IMG/VR virus record: IMGVR_UViG_3300035502_001146
DNA from: an uncultured virus (IMG/VR IMGVR_UViG_3300035502_001146)
Lineage: Duplodnaviria > Heunggongvirae > Uroviricota > Caudoviricetes
Strand: one strand, 5' to 3'
Length of the DNA: 56,565 nucleotides
In this document: positions 1 through 56,565 of the stretch, piece after piece
Layout of the letters: each line of letters opens with the position of its first letter
How positions within the stretch are numbered: the stretch's first letter is position 1
Program-made: the position numbers and the translations under genes
Notes under the pieces: model-generated
What the model saw: the letters and a program-made list of their open reading frames with translations, nothing else
Database searches by the model: none
Told to the model about the DNA's origin: nothing

Positions 1-197
1 TAAGAGGGTTTTTACCCTCTTTTTTATTTAAAAAACTTTTCTTAATAAATCATTTATTAGCGGTTCATATATTTTTTATTCACAAATTATTCATAATTAA
101 TTTTAAAAATTAGTTAAAAACACTTGACAAACAACAGAATGTGTGATATTATAATATATATAAACAACATAACTTAAATCTGAAAGGTGGTTTTATA

Positions 198-641
198 ATG
201 AAAGAAATGAATATATCTATAAGCGAAGAAATGTTCAGAGAGAAGATAGAAGATATTTTCTATAAGTATCAAGAAAAGATTGATAAGAATTGTAATTGTG
301 TAAATCCTTTGGATTACGGCAAGGAAAAATCAATCAGTATGGCTTTTATGACTTTTATTGATAGAGATATTATTACAGATAATTACAGCTTTATTGATAA
401 GAAGTTTGACGGCAGCATCTATATAAACACCAAAGATAAAACTTATAAAGCAATGCTGAAAGAGCTAAAAGGCGAAAGAATAAATATAAGTAAGAGATTG
501 AAGAACTTTAAAATAAAGACTAATGGTGAAATCAATCTGACTTATAAAGATTTATCATATAGTCACATTATAACGATTGATTATAAGGAATGTGACACAA
601 GAACAGTTAAACAGATTGAAAAGATAATAAGTGAGCTGTAA
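198..641 (+). CDS. hypothetical phage protein
   Basis: 147-aa ORF, GAAAGGTGG RBS, TTGACA promoter at 124, hairpin terminator after stop. Confidence 0.8.
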   Translation: MKEMNISISEEMFREKIEDIFYKYQEKIDKNCNCVNPLDYGKEKSISMAFMTFIDRDIITDNYSFIDKKFDGSIYINTKDKTYKAMLKELKGERINISKRLKNFKIKTNGEINLTYKDLSYSHIITIDYKECDTRTVKQIEKIISEL

Positions 642-789
642 GGGTGGAGCAATCCACCTTTTTATGTAAAGATTTTTTCTATAAAGACTTCTTTTGCAAT
701 CTTTATTAAATCATTTATTAAGCATTGTTTTATTAAATAATATTTTTCAATCATTCATAATTTCTTAATAATTAAATTTTAAAAAACTC

Positions 790-818
790 TTGACAATTAA
801 CAGCAAAAGTGATATAAT
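790..818 (+). promoter_or_regulatory. sigma-A/sigma70 consensus promoter (representative of many)
   Basis: TTGACA-N17-TATAAT with extended -10 TG. Confidence 0.85.
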
Positions 819-892
819 GTATTTAACAGTTAAGGAAATTTAATTGTTAAACGTAAACAAAATATATATTTAAAACTGAAAGGGGTTTTATT

Positions 893-1189
893 ATGAGAAG
901 ATTATATCTTATGACTGTCACACACACTTATGATAGTGACTATACAGCAAAAGCTTTTGCTACCGAAAAAGAAGCTATTACAGCTATGAATGAATGGCTT
1001 GATGCAGCTGTAAAGCAACAGGAAGAAATGAGTGGCTATACACCTTATGTATTCGAAATAGAAGATACTTGCAAAAAGATGTTTTACAATGAGGAAGAAG
1101 ATGTACAGTCTACAGATGATTATACCGAAGTCAAAGTTATGACAATTCCGATTGACTTAGATATTATCAGCGGACTATTGACAGATTAA
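893..1189 (+). CDS. small acidic hypothetical protein
   Basis: 98-aa ORF with GAAAGGGG RBS, downstream of consensus promoter. Confidence 0.8.
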   Translation: MRRLYLMTVTHTYDSDYTAKAFATEKEAITAMNEWLDAAVKQQEEMSGYTPYVFEIEDTCKKMFYNEEEDVQSTDDYTEVKVMTIPIDLDIISGLLTD

Positions 1190-1211
1190 CAATGAAAGGT
1201 GTGAAGTATAA

Positions 1212-1391
1212 ATGTACGATAGAGCTATAACAGATTTAGTAATAATTACTGTATATCCTTATGAAGGTGAAAGTTATACAGTAACAGTACCTATCGAACA
1301 CTCACTGACAATAGAGCTTGAAGAAGCTGTTGAAAATTGGGTAGATGATAATTTGAATAATGTATCAAATTGGGATTATCAATTTGCATAA
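1212..1391 (+). CDS. small acidic hypothetical protein (59 aa, not in ORF track)
   Basis: GAAAGGTG RBS, ATG 1212 to TAA 1391, read manually. Confidence 0.65.
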   Translation: MYDRAITDLVIITVYPYEGESYTVTVPIEHSLTIELEEAVENWVDDNLNNVSNWDYQFA

Positions 1392-1684
1392 ATATAAGAA
1401 ATAATTATAAGAGGGGTGATTGTAAGAAATGTAATTATAAGAAATATGACCATATAAGAGGTGGAGTAAAATCCACCTTTTTTGTTATAAGTTCTCTTAA
1501 TAAATCATTTAATAAACAGCGACAGGGTATGGCAAACTTATAACATAAATCCTATAATCAATATAAATATTAAGTATTTGAAATTTTCCAAATAGTATGG
1601 TATAATATATTTAGAGTTAAGAGAGAGGTCTTAACTACTAACCGTAAACATTATAACAGCTAATTTTGAAAGGGGTTATGAATT

Positions 1685-2365
1685 ATGTCACTTATACAGA
1701 ATATTACAATCGTTATGCAGAACAATGCGTTTGAGGAAATTAACAATGTTTTACAGAAATACTGTTTAATACCATCAAATATTGAAAAGGTAGAAAACAG
1801 CTACTATGTAGCAAGGTTTAATGAATATGAATGGTGTGAAGAAGCAACAGATGAGATTATTGATACTATAAATGCTTTTAAATGCTATGGGTTCGGCTTT
1901 GGTTTTAAATTTCTTTATGCTGATGCTGAAGAAGATATTCAGTTTATTGAAACTAACACATACGGCAACAGGTTATTTAAAGAATATACCATTGAAGATG
2001 GTAAAATCGTTACACCGAATAAAGCAAGTGAAGTAATTGCTTTTGAACCACTTAGCAAATATAATGATTTAGCTTGCAAGATTAAAAAAGCTGTTTATGA
2101 TTGGCAAAATGAATTAAACACAGACTTATTTAAACTTGAATTATCCGCTACAAGAGATGATATAGAGGGTGAAACTACAATACTTTACAATATTATTCTT
2201 GGTGAAGAATATGTTAGAGTATTCGGCAATGAAATAGATATTGCAAAATTCTTTAAAAAACCTTTAACTTTGATTTTAACGATTGCCGCTGATGGTCTTG
2301 CAGAAAACTTTAGTTTTTCACAGTGCGGTGATACATTTTCTATAACAGCAAAGAAAAGAAAATAA
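1685..2365 (+). CDS. hypothetical protein, N-terminal half paralogous to 13155 and 13807 ORFs
   Basis: RBS, promoter, terminator; shared FEEI..P..I.KVE..GxGFK.L pattern. Confidence 0.8.
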   Translation: MSLIQNITIVMQNNAFEEINNVLQKYCLIPSNIEKVENSYYVARFNEYEWCEEATDEIIDTINAFKCYGFGFGFKFLYADAEEDIQFIETNTYGNRLFKEYTIEDGKIVTPNKASEVIAFEPLSKYNDLACKIKKAVYDWQNELNTDLFKLELSATRDDIEGETTILYNIILGEEYVRVFGNEIDIAKFFKKPLTLILTIAADGLAENFSFSQCGDTFSITAKKRK

Positions 2366-2822
2366 ATAATATGAAAGGTGGGTTCAACTCCCACCTTTTT
2401 TATTACAACAAAATATCTTTAACATAATATTTTTAATAAACCATTTAATAAAATATCACAGGGTTCGAATTTTTTCAAAAAAAACATACTTAAATAAAAC
2501 GCTTATATTAGCCGTTTACAGCCTTGCAATTATTTAATGAATAAATCTATGGTTTATATTTAAACAACGCTTAAAACGCAAAATAGAACTGTTTGACGGC
2601 TTATATGCTTTACATTACCTTTTTGATAATTACTTTAACTTCTTTTAATGCTGCCATATATAACTGTATAATAAAAATGTTATAATCATTATAAATATTA
2701 AGTATTTGAAATTTCTCTTGTAGTATGCTATAATATATTTAGAGTTAAGAGTGATTAACTCACAAGCGTAAACAACACAATAGATTATTCTAAGTTTTGA
2801 ATTTTGAAAGGAGTTTTGACTT

Positions 2823-3422
2823 ATGGGACAGCGTTCACAGATTTATGTAAGATTAACAGAAAACAATGAGGTAATATTATTAGCTAATTATTATCAGTGG
2901 AATTTTGGCGATGCTATGATTAGCAGAGCAAGAAGTGGCATTGAATATATAAAGTCTTATATAGACAATTACAACACAAATATCATTTGTTACAACAAAA
3001 CCTCACAGGAAAAGTTGAGAAGATATTTTGATGTTGACTTTGATACAAGAGAAGTTACCACTTCTATGGATATTATCAAGGACTATAACGATAACCATAC
3101 TCAATATAACCTTGGTGAATTTAATGATTTTGTGTTTGACGGACAGGATAACAACGATGGAAAGTTGTTTATCGATATCAATTACAATACAAAAACCATT
3201 AAATATTGCTTTACAAATTGGAGACCTAATCGTCCATTGAGGGCAAGGGAATATTTGAAGTGGGATATGCAAGATATTAAAGATTATGCAATCGATGAGG
3301 TGACAGAAGAAAATATACAATTCATAAATAAGAATGCGAAACTTATGACTAAGGAAGAATTGCAAGAGTTCATAACAGCTGATTACAGTATGCAATATGA
3401 AGAAGAATTACCAATGTTTTAA
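2823..3422 (+). CDS. hypothetical phage protein
   Basis: 199 aa, GAAAGGAG RBS, own promoter and terminator. Confidence 0.85.
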   Translation: MGQRSQIYVRLTENNEVILLANYYQWNFGDAMISRARSGIEYIKSYIDNYNTNIICYNKTSQEKLRRYFDVDFDTREVTTSMDIIKDYNDNHTQYNLGEFNDFVFDGQDNNDGKLFIDINYNTKTIKYCFTNWRPNRPLRAREYLKWDMQDIKDYAIDEVTEENIQFINKNAKLMTKEELQEFITADYSMQYEEELPMF

Positions 3423-3701
3423 TAAATAGGGTGAGGGTAAAATCTCACCTTTTTTATTATTAGAAAAATATATAAAGAAAAAATATATTATGATTGTTAA
3501 TTTTTTAACAATTCAGCTCTCTCGTTACTTATTAAATCATTTAATAATAACCACAGGGAGTGCTGCACAGGGTTCGGCTAACATATAATAAAAATATTAT
3601 AATAATTATAAGATTAAAGTATTTGAAATTCATTGCCTTATATGCTATAATATACTTGTAAACAAAAAAATACTTGTAACTTTTGAAAGGGGTTATGAAA
3701 A

Positions 3702-4241
3702 ATGATTAACATTAAATCAGTAAAAACAACAAGCGTATTTGAAACTCTTGAAGATAGAGTAAATAATGAAAGAGATTTTCTTGAACAGCAGAATAATGAA
3801 GAAGTTATTTCTAATGATTTTGAGAATGAATATTCAAAAATAAGAGAAATAGCAACAAGTCTTTGTAATGAAAAAGACGGAGATGTTAGAAAAGAAATTC
3901 TCGAAAAATATGATACTTTTAGAGCTAAAATCCGAGAAAAAGGAGAGGAATACGAAGCAGCATTTGACCTTTACGAAAGTATGAAAGACAGGAACAATGA
4001 TTATATTGATATTGATTGTCACAGGAATGAAAGTGCAATTGAATATATAAACTTGTTTAGAAAGTTTGGAATTACTCAATTTACATTTTCATCCACTTGG
4101 TCAAGTGCTATCGAACTTGCTTGGGTGTTTATTCAAAACAATTATGAATTGAAGGGTATGGTGGAAATAAATAGTAAATTTAAAAACCCATCAAGCCATA
4201 AATATGATAAAATTCACGCACTGTTGTTTGAAGTTAAATAA
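3702..4241 (+). CDS. hypothetical protein
   Basis: 179 aa, RBS, promoter TTGAAA 3623/TATAAT 3646. Confidence 0.85.
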   Translation: MINIKSVKTTSVFETLEDRVNNERDFLEQQNNEEVISNDFENEYSKIREIATSLCNEKDGDVRKEILEKYDTFRAKIREKGEEYEAAFDLYESMKDRNNDYIDIDCHRNESAIEYINLFRKFGITQFTFSSTWSSAIELAWVFIQNNYELKGMVEINSKFKNPSSHKYDKIHALLFEVK

Positions 4242-4249
4242 AGGGGGGA

Positions 4250-4456
4250 ATGATTATGACGAAATTAAGTAGAGATAGAGAGAATATTTTAAAAAGAAAA
4301 GTGAAGAATATCACAGGTATACCAATGAAAAAGTTAGATATTCAAGCTTTTGGATATGATGCACAGGCAGATAAAAATTTTATCACTTATGGTTATTATG
4401 AAAGTAATTATAACAGGGCAATAAATAAAAAAACTTATAATACAATCAATTATTAA
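4250..4456 (+). CDS. small basic hypothetical protein
   Basis: AAGGGGGG RBS right after previous stop, terminator downstream. Confidence 0.65.
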   Translation: MIMTKLSRDRENILKRKVKNITGIPMKKLDIQAFGYDAQADKNFITYGYYESNYNRAINKKTYNTINY

Positions 4457-4900
4457 ATAAAAGTTTAAAGGGTGAGTTTTATTTCTCACCCTTTATTTTT
4501 TACTTATTTATTTTCTTTATATTTAGCCACGCAGCGTTGTTTTATTTTTATTAAACATTTTATCAACTAAATATTTAAGACGGCTTAAAATCGATTATGA
4601 GCTGTTTTAAGAGTATATATAGAAAATATTTAGAAGATAAATTTAGAAAATAAATATAAAGAGCGGATATTTAAAAACAAATATTTATTTTTCTTTAAGT
4701 TCTTAATAAATCGTTTAATAATTTGTGCTGGGCTTGGCAGCGTATATAATAAATAACTTATAATAAATATAGGTTTAAAGTATTGGACATTTTCTAAATA
4801 GTATGCTATAATATATTTAGAAGTTAAGGGAAAGCACATAGCTCCTCTTAACAAGCGTAAACTCAATACATTATATTTAATTCGAAAGGGGATTTTAATT

Positions 4901-5299
4901 ATGACAACTATGAATAGATTTTTTAAGGTAAACGAGGCTGGTTTTTCTGTTACAGAGGCAACTTTTTTCAACCCTGTAACAGGGGAGTCCTTTAGCAAAA
5001 TCGTGTGGGATGTTGACAACCCACAGGTGGAGCGAGAGAATGCGGAACTCTATAAAATGCCGCTGAATGACGAAGCTCGTCATTTGTGGTTGAACCACAA
5101 TGGTATCATCTGTAAGGGTGATACTGTTGAGGTGTTCAAGGGACGAAAAGTCCCTGTTGGCACTGTCGCTGTTGTCACTGACATAAGACCGTTCTGCGAC
5201 AGATACGGTCGTGTGCAGTGTAGGTATGCGTACCTCTCTAATGGTATGCGTACCAATATCGACAATTGTCGATTGGTCGCTGTCGAACAAGTAGGGTAA
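4901..5299 (+). CDS. hypothetical protein, possible SH3/KOW-like C-terminus
   Basis: RBS and promoter; KGDTVEVFKGRKVPVG motif; visibly higher GC than neighbours. Confidence 0.8.
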   Translation: MTTMNRFFKVNEAGFSVTEATFFNPVTGESFSKIVWDVDNPQVERENAELYKMPLNDEARHLWLNHNGIICKGDTVEVFKGRKVPVGTVAVVTDIRPFCDRYGRVQCRYAYLSNGMRTNIDNCRLVAVEQVG

Positions 5300-5780
5300 A
5301 ACCTACTTGTTTTTTATTTAAAGATTATTTTTTCTAATCTCTTTTTCTAACTTCTTTTTTGAACTCTTTTTCTAACTATTAAACGATTTATTTAAAACTA
5401 TAACATTCATCAAATATCTTTTTTAAATATTTTTTCTTAAATAAATATCAATTTTAAATATTTAAAACTTTTTTCTTAATAAACACTTCTTTAATAAATC
5501 ATTTAATAGTTAGTGCAGGGGCGAGCTGCGGAATGTGCGAAAATTTTTCTGAATATTTTTTAAATACTTTTCTGAATATTTTCTATAAATGTTTTCTAAA
5601 TATAAATTTTTGTTTATAATTATAAACTTATAATAAATATAAGTTTTAAGTATTAGACTTTTTCTAAATAATATGCTATAATATATTTAGAAGTTAAGAG
5701 TAAGGTCTTAACCAAACAAAACTGAACACTTGATTTTTAAAAAGCTAAATTAAAGAGCTAATGAAAGGAGCTTGACGATT

Positions 5781-6014
5781 ATGACATTGAGAGAATTTAA
5801 CAAGGAATTGAAAAAGAGAGGAAGTCAACTGACTTATATTTACTTAGGCTATTACACAAGCTCAAAGGGTTATAAGGAAAGACATTATCAAGCCTTTTAT
5901 GGCGATACTGAAATGTCAATGTATGAGCCTATAACTAAAGATAAGTTTGAGCAGATAATCAATGATATGGATATGGAAGAAGAAATGAATAACTATATTG
6001 AAGAATATAGATAA
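5781..6014 (+). CDS. hypothetical protein
   Basis: GAAAGGAG RBS before ATG 5781. Confidence 0.75.
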   Translation: MTLREFNKELKKRGSQLTYIYLGYYTSSKGYKERHYQAFYGDTEMSMYEPITKDKFEQIINDMDMEEEMNNYIEEYR

Positions 6015-6105
6015 AAAATTTCTTTATATAGGGTGGGTGATTAAAAACTCACCCTATACATAAAAAATGATAACTTTAAAAAATGCGAAAAGGGGATTTT
6101 TAATT

Positions 6106-6513
6106 ATGAAATTTGAATGTAAATGCGACACGATTGGTAAGTATGAGGAATTAAGAAATAATATCCATAATATTCATTTAGACAACGAAGTAAGCGAAAA
6201 AGTATGTGCTAAGTTATGGATAACAAGAAATGATATTACAGTAAGAGTTGAACATCTTGTTTACACAGCATTACCTATTGAAGATATTGAAGATGGTAAA
6301 ACCGAAGAAGATATGTTTGTTTGCTATAAAGTGGAAAATGAAACTGATAATAGCTACAATAATAAAGTTGGTTCAATGCCCGTACCTACTGATTTTGATA
6401 TTTTTAATTTGCAAGGCTATATGGGTGGTTATGCAAAAGAAGTAATTGATAATATAGCAGATTATAATAAGTGTGAAACTGCCGTTGAAAACTTTATTGA
6501 AAGTCATTTTTAA
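6106..6513 (+). CDS. hypothetical protein
   Basis: AAAGGGG RBS before ATG 6106. Confidence 0.75.
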   Translation: MKFECKCDTIGKYEELRNNIHNIHLDNEVSEKVCAKLWITRNDITVRVEHLVYTALPIEDIEDGKTEEDMFVCYKVENETDNSYNNKVGSMPVPTDFDIFNLQGYMGGYAKEVIDNIADYNKCETAVENFIESHF

Positions 6514-6757
6514 TATTTAAAAGGAAATTTTAAAAAAGCTAATCTTAAAAAGAGCTATTCGATTATGAATAGCTTTTTTTATTTAAAGAAATTTTCTTTA
6601 ATATTTTCCTTAGTAAACAATTTAATAAAATAATTATTCTTTACAAACAAATGATTTTTAAAAACTATTGACAAATAACAAAAAAATGTGATATTATAAT
6701 AATTGTAAACGATAGATATTAAAAATTTTTTAATATGAAAGGAGAATTTAATTTACT

Positions 6758-7000
6758 ATGAAAGATTTTTTTACAATGAGCGGTTCTGAAAGAAATAAAA
6801 TATTAAGTGAACTGAATGAAAAATATCCAAGAGGTACAAGAGTTAAACTTGTAAAAATGAATGATTTTCAAGCACCGCCAATAAGTACAGAAGGTACTGT
6901 TAAAAGTATTGACGATATAGGTACAATTCATATTCAGTGGGATAATGGTTCTTCTTTAGGTGTAGCCTATGGTGAAGATGAGATAATGAAAGTAAATTAG
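6758..7000 (+). CDS. DUF4314-like protein
   Basis: YPRGTRVKL..MND..PP..TEGTV..IDDIG.IH..WDNGSSL....GED pattern. Confidence 0.8.
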   Translation: MKDFFTMSGSERNKILSELNEKYPRGTRVKLVKMNDFQAPPISTEGTVKSIDDIGTIHIQWDNGSSLGVAYGEDEIMKVN

Positions 7001-7017
7001 GAAAGGCGGTTTTTAAA

Positions 7018-7185
7018 ATGACAGTAAGAGAGAGATTTAATACATTAACAAGCGAACAGTTAGCCGAGGAGCTTGAAAGAATACAGAACTTAAAAGAATG
7101 TTATTCAGAGCTTGACAATATTTCCAATATGGCTGACTATCTTAATTCGGAATATTTGAATAATCAATACAGTGATTATGAATAA
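7018..7185 (+). CDS. small acidic hypothetical protein (55 aa, not in ORF track)
   Basis: GAAAGGCGG RBS, ATG 7018 to TAA 7185. Confidence 0.6.
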   Translation: MTVRERFNTLTSEQLAEELERIQNLKECYSELDNISNMADYLNSEYLNNQYSDYE

Positions 7186-7491
7186 AAAGCATTATAAATA
7201 AAAAATATTATGAATAAAAAGTGAGGTAAATATTTAAAACTTATTAAAGAGGGTTTAATCCCTCTTTTTTTATTTATAACAACTTAATTTATTTACAGAT
7301 ATTTAATAAATGATTTATTAAATATTCCATAGCTATATAACAAAAATGTTATAATAATTATAAATATTAAGTATTTGCAATTTACTAAACAGTGTGCTAT
7401 AATATATTTAGAAGTTAAGAGAGAACAGTTAATAAAACTCTTAGCTCACGCACACAAAACACACAGCAGACAGACGAAAGGTGGTTAAATT

Positions 7492-7806
7492 ATGAAGTTA
7501 ATGACTAAGGAAATCGAAAACGAGTTGAGGAAAAATCCAATTTACTCACACGATGGTGAGGGTATGAATGCGAAAGTAATTGTAAAGTTCTTTTCCCCTC
7601 GTGCTAATTTCACTTGGTTAGTTACCGAGGGTGAACAGCAAGAGGACGGAGATTGGTTATTCTTTGGCTATCATTATGTAGTTGTATGGGAGTGGGGATA
7701 TGTAAGATTATCTGACTTGCTTAGTTTGAATGACAGATTTGGTGATTGTTTTGTTGAGAGAGAAATGTACACCAAAAATAAAAATGTAAGAGAACTTGTA
7801 GCATAA
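7492..7806 (+). CDS. DUF2958-like protein
   Basis: KFF.P....TWLVTE...FFG...EWGYV.LS.L pattern. Confidence 0.8.
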   Translation: MKLMTKEIENELRKNPIYSHDGEGMNAKVIVKFFSPRANFTWLVTEGEQQEDGDWLFFGYHYVVVWEWGYVRLSDLLSLNDRFGDCFVEREMYTKNKNVRELVA

Positions 7807-7867
7807 ATATAAAAACTATCCCCTACCTTTAATATGGTAGGGGGGAATTTGAAAGGAGATTTTAATT

Positions 7868-8065
7868 ATGGAAAAAACAAAAATTTATGCAGTAGTAGGA
7901 ATTGAAGATTTAGAGGGTATGACTTTTGCACAGTGTACCACAATGGAAAAAGCCGAAAAGGCTATGGAACTTTTGGTTGAAAACGGCTTTGACGATATTG
8001 AAATAGTAGAAAGCAATTTAACGCTTGATGCTATTGAGGTTGAAGGCAAGTATTATGAACTGTAA
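7868..8065 (+). CDS. small acidic hypothetical protein
   Basis: GAAAGGAG RBS, 65 aa. Confidence 0.75.
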   Translation: MEKTKIYAVVGIEDLEGMTFAQCTTMEKAEKAMELLVENGFDDIEIVESNLTLDAIEVEGKYYEL

Positions 8066-8087
8066 TAATGAAAAGGGTGAATAGATA

Positions 8088-8321
8088 ATGAATAAAAGTG
8101 AATATGTGGAAAAAATAAGAAATATCTTTAGTAAATATAAATTAAGTGGTAGTCTGATTGAGTGTTCATATATCGAAGGAGTGAATACGGAAGATTTTAC
8201 AATCTGTTATGTGGATAGCCGTATAAAGAACAGTGGAAAAATAAGAAAGGAGTTGCACAATGTAATGGATAATTATTTCAATGATTATCCCACAGCCACA
8301 CAGCCGTTGTACAGTTATTAA
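8088..8321 (+). CDS. hypothetical protein
   Basis: RBS, terminator after stop. Confidence 0.7.
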   Translation: MNKSEYVEKIRNIFSKYKLSGSLIECSYIEGVNTEDFTICYVDSRIKNSGKIRKELHNVMDNYFNDYPTATQPLYSY

Positions 8322-8914
8322 AAAATGAAAGGTAGGTGAAATATCCTACCTTTTTTATTGTTTAAATTTAATTATCTTTTCTAATTATCCATCCTTTTTT
8401 TGCTGCTGCACAAACTTTGTTAATTTTTTAACAATCTTCGGCTCTTATTCTTATTAAATGATTTATTAAGAATAAATATTTAAAATTAAGTATTAAGAAA
8501 TTTATTTATTATAAGTTTAAATATTTAAAAATGATTTTCTTAAATAAATTACTTAAATGATTTGCTATATATATCTTTTTTCTTTACAGTACCTTTTACA
8601 CAATTTCTTTTACAATATCTCCCTTGTAATATTTCTGCTGCATAAAGCGTTATTTTCGATTATAAGAGCTGTTTATTTATTATTCAAAGAAATATACCAC
8701 ATAATTCAGCATAGCCTTAAAATCGATTATACGACTATTTAAAACCGCTTAGTATTTTATAATCATATAATTATAAACTTATAATAAATATAGGATTAAA
8801 GTATTTGCAATTTCCTATTTTATTTGTTATAATATATTTAGAAGTTAAGCAATGGTACTTAAATTTCTAACCGTAAACAATATAATCTTGAACTTTTGAA
8901 AGGAGTTTTGAACT

Positions 8915-9469
8915 ATGGGACAATATTACACACCAATCATTAAAGAGGTAGCAACAGGCAAAAAGTATAATGTAGATATGACATACGCAGAGGGTGATTT
9001 TGTAGGGTTAAAGTTGACAGAACACTCTTGGTGGGATAACACTTTATGCAATGTTATTGATACAATTCTGTATAAGAGTAAATATCAAATAGCGTGGGTG
9101 GGAGATTACGCAGATAAAGAAGATAAAGCAAATTTAAGCGAAATCGTTGCTGAACCACAAGAAACTATTCAAGTATCTTATATGCAAGACGAACCGACAG
9201 AGTTGTTTGGCTTATATCTTTGCAATCATTCAAAGAAGTTGTATATTGATTGTAACGACTATTATGAGAGGTCAGAAGATGACAATGGATGGCATACACA
9301 CCCATTGCCATTATTGACTTGTATAGGCAACGGCAAAGGTGGTGGAGATTACTTTTCAGAGGTTTGTGCTGATTTAGTAGGTACTTGGGCTTGGGATATA
9401 ATTTCCATTGAAACTGAACCACCAAAGGACTACAAACAGCTTGAATGTGGTTTTTATGAGGAATATTAA
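8915..9469 (+). CDS. hypothetical phage protein (MGQYY...GNGxGGGDY type)
   Basis: 184 aa, RBS, promoter, terminator. Confidence 0.85.
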   Translation: MGQYYTPIIKEVATGKKYNVDMTYAEGDFVGLKLTEHSWWDNTLCNVIDTILYKSKYQIAWVGDYADKEDKANLSEIVAEPQETIQVSYMQDEPTELFGLYLCNHSKKLYIDCNDYYERSEDDNGWHTHPLPLLTCIGNGKGGGDYFSEVCADLVGTWAWDIISIETEPPKDYKQLECGFYEEY

Positions 9470-12400
9470 GAAGTATAAGGGGAGAAGAAATTCTCCCTTT
9501 TTTATTCATTTATTTTTGATTATACAAGGTTTTTATATTTCAATGGATAAATAATTAAGTAAAAATAAAGCAGCTCCTAAAATTGATTGTAGAGCCTTTT
9601 AACAGGTGTTATTTAATGTTTAGATTATTACTTAGAATAATATTTAAAAATACTACTTAAATAAAAATATTTATTTAAAATCGCTATTTCATGAAATTAC
9701 TATTAAATGATTTATTAAGAATAAATATTTAATAATTAATTTAGCGACAGTAAATTATGAATTGAAATTATAAAACCCTTTATTTATCGGTGTTTTTGTA
9801 AATACAAGGTGAATTTTCTTAGTAAGTCAGTTACTAAGTTTTTTATTGCTCAATATAGAATTTAAAATATTCACATTTATACATTAGAATGTTTTTTCTT
9901 ATTATTTAATGTTTAATTATGAATTAAATTTTACGCAGTTCAAAACTTAAATCACAATTTATCTATTAAATAATTTATTTTTTATTACACCTTGTTTGTA
10001 GGTATATATCGAATAATTGCATTTTGTAAATTGTGAACAATTTGTAAATTTTTATTTTTTTTTGAAAAAATGCAAATAATATGGTTTATGAAAACTATTT
10101 TGATAAAAAAAACCTTCTTTAGGTTAGACATAAAAAATAAGTAAGTTTTTTTATTCAATTTTGAGCAAAAAAAGTATTCATATTTAGACAATAGAAAAAT
10201 AAAAAATAAATCCTCAAAGCCCTTTATTTAAAGGGTTTTGGGGATTTTTCTATTGTTAAAAAAGTAAAATAAATGTACAAATAAGAATAGAATGTAATTT
10301 GCGAATTCTCCATACCAGGTACTGTTTTCAGTTTTCAAAATTGGCGTTTTTTATTCTTTTTTGTACAAAAATGTACATTCAAAATTGCATTTTTTGCAAA
10401 ATTTAACTTGCTGAAATATTATAAAAATATGATGTTTTAGAAAAAATAGTTTGATTAATTAAAGTAAAAAAATTATTCAATATTGGACATAGTTTATTCC
10501 AGAATGGACACTAAATAGATAAGTAATAAATTACTTATCAAAAAATAACTAAAAGTAATATTAATAATTAATTTATTAAAAGTATTATTAATTAAATTAA
10601 TAATTAATTATTTTATAAGATACAGTAAATAATTTTCTTTTAAATTAATTACAAAAAAGAATAATAAATAATTTTGTTGAATAAGAAATTTGAATTAATT
10701 ATTTTTTGGAATAATAAGTAAATTAAATTTTTGTCTAATTAAGAATTTTTCTAATAAATGTTTTAATAATTATTTTTTTGGAATAATGAAAATTAGAATA
10801 ATTGTTTTTAATAATAAAGAATTTTAAATAATAAGAAATAAGAAAAAGATTGAGAGAGGGTTGTGGGAGTGCTTCGCACATCCCACAGAGTGCTTTCGCA
10901 CTCGAAATAACTATGAGAAGGGTTTTTATTTTCTCTTTTTCTTTTAAGAACAAGATTATTATTTGTTTTAATTGTAGGACTTGTAAAATTATAAGTTTTG
11001 CAAATAATAAAATATTTAATAATTAGAAAAAAGAATTAAATAATTTTCTTATTAGAAAAAACCTTATTAAGAAAAAAGATTTAATAATTAAAAGCTGTTT
11101 TATTAAATTTCTTATTATTAAAAGATATTATTAGAAAATATTAATTCAGAGCTTATTATTTGTTTAATTTTTTTAATTGGGATTTATTTTAAATATTTAA
11201 GAATAAAAAATCTTGTAGTATTAAATTCTTTATTATTAAAAGTTTTCTTATTAAGGAAATTTATTTCTTATTTTGGAAAATAATTAAATTACTTATTAAG
11301 TAAAAAGTCTTATTAGAAAAAATCTATATTTAAAACTTATTATTCAGAGAAATATTATTTTGCTTTATTATTTTAATTTATTTATTCAAGGGTTTATTAT
11401 TTAAAATCTTATTATTAGAAAAGTTATTATTTAAAATTTTTATTTAAAGATAATTATTCAGAGCTGAAATTTATAAATTAAATATTTTATTATTTACTTT
11501 ATTTCAAAAACCAATTTATTGAAACTTATTATTAAGAAAAAAATTAAATAAGAAAAATTTACTGTATAAGAAATTATTAAATTATTTATTTGGTAATTTC
11601 CTTTTTTTATTTTTCAGATAATAAGAAAAGTTATTATTAGAAAAATCCTTATTAGAAATTTTTTATTTTAAATCCTCTTCTTTAAGAAAAAAGAATATTC
11701 ATCAAATTTCTTATCTAATTATTTATTATTAAAAATTTTATTATTTAAAAATTGCCTTTATTAAATTTCTTATTATTTAAACTTCTTATTATTATTCAAA
11801 ATATCATTTAAAATATTTCTTTGCTTTAGGAAAAGACTTTTTCCTTTTTAGCAAAATTTCCCTTTGTAATATAACCGCAACGATTTTTTGTTGTAAAGTT
11901 ATATATAAAAACTTATAATTAAGAATTTTTTATTATTCAGTAAGTTTTGTTAAATAGAAAAACATTAGTTAGACTTTTGATTTAGAATAGCGTTAAAAAC
12001 GCTCACAATCAATTTTGAGAGCTTTTAACAAATAAGTGGATAAATTATACCTTAAAAAAATAAAACCTCTTAAAATTGAAAATAGAGCCGTTTAACGGCA
12101 TATTGAAAAATTTCACCTTGTTTATATTACAGCCACGATTTTTTAAATTTATAAAGATAATATTTATTTTTGAAAAATAACTCTTTAATAAAAGAGCTTT
12201 TTAAGAAAAGAGTTTTTTTAATAAATGAACTTTTAATAAATTGTTTAATAAGAAAACTTAGAAATAATTTTAGGAATAATTAGAAAAAATAATTAGTTAG
12301 AAGAAATTAAGAGATTTTTTATATAAAAACATTTTTATAGATAACAAGTTGAGAACCAACACAAAACCTATCTTAAAATCAACGAGAATGGCTCTAAAAT

Positions 12401-12568
12401 CAATTTTAACAAATAAGTGGATAAATTATACACTAAAATCAAAACACCTCTTAAAATCAATTCTGAGAGCTTTTAGAGGTATATTTATTTTTTAGAGTTA
12501 TTCACTAATTTTTTGTAATATTTTTTTACAATAAAAAGGTGGTATTTTTCAACCACCTTTTAATTTTC

Positions 12569-12913
12569 TTATTTATCTTTTGAAAAGAACTTTACTATAA
12601 AGGGAGTAATTCCAAAAACAGCTAAAGCAATATAAATGATTGCTAAGTGATTAAAGAACCAACCGTTATAATTGTATGCCCAACCCTCGGCAATAGCTAT
12701 ATTGAAAATTACTATCGCCCCAACAAAAGCAAGTACGATAAATATATTACAGAATGTAATGTTTTCTTTTCTCGCTGCCTTTGTTGTTTTTCTGCTCTTG
12801 CTTAATTCTCTTTTAAGAGATTTATTTTCAGCTCTTAAATGTTCAAGCTCTTTTTTTAATTCTGAACGGCTCATTGTATCAATATTTTTTTCTATTCTCT
12901 TAGTAGTAATCAT
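12569..12913 (-). CDS. coiled-coil plus two-TM membrane protein
   Basis: start moved to ATG 12913 (AAGAGG RBS, promoter at ~12965-12993); heptad region then two hydrophobic segments. Confidence 0.75.
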   Translation of the reverse strand: MITTKRIEKNIDTMSRSELKKELEHLRAENKSLKRELSKSRKTTKAARKENITFCNIFIVLAFVGAIVIFNIAIAEGWAYNYNGWFFNHLAIIYIALAVFGITPFIVKFFSKDK

Positions 12914-13154
12914 AGTCAATTCCTCTTTTCCTTGTAATATTGTGTTTTGTTGTTTACATATATTATAATAGCACACTTTTTATTATTTGTCAATAGTTTT
13001 TTAAAAAGAAATTTATTTGTAATATTGTTGAAATATAAAAACGCTTAATTTTAATAAATAATTTATTAAACAAATTTAAAAAATAAAGGGAGAAATTTAA
13101 TTCTCCCTGTTATCTATCACGTTCCTTTTTTATTTTTCAAAATTAAATTTTCAA

Positions 13155-13559
13155 TTACATTTCAATGTTTTCTACATTTTCCTGTGGTTCTGTAAATTGT
13201 ATCGTAAGGTGATATTTTTCAAAAACCTTAAAACCTCTTTCATTATAATTGCTCCAATTATCAAGGTGGTCTGAAATGTTATCTAAGTTTATATATAATA
13301 ACTTATATCCATTCCCTTTACCGTTGCCACAATTCTGCATAGCTCTTTGTATATCTTTACTCCAATTATCTGAATAAAAAGGATAGCTACACTCTACATT
13401 ATTCCAAGTAATAATATAATGTGGATTATTACCATTCACAAACTGAACCCTATTAGGCTTTTTATCCTTATATTTATTTATAACTTCTTTAAAATTTTTA
13501 TAGTTCTTTTCTTCACAATAAAGCTTTACAATATATTTAGCGTTTAACATATTTCTCAC
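13155..13559 (-). CDS. hypothetical protein (paralog family with 1685, 13807)
   Basis: RBS, promoter, terminator; shared motif. Confidence 0.75.
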   Translation of the reverse strand: MRNMLNAKYIVKLYCEEKNYKNFKEVINKYKDKKPNRVQFVNGNNPHYIITWNNVECSYPFYSDNWSKDIQRAMQNCGNGKGNGYKLLYINLDNISDHLDNWSNYNERGFKVFEKYHLTIQFTEPQENVENIEM

Positions 13560-13806
13560 CCGTTTATATCCTTTCCGTCTTAATTAAGACTTATATATTT
13601 TTATTAACTTTTTAAGGTAATTATATTGTATCACAAATTTTATTATTTGTCAATAGTTTTTTAATTTTCAGAGCTTTTAATTTTTTCTTATTCCTTTGCA
13701 TTATTAAATCATTTATTTAGTCTTTGTAAAAATTAAATTCTAAAAAATAAAGGGAGAATTTAATTCTCCCTTAAGCAATCACCCTTTCATTTATATTTTA
13801 TTTATT

Positions 13807-14169
13807 TCACTCTACATTAAAATTTCTAACAATATAGAAATCTTCAAATGCTATACAACCTGTATCGTTGTAAATTTCAACAGTATCGTCAAGTCTTTCG
13901 CCGATAATCAGCTGCTTGAACCCATAGCCTTCTTCATTGTTATGCAACAATTCAGAAATCTTTTCGTCCATTGCTATTCCCCATTCTGAAAAGTCATTCC
14001 AAGTGATATCTTCCCAGGTGAGAACACAATAGCTCACTGAAATATCGTTTATTATCCTTTCAACCTTTTTAATTCTGTCAGGTCTGTTATAATCAAATTG
14101 ATTTAAAATATCTGCAATTTCCTCAAATGCTTTCCACTGTACATAAATTCTTGTTTTCATACTATCCAT
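13807..14169 (-). CDS. hypothetical protein (paralog family with 1685, 13155)
   Basis: GAGG RBS, TTGACA promoter ~14254-14282. Confidence 0.8.
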   Translation of the reverse strand: MDSMKTRIYVQWKAFEEIADILNQFDYNRPDRIKKVERIINDISVSYCVLTWEDITWNDFSEWGIAMDEKISELLHNNEEGYGFKQLIIGERLDDTVEIYNDTGCIAFEDFYIVRNFNVE

Positions 14170-14850
14170 AATTTTTACCTCTTTTCCTTTCTGCCGTTGA
14201 TATAGGCTATATAAATATTGGTGTGTTGTTATCCTACCTCTTAGGATAATTCTATTATACTACAAATTTTGTTAATTGTCAATACTTTTTTAAATTTTAT
14301 TTATTATATTTTTTGTACACATTATAGTTTATGATTATTAGATATGTAAAACCCTGTCTTATGTAAACTTAAATAATAAATGAACTTAGAATGGCTCTTA
14401 TTTTGTTTTCAGTAGCGTTATACTTAATCGATAGATAAATTGTTTAGCTAAATAAAAAACCACCTTAAAATCGATTTTAAAGCGTTTTAAGCGGTGTTAA
14501 GGAATATTGAATACTTAGAATTTATTTAGAAAATACTTAGAAAATATTTGAGCTGATTATTAAATGAATTGATTATTAAATTGTTTATTAAATAAATTAC
14601 TAATTAAATAAATTCCGCTGCGTAATAGCTCATATTCGCTCTGTAATGCGTTGTTTCGATTTACTTGAATAATTCTGTATTAAACAAATACACCCTCTTA
14701 AAATCGATTGTGGAGTTTTCTAAACGGTATATTAAATATTTAAAAATTATACAGAATAAATATTTGTTTTTTTCTAAGTATTAAATTGTTTATTAAATAT
14801 TTAAAAGTTTTCTATAAATAAAAAAGGTAGGTTATTCACCTACCCTTTTA

Positions 14851-15360
14851 TTAAATCTTCATAACAATCTCAAATAATCTCTCTCTTGTATTATAACTAT
14901 CGTAGCTCTTAAAGTTGATTGCATCAATCAGTAAATTTTTCTTAGGAAAATCATTCGGGAGTATATTAACAGATAACTTAATGAGTTTATCTTTAAGCTG
15001 TGTGAGCTGTCTTTCAGTGTTGGTTTCCTCTGTGTAATATCCCTTTTCATCTGTTAAGTTTTCCTCAACAAATATTGGTGTGCATAATGCTTGATACCTG
15101 TCAAAATCTTCTTTACCAAGTAACCAATCATACTTGCTATCTGTTATCCTATCGCCTTTTTTAATTCCCCATCTGTTCATTTCAGTGGTTGCATAAAATT
15201 CATTATTGTTTAACACCTTATCTCTTGCATCCTTGAATTTCGCTTGTACGATTTTATTCTGAATTTCTTTCAGCTTATATTCTATCTGCAAGTTAATAAT
15301 TTCAGTCTTGTTGTCCTCGATTGCCTGTATAAAATCAGCGAGTAATTTGTTGTTTTTCAT
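14851..15360 (-). CDS. hypothetical protein
   Basis: start moved to ATG 15360 after GAAAGGATGG RBS. Confidence 0.8.
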   Translation of the reverse strand: MKNNKLLADFIQAIEDNKTEIINLQIEYKLKEIQNKIVQAKFKDARDKVLNNNEFYATTEMNRWGIKKGDRITDSKYDWLLGKEDFDRYQALCTPIFVEENLTDEKGYYTEETNTERQLTQLKDKLIKLSVNILPNDFPKKNLLIDAINFKSYDSYNTRERLFEIVMKI

Positions 15361-15813
15361 ATTAAACCATCCTTTCAAAATGTAATAGATTAAGTGTTTG
15401 TTTCCTTTACTGTCTTTATTATAGCACATTACAGAATGAATTTCAAATACTTAAATCCTATATTTATTATAACATTATAATTATACGGGGGTTGAGCTGT
15501 TCTAAAATGTATTATTAAATAATTTATTATTAAAGAGGTTTGTTAAAAAAAGATTTTTTAAATAAATTTCTGTAAATAAAAAAGGGAGATTAAATCTCCC
15601 TCTGTATCATTCTCCTTTTTTATTTATCAACTATACTGTACCAATCATATCCGTAACATTTAAGTTCAGCGGCAGTAATAGAATTTATAAAATCGTGACT
15701 ATTCACATATTCATTTCTTGCTTTCATACTTTTAAATCTTAATAACACTTTCCTATTAGTTCCCCATACACCTTGCACTGCATAATAAGTTCTTTTCATA
15801 GTTCATTCTCCTT

Positions 15814-16002
15814 TCAGTGTGTTGCATTAAAGTTTTCGATTGCCCACTTGTTACCTGTTGCGTATACTGTATCTCTCGTTCTTTCGTATGGTGTAGGTTT
15901 TCTTTTAGAGGTCTTTTCCTTTTTAACCTCTTTTTCTTCTTTCCTCTGATACTCATCATCGCTGCTGATGTAAATCCCGAATAAGCTGTTGTAATATCCC
16001 AT
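15814..16002 (-). CDS. small phage protein (TPYER...VYATGNKWAIENFNATH)
   Basis: GAAAGGAG RBS before ATG 16002. Confidence 0.75.
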   Translation of the reverse strand: MGYYNSLFGIYISSDDEYQRKEEKEVKKEKTSKRKPTPYERTRDTVYATGNKWAIENFNATH

Positions 16003-16310
16003 ATTGATTACTCCTTTCATAACCATTCAGTAGTGTCTTGTTGTATTATTATAATATCACATTTTCTGTTATTTGTCAATAATAAATTCTTCATTATAGT
16101 AAAAAACAATTATTTATAATTTTTCTATAGGAAAAGTTTATACTGAAAAATCCCTATAAGTTTATTAAATGATTTATTAAGAAAAAAATTAAGAAGAAAA
16201 CTATTAAGAAAAAATCCATAAGATTTCAGTAAAAAAATAAAGGGTGAATGTTTACACCCTTTATAATAAATCTTTTCTATTTATCACCTACCTTTTATTT
16301 TGTCTGCTGA

Positions 16311-16723
16311 TTACAAGCCGTAATCGATATCATAGCATTGACTATAATATTCGTAACTATACCAAGAACTTTCAAGTTCATACTCATAGTCAACTTTTGA
16401 CATTGTAAGACAATCAAGATTTTCAAGAATTTCTTCACGTCTTGCAATTTCCTTTTTTAACGCTGCTATCTCGTCTTGTATCTGATTAGCAATCGTATGA
16501 TTACCAAACCTTGCAAGAGCTGTACTGAAAATCTCATTTTCAGCTATATCATTTCTGATACTTGCGATTTCTCTTGCTCTCTATTGATAGCTGCAATCTG
16601 TGGAGAAGGAACTATGATTGCATATTCTTTATTCTCCTTGATTGCCTTTTCAATAGCGTGAATTCTGTATGATATTCTGTCAAGTCTTTCTCTGTCCTGT
16701 GCTTTCTTTTCTGTGATTGTCAT
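16311..16723 (-). pseudogene. frameshifted hypothetical gene (~136 aa if repaired)
   Basis: promoter, GAAAGGGG RBS, ATG 16723; frame stops at ~16544 but a second frame stays open to TAA 16311; 413-nt span; AG repeat at ~16577-16583. Confidence 0.7.
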
Positions 16724-16889
16724 AATAAAAATCCCCTTTCAATGCTGTGTAGTGTTTGTGTTGCTTTCTTAACTATCTTTATTATATCACATTATCTGTT
16801 AATTGTCAAGAACTTTTTTAAGCTTGTGAAAAATAATTTATTTAATAAGAAAATATAAAGGGTAGATTAACTACCCCTTTATATAATTT

Positions 16890-17360
16890 TCAATCTAACT
16901 TAGCACTTATCTTCATATACGGTATACCTACTTTGCTTGCACATAACTCTCCCAACCCTGTCAAGATAGAAGATGTGGTTGTTAATGCCCTACCGCATCT
17001 ACCGCAACGGCAATGGTGATAGATTTCAACGGGAATATTATATCTACCGTTGTTTAATTTGTTAAGTACAAACATAATAGATTTTACAACCGTTGATTCA
17101 GCACTTGCATTACCTTTTTTACCCTGTCTATACTCAAACAGATTTTTATATTCGTTATAGTAAATAACACCACCGTATATATATTTTTCATAGCCGATTG
17201 AGTATCTCATAAAATAGATAAATCTGTTATCGTCTGTTTCTTGCTTAACAATTTTATATGTTAAATCGTTACCTGTTTTCAAAGAGTGCATCGTGAATTC
17301 TGATTTACCGCCTAACATAAACATTAAAGCGTTTTCATTCTTAACTAAATTCTTTTCCAT
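16890..17360 (-). CDS. DUF6011-like zinc-ribbon protein
   Basis: CGRCGRALT..SI..GLG..C; paralog of 17608. Confidence 0.75.
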   Translation of the reverse strand: MEKNLVKNENALMFMLGGKSEFTMHSLKTGNDLTYKIVKQETDDNRFIYFMRYSIGYEKYIYGGVIYYNEYKNLFEYRQGKKGNASAESTVVKSIMFVLNKLNNGRYNIPVEIYHHCRCGRCGRALTTTSSILTGLGELCASKVGIPYMKISAKLD

Positions 17361-17607
17361 AAAAGCAGTTCTCCCTTCGTCTATCAAAACATTTATTTAA
17401 GTATCATTGATTATGCTATTATAATACCATACTTTTTACTAATTGTCAATAGTTTTTTAAGATTATAATAAAAAACAATTATTTGTAATTTTTCTATAGG
17501 AAAAAATTATAGTGAGCTGTCTTAATAAATAATTTAATAAAGAAGCTTTTAATAAAAGAATTTTCTATAAATAAAAAAGGTAGATAAAAAATCTACCTTT
17601 TAAATAA

Positions 17608-18108
17608 TTAACTTATTTTAGTATTTATTCTTGCATAAGGTATCTGTACTTTTCTTGCACACTTTTCGCCTAACCCTGTTATGATTGAACCTGTTTTAGT
17701 TAATCTTCTACCACACCTACCACACTTGCAATGATGGTAAATCTCAATGGGTATGTTAAATCTGTTTTTATGAAATTTATTAAGTACAAATATAATTGAT
17801 TTTGCAACCTGTGATTCTTCTTTTGCAAAACCCTTGTAGCCTTTTTTAAAATAAAATTGGTTGGTTTTATCGTTATAGTAAATAACACCACCATATTCAT
17901 ATTTGCCATAACCGATTGAATAACTCATAAAATATATAAATACATTGTTATCCATTCTCTTGTGAAAAACTCTATTTGTTTCAAGTCGGATAAGCTTATA
18001 TGTTAAATCATTACCTGTTTTAAGTGAGTGCATTGTAAACTCACTATTACCGCCTAACATAAATTTTAATGCGTTTGCGTTGCTGATTATGTATTTTGAA
18101 TTTTCCAT
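17608..18108 (-). CDS. DUF6011-like zinc-ribbon protein (tandem paralog)
   Basis: CGRCGRRLT..SI..GLG..C; shares SEFTMHSLKTGNDLTYK with 16890 gene. Confidence 0.75.
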   Translation of the reverse strand: MENSKYIISNANALKFMLGGNSEFTMHSLKTGNDLTYKLIRLETNRVFHKRMDNNVFIYFMSYSIGYGKYEYGGVIYYNDKTNQFYFKKGYKGFAKEESQVAKSIIFVLNKFHKNRFNIPIEIYHHCKCGRCGRRLTKTGSIITGLGEKCARKVQIPYARINTKIS

Positions 18109-18226
18109 AAAAAATATCTCCTTCCTCGTCTATAAGACGGTTTATTTAAAAGTTATTGATTGTTAGAAATTATTGATTTTTTAAATAATTGATTATATGA
18201 GGGGAAATATATTCCCCTCTTTTTAC

Positions 18227-18511
18227 TTATATAAGCTCAAAATGTTTCAAAGTGTATGCTAATGCGGCAACTTCTCTATCGCTTGCAAATAAATCACCTC
18301 TTAAATTGACTACCGCTGTTATAAACTCCTTGTTGTTTTCATTTTCAAGGAATGTATCTCCAACGGCTACCATCTCCCTCACATTACTTATACTTTCCTC
18401 ATTCTCATAAAGAAAACTATAAGTAAATTTTATGTAATTTAAAACATCTGAATACTTAATCTTTTTGTATTCCTTGCCGTTCACGATTATCTTATCACTC
18501 TTTTTTAACAT
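18227..18511 (-). CDS. hypothetical protein
   Basis: GAAAGGTGG RBS before ATG 18511. Confidence 0.7.
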   Translation of the reverse strand: MLKKSDKIIVNGKEYKKIKYSDVLNYIKFTYSFLYENEESISNVREMVAVGDTFLENENNKEFITAVVNLRGDLFASDREVAALAYTLKHFELI

Positions 18512-18979
18512 ATAAAAAACCACCTTTCAGCTTACAACTGTTTTGTTTTTGTTTACAATATTATATTAACACAAAACAGTGGAAATTTCAAATACTTTAT
18601 ACCTATATTTATTATAAGTTATATGTTATATGATTTAATATTTAACGCTGCACATTACCGTAAATCATTTTGCAAATCGTACTGAATATTATTCTGAACA
18701 TTATTTTGAACGATTAGTTTTCTTTATCGCTTATAAGCTCTCATATTGCCCTGTATTGAATTTTAAATCGTTTACTTAACAATTTATCTATTAAAAATAA
18801 ATAGCTCATATAAAGCCGTTTAAACGATTATACAAAGATTTATTTGGAGCTGAATTATTAAAAAGATTTTAATTATTTAAAAGTTAATTATTTAAAAAAT
18901 TAAATATTTATTTTTTCACTATTAAATAATTTAAAAAGTTATTTGATGAAAATAAAAAAGGTGAGTTTTTAGCTCACCT

Positions 18980-19903
18980 TTAATAAAAGAATACATATTC
19001 TTGTTTAGTATTTAAATCACCATTATATTTAGCTGTTACCTCTGTGAAAAAGTTCTTTGCACAAAAAATTCTTTTGTTGGTTACAATATAATATTTATTG
19101 TTATTCTTTTCTTTTTTTAATAAATCAATCGCAACCTCTTTTAGCTGCTCAATGCTACCACCTTGAATATATTTGATAATCTTTTTAGATATAGTACACA
19201 ATATAGCTTGCTGTTGCTTTTCTCTATATTCTTTTATACTATCGTTTATTTCTTCTACATCATATTCATTAGTTATCTCTAATACCTGTTGGCTAATAAG
19301 ATAATTATGTTTTCTATATGGTAGAATAAATATATTATTAGGAAAATAAGTCTTTAACTCTTTTATCTGTTCAACAATATTCTGAACATTTTCCTGTGTT
19401 ATCTGCTCAACATTATTTTTTATTGTTACATCGTCAATCTCCCTTTCGTTTGTTTTCTTTATTATATTATTATCTAAATATATAAATGTCTTTTTCGCAA
19501 AAGCATTTTCACTGTTCTTAACCGCTGTGTTATTTATCTTTAAATTATAGAAAAAATCTTTAGTATTAGTTTCACCGATGCAAATACCAATATTTAATTT
19601 TTCTATATTATCATTTAAAATAATATTATCTTGAATAACCTTTTCTGAAAAGTCAACATCTCCAACAACATCAGTTTTACTGAATAGAAATTCGTTGTTT
19701 ATATTACGGCTAATTTTAGGCTTAGTAATTGAATTTACCTTTACAATAGTAAAGAATGGGTTTTCTCTTGCAAAATCAATCCTCGCCTGTTGCTGATTTT
19801 TTGATTTTATTATTTTACTATACAATTCTTTTGCTATAGGGGTGAACTTAGAAGTATCACTCTTTTTTCTATATGTTATTTTATATTCTTTTAAATTGCT
19901 CAT
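18980..19903 (-). CDS. hypothetical protein
   Basis: 307 aa, AGGAGG RBS, terminator. Confidence 0.8.
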   Translation of the reverse strand: MSNLKEYKITYRKKSDTSKFTPIAKELYSKIIKSKNQQQARIDFARENPFFTIVKVNSITKPKISRNINNEFLFSKTDVVGDVDFSEKVIQDNIILNDNIEKLNIGICIGETNTKDFFYNLKINNTAVKNSENAFAKKTFIYLDNNIIKKTNEREIDDVTIKNNVEQITQENVQNIVEQIKELKTYFPNNIFILPYRKHNYLISQQVLEITNEYDVEEINDSIKEYREKQQQAILCTISKKIIKYIQGGSIEQLKEVAIDLLKKEKNNNKYYIVTNKRIFCAKNFFTEVTAKYNGDLNTKQEYVFFY

Positions 19904-20012
19904 AGTTAAGACCTCCTAAATAATAATTTTTATATATTTCTCTCTAATAATTCTCCTTAATGATTAAAATCTCTCTTATCAAAAAAGGGTAGAATTATCT
20001 ACCCTTTATTCT

Positions 20013-20228
20013 TTACTCACCAAAATCATAGCATAAGACTTGACTTAATACTTTTACTATTGGCATTATCTCTTTTTCATCTCCTGTTGCAAGCACACAT
20101 TGATATGCGTGATATTCAAGCTGTGGTCTGCTTGCGAGTACTAATTTACCATTAGTATAATTCAGCAGACCTTTCAATCCCTTCTTTTCAGCCAACTTAT
20201 TATAATCGTTAATTTCGTAATCTAACAT
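20013..20228 (-). CDS. hypothetical protein
   Basis: AAGGGGAG RBS. Confidence 0.7.
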   Translation of the reverse strand: MLDYEINDYNKLAEKKGLKGLLNYTNGKLVLASRPQLEYHAYQCVLATGDEKEIMPIVKVLSQVLCYDFGE

Positions 20229-20248
20229 TTTAAATATCTCCCCTTTCC

Positions 20249-20410
20249 TTAACCGAAGAAATCATCTTCTACAAAATCGATGCCCTCATAATTGTCATAG
20301 ATAACCTCGTTTGGTACATCCAATACACAATCATAGTCATTGTCATTTGAATAGAAATAATCCCACTTTAAAAATTCTAACTGCCTTTCGTTTAATTCTT
20401 GTACTTTCAT
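20249..20410 (-). CDS. small acidic hypothetical protein
   Basis: start moved to ATG 20410 after AAAGGAG RBS. Confidence 0.7.
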   Translation of the reverse strand: MKVQELNERQLEFLKWDYFYSNDNDYDCVLDVPNEVIYDNYEGIDFVEDDFFG

Positions 20411-20726
20411 TTTACATTCTCCTTTCAAGAGTTCAAGTATTTTGTTTCCTTTACTGTAATTAGTATACCACACAATTAAATAAAATTCAAATACTTATTT
20501 CCTATAATTATTATAAGTTTTTATTTATAATGAGCTACAAAAATGTTTTTCTATAAAACTTTGAATTATATTAAATAATTCATTAAAGTATGTATATATA
20601 AAAAATGAGGGGATAACCTTCTGCAAGGAGTCCACCTCATTACTTAATTTTAGTATGTAAATATCTAAATCCTTTTTGAAGTAAAATAAGTAGCTCGGCT
20701 TTTCATTAAGCTCTGCTACTTATTTT

Positions 20727-21176
20727 TTATATAATTTCTTCTATAATATCTTTTATTATTTCTTTACTGCATAAATAATAATTATCTTCTATATATTCAT
20801 CTGAATAGTTTTCAATATTTATTATTTTACTTAATTTCTTTTGGTCTTTTACTTTTATTACTGCGACATTTTTGTTTTTTCCTTTTTGTATTCTCTTAGC
20901 AAGCTCATTCCTATCTATATTGTTTATTTTTTTATCGTAAGAATAATTTAATAAACTTATATTGTCAAACTGCAATAAATTCATCCCTATTATTTCTATT
21001 CCATATTTATTTAAAAAACTAAAATTGTTTATAAATAAATATTCGTCATTCATAGACTTGGTATATTTAATATTATTCTTAGTAAGGAAATCTAATAACT
21101 GATTACTATAACAAAAAATTATTTCCACTAAATGAAATACGACATTTATTCTGTGTATTTTAATTCTATATATCAT
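20727..21176 (-). CDS. hypothetical protein
   Basis: AAGGGGG RBS, TTGACA promoter ~21212-21239. Confidence 0.7.
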   Translation of the reverse strand: MIYRIKIHRINVVFHLVEIIFCYSNQLLDFLTKNNIKYTKSMNDEYLFINNFSFLNKYGIEIIGMNLLQFDNISLLNYSYDKKINNIDRNELAKRIQKGKNKNVAVIKVKDQKKLSKIINIENYSDEYIEDNYYLCSKEIIKDIIEEII

Positions 21177-21502
21177 TTTAAATCCCCCTTTTTTTAATTC
21201 TTCTTTAACAATTATAAACTATACTCACTTATTTGTCAATATTCATTGTCAAAAAAAATAACTATAAAATTAATTTTAGAAAATTTGTAATATCTTATTT
21301 TTATGGTATTAGCGAAAAATTACATTTCAACTTTTGAAGTAAAAAAGAATAATTTTTTACATAAATTTGAGTCTCTTAAAAAGTAAGTTGCGGAGCTTAT
21401 TTAATAAATAATTTAATTATATTTTATGGAAAATTTTTCTTTATTACTACTTGAATAATTAAATATTTTATATTATAATTAAAGAAAAAATAAAAAGGTG
21501 GT

Positions 21503-23497
21503 TTGGCTATGAATGAAATGATTAAAGGTAGGATTGTTAGATTAAGAAATCTAATAAATAACCAAAATGAATTATACTTTAAAAATTCTTCTGAAAATAA
21601 TATCTCTGATTCATTGTACGATAAACTTTTAGAAGAATTAAAAAAGTTGGAAGAACAATTCCCCGAATTTAAAGATAGTAATTCTCCTACACAAAATATT
21701 GGTGATTATGTAGATGAAAACTCATTTAATAAAGTAAATCATAAAATTCCTATGTTGTCTTTAGATAAAGTTTTATCTATAGAGCAATTTAACGATTGGT
21801 TTAAAAAAGCATTTAATAAATTAAATATTAAAGAATTTATTATTGAATATAAATTTGATGGTCTTGCAAATTCTTTAGTATATGAAAATGGTTATTTGAC
21901 ACAAGCAAGTACAAGAGGTAATGGAAAAGTCGGCGAAGATAATACTGCAACTGCAAAACTTATTCCTAATATTCCATATTATATAGAACAATTTAAGGAT
22001 ATTGAAAAAGTAGAAGTAAGAGGGGAAATTCTTTTATTAAAGGAAGGTTTAAATGAAATAAATAAAAATCTATCCGAAGATAATCAATATAAAAATGTTA
22101 GAAATGCTGCAAGCGGTATTTTAAAGAATAAATTACCTAATACTGACTACTGTAAATATTTAATATTCTCACCATACGGTTATTATGAAAATGACGATTT
22201 TTATAATGATACTTACTTAAAAGATATTAAATTATTAAAGGATATATTTATTACTCCATATAAAACTTTAGCAGCTATTAAAGTAAATAATATTGATAAT
22301 GCTATAGAAAAATTAAACACTTTATTTAATGAAGTATATGAAGGTAGAAATAATTTAAATATTGATATTGATGGTATTGTAATTAAAGCTAATAAATATG
22401 ACGATTGGAATAGACTTGGTATAGGTAAAAAATATCCTAACTATGCTGTAGCTTATAAGTTCCCAGCAATGGAAAATACAAGCATATTATTAGATGTTGA
22501 ATGGTGTTTAGGTGGTAAGGGGGCTATTACTCCTAAGGCTGTGATAGAGCCTGTTCAAATAGGTGGTTCAACTATTGGTTATGCTACACTGCATAATATT
22601 CAGTATATTAAAAACTTAGATTTAAAGCTCGGTGATACTGTAATTGTATCAAAAAGAGGCGATGTGATACCCTGTATCGAGTCTGTAATAAAAGATTTAA
22701 GAAGTGGTGAAGAAAAGGAAATAACTATTCCTACTGTCTGCCCATCTTGTGGGCAACCTTTAAAATCTAATACTACTGATAAAGGTATTTTCCTTTACTG
22801 TGATAATGAAAATTGTATAGGTATGCAAGTCAATAAAATAGAAAACTTTATTAAGGCTATGGAAATTGATAATTTCGGTACTGTACTTATAAATAAATTA
22901 TTTAGTAATGGTAAATTAAAAACCTTTATTGATATTTATAAATTAAATAAAAATGATATTTCCTCATTGGAAAAGATGGGAGATAAATCAGCAGATAAAG
23001 TAATAAGTAATATTGAAAAATCAAAAGATAATGAATTAAGTCAAATAATAGACGGTTTAATGATTAAGAGCGTATCTAAGGAAAAAGGTAAGATATTGCA
23101 AGATAAATATAAAACCTTGGATAAGTTTATAAATTGTACGGAAGAAGAATTGTTATCTTTACCCACATTTGGGGAAATATTAGTAAATAATATCTTGGAA
23201 TATGTAAATAAGAATAAAGATATAATAAACGATTTAATTAAATTGGGTATAATTGGTAAAGTAAAAAATAATAGTGGTAAATTAAATAATAAATCATTTT
23301 GTTTTACGGGTAAGTTAAGTATATCAAGAAATGAAATGACAGATATTATAGAAAATAATGGTGGTACTGTTAGCAGCATTAAAAAGGGTACTGACTATTT
23401 AATTATTGGTGAGGGGGCTAAAGAGAATAAAATTGATAAAGCTAAAAGTTATGGTATTGAAGTAATTACTGAAAAGGAATTTAATAATTTACTTTAA
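21503..23497 (+). CDS. ligA: NAD+-dependent DNA ligase
   Basis: H..PMLSL, EYKFDG (KxDG), STRGNG, EVRGE, DGIVIK, AYKF, CPSC..C..C zinc finger, HhH region, C-terminal BRCT (FCFTG..GG). Confidence 0.97.
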   Translation: MAMNEMIKGRIVRLRNLINNQNELYFKNSSENNISDSLYDKLLEELKKLEEQFPEFKDSNSPTQNIGDYVDENSFNKVNHKIPMLSLDKVLSIEQFNDWFKKAFNKLNIKEFIIEYKFDGLANSLVYENGYLTQASTRGNGKVGEDNTATAKLIPNIPYYIEQFKDIEKVEVRGEILLLKEGLNEINKNLSEDNQYKNVRNAASGILKNKLPNTDYCKYLIFSPYGYYENDDFYNDTYLKDIKLLKDIFITPYKTLAAIKVNNIDNAIEKLNTLFNEVYEGRNNLNIDIDGIVIKANKYDDWNRLGIGKKYPNYAVAYKFPAMENTSILLDVEWCLGGKGAITPKAVIEPVQIGGSTIGYATLHNIQYIKNLDLKLGDTVIVSKRGDVIPCIESVIKDLRSGEEKEITIPTVCPSCGQPLKSNTTDKGIFLYCDNENCIGMQVNKIENFIKAMEIDNFGTVLINKLFSNGKLKTFIDIYKLNKNDISSLEKMGDKSADKVISNIEKSKDNELSQIIDGLMIKSVSKEKGKILQDKYKTLDKFINCTEEELLSLPTFGEILVNNILEYVNKNKDIINDLIKLGIIGKVKNNSGKLNNKSFCFTGKLSISRNEMTDIIENNGGTVSSIKKGTDYLIIGEGAKENKIDKAKSYGIEVITEKEFNNLL

Positions 23498-23918
23498 TTA
23501 AATAATTTATAATAATATTCTTTAAATATTTTCTTCTAAATATTTTTTTAACAATAAAAGGTATATACATTTCTTAATTAAATAAGAGCTGTGTATATCT
23601 TTTTTATTAATTCATTATTAAATTGTTTATTATTAAATTATCTATTATACATAAATTTAAATATAAATATTTTATTGAGCTGAATATTTAATTATTTTAT
23701 TCATAATTTAATAAATAGTTTAATAATTCATTTGCTGATTATTCTCTTAATATTTAATCATTTATTAAAATTATAAAATGAATAAATTATAAGAAAAGTG
23801 AATAAAAAACTTTTTATATACGGGATAAAATGAATAAAATAGTGAATATTATTGAATAATGATGTATAAATTATAATCTTATAATTAACATTAATTCTTC
23901 TTTTTTATTAAAAACTTA

Positions 23919-23947
23919 TTGACAAACTATAAAAAGTATGGTATAAT
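23919..23947 (+). promoter_or_regulatory. consensus promoter for the 24007 + Cas12f-like operon
   Basis: TTGACA-N17-TATAAT with TG extension. Confidence 0.85.
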
Positions 23948-24006
23948 AAATTATGTTAAAAACAAAACACTAATTTTAAGAGAAATTTAAGAAAGGAGTT
24001 TAATGT

Positions 24007-24414
24007 ATGAAAAGAATAGTCGAAGATACTGACACTTTTATTTATTACAATGCTAACCCTAAGAATAGAATAACAGGGGATTGTGTTTTTAGAGCTATTT
24101 CATTAGCAACTGAAAAAGATTATAAAGATGTTGTATTGGAAATGACAAACACAATGCTTGAAACGGGTTATTGTTTAAATGACAAAAAGGGCATTGAAAA
24201 GTATATGCAAAAAATTGGTTGGGTAAAAATGAAGCAGCCGAAGAAATATGATAATACAAAGTATACAGGTGAAGAATTTTGTAAATTATTTAAAGGTACT
24301 TGTATTGCTAAAATCGGTACACATCATATAACTTGTATTAAGGATAATAAGATATATGATACTTGGGATTGTTGTGATGGAAAAATTGGTAACTATTGGG
24401 TTAAGGCTGAATAA
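24007..24414 (+). CDS. phage protein with possible papain-like Cys-His-Asp motifs
   Basis: NANPK....GDCVFRAI ... HITCIKD..IYDTWD. Confidence 0.7.
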   Translation: MKRIVEDTDTFIYYNANPKNRITGDCVFRAISLATEKDYKDVVLEMTNTMLETGYCLNDKKGIEKYMQKIGWVKMKQPKKYDNTKYTGEEFCKLFKGTCIAKIGTHHITCIKDNKIYDTWDCCDGKIGNYWVKAE

Positions 24415-24434
24415 ATCAAAGGAGGAATTTTTAA

Positions 24435-25871
24435 ATGAGCAATGAAGATAAAACAATGATTATATGTAGAAAAATTACACTCACACCACTTGGTGATAAA
24501 GCGGAAGTAGATAGGGTATATAAATTTATTCGTGATGGACAAAAAGCTCAATATAAAGCTCTTAATCTCTTTATGAGTAAATATGCAAATTTATATTATA
24601 AGTATAATTGCGATAAAACTAATGAAGATTATAAAAAAGAAGTAAAAGAAATGCGTAGAGCTGCGTATTATAATTCATTATATAACTCTGCTGATATTGT
24701 TTTCTGTACGGGTGTTGATACTCAATCTTTAGTATCTAAAAAGGTTATAAGTGATTTCGATACTGCATACAATAATGGTTTAAAGCGTGGTGAAAGAAGT
24801 ATAAATAATTATAAATCTGACTCCCCTCTTATGACAAGACATATTAATTTGAAGTTTAATTATGATTATGCAACCGAGGAAGAATTTTTACAACATTTAA
24901 ATAGTCAAGATTTATCTATAACTATGGGTTGGGTAAATCATATTAAATTTAAAGTTAATTTCGGTAAGGGTAAAAATGTTAAAAAGTCTTATGAATTGAG
25001 AAGTGTATTCAAAAAGATTTTAGTAGATAAAACTTATTCTGTTAGGGATAGCTCAATTACTATTGAAGATAATAAAATCATTCTTAATTTGTCTTTGAGA
25101 ATACCTAAGAATATTGTTGAGCTTGACAATAATACTGTTGTAGGTGTTGACCTTGGTATTGCTGTTCCTGCTGTGTGTGCAACTAATAATACTATAGCAA
25201 AACAGTTTTTAGGTTCAAAAGATGATTTCTTGAAAACAAGAACGCAAATACAAAACCAAAGAAGAAGATTATATAGTGCTTTGAAAAATTCTAATGGTGG
25301 TAAGGGTAGAGATAAAAAACTTAAAGCCGTAAATAAATTTTCTGAAAAGGAAAAGAATTTTGTTGCTACTTATAATCATACTATAAGTAAACAAATTGTT
25401 GATTTTGCCATAGCTAATAAAGCTAAGTATATCAATGTGGAAGATTTAGAGGGTTATGATACAGATAAATTTGTTTTGAGAAATTGGTCTTATTATCAAC
25501 TGCAATCACAAATTGAATATAAAGCAGCTAAGTACGGTATTGAATTAAGAAAAGTAGACCCATATCATACCTCACAAAATTGCTCTTCTTGTGGTCATTG
25601 GGAAGAAGGTCAAAGGAATGGTAGATATTTTGAATGTAAGGCTTGTGGAGCTAAAATGAATGCTGATTTAAACGCCGCAAGGAATATTGCTTTATCTGCT
25701 AATATTACTTATGCTGATGGAAAGAAGATAGAAACTAATACTACTGATGTTCCTAAAAAGAAAACTTATAAGAAAAAGTCTAAGGCGGTAAATAAAGCAG
25801 TGAATAAAATTAAAGAAAAGAATAAAACTAACAATATAACAGATAATGTAACTACTAAAGAAGTAATTTAA
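24435..25871 (+). CDS. Cas12f1-like (type V-F/TnpB superfamily) RNA-guided nuclease, no adjacent array
   Basis: RuvC I VGVDLG, RuvC II INVEDL, LRNWSYYQLQ..IEYKA, CSSC/CKAC zinc ribbon, RuvC III NADLNAARNI; GL.RGERSI.NYK...PL and GGKGR.KKL motifs as recalled from clostridial Cas12f1. Confidence 0.85.
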   Translation: MSNEDKTMIICRKITLTPLGDKAEVDRVYKFIRDGQKAQYKALNLFMSKYANLYYKYNCDKTNEDYKKEVKEMRRAAYYNSLYNSADIVFCTGVDTQSLVSKKVISDFDTAYNNGLKRGERSINNYKSDSPLMTRHINLKFNYDYATEEEFLQHLNSQDLSITMGWVNHIKFKVNFGKGKNVKKSYELRSVFKKILVDKTYSVRDSSITIEDNKIILNLSLRIPKNIVELDNNTVVGVDLGIAVPAVCATNNTIAKQFLGSKDDFLKTRTQIQNQRRRLYSALKNSNGGKGRDKKLKAVNKFSEKEKNFVATYNHTISKQIVDFAIANKAKYINVEDLEGYDTDKFVLRNWSYYQLQSQIEYKAAKYGIELRKVDPYHTSQNCSSCGHWEEGQRNGRYFECKACGAKMNADLNAARNIALSANITYADGKKIETNTTDVPKKKTYKKKSKAVNKAVNKIKEKNKTNNITDNVTTKEVI

Positions 25872-25879
25872 TATTTATT

Positions 25880-25907
25880 AAGGGTACTAACACAAGTACC
25901 CTTTTTT
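25880..25907 (+). terminator. intrinsic terminator after Cas12f-like gene
   Basis: AAGGGTACT-loop-AGTACCCTT followed by T-run. Confidence 0.8.
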
Positions 25908-26024
25908 GTTATTGACAAATAATAAATTTTGTGATATAATACTAATAGTGAAATGTTTATAAAAACTTTTATAATTTTAAAAAGCTATTTATAATTAAGG
26001 GCTTATTTTTAAAGAGGTGTTTAT

Positions 26025-26210
26025 ATGGTTCACGATACTATAATTTTTCATAATACGGAAGAAAAAATAATCAACGATAGAAAAGAGTTATGTTCTTCTG
26101 TTATTAAAGAAAAGAAAAATTTCAATAACTTATATTCTATATCTGATAATACACCTATTCTTTACAGTAGGAAAAGTTTAGGAAAAATTGTATTGATAGA
26201 TAATAGATAA
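26025..26210 (+). CDS. hypothetical protein
   Basis: GAGGTG RBS, promoter 25912-25940. Confidence 0.6.
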   Translation: MVHDTIIFHNTEEKIINDRKELCSSVIKEKKNFNNLYSISDNTPILYSRKSLGKIVLIDNR

Positions 26211-26246
26211 ATCAATCTATACTAAATTTTATAAGGAGGATTTGTT

Positions 26247-26618
26247 ATGAGTTGGGATTTTTATTTATGCGATTCAGTGTCTAAAGAAGTTTTGACTATT
26301 GATAGTCCGCATTTTATGTTCGGTGGTACTTATTGCCCTAATGGTACTAATCAACTGCATCTAAATATAACTTATAATTATTCTAAAGTTATAAACCCTG
26401 CTATGTTTGATGTGCCACAAGAGGAAACTTATGCAAAAGTCTTTAATGGTAAGTCTGCATTGGAAACTATTCCTTTATTAAATAAGGCTATAAGTAATCT
26501 ATCTGATAATACAGACGAGGATTATTGGAACCCTACCGAGGGTAACGCTAAGAGAGCTTTGATTCAATTATTGACTATTGCTAAAATGCGTCCAGACGGT
26601 ATTTGGCAAGTAAGTTAA
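26247..26618 (+). CDS. hypothetical phage protein
   Basis: AAGGAGG RBS; MSWD...LNITYNYS...DYW.PTEGNAK. Confidence 0.8.
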   Translation: MSWDFYLCDSVSKEVLTIDSPHFMFGGTYCPNGTNQLHLNITYNYSKVINPAMFDVPQEETYAKVFNGKSALETIPLLNKAISNLSDNTDEDYWNPTEGNAKRALIQLLTIAKMRPDGIWQVS

Positions 26619-26672
26619 ATATATTTTTAAAATTTTTTTAATAATTATAACTAAAGAGAAAGGAATAATAAA

Positions 26673-26945
26673 ATGTTAAATTATAATATTGAGCTGACTA
26701 ATTTAAATAATGGATATAAGAAAATTATCGAATTACCTATTAAGGAAAGAATTTTAAAGGAAACTATGGAAAATTTTATTTATTCTAATTGGGAGTGGAG
26801 TTGTTTCTATCCCGATAATATATTTAAAACAATTTCTTGTTTGAATAACGGAAATCTTTTGAATATAAATAGAAATTTAATTACTTTATCTGAAAGGTTT
26901 ATTGACGATGATTATATTTCTTATACTTATACTAAGGGGGATTGA
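26673..26945 (+). CDS. hypothetical protein, weakly similar to N-terminus of the ArdA-like paralogs
   Basis: IELTN..NG..KIIELP......NWEWS vs 47268 VTITN....GKIELP......NWFWS. Confidence 0.6.
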   Translation: MLNYNIELTNLNNGYKKIIELPIKERILKETMENFIYSNWEWSCFYPDNIFKTISCLNNGNLLNINRNLITLSERFIDDDYISYTYTKGD

Positions 26946-27358
26946 TTTTGTATCTATTGAATAAAAAGACTAATAATAAAATAACTTTTAATGAATTGTT
27001 TGAGCTTGTTAAATATAATCAATCTTTAAAAATTGGCAGCTCTGCTGATATTCTATTATTATTTATAAATATGTATAAGGGTGAAATTAGATTTTTTTCA
27101 GATACTATAGATATGGATAATATTGATTTTATTTTGAAATTATATGGAGCTGATATTTCTAATATCTCTTATTATACTAAATTATCAAATAATGAATTTT
27201 CTGATGTGTTGGATAATCTAATTGTTGATAAACAAATATCTATTCATACTTTGGATAATTTAAATATTATTGGTTATGTTTATTTCTCTTGTATTTATGA
27301 TATAGATAACTTTTTAAAAGCTATACCTTCAATAAGTTCTTTACTTGATTATGAATAA
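26942..27358 (+). CDS. hypothetical protein
   Basis: start overlaps previous stop, AAGGGGG RBS. Confidence 0.6.
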   Translation: MILYLLNKKTNNKITFNELFELVKYNQSLKIGSSADILLLFINMYKGEIRFFSDTIDMDNIDFILKLYGADISNISYYTKLSNNEFSDVLDNLIVDKQISIHTLDNLNIIGYVYFSCIYDIDNFLKAIPSISSLLDYE

Positions 27359-27436
27359 TATTGCGAATAATATAATTATTTTTTTTATAAGGGTGAGTGT
27401 AAAATTCACCCTTGTTTTTATTTATTTAATTTTTCC

Positions 27437-29221
27437 CTAATAGGGTAGTAATATTTTTACCATTTATATAATCAATTTATTTGCCCTTATATTTAATGAT
27501 AATTATTTTAATGTATTATTTATTTAATTATTTATTTATCTATTTATAATGGCTTTATAATTTATTTAGGCACTTGATTATTTATTGGTTTACTTTGTAA
27601 TTTTTCTTTATATATTAAATTCGTCTATTAGGGTAGTTGATATTTTAAGTTTAATATTTAAAGTTTTTATAATTTAATCATTTATTATTCTTTTTCTTAT
27701 TAGATGGTTTAATATTATTTATATTTATTGTTTTAGCTCTGTTGGATTTTTTATTTATTTATCTAATAATTGTTAAGGTATTTATTAAATAATCTAATTA
27801 TCTTAATTTTACCTAACAGGGTAGTTGCTTTTTTAGCCTATATATAATAGCTTTATTTCGCCTTGTATTGAACGATAGATATTTCATTGTATATTTTATC
27901 TGCTTTATTATTTACGCTGCGTAGGAGCTGAATAAGCGATTTATAAATTGATTATATAATTATCTATCTATTGTAAATAATATTTATTTTTGGTTTAGTG
28001 GTATTCAGTTTCTTATATACCTATTTTATGTATATGATAATTTTACTTATTAGGAAGTTTATATTTTTATTTATTATAAATATTCTTAATTAAATATTTA
28101 TCTTAATATACTTTATCTATTATTAAATGTTTTCGTTTAAATATAAAAAAGCTCATCGGAGCTGTAATTGATTTATATTGTTATTTAGTCTATTGTTTTA
28201 TAAGTGATTGATTTTTTATATGCTATTTATTGTATATTGTTATTTCGTCTATTAGGGTACAACCTTTTTAGCTCTTAGAATAAAGTAGTATTGAATAATT
28301 AAATATTTTACTATAATAAATAATTTCCCTTTATATACTTGTTTCACCTAATAGGGTAGTAATATTTCCCCCCATTATTCGGGAGAAAAGTATTTTAATA
28401 ATATATTTATTTAAAACACCTATGGAGCTGAATATATTTAAAACTATTTTTTAGTAAATTTTTCTTAATAAATCATTTAATAAGCAATAATACCTATTAG
28501 GGTAGTCATTATTATTGGATATTTATTATAATGTAATTTAAATGTTTAAAATAAAAATAAAGGATAGATTTTTATTTCTATCCTTTATTTATGTAATAAT
28601 TATTCATTTGTTTGATTTTACCTAATAGGGTAGTTGACTTTTTTACCTACAAATATATGTTGTACTAAATGAGGTTTGAAATGTTCTAACTACTTGACCT
28701 TGTATAAAGTTTGCTTGCCAAATACAGCCTTGTGAATTTGGTGGTCTATACCCATTCAATAATTTTATGGCTGCATCTATTGACCGTCTGCTGGGGTAGT
28801 TATATATTGTACCATTGATATAGGTTTCATATTGACCTGTTTGGGTAATAACACCTTTTACTGTATTAGGAAATTGTGAACTATCAACTCTATTCATAAC
28901 TACTGTACCTACCCACAATTTATGTTCGTCTGTACAACAATCAGAAGCTTCAGCATCTATCACTCGGCTCAACCAATACAGGTCCTCATCTGAATAATTC
29001 TGAACGGTTGTAGCCTCTGTTGTTGTGTCTATTAGGGTAGTCGGCTGTATGGTAGTAGTTTGTACTTGTATTGTTGTCGTTTCGCTTGCTATCTCATAGG
29101 CTATTGGTGAAATGTCTATTAGAGTAGTCGTTGCTATGGGAATTTCAGTGGTCAACTGTATAACATCCGCACTATTGCCATTAGCGGCTGTATAGGATTT
29201 TTCAATACCTGTTAGGGTAGT
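27437..29221 (+). repeat. 11 same-orientation copies of a 13-mer, consensus CTAWTAGGGTAGT
   Basis: copies at 27437, 27625, 27813, 28249, 28348, 28494, 28622, 28788, 29029, 29116, 29209. Confidence 0.9.
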
Positions 29222-29371
29222 CGATAACTGTGGAGTTATGGTGGTTTGGGCGTAAAGTACCACATTTTCAGTGCTATTCCTATCGCCGTCAAAAACTTTA
29301 TAGGCAATATATGCGGCTATAAAATATAATATTATCAATATCAATATTACAAGTCTTTTCTTATTACTCAT
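28643..29371 (-). CDS. SleB/Hydrolase_2-family cell wall hydrolase with N-terminal TM and Thr-rich linker
   Basis: DLYWLSRVI.AEA...VG.VVMNRV.S..FPNTV.GVI.Q.GQY; start moved to ATG 29371. Confidence 0.85.
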   Translation of the reverse strand: MSNKKRLVILILIILYFIAAYIAYKVFDGDRNSTENVVLYAQTTITPQLSTTLTGIEKSYTAANGNSADVIQLTTEIPIATTTLIDISPIAYEIASETTTIQVQTTTIQPTTLIDTTTEATTVQNYSDEDLYWLSRVIDAEASDCCTDEHKLWVGTVVMNRVDSSQFPNTVKGVITQTGQYETYINGTIYNYPSRRSIDAAIKLLNGYRPPNSQGCIWQANFIQGQVVRTFQTSFSTTYICR

Positions 29372-29526
29372 TGTGTACACTCCAATCTTTAATTGTATTT
29401 TGCTATTTGCTTTAGGCAAAATTATTCCTTTACGGCTTTTTGATTTTTGCCCACAAATAACCCTTGTTATTTCTATGTTATTTCAAAAAGATAGGCGGTA
29501 CGGTTTGTACCGCCTTTTCTTTTTTA

Positions 29527-30519
29527 TCACTCGGTTACTACATCTTTAAACAAGTTATAGATTGAGTTAAAAGTCTTGTTGTTGTTGCCCTTGCCTTGCA
29601 AGAAATTTTCAACCTCACGCTGTACCCACGCTTCACCGCTATCGTGAACACGCTGTGGTTTTCTGTTTGGTTCGAGTGCGTTGATAGCCTTGAGAATATC
29701 CATTGGATTAGCATAGTAGCTATTTTCAAGCTCGTTTGTAATTTTCTCGTAAAATTCCTCACGAGTTTTCACTCCGTATTCTCTTATTGCCTTATCTGAA
29801 AAGTCTTTTGTTTGGAAAACATTTTTCAGAAGGTTTGTGAAATTGTTGTCAAGTGCAATCTCGTTGTACTTGTTTACTCTAAAAGCCTTTTTTGCTTTGA
29901 GTGCAAGAACCTTTTCGATGATTTCCTTTTTCTCGTTGATAACCTTGTTATAAAAATCATAGAAATGACCTTTAATTTTGTTATCAGCGTTTTCAGTGTG
30001 ATTTAAGTCACCGTCAAGAGTGTTTGTGAGTGTGTACTCAACATTGTCAATCTTTACGATAGCGAAAACCTTTATAGCCTTATCGCCGTCAAAAGAATTT
30101 CTCAATACAAAGTACAAACCGCCGTTTGTGCCGATTGATTCAGTCTTTACTACAAGATACGCACCGAGTGCATTATCATAGGTAAACAAGTTTACGATTT
30201 TTGGTTCGCTTGCAACAGTTTTAAGCTGTTCAAACAAGTTTGTAAAGGCTTCATAATAACTAACTACATTGTAACGAGTAGTTACGATTTTACTACCCAT
30301 CATTTGCATTTCATCTCTAGGGTCAACAATGATTGCTGGCACATCTGTTGCCCTATTTGTACCACGCAATCTTGTATCTGTTATTGCTGATACAGTAGGC
30401 AAAAAGTTCAAACCAAACTTTTCGCAAAGAACTGTTACATCGTTGTTGCACTCCATAACAAGTGCATTATCGTTTGTTGAAAATCTGTTTGTGAGTGTGA
30501 GTGTTGTGTTGTTTAACAT
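29527..30519 (-). CDS. DUF932/TIGR03299-like phage/plasmid protein
   Basis: IVTTRYNVV..EAF and YFVLRNSFDG..AIKV motifs; AAGGAGG RBS; two tandem consensus promoters; terminator ~29490-29525. Confidence 0.65.
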   Translation of the reverse strand: MLNNTTLTLTNRFSTNDNALVMECNNDVTVLCEKFGLNFLPTVSAITDTRLRGTNRATDVPAIIVDPRDEMQMMGSKIVTTRYNVVSYYEAFTNLFEQLKTVASEPKIVNLFTYDNALGAYLVVKTESIGTNGGLYFVLRNSFDGDKAIKVFAIVKIDNVEYTLTNTLDGDLNHTENADNKIKGHFYDFYNKVINEKKEIIEKVLALKAKKAFRVNKYNEIALDNNFTNLLKNVFQTKDFSDKAIREYGVKTREEFYEKITNELENSYYANPMDILKAINALEPNRKPQRVHDSGEAWVQREVENFLQGKGNNNKTFNSIYNLFKDVVTE

Positions 30520-30621
30520 AGTCATTTCCTCCTTGAAATTCAGAACCATTATATTAAATGGTTTAGTTATAGGTTTTGTGTTATCGGTGCGGCGTTGCCC
30601 TCACCTTTATGGTAATTACAT

Positions 30622-30766
30622 TATACCATACTTTTTAGCATTTGTCAATAGGTTTTTTAAAGTTTTTTCATATTTTTTAAAACTTTTTTTTCGACCGCCT
30701 TGTGTGCCGTTGTTGTCATTTCCCTTTGACACTTATTATTATACTACAACGACCACCAATTGTCAA
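30622..30766 (-). promoter_or_regulatory. two tandem consensus promoters
   Basis: minus-strand TTGACA...TATAAT at ~30648 and ~30766. Confidence 0.75.
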
Positions 30767-33020
30767 ATACTTTTTTAAGTAAATTTGCAATTTCATTTAT
30801 TTGCACAAAAACTTTTTTAGTTTAATATTTTTTGATTGTGCAATATTTATAATATTAAACTGATTCCAGCAAAAAATCAGCATTGTATATATTGATTTTT
30901 AAAAAACCCGTAAAGCCTTTATTTAAAGGACTTGCAAGCCTTTTAATTTTGATTTTCTGAATAATTCCTTCTATTACATAAAAACAAACATTTTTGCATT
31001 GTGTGTTTTATATTATATTTCATAATATTCAATGCTTGCATATACCTCATATTTGCCGTTTATTTGCTTGTTTAACGGCGTTTTAACTTGTATGCGTGGA
31101 ATTTATCGACTATGCAAATGAACCGCCGTAAAATGCAAAATAACGCATTATAAGCCTATGTTTGACTTTTTGAGTATGACGGCAGGCAATAACTAATTTT
31201 ATTTTTGGTATCTGATTGAGTATTAGCTTGTATATGCTTGTAAATACGCTTTAAATGGCTTTATTTGCCTTTTATTTGCTTGTATAGATAATTTATACCA
31301 CAACGCAAAATACCGCCGTATATGGGCAAAATAAAGCGATATACAGCGGTATTGTATTTTGTTGTTTTTTGGTTCGATGTGATTTTTGCTTGCGTCCAGA
31401 AAATTGATTTTTCAGATATATACATTTTTTCCAATTTATACCATATAACAAATATTGTATAATTCTTTTAATCATTATATGGAAAATAGTATAATAAATT
31501 TTTCGCCTTTTTTCAGAATTTACGACTTTATGTTATAATCTGAATAATAGTTATAACAAAATTGGTATGGAAAAATCGGCTTTAAATATTTAACAAAAAT
31601 AAGCCTTGTTTTTTAAACAAAATGTTCAAAAATTGCTTGTTTAATGTGTTCAAAAACACAATATGATATTTGTATATATTTAACAATGATAAAATCGGCT
31701 ATTTTACAAAAATATAGCTAAAAAACCGCCTAAAAATGACCTTGTTTTTAAACAAAATTACAATAGCTAAAAATCAGCGTTATGTACAAAAATAACATAT
31801 TTAAAAGGTGAATTTTGTATATAAACACAACAAAATTCTTAAATATATTTTTTAAAAATGTACAAAAATAATTAAAAAATAGGCTAATTTTTAGGTAAAA
31901 ACAGAGAAAAATAAGGGTAAAAATAGCCTAAAAAGTGCCTAAAAAAGTCGCCAAAAAAACCCGTTTTTTGTATATATTGCTGGGCATACCCCCCTTAAAT
32001 TACGGGGTAATTTTTGAGCTGGTTTTTAGGAAAGCAACAATTATCAAACGGCATTTATTGAGCTATATTTATATATGTTATTTAATTATTGTTTCTTTAT
32101 ATGTTATTTCTCTATACATTATTTTCTCTATATATAATTTAATGATTTTTTGTAGAATAAAATACTATGGTAAAAAATTTTCATGAAAAAATTTTGAGAA
32201 AAACGGGCTGGGTAATTATAAAAAGAAATATTAAATATTTTATTAAATGGTTTATTAAGATAATCTATTGTTTATTCTTTGTTTATTTTTTTTATTTGTT
32301 GTTAAATGTTTTAATAAGCGAACTATAAATAATCGTTTCTATAAATCTTTCTTATAAACCGTTTCTATAAATTATTTCTATATATAAATTTTAATCGTTT
32401 TCTATAGAACAAAACTCTATGGCGAAAAAATTTCATGAATTTTTTTTGGGAAAATAGGGTGGTAGATTATTTAATGGCTGTAATAAATAATTATTATATA
32501 TTGTAATTGTTTTTCATAATAGAGCTTTTATTATTAAAATATTCTTTACTGTTTATTGTTTATCTCTTATTATCAGAAATATTATTAGAAGTTTATTTAT
32601 TGTTTTATTATTTATTATTAACTCATAAAATCGCTTATACTTTTTTTACATAATATTTACTGCTGCAACATTTGATTATTTTTCTTTATAACAGAGCTTT
32701 CCTTATAATAATTTTTACTCATTCTCTATAGATAAAAACCCTATATAAAAAATTTTCATGAAAAAAATTTGGAAAAACGCCCTTAGAAAGAATATTATTA
32801 AAAAGAATATTATTAGAAAGAATATTGTTGGATTAAAATATTTTTATTTATGATAGCGTTTTATTTATAATTGTTTTTTTAATAATCTTCTTTTTGTAAA
32901 GAAAACAATAAAATAAGAGGGTTTTATTATACCCTCTTAGTATTGATTATAAATTTCATTTTTCTTTTACTTCGTTCAATAGATAAACTTATATTTAAAT
33001 CAAATTTTATATAATAGCTT

Positions 33021-34430
33021 TTATACAATAGATATTTGAGTACAGTTAAGTTTTTCTATGTCATCAGAGGAAAGTTTTTCGTGTACAAAAATAATATAAT
33101 CTTCCCCACCCTCCATACGATAGGTACTTGAAGTTAAGGATTTTGGTATATTACCTTTCGCATAGGAAGAACCTGTTATATAATAATTTTTATAAATTGA
33201 TGAAATAGGTTGAATTATTTTATATCCATCACTATAATTAATAGTATCACTTTCGGTATTCAAAGTAAGTTTATCAGTAGATTTAAAATTAAATATTTTT
33301 CTATATGTAGAATTATTTTCATAAGCTTGAATTTGAGAGTAATTACTGCTTGTAGAAAAAAGTCCTAACGCTCTATAACTAAATCCTAAATCATCAGATA
33401 CATCATTAATTGTTATTGTTGCGGAAGAAGTACAATCATAACACAAATTACAACAAACAAATCCATTATAACTAACAAATTTAGTTAAGTTCTCAACTCT
33501 ATATTTATCATATCCTGTTGTTGAAGAACCATTTTCTGGTAAACGAGGACAATTATATAAAACATATTCTGCTTTAGAACCTGCATTAGAGACACTTGCA
33601 ATTCCAAAGTATAGATTATCAGGATTTAAAGTAATATCGCCTGCCATTCGATTATTTAACAAATAATAACCTTGGTAGCCAACAAAATTAAAAGTTTTAT
33701 AAGTACCGTCAATTACACAAGATTCTATTGTATTAATTGTTTCTAAATCGTTTAAAGAATTATTAGCTCCTACAAGACCTTCATCGAAATATAAAGCACA
33801 ATATATAGGTTGTGTAGCCCAATCTGAACTCATATCTACAATAAAAGGTTGTTCTCGATAATAACCATTGGGGAATAAAGCGATTGTAGTGGCTTTAATG
33901 TTACAAGTATATAAAAATTGTACATTCTTAGCATAATTTACATAAGCAAAAAAACTAAATGGTGAGTGAGAATAATTTATTGTTATATTATCGAAAGATA
34001 AATCAAAAATTTGACAATTAGCATAAAAATACAAATCAAGTCCTGTTTTTGTATTTATGAATACATCTTCCATATCTGCATCATCTTCTAATAGTAACAA
34101 ATCTAAGTCAGTTTCTACTATATCTTTCGATTCAATATTAGATATGGTATGTCCATTTCCCAAAATAATAAGGTTGGCTATAAAAGTATTGTTTTTGGCA
34201 GTAACAAAATGTGTATATGTTTTAATATAAGAAAAATCCAAATCTGCTTTTATATTAAAGATAACACCTATTTCTTTGGGATTACTGAAGTTTTCGTCAT
34301 CATAACACTTATAATAATTAGAAAAATCTGTATTATTGAGAGTATCTATTAAATCACTTGCAGAATTTATTTCAATTGTTAAACTTTGCTCATTATTTAA
34401 TATTTGATATATTGAATCACTGGCATACAT
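33021..34430 (-). CDS. large hypothetical protein, possibly virion/adhesin-like
   Basis: 469 aa; I.SASDL...ADLDFS...ILGNGHTISNI resembles GLUG-type N-terminal module. Confidence 0.7.
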   Translation of the reverse strand: MYASDSIYQILNNEQSLTIEINSASDLIDTLNNTDFSNYYKCYDDENFSNPKEIGVIFNIKADLDFSYIKTYTHFVTAKNNTFIANLIILGNGHTISNIESKDIVETDLDLLLLEDDADMEDVFINTKTGLDLYFYANCQIFDLSFDNITINYSHSPFSFFAYVNYAKNVQFLYTCNIKATTIALFPNGYYREQPFIVDMSSDWATQPIYCALYFDEGLVGANNSLNDLETINTIESCVIDGTYKTFNFVGYQGYYLLNNRMAGDITLNPDNLYFGIASVSNAGSKAEYVLYNCPRLPENGSSTTGYDKYRVENLTKFVSYNGFVCCNLCYDCTSSATITINDVSDDLGFSYRALGLFSTSSNYSQIQAYENNSTYRKIFNFKSTDKLTLNTESDTINYSDGYKIIQPISSIYKNYYITGSSYAKGNIPKSLTSSTYRMEGGEDYIIFVHEKLSSDDIEKLNCTQISIV

Positions 34431-34604
34431 TTAATCACGTCCTTTTTTATTGTAAAAAATAATTTTATGAAAGATTCTATTATTTCTTTACAAAAATAAT
34501 AACAAATAATATAATTATAAATAAGGGTTCTTTATAAATAACAAAAAAAGGAAGTATAAAAAATACTCCCTTTGATAATTGTTTTATTTATTAAAATAAA
34601 AAAA

Positions 34605-35099
34605 TTAATTACTAAAACCAATCGTATTAAGATAACCTGCGGAGAACATTTCATAATCATTTATTAATAGTCCAAAATTAATAATTATTTTAAGATTATT
34701 TTCATCATATTCTTTATTTGAGCGTAAGTCTTTTTTAGTAATAAGTTTATTAAAGGAATTAAGCTCTACTGCGAGCTGTTCATTATCAATCCAATAAATA
34801 ATTTCTTTAGTGCCTAAAATTCTTTCTATTTCAGCAGCTAATTTATTAGCAAGTTCAGGAATTTCTTCTTTTGAGAATTTAATTTTAAGCCCTGAGAAAG
34901 CGTTAGATATTTTTGAATCATCAACATTTAAGTCGTGATAATTATTTTCATCATAAGCTAAAGTAAGAATATATTCTAATTCACAAGTATTGTTATTATC
35001 GGTTATATCAAAATCTTCTATAAAATCATCTATAATATCATAAGATATTCTAAGTAAGCGTTTCTGAGCAGATTTTCTTATAAAACATCTTCTTTTCAT
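34605..35099 (-). CDS. acidic protein with basic N-terminal leader
   Basis: GAGG RBS; MKRRCFIRKSAQKRLLRIS then D/E-rich body; weak similarity to 35407. Confidence 0.75.
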   Translation of the reverse strand: MKRRCFIRKSAQKRLLRISYDIIDDFIEDFDITDNNNTCELEYILTLAYDENNYHDLNVDDSKISNAFSGLKIKFSKEEIPELANKLAAEIERILGTKEIIYWIDNEQLAVELNSFNKLITKKDLRSNKEYDENNLKIIINFGLLINDYEMFSAGYLNTIGFSN

Positions 35100-35406
35100 A
35101 TTATTCAACCTCTCTATTATAAAAAACTTTCTTTACTTAATATTTTATTACTTATTCTTTTTAAATATTTAATTTTTTTTAAATGTTTATTTTTAATAAT
35201 GTTTTTTTAATAATCATTATCTTTAATAGAATTGAATGGGGAAATTATGATTATGCAAATTTCTGATTATGATGCAAATTTCAGATTATACAATTTTCTG
35301 TTATTAGACAAAGTTATCTATAATAGTAAATAAGCATATAGTATATTTAAAAATTAAAAAGAGTTTTCTAAAAAATTTCTAAAAATAAAGGAGAGGAGAT
35401 AGGAAT

Positions 35407-35865
35407 ATGAATAAGATATTAAGAAGATTTGCGAGCTTTAAGAAAATAGCAAACATAGAAGCCTTTGAGGAAAAGTATGAGATTAAGGATAAGAATGAGC
35501 TTAGTGTATTTGCAAGTTATAAGATTTATGATACTGAATTAGATAACCCTGAACTTAAAGAAGTAGAAGAAGAAATAATGTTTGATATTGAATTTTCTGA
35601 GGACGAGGTAAATAAGTTAGCGGATAAGATTAAGAAAGAATATGTTTCTTACCAAGGTATACCAAAAGAAGATGTATGTGATTTTTATATAAGCAATGGT
35701 GAGTTAAAATCAAAGTGTGGTATGTTCTTAAATAAGAGAGGATATTATACATACGAATATATAAAGAAAGAAGTACCACAATACACAGAGGAAACTAAAT
35801 ATAATATAATGATAAATGGTATAGTAGTAGACAATGAAAAAGATTTACAAATGATGGGATTTTAA
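35407..35865 (+). CDS. acidic protein with basic N-terminal leader
   Basis: GAGGAG RBS; MNKILRRFASFKKIA leader. Confidence 0.8.
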   Translation: MNKILRRFASFKKIANIEAFEEKYEIKDKNELSVFASYKIYDTELDNPELKEVEEEIMFDIEFSEDEVNKLADKIKKEYVSYQGIPKEDVCDFYISNGELKSKCGMFLNKRGYYTYEYIKKEVPQYTEETKYNIMINGIVVDNEKDLQMMGF

Positions 35866-36005
35866 GAATTATAAATGATGAAAAAATAAATATAAATGAT
35901 GAAAAAGACAGGTAATATTATTTACCTGCCTTTTCACTTTGAAGGTATAAAATATATATAAAAAATTAGATAACGCTTTGTTTAGAAAAACTTCTTTGTT
36001 TTTTG

Positions 36006-36170
36006 CTACATAGCTTCTTTGTTTATATTTCTTTCTTTAAAACACGTTGGGCAATAAATAGTCTTATCCTTACCAAAGAGTAATTTTAGATAAGTCTGCT
36101 CATTTACCTTACCCTTTTTACCACAACAATCACACCTAACATAATAATTACCATTCACCATCTTTACCAT
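36006..36170 (-). CDS. small CxxC...CxxC zinc-finger protein (54 aa, not in ORF track)
   Basis: AAGGAGG RBS, promoter ~36220-36248; MVKMVNGNYYVRCDCC...CPTCFK. Confidence 0.75.
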   Translation of the reverse strand: MVKMVNGNYYVRCDCCGKKGKVNEQTYLKLLFGKDKTIYCPTCFKERNINKEAM

Positions 36171-36523
36171 TCTTTACATTCCTCCTTTTTTGTAATCGCT
36201 CTTTTTTGTTTACGATTATATTATATCATAAATTTTATTATTTGTCAAGTATTTTTTAGAAAATTTTAAAATTATTTTTTAAAAGTAAAAAGGGAGCTTT
36301 AATACTCCCTTTAAAAAACATTTTTTCAATTATAAGATATTTTATAAATATTTAAGATATCTTATAAATACTTCTATCCATTATTCTATTTACAACGCCA
36401 TCAATATTGTAATGTAATTTAAAGCATTTGTCACATAGAGAAGTTTTATTAGTTTTAGGCAGAATACCCCCACTTCAAAAAAATCGTTAGATTTTTTAAG
36501 TGGAGGGATGAATGCCTTTTTTG

Positions 36524-38020
36524 TTAAATATATACTAATCCACTATTATTCCTAATAATGGTACAGTCTTTTGTAGGATAGTTTGTATTTTTGTCACCTA
36601 CTGCACGAAGATATTGTCCATTAGAAAGCTGACCACTCATAGTATAAATCTTGTTCTTATACTCAAATTGAGTTCCTGGCATAAGTCTATTTTTAGTATT
36701 ATATCTTCTAGTACTCTTAGTAACTTGTAATTTGGATTGAAGCTTTCTAGCTTCTAATTTTCCAAATTGTTGCTTAGTTTTGATATACCATTCATGTAAT
36801 GAATCTTCTTTTTGGTCCATACGTTTTCTTCTATTCTTAGCAACAATTTGGTTATCTAACTTATAAACTCTCTCTGTTTGAGCTTTGACAATACTTCTAT
36901 TATGTTTTCTAAATTGTTTCAATTGAAAACAATCTTCAGGAATATCTAATAAAAAATTATCGTTATCTTTTAAAATACTTACTGCTATACAATAGGCATC
37001 TATATTATGGTCTTTCTTAATATTAAATTCATTTCTAAAGCATTTGGTATTGTAACCGTTGGTTACAATCACTTCATACTTTTTAGACAATTCATTTATT
37101 AGAAATGGAATAATTTGATTTAATACTGATAAAGCACCATACTTTTTATTTAATCCATTCTTTTTAGTTAATAATTTTTTATTCCATTTCTCATTATTAT
37201 GAACCAAAGTATGGTGCTTTTCACATACACCTGCTATATTAGATATAGTGTTACTACCACCTTTACTTTTAGAAATTATATGATGATAATGGTCTATTTT
37301 ATTTTTACATAAAATACAATGACAATTTTGTTGCTCATTTATGGCTTCTTCTAATGAACCTTTTTTATATAAAGGACCTCTAGTATAATCCAACTTTCTA
37401 ACATTAGGATTATCTAAAGCCATAAATGCAAATTTATTAATTTCTATTACAATAGTTTGAATAGGAAGAAGAGACGAAGTCTTTTCTACTTTATTCAAAT
37501 GTGTTTGTAATAGTTGTCTTGCAGTAGGAGTGAGCCACCCTACATCTCTTTTCCTATTGCAAAATTTAGATTCTGAATTGATAATATCATATATAAAAAT
37601 AGGCTTATCGTATTTAGGTAAAATTCTTTCTTTAGGATAAGAAAATATAGTATTACACTTTTTAGCTCTTCTCTTACGGCATAGGCGTTCACCTCTACGT
37701 GAAGCCATTCTATGAACTTTACGATTAGCCATAAGTTTAGGTATTTCCTTATTCCTAGTTTCTGTATGAGCTGAATATAGTGTTTTACCGTCTATCCTGA
37801 TAGCTGTATCACCTATATTAGTTCTACCTGGGTCGATACCTAAAATTATAGGTTGAACCACTTTTGTTTTAGTTTCATACAATAGTTGTATGGTAAAAGG
37901 TTTTCTGTTCACCATTTTAGCTTTTTTAGATTTCAATAATCTATACACTTTACCAGAACGGATTGTAGGCATAAGTAGTGAACCGTTTAAATCTAAAACA
38001 TATATAATTGACATACCCAC
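36524..38020 (-). CDS. iscB: IscB RNA-guided endonuclease
   Basis: LLMP (PLMP) N-terminus, PFTIQL, RuvC I LGIDPG, Arg-rich bridge helix, IVIE, HNH (C..C...HH....GGSN...N...C..HH), RuvC III H.IDA. Confidence 0.92.
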   Translation of the reverse strand: MGMSIIYVLDLNGSLLMPTIRSGKVYRLLKSKKAKMVNRKPFTIQLLYETKTKVVQPIILGIDPGRTNIGDTAIRIDGKTLYSAHTETRNKEIPKLMANRKVHRMASRRGERLCRKRRAKKCNTIFSYPKERILPKYDKPIFIYDIINSESKFCNRKRDVGWLTPTARQLLQTHLNKVEKTSSLLPIQTIVIEINKFAFMALDNPNVRKLDYTRGPLYKKGSLEEAINEQQNCHCILCKNKIDHYHHIISKSKGGSNTISNIAGVCEKHHTLVHNNEKWNKKLLTKKNGLNKKYGALSVLNQIIPFLINELSKKYEVIVTNGYNTKCFRNEFNIKKDHNIDAYCIAVSILKDNDNFLLDIPEDCFQLKQFRKHNRSIVKAQTERVYKLDNQIVAKNRRKRMDQKEDSLHEWYIKTKQQFGKLEARKLQSKLQVTKSTRRYNTKNRLMPGTQFEYKNKIYTMSGQLSNGQYLRAVGDKNTNYPTKDCTIIRNNSGLVYI

Positions 38021-38039
38021 ACTCCTTTCTTATAAAGTA

Positions 38040-38265
38040 AAAATAAATAAAATAAAAATAATATAAATATATTGTTCTAAAGCGGTAAGCGAGTACAATA
38101 TACAAAACTCTAAGGTTTCCCTAAGTTAGATATAATGTTTCCAGTTTAACTATCGACTGGGAAAATCAATAGGTGGCATTATATCTATATGCTTCTGCTC
38201 AACAAGCCTTACGGCAAGCCACCACTTCTAAAAATTCATAGAATTTTTAAGTGGTGGTTGTTGAC
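38040..38265 (-). ncRNA. IscB omegaRNA scaffold (3' boundary approximate)
   Basis: begins GTCAACAACCACCACTT...AAGTGGTGGCTTG; multiple hairpins between element end and iscB start. Confidence 0.75.
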
Positions 38266-38552
38266 TTATTCCTGATATGTAATCTTTGTATCTATCCGCA
38301 TTACTGATATTTACAGAACTACATACGTCACAAATTGCATAAAACTTATCATTTGATTTTTTAACCATAAAAATTACCCTCTTTCTTTTTTATTTTGTAA
38401 AATTATAATAACACAAAGTTCGAATTTTGTCAATACTAAAAGGAAAAATTGATATAAAAAATTATATATAAAATTTTACATTTTTATATATTGACAAAAA
38501 ATAGAAAATGTTGTATAATTAAGCTAAAAAATATATAAAGGAGGAAAGAATC

Positions 38553-38774
38553 TTGGAAGCAAGAGTTGGAACAAGGATAGGAAATTTTGTAATAGAAAAG
38601 GAATTAAAACCTAAAATGAAAAGAAATCATATATTATATAGAAATTTTCTATGTAAGTGTGTGAAGTGTACGGGATATAGAATATTGGGTGAATATAAAT
38701 TACAATACGCAGCAATTACTGATTGTGAAGCTTGTGACCACGGCTTGCGAGAGGCTATTGAAAATGGACTATAA
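38553..38774 (+). CDS. small Cys-rich protein
   Basis: promoter 38491-38519, AAGGAGG RBS; CKC..C, C..C. Confidence 0.65.
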   Translation: MEARVGTRIGNFVIEKELKPKMKRNHILYRNFLCKCVKCTGYRILGEYKLQYAAITDCEACDHGLREAIENGL

Positions 38775-39138
38775 AACATTTTGTATGTTATTATTTTTTG
38801 GAAATACAGTTAATTTAATTGAAACTTGTATATGGATAAAGATATTATTCTTTAAAGATAAGTATGGTAATTTTATTTACCAAGAGTATAATAATAAATA
38901 TTCAAAGGAGCTACATAGAAATCAATTTATTTATGCAAAGGGGTATGAAGATTTAAAACTTGCTGTATATTCATATATTTTCTTTACGACCTTGATTAAT
39001 TTATTTAATTCTTATATTCCAATACTTAATATTCTATCTTTACTTAATTTGCTTTGTAATTATAATCGTAAGATTAAGAATGGGTTATTTGCTTTTACAG
39101 CGGCAATAGATAGAATATATATAAAGAATAATTTATAA
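38764..39138 (+). CDS. putative membrane protein
   Basis: ATG overlapping previous gene end; hydrophobic segments. Confidence 0.55.
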   Translation: MDYKTFCMLLFFGNTVNLIETCIWIKILFFKDKYGNFIYQEYNNKYSKELHRNQFIYAKGYEDLKLAVYSYIFFTTLINLFNSYIPILNILSLLNLLCNYNRKIKNGLFAFTAAIDRIYIKNNL

Positions 39139-39632
39139 TCTTATAGTAATCCATAAGAAATATAAACGAAATATTTGTAATATAATAGAAATATTTCTAC
39201 AAACTGATTGTAATAATATAAAAAATATTAAATAGGCTAAACAAGGTAATTTCAAAGAAAAAATATTGATGATTGTAACATTGTTGAAAAAATGATGAAA
39301 AGAAAAAACTCAAATTAAATACATTCTTATTTTTATTTTTTAAACATAGTAGCCTTAAGAAAAGCTATCCTAAAAAGACAAAAAACTTAATTATTTTTAT
39401 ATAATATATCGAAACAAAATAATGTTCAATGGATAGGGACGAAAATAATGTTTTCAGAAGTAGTGGAAAACTAAAAGTTTGTAAAAAAATAAAAAGAAAG
39501 AAGTACAATCAGTCTAAATGTTTAAAAAAATGAATATTTTTATTTATAGAATAATAACCTTGAAAAAATTGTGCATATTTAATTTTTTTGAGGTTATTTT
39601 ATCAACTAAATTAACAGGAAGGAGAAATCTAT

Positions 39633-39953
39633 ATGTTTATTATTACTTGTAAAGAAAACGATGAAGATAAGAAGTTAGTGTATGATGAGGATATAAGATA
39701 TACTTGGGGTGACGATATCTTTTCTGCCGTAAGGTTTGAGAGTAAGCAAGATGCTATTGATTTTATTCTGAAAGAAAAGATGTTCACTAATATAGATAAT
39801 GGTACTTTACCGTTCTTACTTAGAGATGTGGACACTAACAGCGTATATATAAAGAAAATTGATGAAATAACTTATAGAGATATAGCTAACATAAAGTTTG
39901 ATAAGCTCTATAATAAGTTAAGTAAAATGATTGAAGCAGAAATTAAAAAATAA
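39633..39953 (+). CDS. hypothetical protein
   Basis: AAGGAG RBS. Confidence 0.75.
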   Translation: MFIITCKENDEDKKLVYDEDIRYTWGDDIFSAVRFESKQDAIDFILKEKMFTNIDNGTLPFLLRDVDTNSVYIKKIDEITYRDIANIKFDKLYNKLSKMIEAEIKK

Positions 39954-40121
39954 AAAATATTATATATTTCTTAATTAAAAAGAATGAAGTATAATGGATT
40001 TAAAAGTAATATGTGGTTTATAAAAATTTAGAAATATTTGTGGTTGAATATTTTTAAAGAAATTTTAAAATAAATAATTTTATAAGATAACCCTTTTGTG
40101 GTTGAAAGGAGTTTATCATTT

Positions 40122-40622
40122 ATGAAAAAAGAAGAAAAGTATTCTAAAGTTTTTGAAACTTTTGAGGAGTTTCAAGAAGAAGTTGAAAAAGATATAGCTA
40201 AAATAGAAAAACAAAAAATAAGAACAGCTGTTTATAGGTTTCTATACAATATAAAGGAAAAATTCAGGACTATGATAAATTTTTTTAGGAATGTAATAAA
40301 ATATAGGAAAATCTTAGCCGAAGACCACGACTGGGATTATTATTATATTTTAACTTTATTAAGGGCTAAGTTAAACTTCGTAAAACAACATCAGAAAAAT
40401 TCTTTATTATCAGATGACCTTATCGAAAAATATACTAATCAATTAGATGAGTGTATTGTTAGATTAGATAAGCTTATTGATGAAAATTATTTTTATGATG
40501 AATATACAAAAACTCATGATACATTGGATAATATGTTTAAAGAAACAGAAGAACAAAAGGAAAATGTTAAGAATGAGCTTTTTGATATGTTAAAGGAAAA
40601 CATTTTTTATTGGTGGGATTAA
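40122..40622 (+). CDS. hypothetical phage protein
   Basis: GAAAGGAG RBS; D.DWDY and terminal WWD motifs. Confidence 0.8.
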   Translation: MKKEEKYSKVFETFEEFQEEVEKDIAKIEKQKIRTAVYRFLYNIKEKFRTMINFFRNVIKYRKILAEDHDWDYYYILTLLRAKLNFVKQHQKNSLLSDDLIEKYTNQLDECIVRLDKLIDENYFYDEYTKTHDTLDNMFKETEEQKENVKNELFDMLKENIFYWWD

Positions 40623-40708
40623 AATATAAAAAGAGGTATTATTAAAAATAACACACAGGGAGATACTTAAAAATCTCCCTTTTACTTTATAAAGGAATGT
40701 GATTTGTT

Positions 40709-40957
40709 ATGAAGATAAAAATTATCTATATGCCGTCAAAAAATATTTATACATTAAAGTTCCAAAGCGAAGATATAGAAGGAAAAGACATTAGGATGTT
40801 ATTTGATTTTATATTGAACAATATGGAGCTTTTAACAATTAATAAATGCTATGTAAAAAATGGAAATATCTATAGTAGAGATTTAACTGGTATAAGAGAA
40901 GTAAGAGACAGCTTAAATGGTCAAATAATGTTTTTAAAATTGCAGGGAGAGTTATGA
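40709..40957 (+). CDS. hypothetical protein
   Basis: RBS; ATGA overlap with tmk. Confidence 0.7.
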   Translation: MKIKIIYMPSKNIYTLKFQSEDIEGKDIRMLFDFILNNMELLTINKCYVKNGNIYSRDLTGIREVRDSLNGQIMFLKLQGEL

Positions 40958-41757
40958 AAGATAAAATTATTAAATGTTATGTAACAGACGAGAGTGTTTT
41001 TAACAGATACAGTTTATATGATTTATATGAAACTGATAGATTTGAGGGTATTGTAATAAATAAGAGATGGTTTAATGGAAGTGGGGAACTTTCTATTTTA
41101 AGGGAAATAAATAAGGGTAGGTTAATCGAATTTGAAGGTATTGATGCAAGCGGTAAAACTACTTATATTGAATTATTAAAAGAATACTTAGAAAAAGAAA
41201 AGGGAATGAAAGTAAAGGTTTATTCTTTTCCACAGTATGATACATATATAGGTGGTTTAATCGCAAAATATTTAAGGGGCGAATATGGCGATATAAATAG
41301 TATTCCAAAGGAAATATTAAATGTTTTATTTGCAAGTGACAGAATAAGTATTCAAAAGGAATTGAAGAAGTATATTGACGAGGGATATTGGGTAATTTTA
41401 AATAGATATACATATAGTAATCTTTTTCAAATTGCAAGAGATAATGAAGGTAGTGTTGAAGATATTGAACATTTAGAATTTGAAATGTTAAATATAAAAA
41501 AACCTGATGATGTTGTTTATTTAACTTTACCTATTGAAAATGTTATCGAAAGGATAAACAAGAGAGCTAAGAGAGAATATCAAGATGATAAAGAAGATAT
41601 TTTTGAGCAGAATAGAAAGTTACTTGAAGATACGGATAATATATATAGAAAAACGGCAGAGGAAAAAGAATGGTTTATTATTGATGAATTTGAAGAAGAT
41701 GGAGAATTACCAATTGGTATAGTCTTTGATAAAATCAAAACAGCTTTAAAAATATAA
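40954..41757 (+). CDS. tmk: thymidylate kinase with ~55-aa N-terminal extension
   Basis: IEFEGIDASGKTT P-loop, FP.Y....G..I, LFASDR, ILNRY..S, PD.V.YL. Confidence 0.9.
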   Translation: MKDKIIKCYVTDESVFNRYSLYDLYETDRFEGIVINKRWFNGSGELSILREINKGRLIEFEGIDASGKTTYIELLKEYLEKEKGMKVKVYSFPQYDTYIGGLIAKYLRGEYGDINSIPKEILNVLFASDRISIQKELKKYIDEGYWVILNRYTYSNLFQIARDNEGSVEDIEHLEFEMLNIKKPDDVVYLTLPIENVIERINKRAKREYQDDKEDIFEQNRKLLEDTDNIYRKTAEEKEWFIIDEFEEDGELPIGIVFDKIKTALKI

Positions 41758-41803
41758 ATCTTTAAATTTTTTATTTTTCTAATAAAAAAGTAGGTGCTTA
41801 TAA

Positions 41804-42163
41804 ATGAAGCGTTTGGCAGGTTATATAATAAATGACGTTACCTTTAATAAAGAGTTAGCCAAATATCTTTGGAAAGAGTTAAGACAAAACGGTATTCAAA
41901 CAAAGAAAAATGGTTTAGTTATATATGTTATCTTAAATGATGATGATTATTTACATATTGATTGCTTAGAGGGTAAGGTTTATTTAATCGAAGATGATAG
42001 CGAAAAGTATTTTTGTAATTTAGGTCAATTTAAAAATAAGAAACATTTAGGTGAAGCTTATAATTGTGCAATGTTTAATGTAGATAAATTGATTAAGAAA
42101 ATCGAAGCATTAAGAGAAACAAAAGAAAAAGAACAACAGTTTATAAGAGAAAGTGAAGTATAA
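41804..42163 (+). CDS. hypothetical protein (paralog of 45492 N-terminus)
   Basis: NK.LAKY...E, DCL.GKV, KH......CA..NV shared. Confidence 0.75.
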   Translation: MKRLAGYIINDVTFNKELAKYLWKELRQNGIQTKKNGLVIYVILNDDDYLHIDCLEGKVYLIEDDSEKYFCNLGQFKNKKHLGEAYNCAMFNVDKLIKKIEALRETKEKEQQFIRESEV

Positions 42164-42214
42164 TAAAAAGAGTAGGCTTTTATACCTACTCTTTATTTTT
42201 TTAGAACAAGTTTT

Positions 42215-42400
42215 TTAGAATAAGCTAATACTTATACAATTTTTCTGTTCTTCTTCTGTTAATGGATTGTAAAGATATAATGGTTTCTTTACTTTCTTTG
42301 CTTCTTCTGGAGTGCTTACAGGTGTATATCCCATAAGTAAATCTAATTTGTAAAGTAACTTTCCTAACTTACCGCCTACTGCAAAATCAATGTTCTTCAT
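42215..42400 (-). CDS. small hypothetical protein
   Basis: AAGGAGG RBS, divergent promoter ~42464-42493. Confidence 0.7.
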   Translation of the reverse strand: MKNIDFAVGGKLGKLLYKLDLLMGYTPVSTPEEAKKVKKPLYLYNPLTEEEQKNCISISLF

Positions 42401-42586
42401 AACTAAATCCCTCCTTAATTTTTTAATAGTTTTTTATGTTTGTTGTTTTGTTTTTTGTAATTATATTATATCATAAATTCTGTTATTTGTCAAGTATTTT
42501 TTAAAAAAATATTTATTCTTTTCAACTATTGACAAACTTTAAAAAATGTGGTATAATGTACTTACATTATAAAAAGGGGGTTAGAT

Positions 42587-43207
42587 ATGGAATATTTGGA
42601 TTTTGATTGTTTCGCAGCGTGGGATATGGGAAAGTTTCTCACTGAGGAAGAAAAAACAAATATTGTAAAAGAATATAATCTTATATCCGATTTTGGCATT
42701 GGAGTAGATAATGAAAAAAGTATTGATAGTGTTAAAGAAATATTCTTTGATTTAATGCTTAAAGGAATAAACTTTGAATATTTTGATAAGGAGAAAGATA
42801 TATTCATAGATACATTGTCAGATGATAAAGAAAACTTAACAGATTGTAAAGGATATGTTAGATATACAGGACAAGGTGAGGATAACTTCGAAGAAGATGA
42901 AGATTATGGGTTAAATTTTTTAAGGTTATTAAGAGGTCAAGATTGTGTTGACAGAGTAGGAAAGATTAAAACTCAGATAGTTAATAATAAAGATTTAAAA
43001 TTAATTCCTTTCTTTAGTTATTCTATATCTTCTAAAGATATGAAAAGATTTGAAAAAGATTATGCAGAAAAAATAGAAAGTGCTAATAACTTTAGACGTG
43101 ATAAATTTGAGATTTACTCAAATGGTAAATTATCTATACATACTAAGAAGAAATTATTAAGAGAACTTGAAACTAAATATCGTATAAACAATAAGGAGGA
43201 GATATAA
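42587..43207 (+). CDS. hypothetical protein (paralog of 43209)
   Basis: FFDLMLKG, DCKG.V.Y, ISSKDM.RFEKDYA shared. Confidence 0.85.
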   Translation: MEYLDFDCFAAWDMGKFLTEEEKTNIVKEYNLISDFGIGVDNEKSIDSVKEIFFDLMLKGINFEYFDKEKDIFIDTLSDDKENLTDCKGYVRYTGQGEDNFEEDEDYGLNFLRLLRGQDCVDRVGKIKTQIVNNKDLKLIPFFSYSISSKDMKRFEKDYAEKIESANNFRRDKFEIYSNGKLSIHTKKKLLRELETKYRINNKEEI

Positions 43208-43208
43208 T

Positions 43209-43832
43209 ATGAAATATATGACTTTTGATTATTTTGATAAAACTAATTTATATGAAAATTTCTCTAAAGAAGAAATTAAAACTGTTATTAAAAAATATAA
43301 CCTTGCAGAAGGATTTTATCTTTTTGTAAAGAATGAAAACACACTACAAAAGATACAAAAATTCTTTTTCGATTTAATGTTAAAAGGTGTTAAGTTTAAT
43401 TATGTTTCATTTGAAACTCTATTTAAAACCCCTAATTATGAGATAGATTCGAGTAAAGATTGTAAGGGTATGGTTTATTATACTAATGATGATACAAAAG
43501 AAGTTGATATAATGGAACAAACAAAGATGTTAGATTTGTTAGCACAATATGATTGTATTGATAGATATGGTGAATTTATATCAATGATTAATAATGATGA
43601 AGATATAGAAGCTTCTTATCCTTTTGAAGATTTTTATATAAGTTCAAAGGATATGATTAGGTTTGAGAAAGATTATGCTAAACCTATTCAAAAGACAAAA
43701 GAATTTAACATTGAAAGAAGTAAAATAATGAGAAATAGAACTTTAACAAATGAAGAAAAGAGAGATATTCTTATGAAATTAAGAAAAAAAATGTTTCCTG
43801 ATTATTTTGCAAAACGTAAGGTTGCGTATTGA
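43209..43832 (+). CDS. hypothetical protein (paralog of 42587)
   Basis: as above; AAGGAGG RBS. Confidence 0.85.
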   Translation: MKYMTFDYFDKTNLYENFSKEEIKTVIKKYNLAEGFYLFVKNENTLQKIQKFFFDLMLKGVKFNYVSFETLFKTPNYEIDSSKDCKGMVYYTNDDTKEVDIMEQTKMLDLLAQYDCIDRYGEFISMINNDEDIEASYPFEDFYISSKDMIRFEKDYAKPIQKTKEFNIERSKIMRNRTLTNEEKRDILMKLRKKMFPDYFAKRKVAY

Positions 43833-43885
43833 CAACAAGTAATGTGTGTGATATAATGTTAAAAAACAATAAAGGAGAAAACTAA

Positions 43886-44128
43886 ATGTATAGAGCTGAG
43901 ATGAAAAAGATTTGTCAAAAGTTAGGCAGCGATTATGTACTTAATAATTATAATGGAGTTATTTCTTATACCATTGACAGTAATTATACTGTAAGAATAA
44001 ATAAGAATAATCCTAATGCAAAAAGATTTACTATTTCTTTATGTAACGGGGAGAATATAGAAAGACAGATACACAATATTCCTTTTGTTAGAATTAAGGA
44101 TTGGGTAGAAGAATATAAATATATTTAA
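43886..44128 (+). CDS. hypothetical protein
   Basis: promoter 43829-43857, AAGGAG RBS. Confidence 0.75.
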   Translation: MYRAEMKKICQKLGSDYVLNNYNGVISYTIDSNYTVRINKNNPNAKRFTISLCNGENIERQIHNIPFVRIKDWVEEYKYI

Positions 44129-44270
44129 AAACTAAAGGGGCTATTATGCTCCTTTTTTATTTAGAAAAACCTTTTTTTAAAAAATTCTTCTTAAAAAAAT
44201 ATCTCTTTAAAAATACTTGACAAATAATAGAAAATGTGATATAATAAAAACAAATAAAGGAGGAGTGGTT

Positions 44271-44729
44271 ATGAAAACTAATGAGGTAAAAATTGTAAAA
44301 AGAAATAGGTATGAAAACCTTGAGTTTTTAAGTGCTTTGCAAAATAGTTCGCAGTACATAGGATATGCTATTGATAGTATCACCTATCAAGACGAGAGCT
44401 TAAATAAAGATTATATCAATAAATTGAAATCATATAAATCTTCCATTGATGATATATATGAGGATATTTTAAATGAAAATGATTTTGTTTACAAGATTTA
44501 TGTTGAACCTTACTTCTATTATGAAATAGAATATTTTTATACAAGAAGCAATAACGGTAAAATAAAAATATCAACTGATATTAAATATAATGGTACTGCT
44601 GTGGATAAAGAAATCTTTATTCAGAAACTTGTAGAACAAAATTATGTAACAGAAGATTTTGCTGACCATATTGTAGAAATTAACAGAATATCAAAAACAG
44701 AATACTTTGTAGATGAGGACGGTGAATAA
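44271..44729 (+). CDS. hypothetical protein (paralog family with 44732, 44916)
   Basis: track start TTG is the -35 box; ATG 44271 follows AAGGAGG; ITY..DESLN, EYF..R.N.G.I.I shared. Confidence 0.8.
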   Translation: MKTNEVKIVKRNRYENLEFLSALQNSSQYIGYAIDSITYQDESLNKDYINKLKSYKSSIDDIYEDILNENDFVYKIYVEPYFYYEIEYFYTRSNNGKIKISTDIKYNGTAVDKEIFIQKLVEQNYVTEDFADHIVEINRISKTEYFVDEDGE

Positions 44730-44731
44730 AT

Positions 44732-44953
44732 ATGAAAATTACTGAATTAAATCCAAAAGAGAATGAGCTTTTCTTGGATTTATTAACAAATATTATTGAT
44801 GATATAGACCAAACTATAAGTCGCATTTCTTATCCTTGCTCAGAAGAATTAAATAATACATTTATTCAGGAGTTAAAAGAATGTAAAATAAAGATAAAGA
44901 ATATGATATGTATAGTTGATAACAAGGAATCTTTATTATATAAACCTAATTAA
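44732..44953 (+). CDS. short paralog of 44271
   Basis: EN..FL..L.N....I...I..I.Y...E.LN pattern. Confidence 0.65.
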   Translation: MKITELNPKENELFLDLLTNIIDDIDQTISRISYPCSEELNNTFIQELKECKIKIKNMICIVDNKESLLYKPN

Positions 44954-45398
44954 GGGGCGTGATATTTTGGAACAGAATGGAATTTTTGATATTCAAATAA
45001 GAACTGAACAGGAAAATGAAAAATTTAAACGTCATATTAAAAATGCTATCTTTGATTTAGACCTTGCAATACAAGATATTACTTATAATTCTGATGAGAG
45101 TTTAAATATGAGCTGTCGTAAGGTTTTAAATGATTGTTTGGATAAGGTTCAAAAATTGGAAGAATACCTCAACAATGGATGTTTGGAAATATCTAAACCT
45201 GTTTTTGTACCCATTAATGGATATACTCTTGAATATTTCTTTGATAGGACAAACAGAGGTAATATATTTATAGAAACTCCTTTAGTATATAATGATGATG
45301 AAGAAGAATTTCTTGAAAAATTGGTTGAGGAAAAAACAATTACTGAACACCTTGCAAAACATATTATTCGTATAACAAAACGTAGTAGATGGAGCTAA
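44916..45398 (+). CDS. paralog of 44271 (start uncertain)
   Basis: ITYNSDESLN, EYFFDRTNRGNI, KLVE...TE..A.HI..I. Confidence 0.75.
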   Translation: MITRNLYYINLIKGRDILEQNGIFDIQIRTEQENEKFKRHIKNAIFDLDLAIQDITYNSDESLNMSCRKVLNDCLDKVQKLEEYLNNGCLEISKPVFVPINGYTLEYFFDRTNRGNIFIETPLVYNDDEEEFLEKLVEEKTITEHLAKHIIRITKRSRWS

Positions 45399-45491
45399 TT
45401 ATAATAAAGGGAAGAAATAAATCTTCCCTTTTGTTTGTATAAAATCTTTTTATTTTTTTATATTAAAAATAAAAAAAAGGAATGAAGTATA

Positions 45492-46295
45492 ATGATTTTT
45501 AAACAGGAAACTAATAAGAAATTAGCTAAATATATATATGATGAATTTAAAAAGAAGAAAGTTGAAGTAAAAAGAAATAATGTAATGGTTTATGCCAAAT
45601 TAAATAATAAAACTATTACTGTTGATTGTCTTGCAGGTAAAGTGTTTGTTGCTGAAAATGAAAAAGAAAAATCTCTTTGTAGTTTAACTAAGTTATCTAA
45701 CGAAAAACATTCAAGAGAATTACATAAATGTGCTGCTAATAATGTGGAAAATATTTTAAAAAAAATAAATAGTAAAATAAAAAGAGTAGATTTAAGAACA
45801 AAGAAAAGTGTTGTTGATTTGCGTACTAAGGGCTTTAATAAAGTAATTGTTTATATAAATAAAAAGATATATGAAAATAAATCAATCTTTTTGGCTATTA
45901 AAAATTTCTTCTTTGAAGAATATGAAACTACTGATGAAGATTTTATTGAAACTTATAAAGAAGAATATATTGAAAACTTTGGTAGTGCTTATAAGGATGA
46001 TATGGAAAAAGAAATTCTCATAGATAAACAAACATTGAAAAATTTATCATATAGTGAGTTTTATGATATTTTACATAACAAGTACCCTGATTTTTATATA
46101 CAGAATTACTTTACAGGTAATTCATCAAAAAATAATAGAATAATTAAAAGATTGGCAGAAAAGAACTATAATAAAAGTGCTTATGATTGGGTTAAGGATA
46201 GAGCTGAATTATTAATCGATAAAGAAGATATGAGTTCGGATATGGCTTATGGTATTGCTTGGATTCAATATAAAAACAAATTTTGTGATGACTAA
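45492..46295 (+). CDS. hypothetical multi-domain protein
   Basis: 267 aa; internal IIKRLA motif. Confidence 0.8.
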   Translation: MIFKQETNKKLAKYIYDEFKKKKVEVKRNNVMVYAKLNNKTITVDCLAGKVFVAENEKEKSLCSLTKLSNEKHSRELHKCAANNVENILKKINSKIKRVDLRTKKSVVDLRTKGFNKVIVYINKKIYENKSIFLAIKNFFFEEYETTDEDFIETYKEEYIENFGSAYKDDMEKEILIDKQTLKNLSYSEFYDILHNKYPDFYIQNYFTGNSSKNNRIIKRLAEKNYNKSAYDWVKDRAELLIDKEDMSSDMAYGIAWIQYKNKFCDD

Positions 46296-46335
46296 AATTT
46301 TAAAAATCTATTTTTATACGTTTGGAGGTCTTTTT

Positions 46336-46833
46336 ATGGCAGAGAGTAACAAATATATCTATGAATATTTATCTCCTATTATTGTTGAGGAATCATTTGT
46401 AATTGACGAACAAAACTATTATGTGAATAAAATATCAAATGATTTATTCAATAAGATAAAGTTTATTATGAACAGTTTTATGGAGAAATTAGGCATAAAA
46501 GGACTTGCTTTATATCTTGATGATTTTTTAAAAGATAAAATAGAAAGAATAGTAATGATACCTGAGTTAAGAAATAATAAATTATATTGTAAAACTATTG
46601 TTGTTGCTAATGAGGAATTGGGCAATATATCTACGGGAATATTATTGGATTTTTTGGAAGATGAGTTTATGAGTGGAATAGGTAGTAGAATTTCTAATGT
46701 AGATATATTGTGTGAGATAGAAGATATTAATTATTATGATAAAATTTATAAATATTTACAAATAAATAATATTAAATATTCGGTTAGGTTGAATTTTTAT
46801 AATTATAATTATTTCTTTTTAGAAAAAATTTAA
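46336..46833 (+). CDS. hypothetical protein
   Basis: GGAGG RBS before ATG 46336. Confidence 0.75.
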   Translation: MAESNKYIYEYLSPIIVEESFVIDEQNYYVNKISNDLFNKIKFIMNSFMEKLGIKGLALYLDDFLKDKIERIVMIPELRNNKLYCKTIVVANEELGNISTGILLDFLEDEFMSGIGSRISNVDILCEIEDINYYDKIYKYLQINNIKYSVRLNFYNYNYFFLEKI

Positions 46834-46852
46834 AATAATGAGGTGGAAATGT

Positions 46853-47206
46853 ATGAAAAGATTAGTTAAAGCAGAAATAGAATTAACATTAAACGCTCCT
46901 AATTCTGAATTAGCAGTTGAGCTTGAAAATAAGGAAACAGGTGAATTATTATTTTTGGATATGGAAGCGTGTGAGAGTAAAAATGAGCTTCGTAATATAT
47001 CTAAAGAAAATACTATTGTTAGTGTAAAAAATGATTTTGGCATACCTGATGAAATGTTTAAGGGTTTATCTTTAGTTGAATTATATGATGTTCTTTATGT
47101 GTTAGAAGTACGTTGTAATGAAGATGATATTGAAGAAATTATTGAAATTGGTAATGATGAAAAATGTAATATTAAAGAAGCTATAGAATACATTTTACCA
47201 TTATAA
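46853..47206 (+). CDS. acidic protein, putative truncated ArdA-like paralog with basic leader
   Basis: GAGGTGG RBS; MKRLVKA then V.LEN.ETGE...LDM similar to neighbours. Confidence 0.6.
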   Translation: MKRLVKAEIELTLNAPNSELAVELENKETGELLFLDMEACESKNELRNISKENTIVSVKNDFGIPDEMFKGLSLVELYDVLYVLEVRCNEDDIEEIIEIGNDEKCNIKEAIEYILPL

Positions 47207-47273
47207 TTAAAAAATTTATAACTATCTATTATTATTATTCAAGTAAAAATAATAATAAGAGAGGCAATTGAAA

Positions 47274-47669
47274 ATGAATAGACTTAAAAAGAGAATATGC
47301 AACGCTAAAATTCAAAGAACTGCTAATCTTATAAGCTCAAAAGCAGAAGTGACTATAACAAACACGCATACAGATAAAACAGGTAAAATAGAATTACCTA
47401 CAAAAACTCTTGAATCTGATATTGAAAATGCAGTAGGTGATAATTGGTTTTGGTCAGATATCGAAATTGAAGATGTTGATTCGGATTTCTTATCTGGTGA
47501 AATAAAAGACTATGATATAGAAGAATTAAATAAATTGCTTCTTGAAGTAGACAGTCTTAATGAAGAAGAACTGAAAGCTTTAACATATATTTTAGACCAT
47601 AGTACTGAATATTATATGCCACTTGATGAAGCAATTAAAAAAGCTTATGATAAAGTTTCGAATAATTGA
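47274..47669 (+). CDS. ArdA-like protein (N-terminal domains) with basic leader
   Basis: IELPT...E, D.DSD.....Y.IEELN.L...L.EEE...L; very acidic. Confidence 0.65.
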   Translation: MNRLKKRICNAKIQRTANLISSKAEVTITNTHTDKTGKIELPTKTLESDIENAVGDNWFWSDIEIEDVDSDFLSGEIKDYDIEELNKLLLEVDSLNEEELKALTYILDHSTEYYMPLDEAIKKAYDKVSNN

Positions 47670-47737
47670 TTATATGTAAAATATAAAATAACTCCTTATT
47701 GTTATTTAGTTAATAAAAACAATAAGGAGTTTTTGTC

Positions 47738-48442
47738 ATGAATAAAATTTTAAAAAGAATGAAGAAACTTGCAGGTGACTTTATTTTTGATGTTATTGTT
47801 AGGAGATTGGACAATGGTAAGGAAGTAGAATTAAAATTGCCTACAAACAATCTTGAAGCAGAGCTTAAAAAAGGTCTTGGTGAAGATTATTCTCAACAAG
47901 ATTATGAAATCGTTAATTTTGAAAGCGATTTTTATTGTGAAGATGCACTTTCTCTTAAAGATTTAAATGCTACCGCTGAAATAATTTCTCATTTTAGTGA
48001 TAATCAAAAGAAAATGTATCAAGCTCTTACTAAAAAACATTATCTTGATTCAGAAGATGCTTTATATGTTATTATGACAGGTGATTGTTATATTCTTGGA
48101 GATACAGAAATAAGAGCGGCTGTGACATACTGTGAAATCTTGTTTGATGGTGATGTTACTCAAATGCCAAAGGATGTATTAGAAGATTGCTTTAATTACG
48201 AAGATTATAGTGCTTCTTATTTAAATGGTGATGAGTTTAGAGAAGAACGTAGAGAAAATGGTATGCCCGAAGAAGAAATAGGCAGAGAATATGTAGAAAA
48301 AATGTATTCAGGTGATTTATATAGGATGCCTGTAAAAGAAGTAAATGAATATTTTAATTACGAAAGGTATTTTGATAAACATTTATCATTTAACAGTAAC
48401 CTTATTTTTTATAAGGGTGAATATTATATATATTTTGATTAA
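47738..48442 (+). CDS. ArdA-like antirestriction protein with basic leader
   Basis: close N-terminal match to 49137 (FDV.VRRLDN.KE.EL.LPT.NLE.EL.KGLGEDY); two F.YE.Y motifs. Confidence 0.75.
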   Translation: MNKILKRMKKLAGDFIFDVIVRRLDNGKEVELKLPTNNLEAELKKGLGEDYSQQDYEIVNFESDFYCEDALSLKDLNATAEIISHFSDNQKKMYQALTKKHYLDSEDALYVIMTGDCYILGDTEIRAAVTYCEILFDGDVTQMPKDVLEDCFNYEDYSASYLNGDEFREERRENGMPEEEIGREYVEKMYSGDLYRMPVKEVNEYFNYERYFDKHLSFNSNLIFYKGEYYIYFD

Positions 48443-48486
48443 GGCTCTGTTATAATAAAGAGTCGATTGATAAGGAGATTTTTATT

Positions 48487-49071
48487 ATGAATAGAATTGA
48501 AAAAAGAATATGTAAAGCCAATTTCTATAGAATTGCTTCAGAAAATGCAATTTTTACGGTAAAATTAGTAAATGAAGATACTGATGAAACTGTATCACTT
48601 GATTTACCTATGGAAGATATTTCTGATTATGATGATAATGACATATGGGAAATCGATGAAGTAGTTTTTAACAAATATAACGATGATATTTATTTCGAAT
48701 TGAAAAAAGAAGGAACTACCGACTTGTTTGATATAAATGAACTTGCATCTGGGATTTCTTATTGTACAAAACGTGACTATGAGGCTTTTGAGTTTTTTGA
48801 AGACGAAGGATATAGTATATCAAAAGCACTTGACACCGCTTTAGATTGCGAATGGTTGCCTAATTGTAAAAACTATGAAGATTTAGGTCATTATCTTATG
48901 GAAGAATGTAAAGATGATATTGATTTTAACGAAGAAGATTATATTGATTCAAATGGTAGTTTTGATTATGCAGAATTTGCAAAAGATAATAATATAGTTG
49001 ATGGTTATAGGTATGATGTTTTGCCAAGTGGTGTTATAGGATATAGTATTCCAACTTATTATTTCTTATAA
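48487..49071 (+). CDS. ArdA-like antirestriction protein with basic leader
   Basis: LDLPM, INELA, YEDLGHYL.EE, FDY.EFAKD; very acidic. Confidence 0.7.
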   Translation: MNRIEKRICKANFYRIASENAIFTVKLVNEDTDETVSLDLPMEDISDYDDNDIWEIDEVVFNKYNDDIYFELKKEGTTDLFDINELASGISYCTKRDYEAFEFFEDEGYSISKALDTALDCEWLPNCKNYEDLGHYLMEECKDDIDFNEEDYIDSNGSFDYAEFAKDNNIVDGYRYDVLPSGVIGYSIPTYYFL

Positions 49072-49136
49072 AAAAAGGTATTCAAATAAAGGATAGTTTT
49101 GTTATAATATATCAATTTTTTAAGGAGTGTTTTATT

Positions 49137-49694
49137 ATGAATAAGATTAAAGAAAGAATGAATAAAAAGTCTACTATGAAGAAAATTGCTGCTGGTGCAT
49201 CTGTTTTTGATGTTTGGGTTAGAAGATTAGATAACGATAAGGAAATGGAGCTTAGTTTGCCAACAGATAATCTTGAAGATGAACTTGCTAAAGGTCTTGG
49301 TGAGGATTATTGGAATCAAGATGTTATTATTGTTGATGTTGATAGCGACATCCATAATGGTGTTGACCAATATAGTGTTGGAACATTGAATGACCTTGCA
49401 GAAGAAATAGCTACACTTGATGATAGTGAAATTGAAGTTGTTGCAGCTCTTGTAAATGATGGTGGTTATGATATTGAAGATGCAATTGAAAAAGCACCTG
49501 AGTGTTATGTTACTAATGCTAAAACTGATGAAGATTTAGGTTATTACTATGTTGAAGACGTATATGGTGGTCCAAGTGAATTAGGTAAAGACACTCTTGA
49601 GCGTTACTTTGATTATGAAAGTTTTGGTAGAGATATTAGATTAGAAGGTAACTTTATTGAAACTGATAATGGTTATATTGAAGTTCCATACTAA
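49137..49694 (+). CDS. ardA: ArdA antirestriction (DNA-mimic) protein with basic leader
   Basis: LNDLAE.I..L, EDLGYYYVE, LERYFDYESFGRDIRLEG.F.ET..GY.E matches the ArdA C-terminal signature. Confidence 0.85.
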   Translation: MNKIKERMNKKSTMKKIAAGASVFDVWVRRLDNDKEMELSLPTDNLEDELAKGLGEDYWNQDVIIVDVDSDIHNGVDQYSVGTLNDLAEEIATLDDSEIEVVAALVNDGGYDIEDAIEKAPECYVTNAKTDEDLGYYYVEDVYGGPSELGKDTLERYFDYESFGRDIRLEGNFIETDNGYIEVPY

Positions 49695-49703
49695 TATGAT
49701 GAT

Positions 49704-49961
49704 ATGAAGTTTTTTAAAAGGCTAAAAGAACCGCATCAAGAAAAATATCAAACTTTTATTGATGAATATAAGAATAGTGGTAATTTTAATAAAAAACAAA
49801 TTATTATGTTGGAAGTGGCTTTTGAAGAAGGATTATCGGCTGATAAAGTTAAAATAATAGCTAATCCTAAATTCAATAGTACAAAAATGCTTTCAATGAT
49901 TATTGATTTTGTTATTGATAATGCTTCGATTGAAGAAATTAAACAAATATATAATTTATAA
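49704..49961 (+). CDS. hypothetical protein
   Basis: 85 aa; FN..Q...L..AFEEGLS...V..IANPKFN..KM. Confidence 0.7.
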   Translation: MKFFKRLKEPHQEKYQTFIDEYKNSGNFNKKQIIMLEVAFEEGLSADKVKIIANPKFNSTKMLSMIIDFVIDNASIEEIKQIYNL

Positions 49962-50070
49962 GTTATAATAGTTATCAAGGAAAAAGTATAAAAGCTTTTT
50001 CCTTTTTTGTTTAATGACAATAATTTCTTTCTATATAAATATATAAAATTATAAGAAAGGAGCTGATGAA

Positions 50071-51155
50071 ATGCCAGTAATTATACCACAAAAAATTGAA
50101 GTTATACCTTGCAATAGAGCACCTCATTATAGAAGTAAAGGGTATGTGTTTACAAATCCAAGATTAAAAATTGAAGTAGAAGCAAGAGATTTAAGTAGTG
50201 GAAGTAATAAAAAAGTTTTATGTGAATGTGATTGTTGTAAAATTGAATTTAAAAAAGGTTTTAAGTTTATAGAAAATATTAATGAAACATATTGTGGAAA
50301 GTGTTCTACGATAATTACTTGTCAAAAAAAATATGGCAAAGATAGTCCAATGCAAGACGAACAAATTAAGAGAAAAATAAAAAAAACAAATCAGAAAAAA
50401 ATGAAGAAGACCCGTTAAGAGTAAAAAGAATTATAAAAAAAAGAGAAGAAACGAATATGAAGAAACATGGTGCAAAATATTATTTGCAATCAGAAAAAGG
50501 AAAAGAAAAACAAAGAAATACAATAAAAGAAAAGTATGGTAAAGATATTGAAAATATTTCTCAAATAGAAGAGGTAAAAAATAAAAAACGACAAACTTGT
50601 TTGAAACATTTTGGTGTAGAAAATCCTTCACAAGATGAGAGTGTAAAAAGAAAAAAAATAGAAACTTGTAAAAAACATTATGGTGTAGAGTATTTTTCAC
50701 AATTAGAAATTGAGAAACAAAAGAGTAGAGAAAAACTTATAGGTATGGTAGAAAATGGTAAATGGAACATATCCTCAAAGTCTCAAAGGTATTTATGCGA
50801 ATTGTTAAAAGGAGAACTTAATAAATCAATAGCAAAAGGTACAGTTGTTGATATCATAAAAGATAATTATGCAATTGAATATGATGGTTCAGGTCATTGG
50901 TATGCAGTGATAAGAAAAAAGAATAAGATTACTTTAGAAGAATTTAATAAAAAAGAAAAAGAAAGAGAAAAAAGGATTCTTAGTAAAGGATATAAACTTA
51001 TTAGAATAATTAATGCTAATGCAAAAAATGCAGATAAACTTCCATCTGATGAATTTATTTTAAATACTATGGAATCTATTAAAAACGAATTAAATATTCA
51101 AAATAAAAATATTGCTCGTTGGAATTTGGAAGACAATTCCATTATTTATGAATAA
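50071..51155 (+). pseudogene. frameshifted putative free-standing homing endonuclease (Zn-ribbon, K.YG repeats, PD-(D/E)XK/Vsr-like C-terminus)
   Basis: ORFs 50071-50418 and 50457-51155 join by a -1 shift near the A7 run at ~50395-50401; T..KKYG/KHFGVE/KHYGVE repeats in both; VDI....AIEYDG.GH. Confidence 0.65.
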
Positions 51156-51248
51156 TTAAATAGTTTAAAAAGAAAATTTACTTTTGTGTTTAAAAATTGT
51201 ATTTTTTCTTTTATATAATTATAAATTTGTAATTTGAAAGGTGGTGAA

Positions 51249-51386
51249 ATGATGAATACGACAGTTCAATTGCCAAAGGAGCTTGTAAACGAATATACTA
51301 TTTTAGCTGTTAAGATGGGTATGCGTAGAGGTGACGTAATTAGATTGGCATTAAAAGAATTTTTAGATAAGAGCAAAGAGGTTTAA
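51249..51386 (+). CDS. ribbon-helix-helix (CopG-like) protein, 45 aa, not in ORF track
   Basis: GAAAGGTGG RBS; TTVQLPKEL......LA...GM.RG.VIR.AL.EFL. Confidence 0.75.
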   Translation: MMNTTVQLPKELVNEYTILAVKMGMRRGDVIRLALKEFLDKSKEV

Positions 51387-51428
51387 TTTATCTTTGTATA
51401 AGTGAAAAGTAAAGGAGAGTGATACTGT

Positions 51429-54400
51429 TTGGCTAAAACAACAGACACCAAACACGAATTAGAGAAAGTTAATAAGGAACACGAATTAGTTAAAGAAGAT
51501 GTATATGATATTCAGAATAATAAGATATTTGGTCAAGATATAAGTTTTTTGATTGGTAATAGAATTATGCAAAGAACTGACCCAATTTATTATTGTGAAA
51601 ATACTTTAAGATGCCATTTGCCTGAAAAGAAAAGACATTTGCACGAAAACCAAGTAGAGCTTATTAAGGCTGTTTGTAATCCTCACTATCGTAAGGTAGC
51701 AGGACTGATGGCAAGACAGGCTGGTAAATGTTTTGAAGCAGATACTTTAATTATGATGGCAGATGGTACTTCTAAAAAAGTACAAGATATTAAAGTTGGT
51801 GATTATGTAATGTCACCACAAAGCACTCCCTCAGAAGTAATTGCTTTGGGTAGTGGTTATGAAGAAATGTATGAAATATGTACAGCAGAAAAACATTATA
51901 AGAATTTTACTGTTAATGGTTCTCATATCTTAGCAGTAGAAGATAAAAAGAATAAAATAAAGACCATTACTGTAAATGATTATTTGAAATTAACAAAGTA
52001 TAGACAAAGCCAATTATTTGGTTATAGAACTTCTGTTGATTTTGAAGAAAAGCCTGTTACTATTGACCCTTATTATTTAGGTTTATGGTTGGGTGATGGT
52101 AGAAGTAATTATAGTGAAATCTCTAATATAGATGAAGAAATAATAAATTATGTACAAGAATATGCTGAACGATTAAATATGAAATTTGCAGTATATGAAG
52201 GTGTTGGTGGTAGAATTAATTCTTATGCTATTACCAATGGTAACAATGGAACTAAGAGCAATACTAATTATATAATTGATGAATTAAGAAGAATGAATCT
52301 TTATAATAACAAACACATTCCTGATGAATATTTATATAATAGTATGGAAATTAGAAAGAAATTACTTGCAGGTTTAATTGATACTGACGGTTATAAAGAA
52401 AAAAATTGTACATTAACTATTTCTTTTGCTAATAAAAATTTAGCTGATGATACATTAAAACTTTTACAAATGTGTGGTTATCGTGCTTCAATGAAAGAAA
52501 AAATTGTAAAAATGAATGGTAAAAGTTTTTTAGAATATGTAATTTATGCTTATGGTGATTTTACAGATGTACCTATAAGGTTAAAAAGAAAACAATATAC
52601 AATGAAACCACAATGTGACCATTTAAAGTTCGGTTTTACTATTAAATCAAAAGGTATGGGTAAATATTATGGTTTTGTAATAAAATCAGATGACCATTTA
52701 TTTTTGTTGGACGATTGTACTGTAGTCCACAATACAGAGAGTATCGCAAGTTTTACTGGTTATTTGCTCGATAATTATCCACAAATGAGAATTGGCATAT
52801 TCACTCCAAGAATACAACAGGCAGAGGTGGGCAAAATCTTGCCTCTATATTCCTAATTACTTGATAAAGTAAGGTATATTAAAATATCAAATGCTTTAAT
52901 ATGCTAACGAGGAAGACTTAGCATTACACATAAATGTTAAAATATGTTTAGGTGAAGTTAATCTCGTGCGAATTATAACAATTAAATAATTGTTATTCGT
53001 GTATCGACTATCCCAAGTTAGATTGGGAGTACAGACTTATATAAAAGTTTGGAAACGGAATAACTGATTTAAAAAGTTTGACAAACTTATAGGTTAAGAA
53101 ATAGTCAGTCCTATTAGAAATAATAGATTAGATGAAATGTTGGTAGAGTTGCCATTTTTTACCAAATGAATGAAGAAAAACTAAACAATCAACTTGTTCG
53201 TTGTAATAAACAAAAGATAGAATTAAGTAATGGTTCTTATGTAATGGCAGTATCAGGTTCTGACCAATCTAATATCGAAGGTTTAACTTTCGACGTAATC
53301 GTACTCGATGAAGCCCAAAAGATAAGTGATTATACGTGGAGTGAACGTATAATGCCAATGGGTGGAGCTACGAATGCTAAGATGATTAAAATTGGAACAC
53401 CAAAGACGAGAAATCATTTTTATCAATCATTCCAAGTTGATACTGAAAATCCAAGAAATAATTGGAAATGTGTAAAAAGAGATTGGACACAATGCCCTCA
53501 GTTATGGGCTTTGGATTCTACAATGTTACCTGACCCACAAACAGGTATTTTAAGACCATATAGTACTTACGTTCTTTCTCTTATGCCTAAAGCATTAAAG
53601 CAAGAAATGTTTCCTAATAATCCTGAAATGTGGTTCGAAGGAGTAGCCAAAAGGCTATGCTCCCTATTAAGAAGTAATTCTTAGTAGAAAAATTCTTTTA
53701 ATTGCTGAAAATTCTTAAAGCTAATTATACTATTAAAGTGTTTAATAGTTGTGAAAACAGAAATAAATAATTAGATAATATATGACGATAGTAAGTCTAA
53801 GTATTAAAATGATAAATTTTAACAATAGATAATCAGCAGCAAAATATATAAACATTTATATATATGTTCAACGACTATGCCTGAAAGGCAGTAGGATATA
53901 AGTATATCTGAAATAGAGAAATACTTAATATATTTAAGTATATGAGATAGTCTGTACAATGATGAAAGTTATTGATTTTTATAAATATTATTACATAACG
54001 AATAATAATTAACACAATAGAAATGTCAATAGAAGATTTTAAAACGCAGTATATGCTCGAATTTATTGATGGTTTAAACATTTTTAGACCCATTTTTGTA
54101 GTAATATAAAAATGAAAAAATTTTTTAATTGCTGAAAAATCTTAAAGCTAATTATACCTTACAAAAAGGTTACGAAAGTAAAAATAAATAATTAGATAAT
54201 ATATGGTGATAGTAAACCTAAGTATTAAAATGATAAATTTTAACAATAGATAATCAGCAGCAAAATATATAAATAAAAAATTGTTTATATGTATGTTCAA
54301 CGACTATGCCTGAAGGGCAGTAGGATAAAAGTTTATCTGAAATGGAAGAGTACTTAATTTGTTTAAGTAGATGAGATAGTCTGTGCAATAATGAAAATTA

Positions 54401-56565
54401 TTGAAAATTACAATTAAAAATAAAAACAGCTTAATTTTTTAAAAAATATTATTATATAATAAAATCAAGGAGGTGAGAAAAATGGAATATTATAAAGGAT
54501 TTAAAACACAAATTTATCCTAATGATGAACAAATTGAATATTTTGATAAATGTTTTTCTATAAGTAGATATGCTTATAACTGGTATATTAGGAAAAGAGA
54601 TTTTAATTATAAAAATGGAATAAAACAAAGTTATTTTGATTTACAAAAAGATTTTACAAAAATAAGAAATTCGCAAGGTTATGAATGGTTGTTAGAAACT
54701 AATAATAAGGTTGTGGATGAAGCTTTAAAAAATTGTAAAAAAGCTTATGATAACTTTTTTAATGGTATAAAAAGTAGACCCAAATATAAATCTGAAAACG
54801 ATGCAAAACAAATTTTTAGTTCAAGTAGGTGCTTGATTGATTCTAATGCAAAGCATTTAAGAAAGAAAAAATATTTGTTTGATGGGTTTCATTTTTATAT
54901 TGCAGGAAAACAAACAATACCAGGTGTAACCAATGGATATTTTATAAAAACAGCGGAAGATATCTCTTTTTTGAAAAATAAAAAGGTAATATTGGTTTCA
55001 ATTTCTAAAGAAAATAATAAATATTATGTAGGATTTACATATAAAGAAAATAGTAATTATGTAAATAATTCTACTCAAATAGTTGGAATTGATATTGGTA
55101 TTAAAACATTTGCTACTCAATCTGATGAAAAAATTGCAAAACTTCCTAAAAAGATAGATATGTATTATGAAAGGATTGATAAGTTAAATCAAGTTTTAAG
55201 TAAAAAGCAAAAAGGTAGTAATAATTATGAAAAAGTGAAAATTAAAATCAATAAATATTATAGAAAAATAAAGGATTTAAAGATGGATTTCTGTCATAAG
55301 TATACTACATATTTAGCTAAAAACTACAATGAAATAAAAATTGAAGATGTTAGTGTTCAAGAATGGTTTGAAAAAAAAGATATAAAATTGAGTAAAAACT
55401 TGCAAAAATCTTGTTTAGGTTTGTTTAGAGAACAACTTGAATACAAATGTGAATGGTATAATAGTAAACTTACAAAAATAGATAAATATTATCCTTCTTC
55501 AAAAACTTGTAGTTGTTGTGGTAATGTAAAACAGGATTTAAAATTATCAGATAGAGTATATAAATGTGAAAAATGTGGTTTTGAAATGGATAGAGATTTG
55601 AATGCTGCAATAAATATTTTGAATTATTCAGCTTTAAACTATTCGAGAATATTAAATAATGAGGATTAATAAAAACAACAAATCCAAAAACTTCGGTTTG
55701 AAGTTGGAATATCTTATATTCCATTAGACTTGAAAAATTATTTTTGATAATTAAGTAGAGTAAGTTAATTAAGCTATATTTTTAATTGTAAAATATTATT
55801 ATGTAACGAATAATAATTAACAAAACAGTGGGCAAGTTTTTCGGTCTTGAAGATATAAATAGATTAAGGTCAGGACAATTTGAATGGTTAGATTGTGGAG
55901 ATATGTCAGAAGAGTATTATGCTGGAATTGACTTTGCAGGTTCAGGTTCAGCAACAGCCGACTTCACACATATAACCGTTATAAGAAAAACATCAACAGG
56001 TATAAAGCAAAAAGTATTCGCAAAGGAGATGCAAGGTGTCGCATACCCAGAACAAATGCGTATTATAGCTAATTTGTTATCAGGATATAACGCAAAATTC
56101 CATTGTAGACGTATTTTTGCCGACTATACAGGAGTAGCTAAAAAGCCAAACTCCCTATTAAGAAGTAATTCTTAATAGAAAATTCTTTTAATTACTGAAA
56201 GTTCCTAAAGCTAATTATACTATTAAATATTTTAATAGTTGCGAAAGCAGAAATAAATAATTGGATAATATATGATGATAGTAAGTCTAAGTATTATAAG
56301 AAATAATAATTTCTAATAATGGATAATCAGTAGTAAAGTATATATTTTTTATATACATATTCAACGACTATTCCGAAAGGAAGTAAGATATAAGTATATC
56401 TGAAATGGAGAAATATTTAATTTATTTAAGTATATGAGATAGTCTGTACAATAATGAAAATTATTGATTTTTATAAATGTTATTATATAACGAATAATAA
56501 TTAACAAAATAGTTGGTAGACCTGTTGTGGATTCTTTAATTTATGATTATGGAATGAGTAATCTA
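51429..56565 (+). CDS. terL: terminase large subunit, spliced and 3'-partial: exons 51429-52828, 53135-53643, 54021-54074, 55829-56134, 56513->56565
   Basis: Walker A ARQAGK/T, Walker B VIVLDEAQ, KIGTP, nuclease YAGIDFA and DYTG/VG; exons join in frame. Confidence 0.9.
51729..52733 (+). mobile_element. intein (335 aa) with LAGLIDADG endonuclease in terminase Walker A
   Basis: starts CFEADT after GK, ends VVHN before T; LGLWLGDG and LAGLIDTDG motifs. Confidence 0.95.
52829..53134 (+). ncRNA. group I intron 1 (306 nt, no ORF)
   Basis: P1 AGAGGU/GCCUCU with U.G; P7 GACUA/UAGUC (TATCGACTA, AAGAAATAGTC); terminal G; splicing gives AEV-NVGRVAIFYQM. Confidence 0.9.
53644..54020 (+). ncRNA. group I intron 2 (377 nt, no ORF)
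   Basis: AATTGCTGAAA, AATCAGCAG, TTCAACGACTA, GAGATAGTCT core; splicing gives WFEG-EMSIEDFKTQY. Confidence 0.88.
54075..55828 (+). mobile_element. group I intron 3 (1754 nt) carrying tnpB downstream of P7
   Basis: same core as introns 2 and 4; P1 GGUUUAA/UUAGACC with U.G; ends ...AACAAAACAG; splicing gives FIDG-LGKFF. Confidence 0.88.
54473..55669 (+). CDS. tnpB: TnpB RNA-guided nuclease, intron-encoded
   Basis: FKTQIYPN.EQ N-terminus, RuvC VGIDIG, IKIEDV, YPSSKTCS.CG...C..CG...DRDLNAAINI; AAGGAGG RBS. Confidence 0.93.
   Translation: MRKMEYYKGFKTQIYPNDEQIEYFDKCFSISRYAYNWYIRKRDFNYKNGIKQSYFDLQKDFTKIRNSQGYEWLLETNNKVVDEALKNCKKAYDNFFNGIKSRPKYKSENDAKQIFSSSRCLIDSNAKHLRKKKYLFDGFHFYIAGKQTIPGVTNGYFIKTAEDISFLKNKKVILVSISKENNKYYVGFTYKENSNYVNNSTQIVGIDIGIKTFATQSDEKIAKLPKKIDMYYERIDKLNQVLSKKQKGSNNYEKVKIKINKYYRKIKDLKMDFCHKYTTYLAKNYNEIKIEDVSVQEWFEKKDIKLSKNLQKSCLGLFREQLEYKCEWYNSKLTKIDKYYPSSKTCSCCGNVKQDLKLSDRVYKCEKCGFEMDRDLNAAINILNYSALNYSRILNNED
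56135..56512 (+). ncRNA. group I intron 4 (378 nt, no ORF)
   Basis: near-copy of intron 2 with compensatory P4 change (TTACTG/CAGTAG); splicing gives DYTG-VGRPVVDSL. Confidence 0.88.

Follow-up and report, generated by a model that had tools for sequence, protein, structure and literature searches.

The window analysed here, a stretch of 56,565 nucleotides, is a fragment of an AT-rich phage genome with genes for NAD ligase, cell-wall hydrolase, terminase and homing endonucleases. Two open reading frames, 24007-24414 (135 aa) and 24435-25871 (478 aa), were both confirmed in it, and the gap of 20 nt between them given in the original prediction is exact in ORF coordinates. A sibling phage, G001 (379 kb, rated complete), encodes a Cas12f that is 69% identical to the window protein and has the same genes upstream and downstream. 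The following features were assigned in the window:

7492..8072, + strand: cassette-free allele, an intact DUF2958 gene and a short gene, from comparison with a cassette site in G001
23919..23947, + strand: sigma-70/sigma-A-type promoter (TTGACA-17-TATAAT, extended -10) upstream of both genes, a 12/12 consensus match by pattern only
24007..24414, + strand: 135-aa phage protein with a predicted papain-like cysteine-protease fold (invariant C26, H107, D118; structure model), probably an unrelated operon neighbour
24435..25871, + strand: Cas12f1/V-U3 nuclease, 478 aa, from PADLOC and PDB profile matches and dN/dS
24717..24845, + strand: predicted PAM-reading region with D95 and R135 kept and I137, from alignment to RhCas12f residues
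25704..25871, + strand: Lys-rich C-terminal tail, not conserved and with no sign of an omegaRNA (sibling DNA match, strain protein, folding z-score)
25880..25903, + strand: intrinsic terminator-like hairpin 8 nt past the Cas12f stop, the sole terminator-like site in 23400-26300
25912..25940, + strand: promoter of the next transcription unit, 12/12 sigma-70-type, by pattern

The terminator, expected within about 10 nt of the stop codon, is a hairpin that starts 8 nt after it, and the transcription unit beyond (a 61-aa ORF at 26025-26210 and the genes that follow) is syntenic in G001 throughout. A perfect promoter stands ahead of the gene pair and a second one behind the terminator, which leaves no space for a tracrRNA or an array in the Cas12f unit. 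Co-transcription of the two genes is predicted from the promoter and terminator patterns.

The 135-aa protein belongs to a family that is widespread in phages (200 homologs among 206 candidates; 28 phage records), with C26, H107 and D118 invariant in 110 aligned homologs. Pfam gave no match for it, and its lead in the Atlas was a C39-bearing cluster (20% of members). The structure model (pLDDT 96) has papain-like peptidases as its top structural matches, with Z 6.2-6.6 (best rmsd 3.8, 101 aligned), a range that is common according to the tool, and a best Foldseek E of 0.017; from this model, a papain-like fold is predicted. A functional link to Cas12f is not supported, since the family lies next to Cas12f in only two of 17 viral loci, both of G001 type. 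The synteny of the gene pair is thus preserved in G001 but absent from the other 15 loci, which are without Cas12f, and the protein is probably an unrelated operon neighbour. One weak match to it (24%) was found at locus L017, 4.5 kb from the Cas12f gene.

Several other elements were observed in the window. An IscB of 498 aa is encoded at 36524-38020 on the minus strand (NCBIfam guided_IscB 197 bits, cut-off 175), and a PHROG 2059 anti-restriction protein at 49137-49694 (E 5e-17). The terminase region at 53640-56516 holds three copies of an element of about 380 nt, with an IS605-type TnpB ORF (54473-55669) after the second copy; these elements contain words that we take to be those of a group I intron core. 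Many copies of the same element occur in G001 at 124.8-129 kb and one at 310 kb, and the Rfam model Intron_gpI has a match at 125.5 kb. A family of 90-nt promoter-like units, repeated about ten times, stands ahead of small genes on both strands at 1536-8855 and 15397-20529. Short repeats also occur in long non-coding stretches at 27358-28643 and 30550-33020, which may be features of an origin or of a genome end; these include CCTAATAGGGTAG-like repeats at 188-nt spacing and 85-nt repeats at 32123-32782.

Identity of the 478-aa nuclease

The ORF at 24435-25871 matches the PADLOC models Cas12f (E 1.5e-112) and Cas12u3 (E 1.6e-109) along their whole length, and its best PDB relatives are Cas12f-type, namely 8hr5 (E 5.7e-96), followed by 9nzp (E 1.6e-77), whereas the TnpB entries 8bf8 and 8h1j reach 3.6e-06. 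The entry 8hr5, listed under the title 'Transposase', is presumably CnCas12f1, and 9NZP is RhCas12f according to a table in the available part of PMC13186708. The RuvC triad, rightly described as intact from the start, consists of D239, E336 and D411 (E336 and D411 in 118/118 homologs, D239 in 116/118), and the zinc finger of C383, C386, C401 and C404, two CxxC pairs. A length of 400-500 aa, a RuvC D-E-D triad, a TNB zinc finger and a full-length Cas12f profile match, which together characterize Cas12f1 proteins, were all found. On the strength of these sequence matches, the earlier Cas12f1-like assignment is sound, and the window protein is a Cas12f1/V-U3 nuclease, not an IS TnpB.

Identity as a common IS200/IS605 TnpB whose 3' end contains an omegaRNA would suit the annotation by JGI (IS605 OrfB transposase) and the NCBIfam guided_TnpB score of 186.9 bits (cut-off 100), yet the more specific IS200_TnpB model gives 66 bits against a cut-off of 425, and the HTH_OrfB (IS605) domain is absent from the nuclease, though the TnpB encoded at 54473 in the window has it. 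Towards its 3' end, the nuclease gene shows neither conservation nor structure (folding z-score -0.42 for 25690-25960), and a terminator lies 8 nt past the stop. There is one copy of the gene, which has kept its neighbours in G001 at dS ~1.1, and no TnpA was found among the neighbour genes scanned around it, in agreement with the claim that IS ends are lacking. In a quick tree (46 rows, with 16 of 120 database proteins used and with eight near-duplicate viral loci and partial loci left out), the path from the protein is 0.9-1.0 to Cas12f homologs and 8.9 to the window's own TnpB, so that the phylogenetic check first proposed places it near the former and not in a cluster with IS TnpBs. Since the root falls on the query branch, and is unreliable, when distant TnpB outgroups are included, this tree shows distance from TnpB rather than nesting. 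With HTH domain, curated score, 3' end, copy number and tree distance all against it, identity as an IS TnpB was rejected, and its chance can be regarded as negligible.

The final 55 aa do contain 15 Lys, as had been noticed for a Lys-rich tail of about this length. However, the DNA match of the nuclease gene to the sibling stops at 25720, the G001 protein has 456 aa, and a near-identical strain protein (P0241) has 451 aa, ending 27 residues earlier in another frame. Because the 3' end is unconserved and unstructured and the strain protein ends in another frame, there is no support for an omegaRNA; the Lys-rich tail is not conserved, nor does any role for it find support in these comparisons.

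Judged by a dN/dS of 0.19 against the G001 gene at dS ~1.1 and by an equal departure from 145 conserved columns (14 in the window protein, 15 in that of G001), the Cas12f gene is retained in place under purifying selection. The window protein occurs on contigs of up to 118.6 kb and the G001 protein on contigs of up to 502.7 kb. The residues named for PAM recognition by RhCas12f in the accessible text of PMC13186708 are D77, R117 and R119. All three are retained in G001, and the window protein retains D95 and R135 but has I137 in place of the arginine equivalent to R119, in a column that holds Arg in 100 of 118 homologs as well as in G001, and Ile in two. This Arg-to-Ile difference predicts a changed PAM.

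Guide RNAs in the window, its relatives and the sibling phage

The claim that the window has neither an array nor space for a tracrRNA agrees with repeat, covariance-model and motif searches. There were no CRISPR-like repeat pairs in it, bar one AT-only 16-mer, no Rfam match anywhere in it, and no match to repeat and cassette motifs; the best match to the tracrRNA covariance model (E 0.67) lies inside the ORF 17608-18108, and a profile of the G001 cassettes gave a best E of 0.16. Two candidates were rejected, a tracr-like regex match at 18020-18052, which lies inside that conserved ORF at E 0.67, and a hairpin at 27390-27415, which is terminator-like (cassette profile E 1.6).

Among relatives, the RNA is usually found at the gene. 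Comparison covered 22 viral Cas12f loci, of which 20 are 42-55% identical and two (L001 and L002) represent one sibling phage type, that of G001. In all 20 more distant homologs, a tracrRNA core adjoins the Cas12f gene (18 were recognized by covariance model R1, for whose construction 12 of these 18 loci served, and two by motif), mostly followed by short arrays. In metagenome and genome loci, a core lies beside the gene in 25 of 29, the remaining four being three short contigs and L113, a homolog close to L105 that constitutes a second bare case, with no tracrRNA or array in its flanks. Such adjacency of tracrRNA and array to the effector was found neither in the window nor beside the G001 gene.

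The loci also differ in their RNA units. Two or three tracrRNA-array units surround one Cas12f gene at L007, L015, L016-L019, L021, L105 and L118, often with different repeat ends and matching loops. Repeats of 36 nt with 30-nt spacers occur at L022, L121, L126 and L127, and repeats of 30-32 nt with longer spacers at L007-L021, as if members of one nuclease family borrowed different host adaptation modules. Very short stand-alone cores ending in repeat-like GTACAAAA were seen 3-4.6 kb from the Cas12f gene (L008:1383-1452 and 2928-2997; L010:3001-3070); these are possible natural single-guide RNAs and a possible intermediate stage of dispersal.

In G001, which has one Cas12f (54.3-55.6 kb) and three weakly similar TnpBs, five tracrRNA cores were located at 4.0, 83.4, 279.3, 332.9 and 354.4 kb, that is, 28-299 kb from the Cas12f gene. 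These cores have a 70-nt longer hairpin, and each cassette stands behind its own TTGACA-TATAAT consensus promoter. In four of them the core is followed by a leader and then by 30-nt repeats with 34-37-nt spacers; the 83-kb cassette has no array (repeats per cassette, in the above order, 1, 0, 8, 3 and 9). Cas1, Cas2, Cas4 and Cas6 were not found in G001, while the search controls gave matches. The 83-kb cassette cuts the DUF2958 gene after codon 21 and replaces most of this gene and the next, and both are intact in the window at 7492-8072, which suggests, from the comparison of these two alleles, that tracrRNA cassettes may move between sites. This site, empty in the window, is the only G001 cassette site that the window covers; the other four of the five map to regions outside its coverage, and no cassette lies within its 56.6 kb.

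Across the family, the core loop can pair with the end of the repeat. For 10 distinct combinations of loop and repeat, the 6-nt loop and the repeat end are complementary at 51 of 60 positions (mean of shuffles 32.6; reached in 0 of 10000 shuffles), a count made on related sequences with rows picked by eye, from which 9 of 28 rows with fewer than four stem pairs were dropped. The 4-kb cassette of G001 contributes a compensatory loop:repeat pair, ATTTGC/GCAAAA. Taken by itself, the long anti-repeat duplex does not exceed chance, as 87 of 500 shuffles were equally strong. Pairing between the loop and the repeat 3' end corresponds to the pseudoknot described for Cas12 tracrRNAs in the available part of bioRxiv 10.1101/2025.01.20.633832, and it was observed in the cassettes of the sibling, i.e., in RNAs of the G001 lineage.

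A genome-wide model search, in which 150 of 217 candidates were scored, returned no matches and missed all five G001 cassettes, which were found by direct search of pieces; for this reason, the blank results for G008-G010 and G002 mean little. A weak match to the cassette profile near 52.9 kb in G001 (E 0.01, 60 nt) contains no core. A 16-nt core pattern occurs in 24 viral stretches, comprising 16 G001-type cassettes and eight chance matches in unrelated coding DNA, and two further cassette patterns retrieved G001-type cassettes only. One contig of 5.2 kb, G011, comes from a related strain (89% identical) and carries an allele of the 333-kb cassette whose three spacers are different ones. The genes around the 333-kb cassette (L063:9950-18148, G001 330-338 kb) appear to form a cluster of DNA methyltransferase genes, one of which was scored as D12 class and the others recognized by eye.

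Spacers, their targets and possible roles

Two of the 21 G001 spacer candidates (L060_8 and L063_2) match G001 beyond chance. L060_8 matches the beginning of a helicase gene that bears an intein, with one mismatch in 35 (synonymous, of U:G type, at position 3), a CCA flank and 0/40 shuffles. The site lies 1,965 nt away from the array; as a near-perfect self-target with an intact CCA, it may gain no protection from a mismatch at position 3. For L063_2, the own-genome match is to a gene situated about 1 kb from the cassette, with six mismatches and a CTA flank (0/40 shuffles), and the match in strain G011 has four mismatches and a CCA flank; G011 is not its exact target, since three PAM-proximal mismatches remain. 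Conversely, G011 spacer 1, of 23 nt only, has a match in G001 with two mismatches and a CCT flank (0/200 shuffles), at a distance of about 2 kb from the cassette, and five mismatches to its own G011 allele. Thus, at the 333-kb cassette, each strain matches the allele of the other better than its own. Each of the three located targets lies within about 2 kb of its cassette, with a CCA or CCT flank at the best match (3/3), where CCW makes up 1.5% of positions and a 5-kb zone 1.3% of the G001 genome; as two of the targets share one cassette, they are not fully independent.

Other searches for targets were negative. For 19 of the 21 G001 candidates and two of the three G011 spacers no target was found; two G001 arrays gave chance-level matches only against the phage collection, exact searches with two spacers retrieved G001-type copies only, and a peptide-level search yielded nothing beyond the two known matches (scores 53 and 51; shuffled maximum 42). 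In cis-type relatives, 0 of 59 unique spacers match their own flanks at six or fewer mismatches, and 0 of 3 L022 spacers match G004. The CCA/CCT flanks of the sibling lineage fit both the three PAM residues retained by G001 and the 5'-NCCD PAM given for RhCas12f1 in the accessible portion of PMC10090079.

On balance, we lean towards a model in which a Cas12f encoded apart from its RNAs obtains its guides from scattered tracrRNA-array cassettes and acts against related phages. Cas12f1 would be a working enzyme separated from its RNAs; tracrRNA and repeats would be expressed from stand-alone jumbo-phage cassettes (promoter, tracrRNA, leader, 30-nt repeats and 34-37-nt spacers), as in G001; the tracrRNA loop would pair with the final 6 nt of the repeat; and DNA cleavage by the complex would occur beside a 5'-CC(A/T) PAM. 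Since the phage is without adaptation proteins, spacers would probably be added by those of the host. The benefit would arise when related phages infect the same cell and compete, and the phage's own allele would drift away from its spacer; such competition appears the most likely role because the targets are sister-phage alleles of genes that adjoin the cassette. The window's own genome presumably carries cassettes by analogy with the sibling lineage, from which all guide evidence comes, and we infer that the system is expressed and cleaves and that spacer acquisition is host-driven. The original prediction of guidance in trans therefore survives as far as distant arrays in the syntenic sibling are concerned, and its idea of phage competition survives as seen in G001; no evidence was found for host RNAs as guides, for an attack on host DNA or for guide sequestration. 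A cognate array elsewhere, which it had named as the contrary case, does exist in the sibling, although as several stand-alone tracrRNA-array cassettes and not as one standard locus.

A possible but tentative extension of this model is RNA-guided homing in jumbo phages, in which one unlinked Cas12f would serve several mobile tracrRNA-array cassettes with spacers against rival alleles of flanking genes. Cutting at co-infection, followed by repair from the resistant genome, would spread the cassette, and the whole would be a reprogrammable counterpart of free-standing homing endonucleases.

The same split anatomy might, however, serve general defence against other mobile elements, the neighbour-matching spacers being by-products of uptake near the array with subsequent escape of the phage's own copy. 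Spacer acquisition can be biased towards the vicinity of the array itself. Most spacers match nothing near their cassette, and flank matches are missing from the cis-type relatives and from the comparison of L022 with G004, as general defence would have it; yet none of the three targets that were located is farther than about 2 kb from the cassette that holds its spacer, and the two strains compared at the 333-kb site each match the other better than themselves. By-product uptake explains where a spacer comes from, not why two strains retain different ones, and general defence appears unlikely, even though acquisition near broken DNA ends is also favoured in type I-B according to the available text of PMC8406132.

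Less likely again is an orphan gene in the window lineage, from which cassettes would have been lost and in which the nuclease would be kept as a decoy or loaded with the guides of a co-infecting phage. The 56.6 kb without a cassette, the empty allele at the 83-kb site, the Arg-to-Ile change at a contact with PAM and guide, and L113 as another homolog with bare flanks are all consistent with such a loss. Nonetheless, four of the five G001 cassettes are in regions beyond window coverage, conserved residues are not lost in excess relative to G001 (14 vs. 15 of 145), and two strain proteins of the nuclease keep a full-length RuvC. It would be more improbable still that the distant arrays are viral mini-arrays for a host type I-B system, unrelated to Cas12f. 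With 30-nt repeats ending in AAT and 34-37-nt spacers, they do resemble type I-B arrays, but type I-B needs no tracrRNA, and ahead of every array here stands a Cas12f-type tracrRNA core whose loop can pair with the end of the repeat, a pairing that includes a compensatory change. There is precedent for viral mini-arrays that rely on Cas proteins of the host (PMC11656645, available part), and C. difficile type I-B has CCW/YCN PAMs, with acquisition next to CCN, in the accessible part of PMC8406132, so that the flanks do not discriminate. The CCW flank is weaker as proof of Cas12f because it also fits clostridial type I-B, yet this offers a source of PAM-correct spacers for the split Cas12f system that we favour.

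Relation to known systems

The nearest known enzymes, RhCas12f1 (PDB 9nzp) and PDB 8hr5, of the C-rich-PAM V-F1/V-U3 type, share with the window protein full-length homology, the RuvC triad and the zinc finger, and, in the sibling, a probable tracrRNA pseudoknot to the repeat end and a probable CC-type PAM. They differ in that here effector and RNAs are unlinked, with five cassettes per genome in G001 and, in the window protein, Ile in place of one PAM-reading Arg. With the free-standing homing endonucleases of T4-like phages, the rival's allele of a nearby gene is cut and the resistant own allele is spared, which favours inheritance of the linked DNA; in the present case, an RNA would provide the specificity, the gene of the nuclease is not linked, and the drive is hypothetical.

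Phage type V systems without adaptation genes are already known (PMC7162821 and PMC12607003, in the portions available). Those of huge phages (PMC7162821) and Cas12r of Thermus phages (bioRxiv 10.64898/2026.04.20.719267) likewise have compact arrays, no Cas1/2/4 and spacers against mobile elements, but their effectors adjoin the arrays, and dispersed tracrRNA cassettes or flank-targeting spacers are not reported in the accessible text. Viral mini-CRISPR arrays, as described in part of PMC11656645, resemble the cassettes in being stand-alone and short, with host-like repeats and related-virus targets; they depend on host Cas proteins and have no tracrRNA, whereas here there is a Cas12f tracrRNA per array and a phage-borne nuclease. 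Stand-alone omegaRNAs for IscB and TnpB (PMC10691335, available sections) are also guide units away from the nuclease gene that add targets in trans, but as single transposon-end guides, in contrast to a tracrRNA and multi-spacer array with new spacers per strain.

In the part of the literature that was covered, we found no phage Cas12f described as unlinked from its RNAs, with tracrRNA cassettes dispersed over the genome or with spacers that target cassette flanks. What may be new here, to the extent of that coverage, is the combination of an unlinked Cas12f with dispersed cassettes, together with spacers against the cassette's own flanks. Searches for CRISPR effectors scan 10-20 kb around arrays, according to the accessible parts of PMC10691335, PMC12607003 and bioRxiv 10.1101/2025.01.20.633832, and a Cas12f that lies tens to hundreds of kb from its arrays is consequently filed as a transposase, as was done by JGI in this case. 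G001 supplies a natural tracrRNA, repeat and PAM, which makes the pair of enzymes directly testable. If flank-targeting spacers drive their cassettes, the result would be a CRISPR gene drive that operates naturally between phages, and it would provide a new answer to the question of why phages keep type V systems.

Follow-up and report, generated by a model that had tools for sequence, protein, structure and literature searches.

What does a short motif do that recurs in one orientation across a non-coding gap and on into the coding sequence of the neighbouring enzyme? The question is raised by a locus in a 56,565-nt stretch of DNA from an uncultured virus (hereafter the window), which is a fragment of a jumbo phage. 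The 69 window ORFs scanned against Pfam and PHROGs include an NAD-dependent ligase, a thymidylate kinase, an intein-bearing terminase piece and ArdA, together with two TnpB proteins and one RRXRR/HNH (IscB-type) protein. The first-pass annotation had read the repeats as clustered binding sites, such as parS- or iteron-like sites or a T5-like injection-stop signal.

A co-oriented array of a 15-bp motif spans a convergent gap and a hydrolase gene

The locus contains a motif with consensus RYCTRNYAGGGTAGT, present in 11 same-strand (+) copies over positions 27435–29221 according to a matrix of the 11 copies (Table 1). The motif is 15 bp long rather than 13 bp, with AC or GT preceding on the 5′ side in 10 of the 11 copies. 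A mismatch scan of positions 27437–29221 identifies 10 plus-strand matches at ≤2 mismatches, comprising six exact copies (27437, 27625, 28348, 28494, 28622 and 29029), three copies with one mismatch (27813, 29116 and 29209) and one with two (28249). The copy at 28788, which encodes NYPSR, has three mismatches and completes the 11 copies of the first-pass annotation, and the matrix adds a weak twelfth at 28835–28849, with a score of 13.4 bits. Across the whole window there are 11 matches at ≤2 mismatches, compared with a mean of 2.9 and a maximum of 8 in 100 shuffles, and the single minus-strand match, at 15747, is unrelated to the array. The 11 copies score 18.3–28.6 bits with a matrix trained on these very copies, against 12.3 bits for the best match outside the array in the 56.6 kb. 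In addition, TAGGGTAGT ranks first among the clustered 9-mers of the window, with 7 of 7 occurrences within 1.8 kb (log10 p −18.5, next best −8.2). The motif scan that the first-pass annotation had proposed thus confines the array to 1.8 kb, with nothing comparable elsewhere in the 56.6-kb window.

The site is built around a symmetric core, CT-RNY-AG, with a strong half, YAGGGTAGT, and a degenerate other half; among the window copies listed, the left half deviates from an inverted repeat by 3–5 mismatches. Most copies read CTAA(T/C)AG followed by a G run, and the strand that carries CTAA alternates between copies. All 12 copies, including those in the gene, lie in one orientation with the same strong half. 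Seven of them are non-coding and five, counting the weak twelfth, lie within the hydrolase gene; the split into seven non-coding and four coding copies, and the peptides assigned to the latter, had been described correctly. Six copies are positioned between two terminators, and one between the hydrolase stop and the hydrolase terminator.

The start-to-start spacings of the 11 copies are 188, 188, 436, 99, 146, 128, 166, 241, 87 and 93 bp, and range from 49 to 436 bp with all copies counted. The first three copies are indeed 188 bp apart, yet an equal consecutive pair is expected in 2.7% of random placements, so the argument from the 188-bp spacing is weak. Helical phasing of the copies is absent (maximal Rayleigh R 0.53, p 0.44). 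Outside the 15-mer, which is better conserved than its surroundings, most flanks are no more alike than chance predicts, and 4 of 132 comparisons between them exceed the 99th percentile. The likeness between the flanks of copies 3 and 1 is probably the trace of an old duplication, and the overall pattern suggests some old duplication after which the 15-mer alone was conserved.

The G+C content of the gap is 19% against about 26% for the whole window. The gap holds no stable hairpin besides the two terminators, fold z-scores are significant only at these terminators, and an Rfam scan of the locus returned no match; a CRISPR array or a structured RNA was rejected on these grounds and on the lack of a regular repeat-spacer period. 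The hydrolase has a hydrophobic N-terminus, a Thr-rich linker and a catalytic domain that is 78% identical to its counterpart in the relative G002 described below. The neighbouring DUF932-like protein is 23% identical to its syntenic orthologue in G002; its gene has a GC3 of 0.39 and is near-invariant in the lineage (cluster members 99–100%), and it may represent either an allele swap or fast divergence. A search of viral contigs found no relative of this ORF, no sequence homolog besides itself was found, and a fold search with its predicted structure, a poor model (pLDDT 44), gave no match.

Table 1. Coordinates of the array, its neighbourhood and the related elements of G002 (positions refer to the window unless a G002 locus is named)
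Feature	Position	Strand	Basis
Motif copy 1, non-coding, 20 bp past the plus-strand terminator	27435..27449	+	mismatch scan, matrix
Motif copy 2, non-coding	27623..27637	+	mismatch scan, matrix
Motif copy 3, non-coding; matches copy 1 at 27/40 positions of the downstream flank	27811..27825	+	scan, flank comparison
Motif copy 4, non-coding, 2 mismatches	28247..28261	+	scan, matrix
Motif copy 5, non-coding	28346..28360	+	scan, matrix
Motif copy 6, non-coding	28492..28506	+	scan, matrix
Motif copy 7, between hydrolase stop and terminator, in 43 bp that G002 lacks	28620..28634	+	scan, alignment
Motif copy 8, weak, catalytic domain, NYPSRR (G002: NQPSQR); sole copy in the other frame	28786..28800	+	
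Twelfth copy, weak, ITQTG (G002: ITQSG)	28835..28849	+	matrix
Linker copy, Thr-rich, TTLID; best possible match for its own peptide	29027..29041	+	
Linker copy, TTLID, at a 4-residue gap in the G002 alignment	29114..29128	+	
Linker copy, TTLTG; G002 encodes TTL by common codons	29207..29221	+	
Convergent non-coding gap, 1284 bp, 19% G+C, T-rich on the plus strand	27359..28642	.	
Intrinsic terminator-like hairpin at the end of the plus-strand block	27387..27415	+	
Intrinsic terminator-like hairpin of the hydrolase, kept in G002	28555..28590	-	
SleB/CwlJ-like cell-wall hydrolase (Pfam Hydrolase_2), 242 aa	28643..29371	-	
DUF932-like protein, 340 aa, two consensus sigma-70 promoters ahead; without motif copies	29527..30549	-	
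Left-flanking ORF, 138 aa; its G002 orthologue is followed by the DnaA-box gap	26942..27358	+	
oriC-like cassettes of G002 (AT-rich stretch, TAG trios, G run, 10–11 DnaA-box-like 9-mers)	L007:18640-19120, L021:15500-15900 (58.8, 335.7 kb)		
Isolated palindromic or half-site motif versions, G002, non-coding	L005:6801-6819, L006:8588-8641, L008:1466-1484		

The copies within the hydrolase gene are a DNA-level signal

The hydrolase gene and random recodings of it were scanned with a matrix derived from the seven non-coding copies only. The gene contains five matches of ≥8 bits and three of ≥15 bits. Recodings with the codon usage of the genome reach these two counts in 1/2500 and 1/2500 cases, and recodings with the gene's own codons in 6/2500 and 2/2500. 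Given the peptide, the per-site probabilities of the five in-gene copies are 4e-4, 1e-2, 1e-4, 8e-3 and 3e-2. Specifically, the same TTL or ITQ peptide is encoded by common codons in G002 and by rare, motif-completing codons in the window, and in an ungapped alignment the catalytic-domain copies depart from G002 through substitutions that are scattered and use rare codons. The in-gene copies are a DNA-level signal, encoded at synonymous positions.

Selection at the DNA level had originally been argued from frame independence. This argument is weak because four of the five in-gene copies lie in one reading frame, the other frame being represented by the weak NYPSR copy alone; it is the codon test that upholds the claim. 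Synonymous conservation in hydrolase homologs, proposed as a further check, is formally lacking in G002, the sole homolog with DNA, whose hydrolase gene has no copy and a maximal score of 3.1 bits, with heavy synonymous divergence between the two genes (50 of 96 identical-residue codons differ). Since the G002 gene has no copy, the array is lineage-specific and not a conserved family feature. Furthermore, a 95%-identical hydrolase variant, available as protein only, places 3 of its 13 amino-acid differences in the 26 motif codons, where 1.4 are expected, so the in-gene copies are not specially frozen between close variants.

A jumbo-phage relative lacks the array and carries DnaA-box cassettes

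G002, a 379-kb IMG/VR record, was retrieved by the hydrolase and the ligase, and an overlapping 151-kb record is identical to it at the locus. Among its 177 scanned ORFs are baseplate, portal, PolIII, DnaB, primase and gyrase genes, and no member of the DnaA family is encoded. Most window ORFs have homologs in G002 in a shuffled order, with the ligase 94% identical; the hydrolase pair is moved and inverted relative to the window, and the locus is a rearrangement junction. Only the names of the hydrolase and amidase relatives point to a Clostridia host. The region from 16 to 27.6 kb of G002 (L005:15869 to L006:7603) encodes a tandem large-protein family with a repeated unit of ~45 residues, for which the member scanned gave no Pfam match.

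G002 has no motif array; its most clustered words come from two CRISPR arrays and from coding or intron repeats. Two matrix matches, of 24.8 and 21.9 bits, are near-perfect 19-bp palindromes with two mismatches each in long non-coding regions, one of them flanked by an inverted half-site. The strong half-site occurs five times against 2.4 expected, a modest excess, with four of the five occurrences non-coding, and the motif sites of G002 point both ways. The 19-bp palindrome pattern was defined after the G002 matches had been seen, so its count of 4, against 0–2 in 40 shuffles, is inflated. These palindromes suggest a dimer site native to the phage group, although they could alternatively be hairpin stems. 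The motif pair on L006 is preceded by a long hairpin close to the main point of transcription divergence. G004, which belongs to the G002 lineage (88% like G002), has three scattered one-mismatch matches. The more distant G003 (181.8 kb) has neither ligase nor hydrolase and no matrix match above 11 bits; with the region absent, it is uninformative.

Behind the G002 orthologue of ORF 26942–27358 lies a long, convergent gap with an AT-rich stretch, TAGTAGTAGG and 11 DnaA-box-like 9-mers (≤2 mismatches) within about 200 bp, and a second homologous cassette is located at 335.7 kb. The boxes are of the TGTTGATAA variant, the same as in the T5 iss. In the available part of PMC10201434, the basal unwinding system of oriC is laid out as DnaA boxes plus DnaA-trios; the G002 cassette matches this box-plus-trio layout, whereas the window array has neither the TAGTAGTAGG trio run nor boxes at ≤1 mismatch (none in 27359–29400, against four in a T5 control). 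The two gaps share no DNA homology, and their shared neighbour is on the left side only. The G002 DnaA cassettes are the best lead. The main point of transcription divergence, near 30–31 kb, lies about 27 kb from the first cassette, and at least 10 DNA methyltransferase genes are clustered around the second (L021; 320–340 kb).

Distribution of the motif in other genomes

In viral contigs, all 79 loci with ACCTAWTAGGGTAGT and all 11 loci with a 16-mer variant hold one exact copy each and no cluster by matrix; likewise, in genome contigs, 80 loci among at least 120 matches are all single copy. Distant homologs of ORF 26247–26618 occur in 73 loci, all 73 without array and without synteny. A blastn search against 50,697 phage records returned only short AT-rich or hydrolase matches, a metagenome search with the hydrolase alignment found no relative, the ligase has no relative in genome contigs, and the lineage-specific ORF 18980–19903 has no Atlas match. 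The open-licence literature, supplements aside, contained nothing relevant under literal spellings of the motif and nothing on jumbo-phage parS/partition direct repeats, DnaA-box origins or iteron control.

Across 301 genomes from the class to which a Lachnospiraceae MAG belongs, taken as the presumed host class, the motif shows no enrichment: there are 25 matches in 23 genomes, fewer than a reversed-pattern control gives. This frequency, no higher than that of the control, makes a site for a common host regulator unlikely, and the idea was set aside.

Other elements in the window and in G002

An A-tract element at 31849–32800 of the window combines a phased stretch with three 85-bp repeats that share a TTTTCATGAAAA core, and is conserved at 108.3–108.8 kb of G002 with two repeat copies. 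It is a candidate packaging or terminus signal; the 31.8–32.5 kb element is internal in G002, with neighbours oriented differently. Another convergence point, at 9470–12568, is a 3-kb non-coding region partly conserved in G002 (84–87 kb), where GC-rich short hairpin repeats near 10860 of the window come after a very AT-rich stretch. G002 has two copies, at 53.4 and 107.8 kb, of a non-coding element of ~115 bp (23770–23885 in the window); the copies are inverted and about 90% identical, and the element sits at rearrangement junctions.

G002 carries two CRISPR arrays, at about 18400–19000 of L018 (278.5 kb) and about 14700–15200 of L022 (354.7 kb), with related 30-bp repeats, 34–37-nt spacers and no Cas family among the ORFs scanned. 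Spacer targeting was considered and rejected: 14 spacers gave only 14–15-nt chance matches, and no G002 spacer matches the window or G003 beyond chance. The window encodes, at 24435–25871, a 478-aa TnpB/Cas12f-like protein that is syntenic in G002 (69% identical), is directly followed by a terminator-like hairpin and has no obvious IS ends; it may have been domesticated and is a candidate partner of the cas-less CRISPR arrays. An IscB-type (RRXRR/HNH) element at 36524–38270 is absent from G002 and interrupts the 5′ part of its host gene, which is intact in G002 (L002 about 13200–13380). In the region 50071–56565, an intein that carries a LAGLIDADG domain splits the terminase large subunit; the region also contains DUF7487 ORFs, repeated intron-like segments and a TnpB, and the intron-like segments have many copies in G002 at 124–129 kb.

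The array as a probable cluster of protein-binding sites

We read the array as clustered binding sites of one sequence-specific, probably dimeric and probably phage-encoded protein, selected for site density and not for spacing, with a probability of about 0.8. Tight clustering, the codon test, chance-level flanks, the lack of RNA or DNA structure and the lack of enrichment in the 301 genomes count for this reading and for an origin alike, and the G002 palindromes fit a dimer site of the phage group. The clustered binding sites proposed by the first-pass annotation are thus upheld by the codon test, as predicted sites, and the conservation in homologs expected of them did not hold. Among the 69 window ORFs, which cover 56.6 kb of the genome, the Pfam and PHROGs scans found no binding protein or initiator.

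As to function, we tentatively place the locus, at somewhat less than even odds, as a replication-origin or initiator-binding region (iteron-like loading or copy-control) that replaces the DnaA cassette, because of its position, AT-richness, direct repeats and the phage-encoded replisome. Specifically, occupancy of the cluster by the protein would serve to melt or organise the 19%-GC gap, and the cluster would stand in for the host-type DnaA-box/DnaA-trio cassette found behind the same gene in the closest relative. The non-coding copies would have spread partly by local duplication, while the in-gene copies would have arisen at codons that already nearly matched the motif. That G002 has its own PolIII, DnaB, primase and gyrase yet no DnaA counts in favour of an origin. 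Several observations count against it: no initiator turned up among the window ORFs; the spacing is irregular and unphased; the positional match with the DnaA cassette is left-sided only, the right side being the rearrangement junction; the AT-rich non-coding region 9470–12568, partly conserved in G002, is an alternative origin candidate; the in-gene copies are absent from G002 and variable in a close variant; and the strong half-site is only modestly in excess in G002, with an inflated palindrome control.

A broader and unlikely proposal is that the convergent gap houses a swappable genome-handling module, filled in one lineage by a captured host DnaA-box/trio cassette and in the other by a polar array for a protein of its own, where selection on the number of sites would have been strong enough to alter codons of the neighbouring enzyme gene. 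In its boldest form, the module would be a T5-independent entry-pause (two-step injection) or a membrane anchor of a Firmicutes jumbo myophage. Replication start, positioning and injection in the 350–500-kb phages of gut anaerobes are largely uncharted, and the locus offers a compact handle on them, with a defined 15-mer and a relative in which a DnaA cassette takes the corresponding position. If array and cassette are functionally equivalent, the locus would illustrate the swapping of initiators or anchors and the spread of binding sites into coding DNA, and would provide a second system for the idea that DnaA-box clusters act as injection stops.

Alternative explanations

The sites may instead form a centromere-like or anchoring cluster, in which the sites, coated by a phage protein, serve to tether or segregate the genome at a membrane, filament or replication factory independently of initiation. 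The number of sites, about 12, their palindromic core and their free spacing recall parS/sopC clusters, in so far as the available part of PMC9178275 describes them, and the array lies downstream of the fast-diverging DUF932-like gene. However, profiles for ParB (PF02195) and TubZ/tubulin (PF00091) each matched in 0 of 2 relative records with positive controls, there is no integrase family match in G002, and the window has no partition gene. Without a ParB or TubZ family match in the relative, the parS idea of the first-pass annotation loses ground, and we consider such a cluster unlikely.

Alternatively, the bound protein could act as a polar roadblock that stops or guides a fork (Ter), a translocase (KOPS) or RNA polymerase read-through. 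All 12 copies are co-oriented at a transcription convergence point, and those in the gene cannot be tandem duplicates. Co-orientation is cheap, however, since duplication would provide it for the non-coding copies and the Thr-rich linker favours ACT-ACC one way, and the terminators already close both blocks. KOPS-like motifs are spread and skewed genome-wide, whereas this array is confined, and the sites in G002 face both ways. A roadblock is accordingly a quite unlikely function.

The proposal of a T5-like injection stop, a pause in DNA entry at which a host or phage protein bound to the incoming DNA would halt transfer until pre-early genes (here DUF932 and the hydrolase) have acted, fares poorly. 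The array contains no DnaA box; the T5 left end lacks the motif (best match 6.4 bits); tblastn with A1/A2 found nothing in the window or in G003 and one 41-aa A2 match in G002 (E 0.02); and the window has no dmp homolog. The T5 iss is conserved across relatives and the array is not, with none in G002, where the equivalent 108-kb element also has no array nearby and oppositely oriented neighbours. What keeps the idea alive, as a very doubtful one, is that the G002 cassette at the matching gap uses TGTTGATAA boxes like the T5 iss (10.1101/866236, available part), and that the array occupies a convergent non-coding gap 3–4 kb from the A-tract element at 31.8–32.8 kb that is conserved in G002.

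Finally, the array could be a functionless by-product, the 15-mer having been multiplied at a rearrangement junction by local duplications plus gene conversion over short tracts (or by an enzyme that nicks or recombines DNA and leaves this sequence behind). Such an origin fits the junction itself, the few flank comparisons (4 of 132) beyond the 99th percentile, the copy in a 43-bp indel, the absence of the array from the relative and the variation of in-gene copies between strains, but is improbable given that the 15-mer alone is homogenised with flanks at chance identity, that the catalytic-domain copies are scattered rare-codon substitutions in an ungapped alignment, and that the relative has no recombinase or Rep_trans match.

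Comparison with known systems

The motif copies bear a likeness to the left end of IscB elements. A footprint of such ends was rejected, as the IscB element in the window has a different end and the copies are not followed by an IS hairpin.

The T5 iss, as the available part of 10.1101/866236 presents it, contains eight DnaA boxes, lies in the terminal repeat about 8% from the first-injected end, needs A1/A2 and is conserved among relatives. The array shares with it a repeat-rich non-coding gap between convergent blocks, and the cassette of the relative has the same TGTTGATAA box variant. The MOBT/Rep_trans nic site, in the available parts of PMC9371924 and PMC6499999, is CT'AA in the loop of a GC-rich hairpin, to which the CTAA(T/C)AG plus G run of most copies bears a likeness (PMC9371924). 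A relaxase nic site was rejected: the CTAA strand alternates, there is no 7-bp stem or hairpin signal, and PF02486 matched in 0 of 2 relative records and nowhere in the window.

Iteron origins and control loci, such as P1 oriR/incA, lambda ori inside gene O and SPP1 oriL, consist of co-oriented 12–20-bp sites by AT-rich DNA; some sites lie inside a coding gene, and control loci can be irregularly spaced. Classical iteron origins have multiple direct repeats of one 12–22-bp site with regular helical phasing, which is not needed in control loci. The array shares with these systems the multiple direct repeats (11–12 co-oriented 15-mers) and the in-gene sites, with a gap of 19% G+C, in a window of about 26%, as a possible AT-rich unwinding region, but differs in that it has no adjacent initiator gene, no phasing and a pseudo-palindromic core, and in that the gene hosting its sites encodes a cell-wall hydrolase.

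The sopC centromere is described in the available part of PMC9178275 as tandem 43-bp units, 12 repeats with 16-bp inverted repeats, located downstream of sopAB and requiring ParA/ParB. With sopC and parS the array has in common about 12 sites and a position downstream of a gene pair, and its symmetric core may likewise suit a dimer, near-perfect palindromes being confined to G002, but its units are dispersed and half-degenerate, and no ParB was found. By these comparisons, the array appears to work most like an iteron or parS-type cluster, with full membership in neither.

Follow-up and report, generated by a model that had tools for sequence, protein, structure and literature searches.

A TnpB-bearing group I intron within the terL gene of a phage G-like phage and its likeness to IStrons

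The window analysed here, a stretch of 56,565 nucleotides of DNA from an uncultured virus, closes with the large terminase gene (terL) of a giant, phage G-like phage, interrupted by an intein and by introns 1 to 4. Positions 54075-55828 are a 1754-nt group I intron, intron 3, which carries a tnpB gene. A sequence-only reading, made without database searches, had placed this intron in a phage packaging gene, and the match of the terL exons to gp1 of phage G bears this out. The gene is laid out as follows, with slashes marking splice points.

51429-52828, + strand: terL exon 1, whose Walker A motif is split by an intein (approximately 51729-52733; AGK/C...HN/TES)
52829-53134, + strand: intron 1, group I, of a family other than that of introns 2-4 and not in the sister phage
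53135-53643, + strand: terL exon 2, corresponding at 73% identity to residues 127-300 of phage G gp1
53644-54020, + strand: intron 2, paralogous to intron 3 but without an ORF, splicing after GGAG/U
54021-54074, + strand: terL exon 3, 54 nt, encoding EMSIEDFKTQYMLEFIDG, gp1 residues 301-318
54075-55828, + strand: intron 3
55829-56134, + strand: terL exon 4, gp1 residues 334-427, junction peptide EFIDGLGKF
56135-56512, + strand: intron 4, an ORF-less paralogue, splicing after GGAG/U
56513-56565, + strand: start of terL exon 5, within which the window ends

When gp1 is aligned by tblastn, residues 3-94 end at 51728 and residue 95 restarts at 52734, the gap being the intein, which matches the Pfam families Hom_end_hint, Hom_end and LAGLIDADG_3. 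Intron 1 matches the group I model RF00028 at 27.2 bits (E 6e-4), under the gathering score; its junction peptide, QQAEVNVGR, is the same in phage G, and in the sister phage (contig L008) the exons are contiguous at this site (1634/1635). Splicing in silico at 54074/55829 and at the remaining exon boundaries leaves a reading frame free of stops and yields junction peptides that match gp1, the exon 4-exon 5 junction reading FADYTGVGRPVVDSL where gp1 has FADYTGCGRPIIDIL. Exon 3 is identical to that of the sister phage at 54/54 positions and holds, at 54066-54070, the TTGAT that had been noted 4 nt ahead of the 5' splice site of intron 3.

Introns 2, 3 and 4 are mutually paralogous (79-88% identity by BLAST) and belong to a family that has multiplied within terL, with three copies in the window and eight in the sister phage. 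The three window copies and five of the sister phage share a common fold running from P1 to P9 with P7.1 and P7.2, in which 33 of 90 pairs show compensatory changes. RF00028 scores the window introns at only 17-27 bits against a gathering score of 50; on the known IStron of Clostridium botulinum phage c-st it gives no match at E<=1 either. A profile built from the family does match the ribozyme of that IStron (L030 942-1202, E 1.6e-18); the rest of the 26 loci searched, intron 1 and 51.4 kb of the window gave no match. Introns 2 and 4 splice after G, leaving the U of the U-G pair intronic, and for intron 2 the frame holds only with a 5' exon that ends in G, whereas intron 3 is inserted after TT, splices after U and ends in CAG. 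Intron 3 is also the only one of the 11 family copies to contain the tnpB cassette, the others being ORF-less. Its internal features, all on the + strand, are these.

54075-54404, + strand: ribozyme part, P1 to P9 by the consensus fold, with the P9 hairpin at 54386-54403 (GAAA loop)
54405-54437, + strand: 33 nt absent from the ORF-less orthologue (the first of two extra segments), holding the 5' arm of an inverted repeat (54408-54422 and 54428-54436)
54438-54459, + strand: left copy, 22 nt equal to J9/P9.x of the ORF-less orthologue, with TTTAA and a 17-nt stretch that recurs at 55790-55806
54466-54474, + strand: Shine-Dalgarno sequence of tnpB, AAGGAGGTG, 7 nt before the ATG, as read from the sequence
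54482-55669, + strand: tnpB, intact, 395 aa, with possible ORF starts at 54473 (GTG) and 54482 (ATG)
55670-55789, + strand: 3' UTR of tnpB with predicted stem-loops at 55684-55707 and 55706-55722, a candidate omegaRNA scaffold
55767-55791, + strand: 3' arm of the inverted repeat (segments 55767-55775 and 55777-55791)
55790-55828, + strand: right copy (55790-55806), P9.x hairpin (55795-55817, loop GUAACGA) and intron tail, from alignments and cofolding

The cassette gene had been described as an intact tnpB with its own ribosome-binding site and no transposase, and both halves of that description hold. The protein matches Pfam HTH_OrfB_IS605, OrfB_IS605 and Cas12f1-like_TNB (E 4e-12 to 4e-25) and the NCBIfam model guided_TnpB (257 bits, cut-off 100), and its RuvC residues D207, E291 and D375 and its CxxC..CxxC zinc finger fall in invariant or near-invariant columns of a 15-sequence alignment. 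The protein collection holds the same 395-aa TnpB (P0001), followed by relatives (P0002-P0005) at 70% and 65-67% identity, relative to which the C-terminus is 13 aa longer. Other phage TnpBs are 33-34% identical and that of the c-st IStron 32%; the closest tnpB DNA matches in the phage collection are the OrfB genes of c-st and D-1873 (75.9% over 190 nt). No match to Y1 or serine transposase families was found in the 53 window ORFs scanned, out of 61 that reach at least 90 aa, and neither tnpA nor a remnant of it is present, the 5' arm and the tnpB start being only 45 nt apart. The intact TnpB most likely still works as an RNA-guided homing nuclease.

TnpB-only insertion sequences are very common, and the protein also matches NCBIfam IS200_TnpB (241 bits), as would be expected of an ordinary IS200/IS605-type (IS1341-like) insertion with standard ends and no bearing on intron biology. 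We consider such an insertion very improbable. The 56.5-kb window holds no second copy, its other TnpB-like gene being 29% identical; four sister-phage contigs hold none either (best match 35%), and in IMG/VR no relative exceeding 37% identity was found, nor were the inverted-repeat arms at another place. An identical tnpB with standard IS ends at unrelated loci is the case that the sequence-only reading had named against itself. Scans of genome and metagenome contigs likewise gave no copy at other loci, a weak negative because they were confined to a few peptide patterns. The ends of the cassette, moreover, are a 24-bp inverted repeat of the kind seen in IStrons, while IS200/IS605 elements are described as having no terminal inverted repeats (PMC4227781).

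This inverted repeat accounts for the long-range stem that had been proposed to loop out the cassette. Its outer arms (54408-54422 and 55777-55791) are 15 nt long and 100% complementary, and a further nine pairs (54428-54436 with 55767-55775) extend the stem to 24 pairs, 21 of them A-U (88%), with no mismatch within the paired segments. The duplex energy of -19.8 kcal/mol was reached by 0/500 shuffles of the 3' arm. A perfect 15-nt inverted repeat arises somewhere in the intron in 12/500 Markov simulations and is weak evidence alone, so the weight rests on the extension and on the location of the arms exactly at the boundaries of the insert. Beyond the cassette the normal intron 3' end resumes, as had been claimed: the stretch 55790-55828, including the terminal G at 55828, is common to ORF-less family members. 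As the cassette is placed after P9 but ahead of the last hairpin, the intron continues beyond the 3' arm with an ordinary tail of 37 nt. On this anatomy and that of published IStrons, the A-U-rich stem would shut off the 1.35-kb cassette in the pre-mRNA and place P9 next to the P9.x hairpin and the 3' splice site, which would allow intron 3 to splice and restore terL.

How the cassette came to lie there is best judged from copies that lack it. Introns 2 and 4 had been taken to represent the empty state, and the orthologous intron of the sister phage (L008 4383-4711) proves to be empty too. Up to the insertion point it is identical to intron 3 at 324 of 330 positions (98%), and the filled intron equals the empty orthologue plus 33 nt and 1347 nt, the 22-nt empty-site sequence being intact. 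The 17-nt duplication starts directly 3' of TTTAA and ends in the P9.x loop; TnpB reportedly cuts at about such a distance from its motif. With the exception of copies A and C, the latter entirely without P9.x, the other family members have the same collinear J9/P9.x layout, and none has remnants of either arm. The two phages differ at 7 of 481 nt over 53924-54404 and at 71 of 802 flanking nt (Fisher p = 9e-9), and past the cassette there are two differences in the 38-nt tail and four in the first 11 nt of exon 4. This step in divergence at the cassette site points to a recombination breakpoint at or beside the cassette, which appears recently added here while the sister phage keeps its intron empty. 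Together with the duplication, it would fit a nuclease acting at this site. Quite probably, the cassette joined an already ORF-less copy rather than being lost from all the others, and its source may have been an L008-like phage with a filled allele. A loss through two deletions is less probable, though the 17-nt direct repeats on either side of the 1347-nt segment would promote deletion and gain of the cassette takes two insertions, one of them the 33-nt segment with the 5' arm.

Hairpins do lie 3' of tnpB, as reported, with predicted folds within 55684-55722. The fold z-score of the region is only -2.1, and a search of 55550-55900 against Rfam at E<=10 gave neither RAGATH-18, which is found 3' of the c-st tnpB, nor another family, only two chance-level minus-strand matches. 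The lack of an omegaRNA family match and the weak structural signal are what one would expect if the cassette were a passive passenger, a TnpB-only IS remnant that landed or was recombined in a tolerant spot of the intron and persists only through its loop-out stem, lacking both a functional guide RNA and any part in homing, or merely modulating splicing. The extended C-terminus, the window without transposase, the restriction of the cassette to one family copy and the many IStrons with decayed ORFs described by Tourasse et al. (PMC4227781) agree with this. Such a remnant is nonetheless improbable in view of the full-length ORF with its complete catalytic and zinc residues and strong ribosome-binding site, the mismatch-free stem, the recent recombination indicated by the divergence step and a cassette base composition that matches the phage (22.9% against 25.9% G+C).

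Instead, we favour, with a probability of roughly 0.6, an element of the IStron type in which the TnpB cassette was acquired by a family member that had no ORF. Intron 3 is on the best reading of its sequence an IA2 group I ribozyme, homologous to those of group B IStrons, with a TnpB-only cassette. According to Tourasse et al. (2014, PMC4227781), IStron ribozymes are of class IA2 and the IS part comes after the P9 domain, which is where tnpB lies here too. In group B, the IS607-type elements such as BcISt1 of the Bacillus cereus group and CbISt3/CbISt4 of C. botulinum phages c-st and D-1873 (PMC4227781; Zedaveinyte et al. 2023, PMC10690162), an inverted-repeat stem of 15-34 bp and >80% A-U encloses the ORF region, as in intron 3; that of c-st has arms of 35 nt that are 97% complementary. 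Group B elements are also described as repeating a short piece of the 5' arm ahead of the 3' arm, which gives a competing local hairpin (PMC4227781); in intron 3 such a copy directly precedes the 3' arm, for which a hairpin at about 55746-55789 competes. Splicing after G with an intronic U, as in introns 2 and 4, has been demonstrated by experiment for BcISt1. 'ORF B only' and ORF-less IStrons, and copies in phages, are known as well (PMC4227781). CsISt1 of Clostridium sporogenes, a group B element compared by description only, carries ORF B only, inserts after AG and ends in CAG (PMC4227781), just as intron 3 is TnpB-only and ends in CAG and its sister introns are inserted after AG (GGAG/).

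The proposal of an architecture different from that of IStrons therefore stands in part. Cassette placement, the 37-nt tail (in c-st the guide starts just 5 nt past the 3' arm) and the lack of RAGATH-18 RNA 3' of tnpB do set intron 3 apart, but a homologous ribozyme, a published stem layout and TnpB-only, ORF-less and phage-borne precedents (PMC4227781) leave a difference in kind unsupported. Unlike group B elements, intron 3 has no tnpA, is inserted after TT rather than GG or AG, and encodes a TnpB distant from that of c-st; ORF-less BcISt1 is described as keeping its inverted-repeat stem-loop (PMC4227781), whereas the ORF-less copies here have no arms. Group A elements (IS200/IS605-type, e.g. 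CdISt1 of Clostridioides difficile) share the T-rich pentanucleotide target motifs TTGAT, ATTAT and TTTAT and the ending ..CAG, but their stem is short (6-10 bp) and of balanced composition (PMC4227781) and their element ends are the splice sites. What distinguishes intron 3 from known IStrons is thus the cassette between P9 and the last hairpin, the empty orthologue in a sister phage, the 17-nt duplication and the jump in divergence.

The nuclease had been suggested to target either intronless terL or ORF-less introns, and the evidence, which is indirect, leans towards the latter. Under classical IStron logic the scaffold would run through the 3' arm, P9.x hairpin and tail to the 3' splice site, exon 4 would supply the guide with its first 16-20 nt (UGGGCAAGUUUUUCGG...) and exon 3 the TAM at its end (..TGGTT), so that TnpB cuts the intronless terL of co-infecting phages and the entire 1754-nt intron homes. 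The C. botulinum IStron works in this way, its scaffold ending at the 3' splice site and its 3' flank serving as guide (PMC10690162), and there the last stem-loop, SL5, serves both splicing and the omegaRNA (PMC13521648); the P9.x hairpin, kept by ORF-less copies, could be its counterpart. An exon 4 guide would also spare introns 2 and 4 and the left copy from self-targeting, and the presence or absence of terL introns is strongly polymorphic between the two phages. We nevertheless hold this rather unlikely here. The recently shared tract ends inside the intron at the cassette site, with tail and exon 4 diverging, a mismatch with whole-intron homing, which predicts co-conversion of both exons; GGTT is unlike the target motifs TGGG, TTGAT, ATTAT and TTTAT (PMC4227781, PMC10690162); and the P9.x hairpin and tail, absent as to P9.x from copy C, are a property of the ORF-less family and not of the cassette.

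A guide drawn from the intron itself is possible, if a little short of even chances: the P9.x region right of the cassette (AAAAUAUUAUUAUGUAA..., whatever adjoins its right end) would direct TnpB to ORF-less copies, which would be cut beside TTTAA/TTTAT, so that homing would spread the cassette among introns and the nuclease would not carry the complete intron to intronless terL. Ahead of the candidate target the ORF-less copies have TTTAA or TTTAT, with TTGAT after their P9, and TTGAT and TTTAT are among the published group A target motifs. In c-st, too, the guide begins close to the 3' arm, 5 nt past its end, and the candidate guide of intron 3 differs from the empty orthologue, the best match among ORF-less copies, at 1/20 positions. 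It differs from introns 2 and 4 at only 2/20, and the left copy retains TTTAA and matches at 16 of 17 bases, so an intron-directed guide would carry a risk of self-cleavage. Such movement would resemble the way in which free-standing homing endonuclease genes invade group I introns that lack an ORF (Bonocora and Shub 2009; Zeng et al. 2009; as cited in PMC13565253), where a nuclease gene likewise joins a pre-existing ORF-less phage intron and empty and filled alleles coexist, the difference being that the nuclease here is an RNA-guided TnpB and not a protein-guided HNH, GIY-YIG or LAGLIDADG enzyme.

The terL gene, which encodes the large terminase, fills the last 5 kb of the window and belongs to a phage related to Bacillus phage G, whose uninterrupted terminase, gp1 (73% identical to exon 2), was used as the reference for locating the interruptions of terL, namely:

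~51729-52733, LAGLIDADG intein, in the terL Walker A motif, between AGK and C
52829-53134, intron 1, group I, in terL
53644-54020, intron 2, group I, in terL
54075-55828, intron 3, group I, in terL
56135-56512, intron 4, group I, in terL

Joined in silico, the exons form 774 codons without a stop, the junction peptides QQAEVNVGR, WFEGEMSIEDF, EFIDGLGKF and FADYTGVGRP agree with gp1, and frame analysis of introns 2 and 4 allows only splicing after GGAG. A motif search of IMG/VR recovered four contigs of a sister phage (L008-L011, up to 379 kb), identical over the locus, and a broader P7-P9 pattern search returned the same four contigs and nothing further.

The insert of intron 3 encodes a TnpB protein of 395 aa (54482-55669) with all three Pfam TnpB domains, a score of 257 bits against the NCBIfam guided_TnpB model, the D207/E291/D375 RuvC triad and a zinc ribbon, the feature set of an RNA-guided endonuclease; with AAGGAGGTG lying 7 nt 5' of its ATG, it bears out the sequence-only reading, which had described an intact tnpB with its own ribosome-binding site. 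Relatives in the protein collection are 70%, 65-67% and 53% identical, while the best DNA match in the phage collection is the IStron locus of Clostridium phage c-st, the TnpB of which shares only 32% protein identity. Searches for closer TnpBs with DNA context in IMG/VR, GTDB genomes and JGI metagenomes gave only 25-37% relatives and one 19-residue fragment, the GTDB and JGI scans being weak negatives built on a few peptide patterns, and the sister-phage contigs hold no TnpB above 35% identity. The transposase, too, is missing as proposed: the scan covered 53 window ORFs (61 have at least 90 aa, the other eight overlapping longer ORFs) and gave no match to a Y1 or serine transposase family, and just 45 nt separate the 5' arm of the insert from the tnpB start, leaving no room for tnpA.

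A perfect inverted repeat of 15 nt lies at the two ends of the insert and, after a small bulge, continues for 9 more pairs (54408-54422 and 54428-54436 with 55767-55791), giving a long-range stem of 24 pairs, 21 of them A-U. The duplex energy of -19.8 kcal/mol was matched by none of 500 shuffles, so this stem, already drawn around the insert in the earlier reading, holds up; a 15-mer inverted repeat by itself arose in 12 of 500 simulations, and the evidential weight of the stem lies in its extension and its placement at the insert ends. As a DNA pattern the arms have no match in IMG/VR. When cofolded in their local context, the P9 hairpin, the long-range stem and the final hairpin come to lie next to each other, an arrangement in which the stem would loop the cassette out and let intron 3 splice. 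The 3' arm is followed by 37 nt, comprising a hairpin at 55795-55817 with the loop GUAACGA and then a tail that has CAG at its end, which are common to the ORF-less family members; the cassette therefore sits between P9 and the last hairpin, and a normal intron 3' end does resume after it.

At the same terL site, the sister phage has a cassette-free intron of 374 nt (L008 4383-4756) that matches the ribozyme part of the window intron at 324 of 330 positions, so the empty state read earlier from introns 2 and 4 is now represented by an orthologue as well. The filled intron consists of the empty one with two additions, 33 nt (54405-54437, containing the 5' arm) and 1347 nt (54460-55806), between which the 22 nt of the empty site, TTTAAAAAATATTATTATATAA, stand intact at 54438-54459 as the left copy. 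The last 17 nt of TTTAAAAAATATTATTATATAA occur a second time, differing at one position, where the cassette ends on the right (55790-55806); this duplication begins right after TTTAA and stops in the loop of the last hairpin. When aligned locally, the duplicated regions score 36, and 17 of 2000 random window pairs do as well; the c-st IStron has no significant counterpart of the left copy (122 of 1000 random pairs score equally).

Comparison of the family copies indicates that the cassette was probably gained rather than lost. Either course would require two local events, and the direct repeats flanking the 1347-nt segment would favour its deletion; loss is nevertheless not the favoured explanation, because none of the ten other family copies keeps traces of the arms and because the empty orthologue is collinear with its paralogues across the junction (TTGA-TTTAAA-AAAT versus TTGA-TTTTTAT-AAAT), a layout that two independent deletions would have had to restore by chance. 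Two other accounts of the junctions were rejected: a terminal-inverted-repeat transposon with a 4-bp AAAT target duplication leaves the left copy unaccounted for and needs a 6-nt deletion, and a serine-recombinase crossover at AA does not fit the left junction.

Introns 2, 3 and 4 are paralogues of one another, and the sister-phage terL holds eight further members of the family (A, B, C, 2', 3', 4', 5' and 6'). All eleven copies lie within terL of the two phages, with none elsewhere by profile search of the fetched loci and the window or by P7-P9 pattern search. The consensus fold of eight aligned copies comprises P1-P9 with P7.1 and P7.2, supported by compensatory changes in 33 of 90 pairs. 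P7.1 and P7.2 are hallmarks of class IA2, and together with an extended P9 and kinship to IStron ribozymes they give the family the ribozyme of an IStron; the kinship comes from an nhmmer search with the family profile, run over 371 kb of retrieved loci and 51 kb of the window, whose sole match was the c-st IStron ribozyme (L030 942-1202, E 1.6e-18). Rfam finds nothing in the whole window at gathering score, and its group I model RF00028 gives the family introns 17-30 bits, below threshold, which we do not count against them since the published IStron has no match to that model at E<=1.

Family insertion sites follow GGAG, GAGG or GGTT, and the P1 guide sequence is altered to suit (CUCC, CCUC and GACC):

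Family insertion sites
window 53640-53644 and 56131-56135
sister-phage locus L008 2605-2609, 3942-3946 and 4963-4967
sister-phage locus L032 4282-4286

This joint change of site and P1 is the pattern expected if reverse-splicing RNA pairing, or a short target motif, picks the sites. By frame analysis, introns 2 and 4 and sister introns C, 2', 4' and 6' have a 5' exon ending in G, the U of the U-G pair being carried by the intron. Intron 3 ends in CAG, which along with CGG is a group B IStron ending, but it is inserted after TT, where group B elements follow GG or AG, and splices after U.

The sister-phage terL as a whole (L008 1-5020, L032 1-4830) contains nine group I introns and two inteins, and we know of no such intron density in one phage gene. 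One intein, at the same Walker A place as window 51729-52733, has a diverged middle and 72.9% identity over 52324-52738; a mini-intein of ~150 aa sits at MGG/A..HN/T. Of the intron sites, just those of 2, 3 and 4 occur in both phages, intron 1 being present in the window alone and A, B, C, D and 4' in the sister phage alone. Intron D is a group I intron from outside the family (RF00028, 76 bits). In sister intron B (L008 2225-2582), splicing between GAGG and U combined with a terminal G never keeps the terL frame with ..DEAQKIS..; the frame would require either a 3' splice site after A or the loss of an Ala codon.

The sequence-only reading had taken intron 3 for an architecture different from that of IStrons. 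Most of this does not stand, as the layout is largely the ordinary one. As described in the two sources drawn on here, all IStrons carry their IS part 3' of the P9 domain, with the ORFs enclosed by an A-U-rich inverted-repeat stem that in group B spans 15-34 bp at >80% A-U; group B IStrons splice after G and keep the U in the intron, and ORF-B-only and ORF-less variants occur, phages c-st and D-1873 holding two IStrons (Tourasse et al. 2014, PMC4227781). Related introns carry TnpA, TnpB, homing endonucleases or nothing, TnpA-less IStrons exist, and the guide of an IStron TnpB begins at the 3' end of the element (Zedaveinyte et al., PMC10690162). The stem of intron 3 falls within the group B range, and the tnpB that it encloses lies, like ORF B, on the intron strand and 3' of the ribozyme core. 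Judged by the reading frame, introns 2 and 4 would also splice after G with U inside the intron; the missing tnpA is not disqualifying, TnpA-less IStrons being accepted members. The c-st element likewise has an inverted repeat (35 nt, 97% complementary) around its ORF region.

What does stand is the cassette upstream of the last hairpin, together with the absence of RAGATH-18 RNA and of tnpA. The right end of the IS is not the 3' splice site, nor does the IS module lie past the last P9 subdomain: 37 nt follow the 3' arm in intron 3, whereas 5 nt lead to the splice site in c-st. Rfam detects RAGATH-18 after the c-st tnpB and one other phage tnpB, but not after that of the window. Literature searches listed no case of a TnpB cassette that precedes the last hairpin of its intron or is carried by an intron of a terminase gene, although the supplements of PMC4227781 and PMC10690162 may include some. 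IStrons have already been published, also from phages, with TnpB alone or with no ORF, and so has IStron homing driven by TnpB, so that an RNA-guided homing intron is not new as an idea. What the locus contributes is a naturally occurring comparison of before and after: one intron, at one site of an essential phage gene, with and without the cassette and with a base-exact footprint. This bears on how nuclease genes enter ORF-less introns and on whether TnpB is automatically retargeted to its right-end flank, and the locus illustrates the extent to which a single phage gene can accumulate IStron-derived introns.

Divergence between the two phages changes abruptly along this stretch:

Identity of window and sister phage around intron 3
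exon 2, 53369-53643: 92.0%
intron 2: 92.6%
exon 3: 100% (54/54)
intron 3, ribozyme part: 98.2%
intron 3, 38-nt tail: 2 differences
exon 4, 55829-56037: ~90%, with 4 differences in the first 11 nt

Over the 481 nt of the tract 53924-54404 the two phages differ at 7 positions, whereas its flanks show 71 differences in 802 nt (Fisher p = 9e-9), and so sharp a step points to a recent exchange with one end at or inside the cassette. The pattern, from one genome pair, would fit a break at the cassette site followed by repair better than homing of the whole intron at the exon junction.

A TnpB module would take its guide from the right-end flank wherever it lands. In intron 3, the cassette is directly followed by AAAAUAUUAUUAUGUAA..., the last hairpin of the intron itself, and although we put it somewhat short of even odds, this flank is our preferred candidate guide, being consistent with the footprint, with the divergence step and with the spacing in c-st. 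Its targets would be ORF-less family introns, where the AAAAUAUUAUUAUGUAA sequence is preceded by TTTAA or TTTAT; the empty orthologue matches the candidate at 19 of 20 positions and the other copies at 17-19 of 20. Against it stands a risk of self-cutting, at the intron's own left copy (3 mismatches in 20) and at introns 2 and 4 (2 each). The alternative modelled on classical IStrons, a guide in exon 4 with a TGGTT TAM, would escape self-targeting, but it does not fit the divergence pattern and GGTT is unlike the other target motifs considered; we rate this guide as less likely. TTGAT directly after P9 was rejected as a TAM, the candidate right ends there not being followed by guide-like sequence. 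Stem-loops in the 3' region of tnpB are a candidate omegaRNA; no Rfam family of that type was found in 55550-55900. A promoter and terminator scan of 54000-56000 carried no useful signal, with 13 promoter-like sites where 16.9 are expected and no terminators.

TnpB would probably act as a homing nuclease and be supplied from intron-containing RNA. A more far-reaching reading, to which we assign a probability of about 35%, is that the cassette moves as a module of its own, guided by the intron 3' region, cutting ORF-less copies by TTTAA or TTTAT and copying itself in. Cutting and copying of this kind would naturally leave behind the duplication that ends ~17 nt from TTTAA as well as the divergence step. 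The guide would then be part of the excised intron, so that making it need not be at the expense of splicing, in contrast to classical IStrons, and, if true, an RNA-guided nuclease would pass from one intron to another when giant phages co-infect a cell. That TnpB has no current nuclease role is less probable still than a guide in exon 4, and every model alike leaves the origin of the 33-nt 5' arm unaccounted for.

The window encodes further nucleases of this type. A 498-aa IscB (36524-38020, minus strand) scores 197 bits against guided_IscB (NCBIfam, cut-off 175) and 135 bits against Pfam RRXRR, with no HEARO or other Rfam RNA in 35800-38700 around it. A second TnpB/Cas12f-like gene (24435-25871, plus strand; 478 aa) scores 187 bits against guided_TnpB and 120 bits against the Cas12f2 model, is 29% identical to the intron TnpB in the C-terminal half and lies outside introns of this family, bringing the OMEGA-type nucleases to three in one 56-kb phage stretch. 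On an unrelated IMG/VR contig with a distant TnpB, we noted a HEARO RNA, the IscB omegaRNA family (L016 6792-7000, 131 bits). Two ORFs 5' of terL (50071-51155) match DUF4379, weakly (a treble-clef zinc finger), and DUF7487, and may be free-standing nuclease-like genes. The phage also encodes an ArdA antirestriction protein (49137-49694) and an NAD-dependent DNA ligase (21503-23497).
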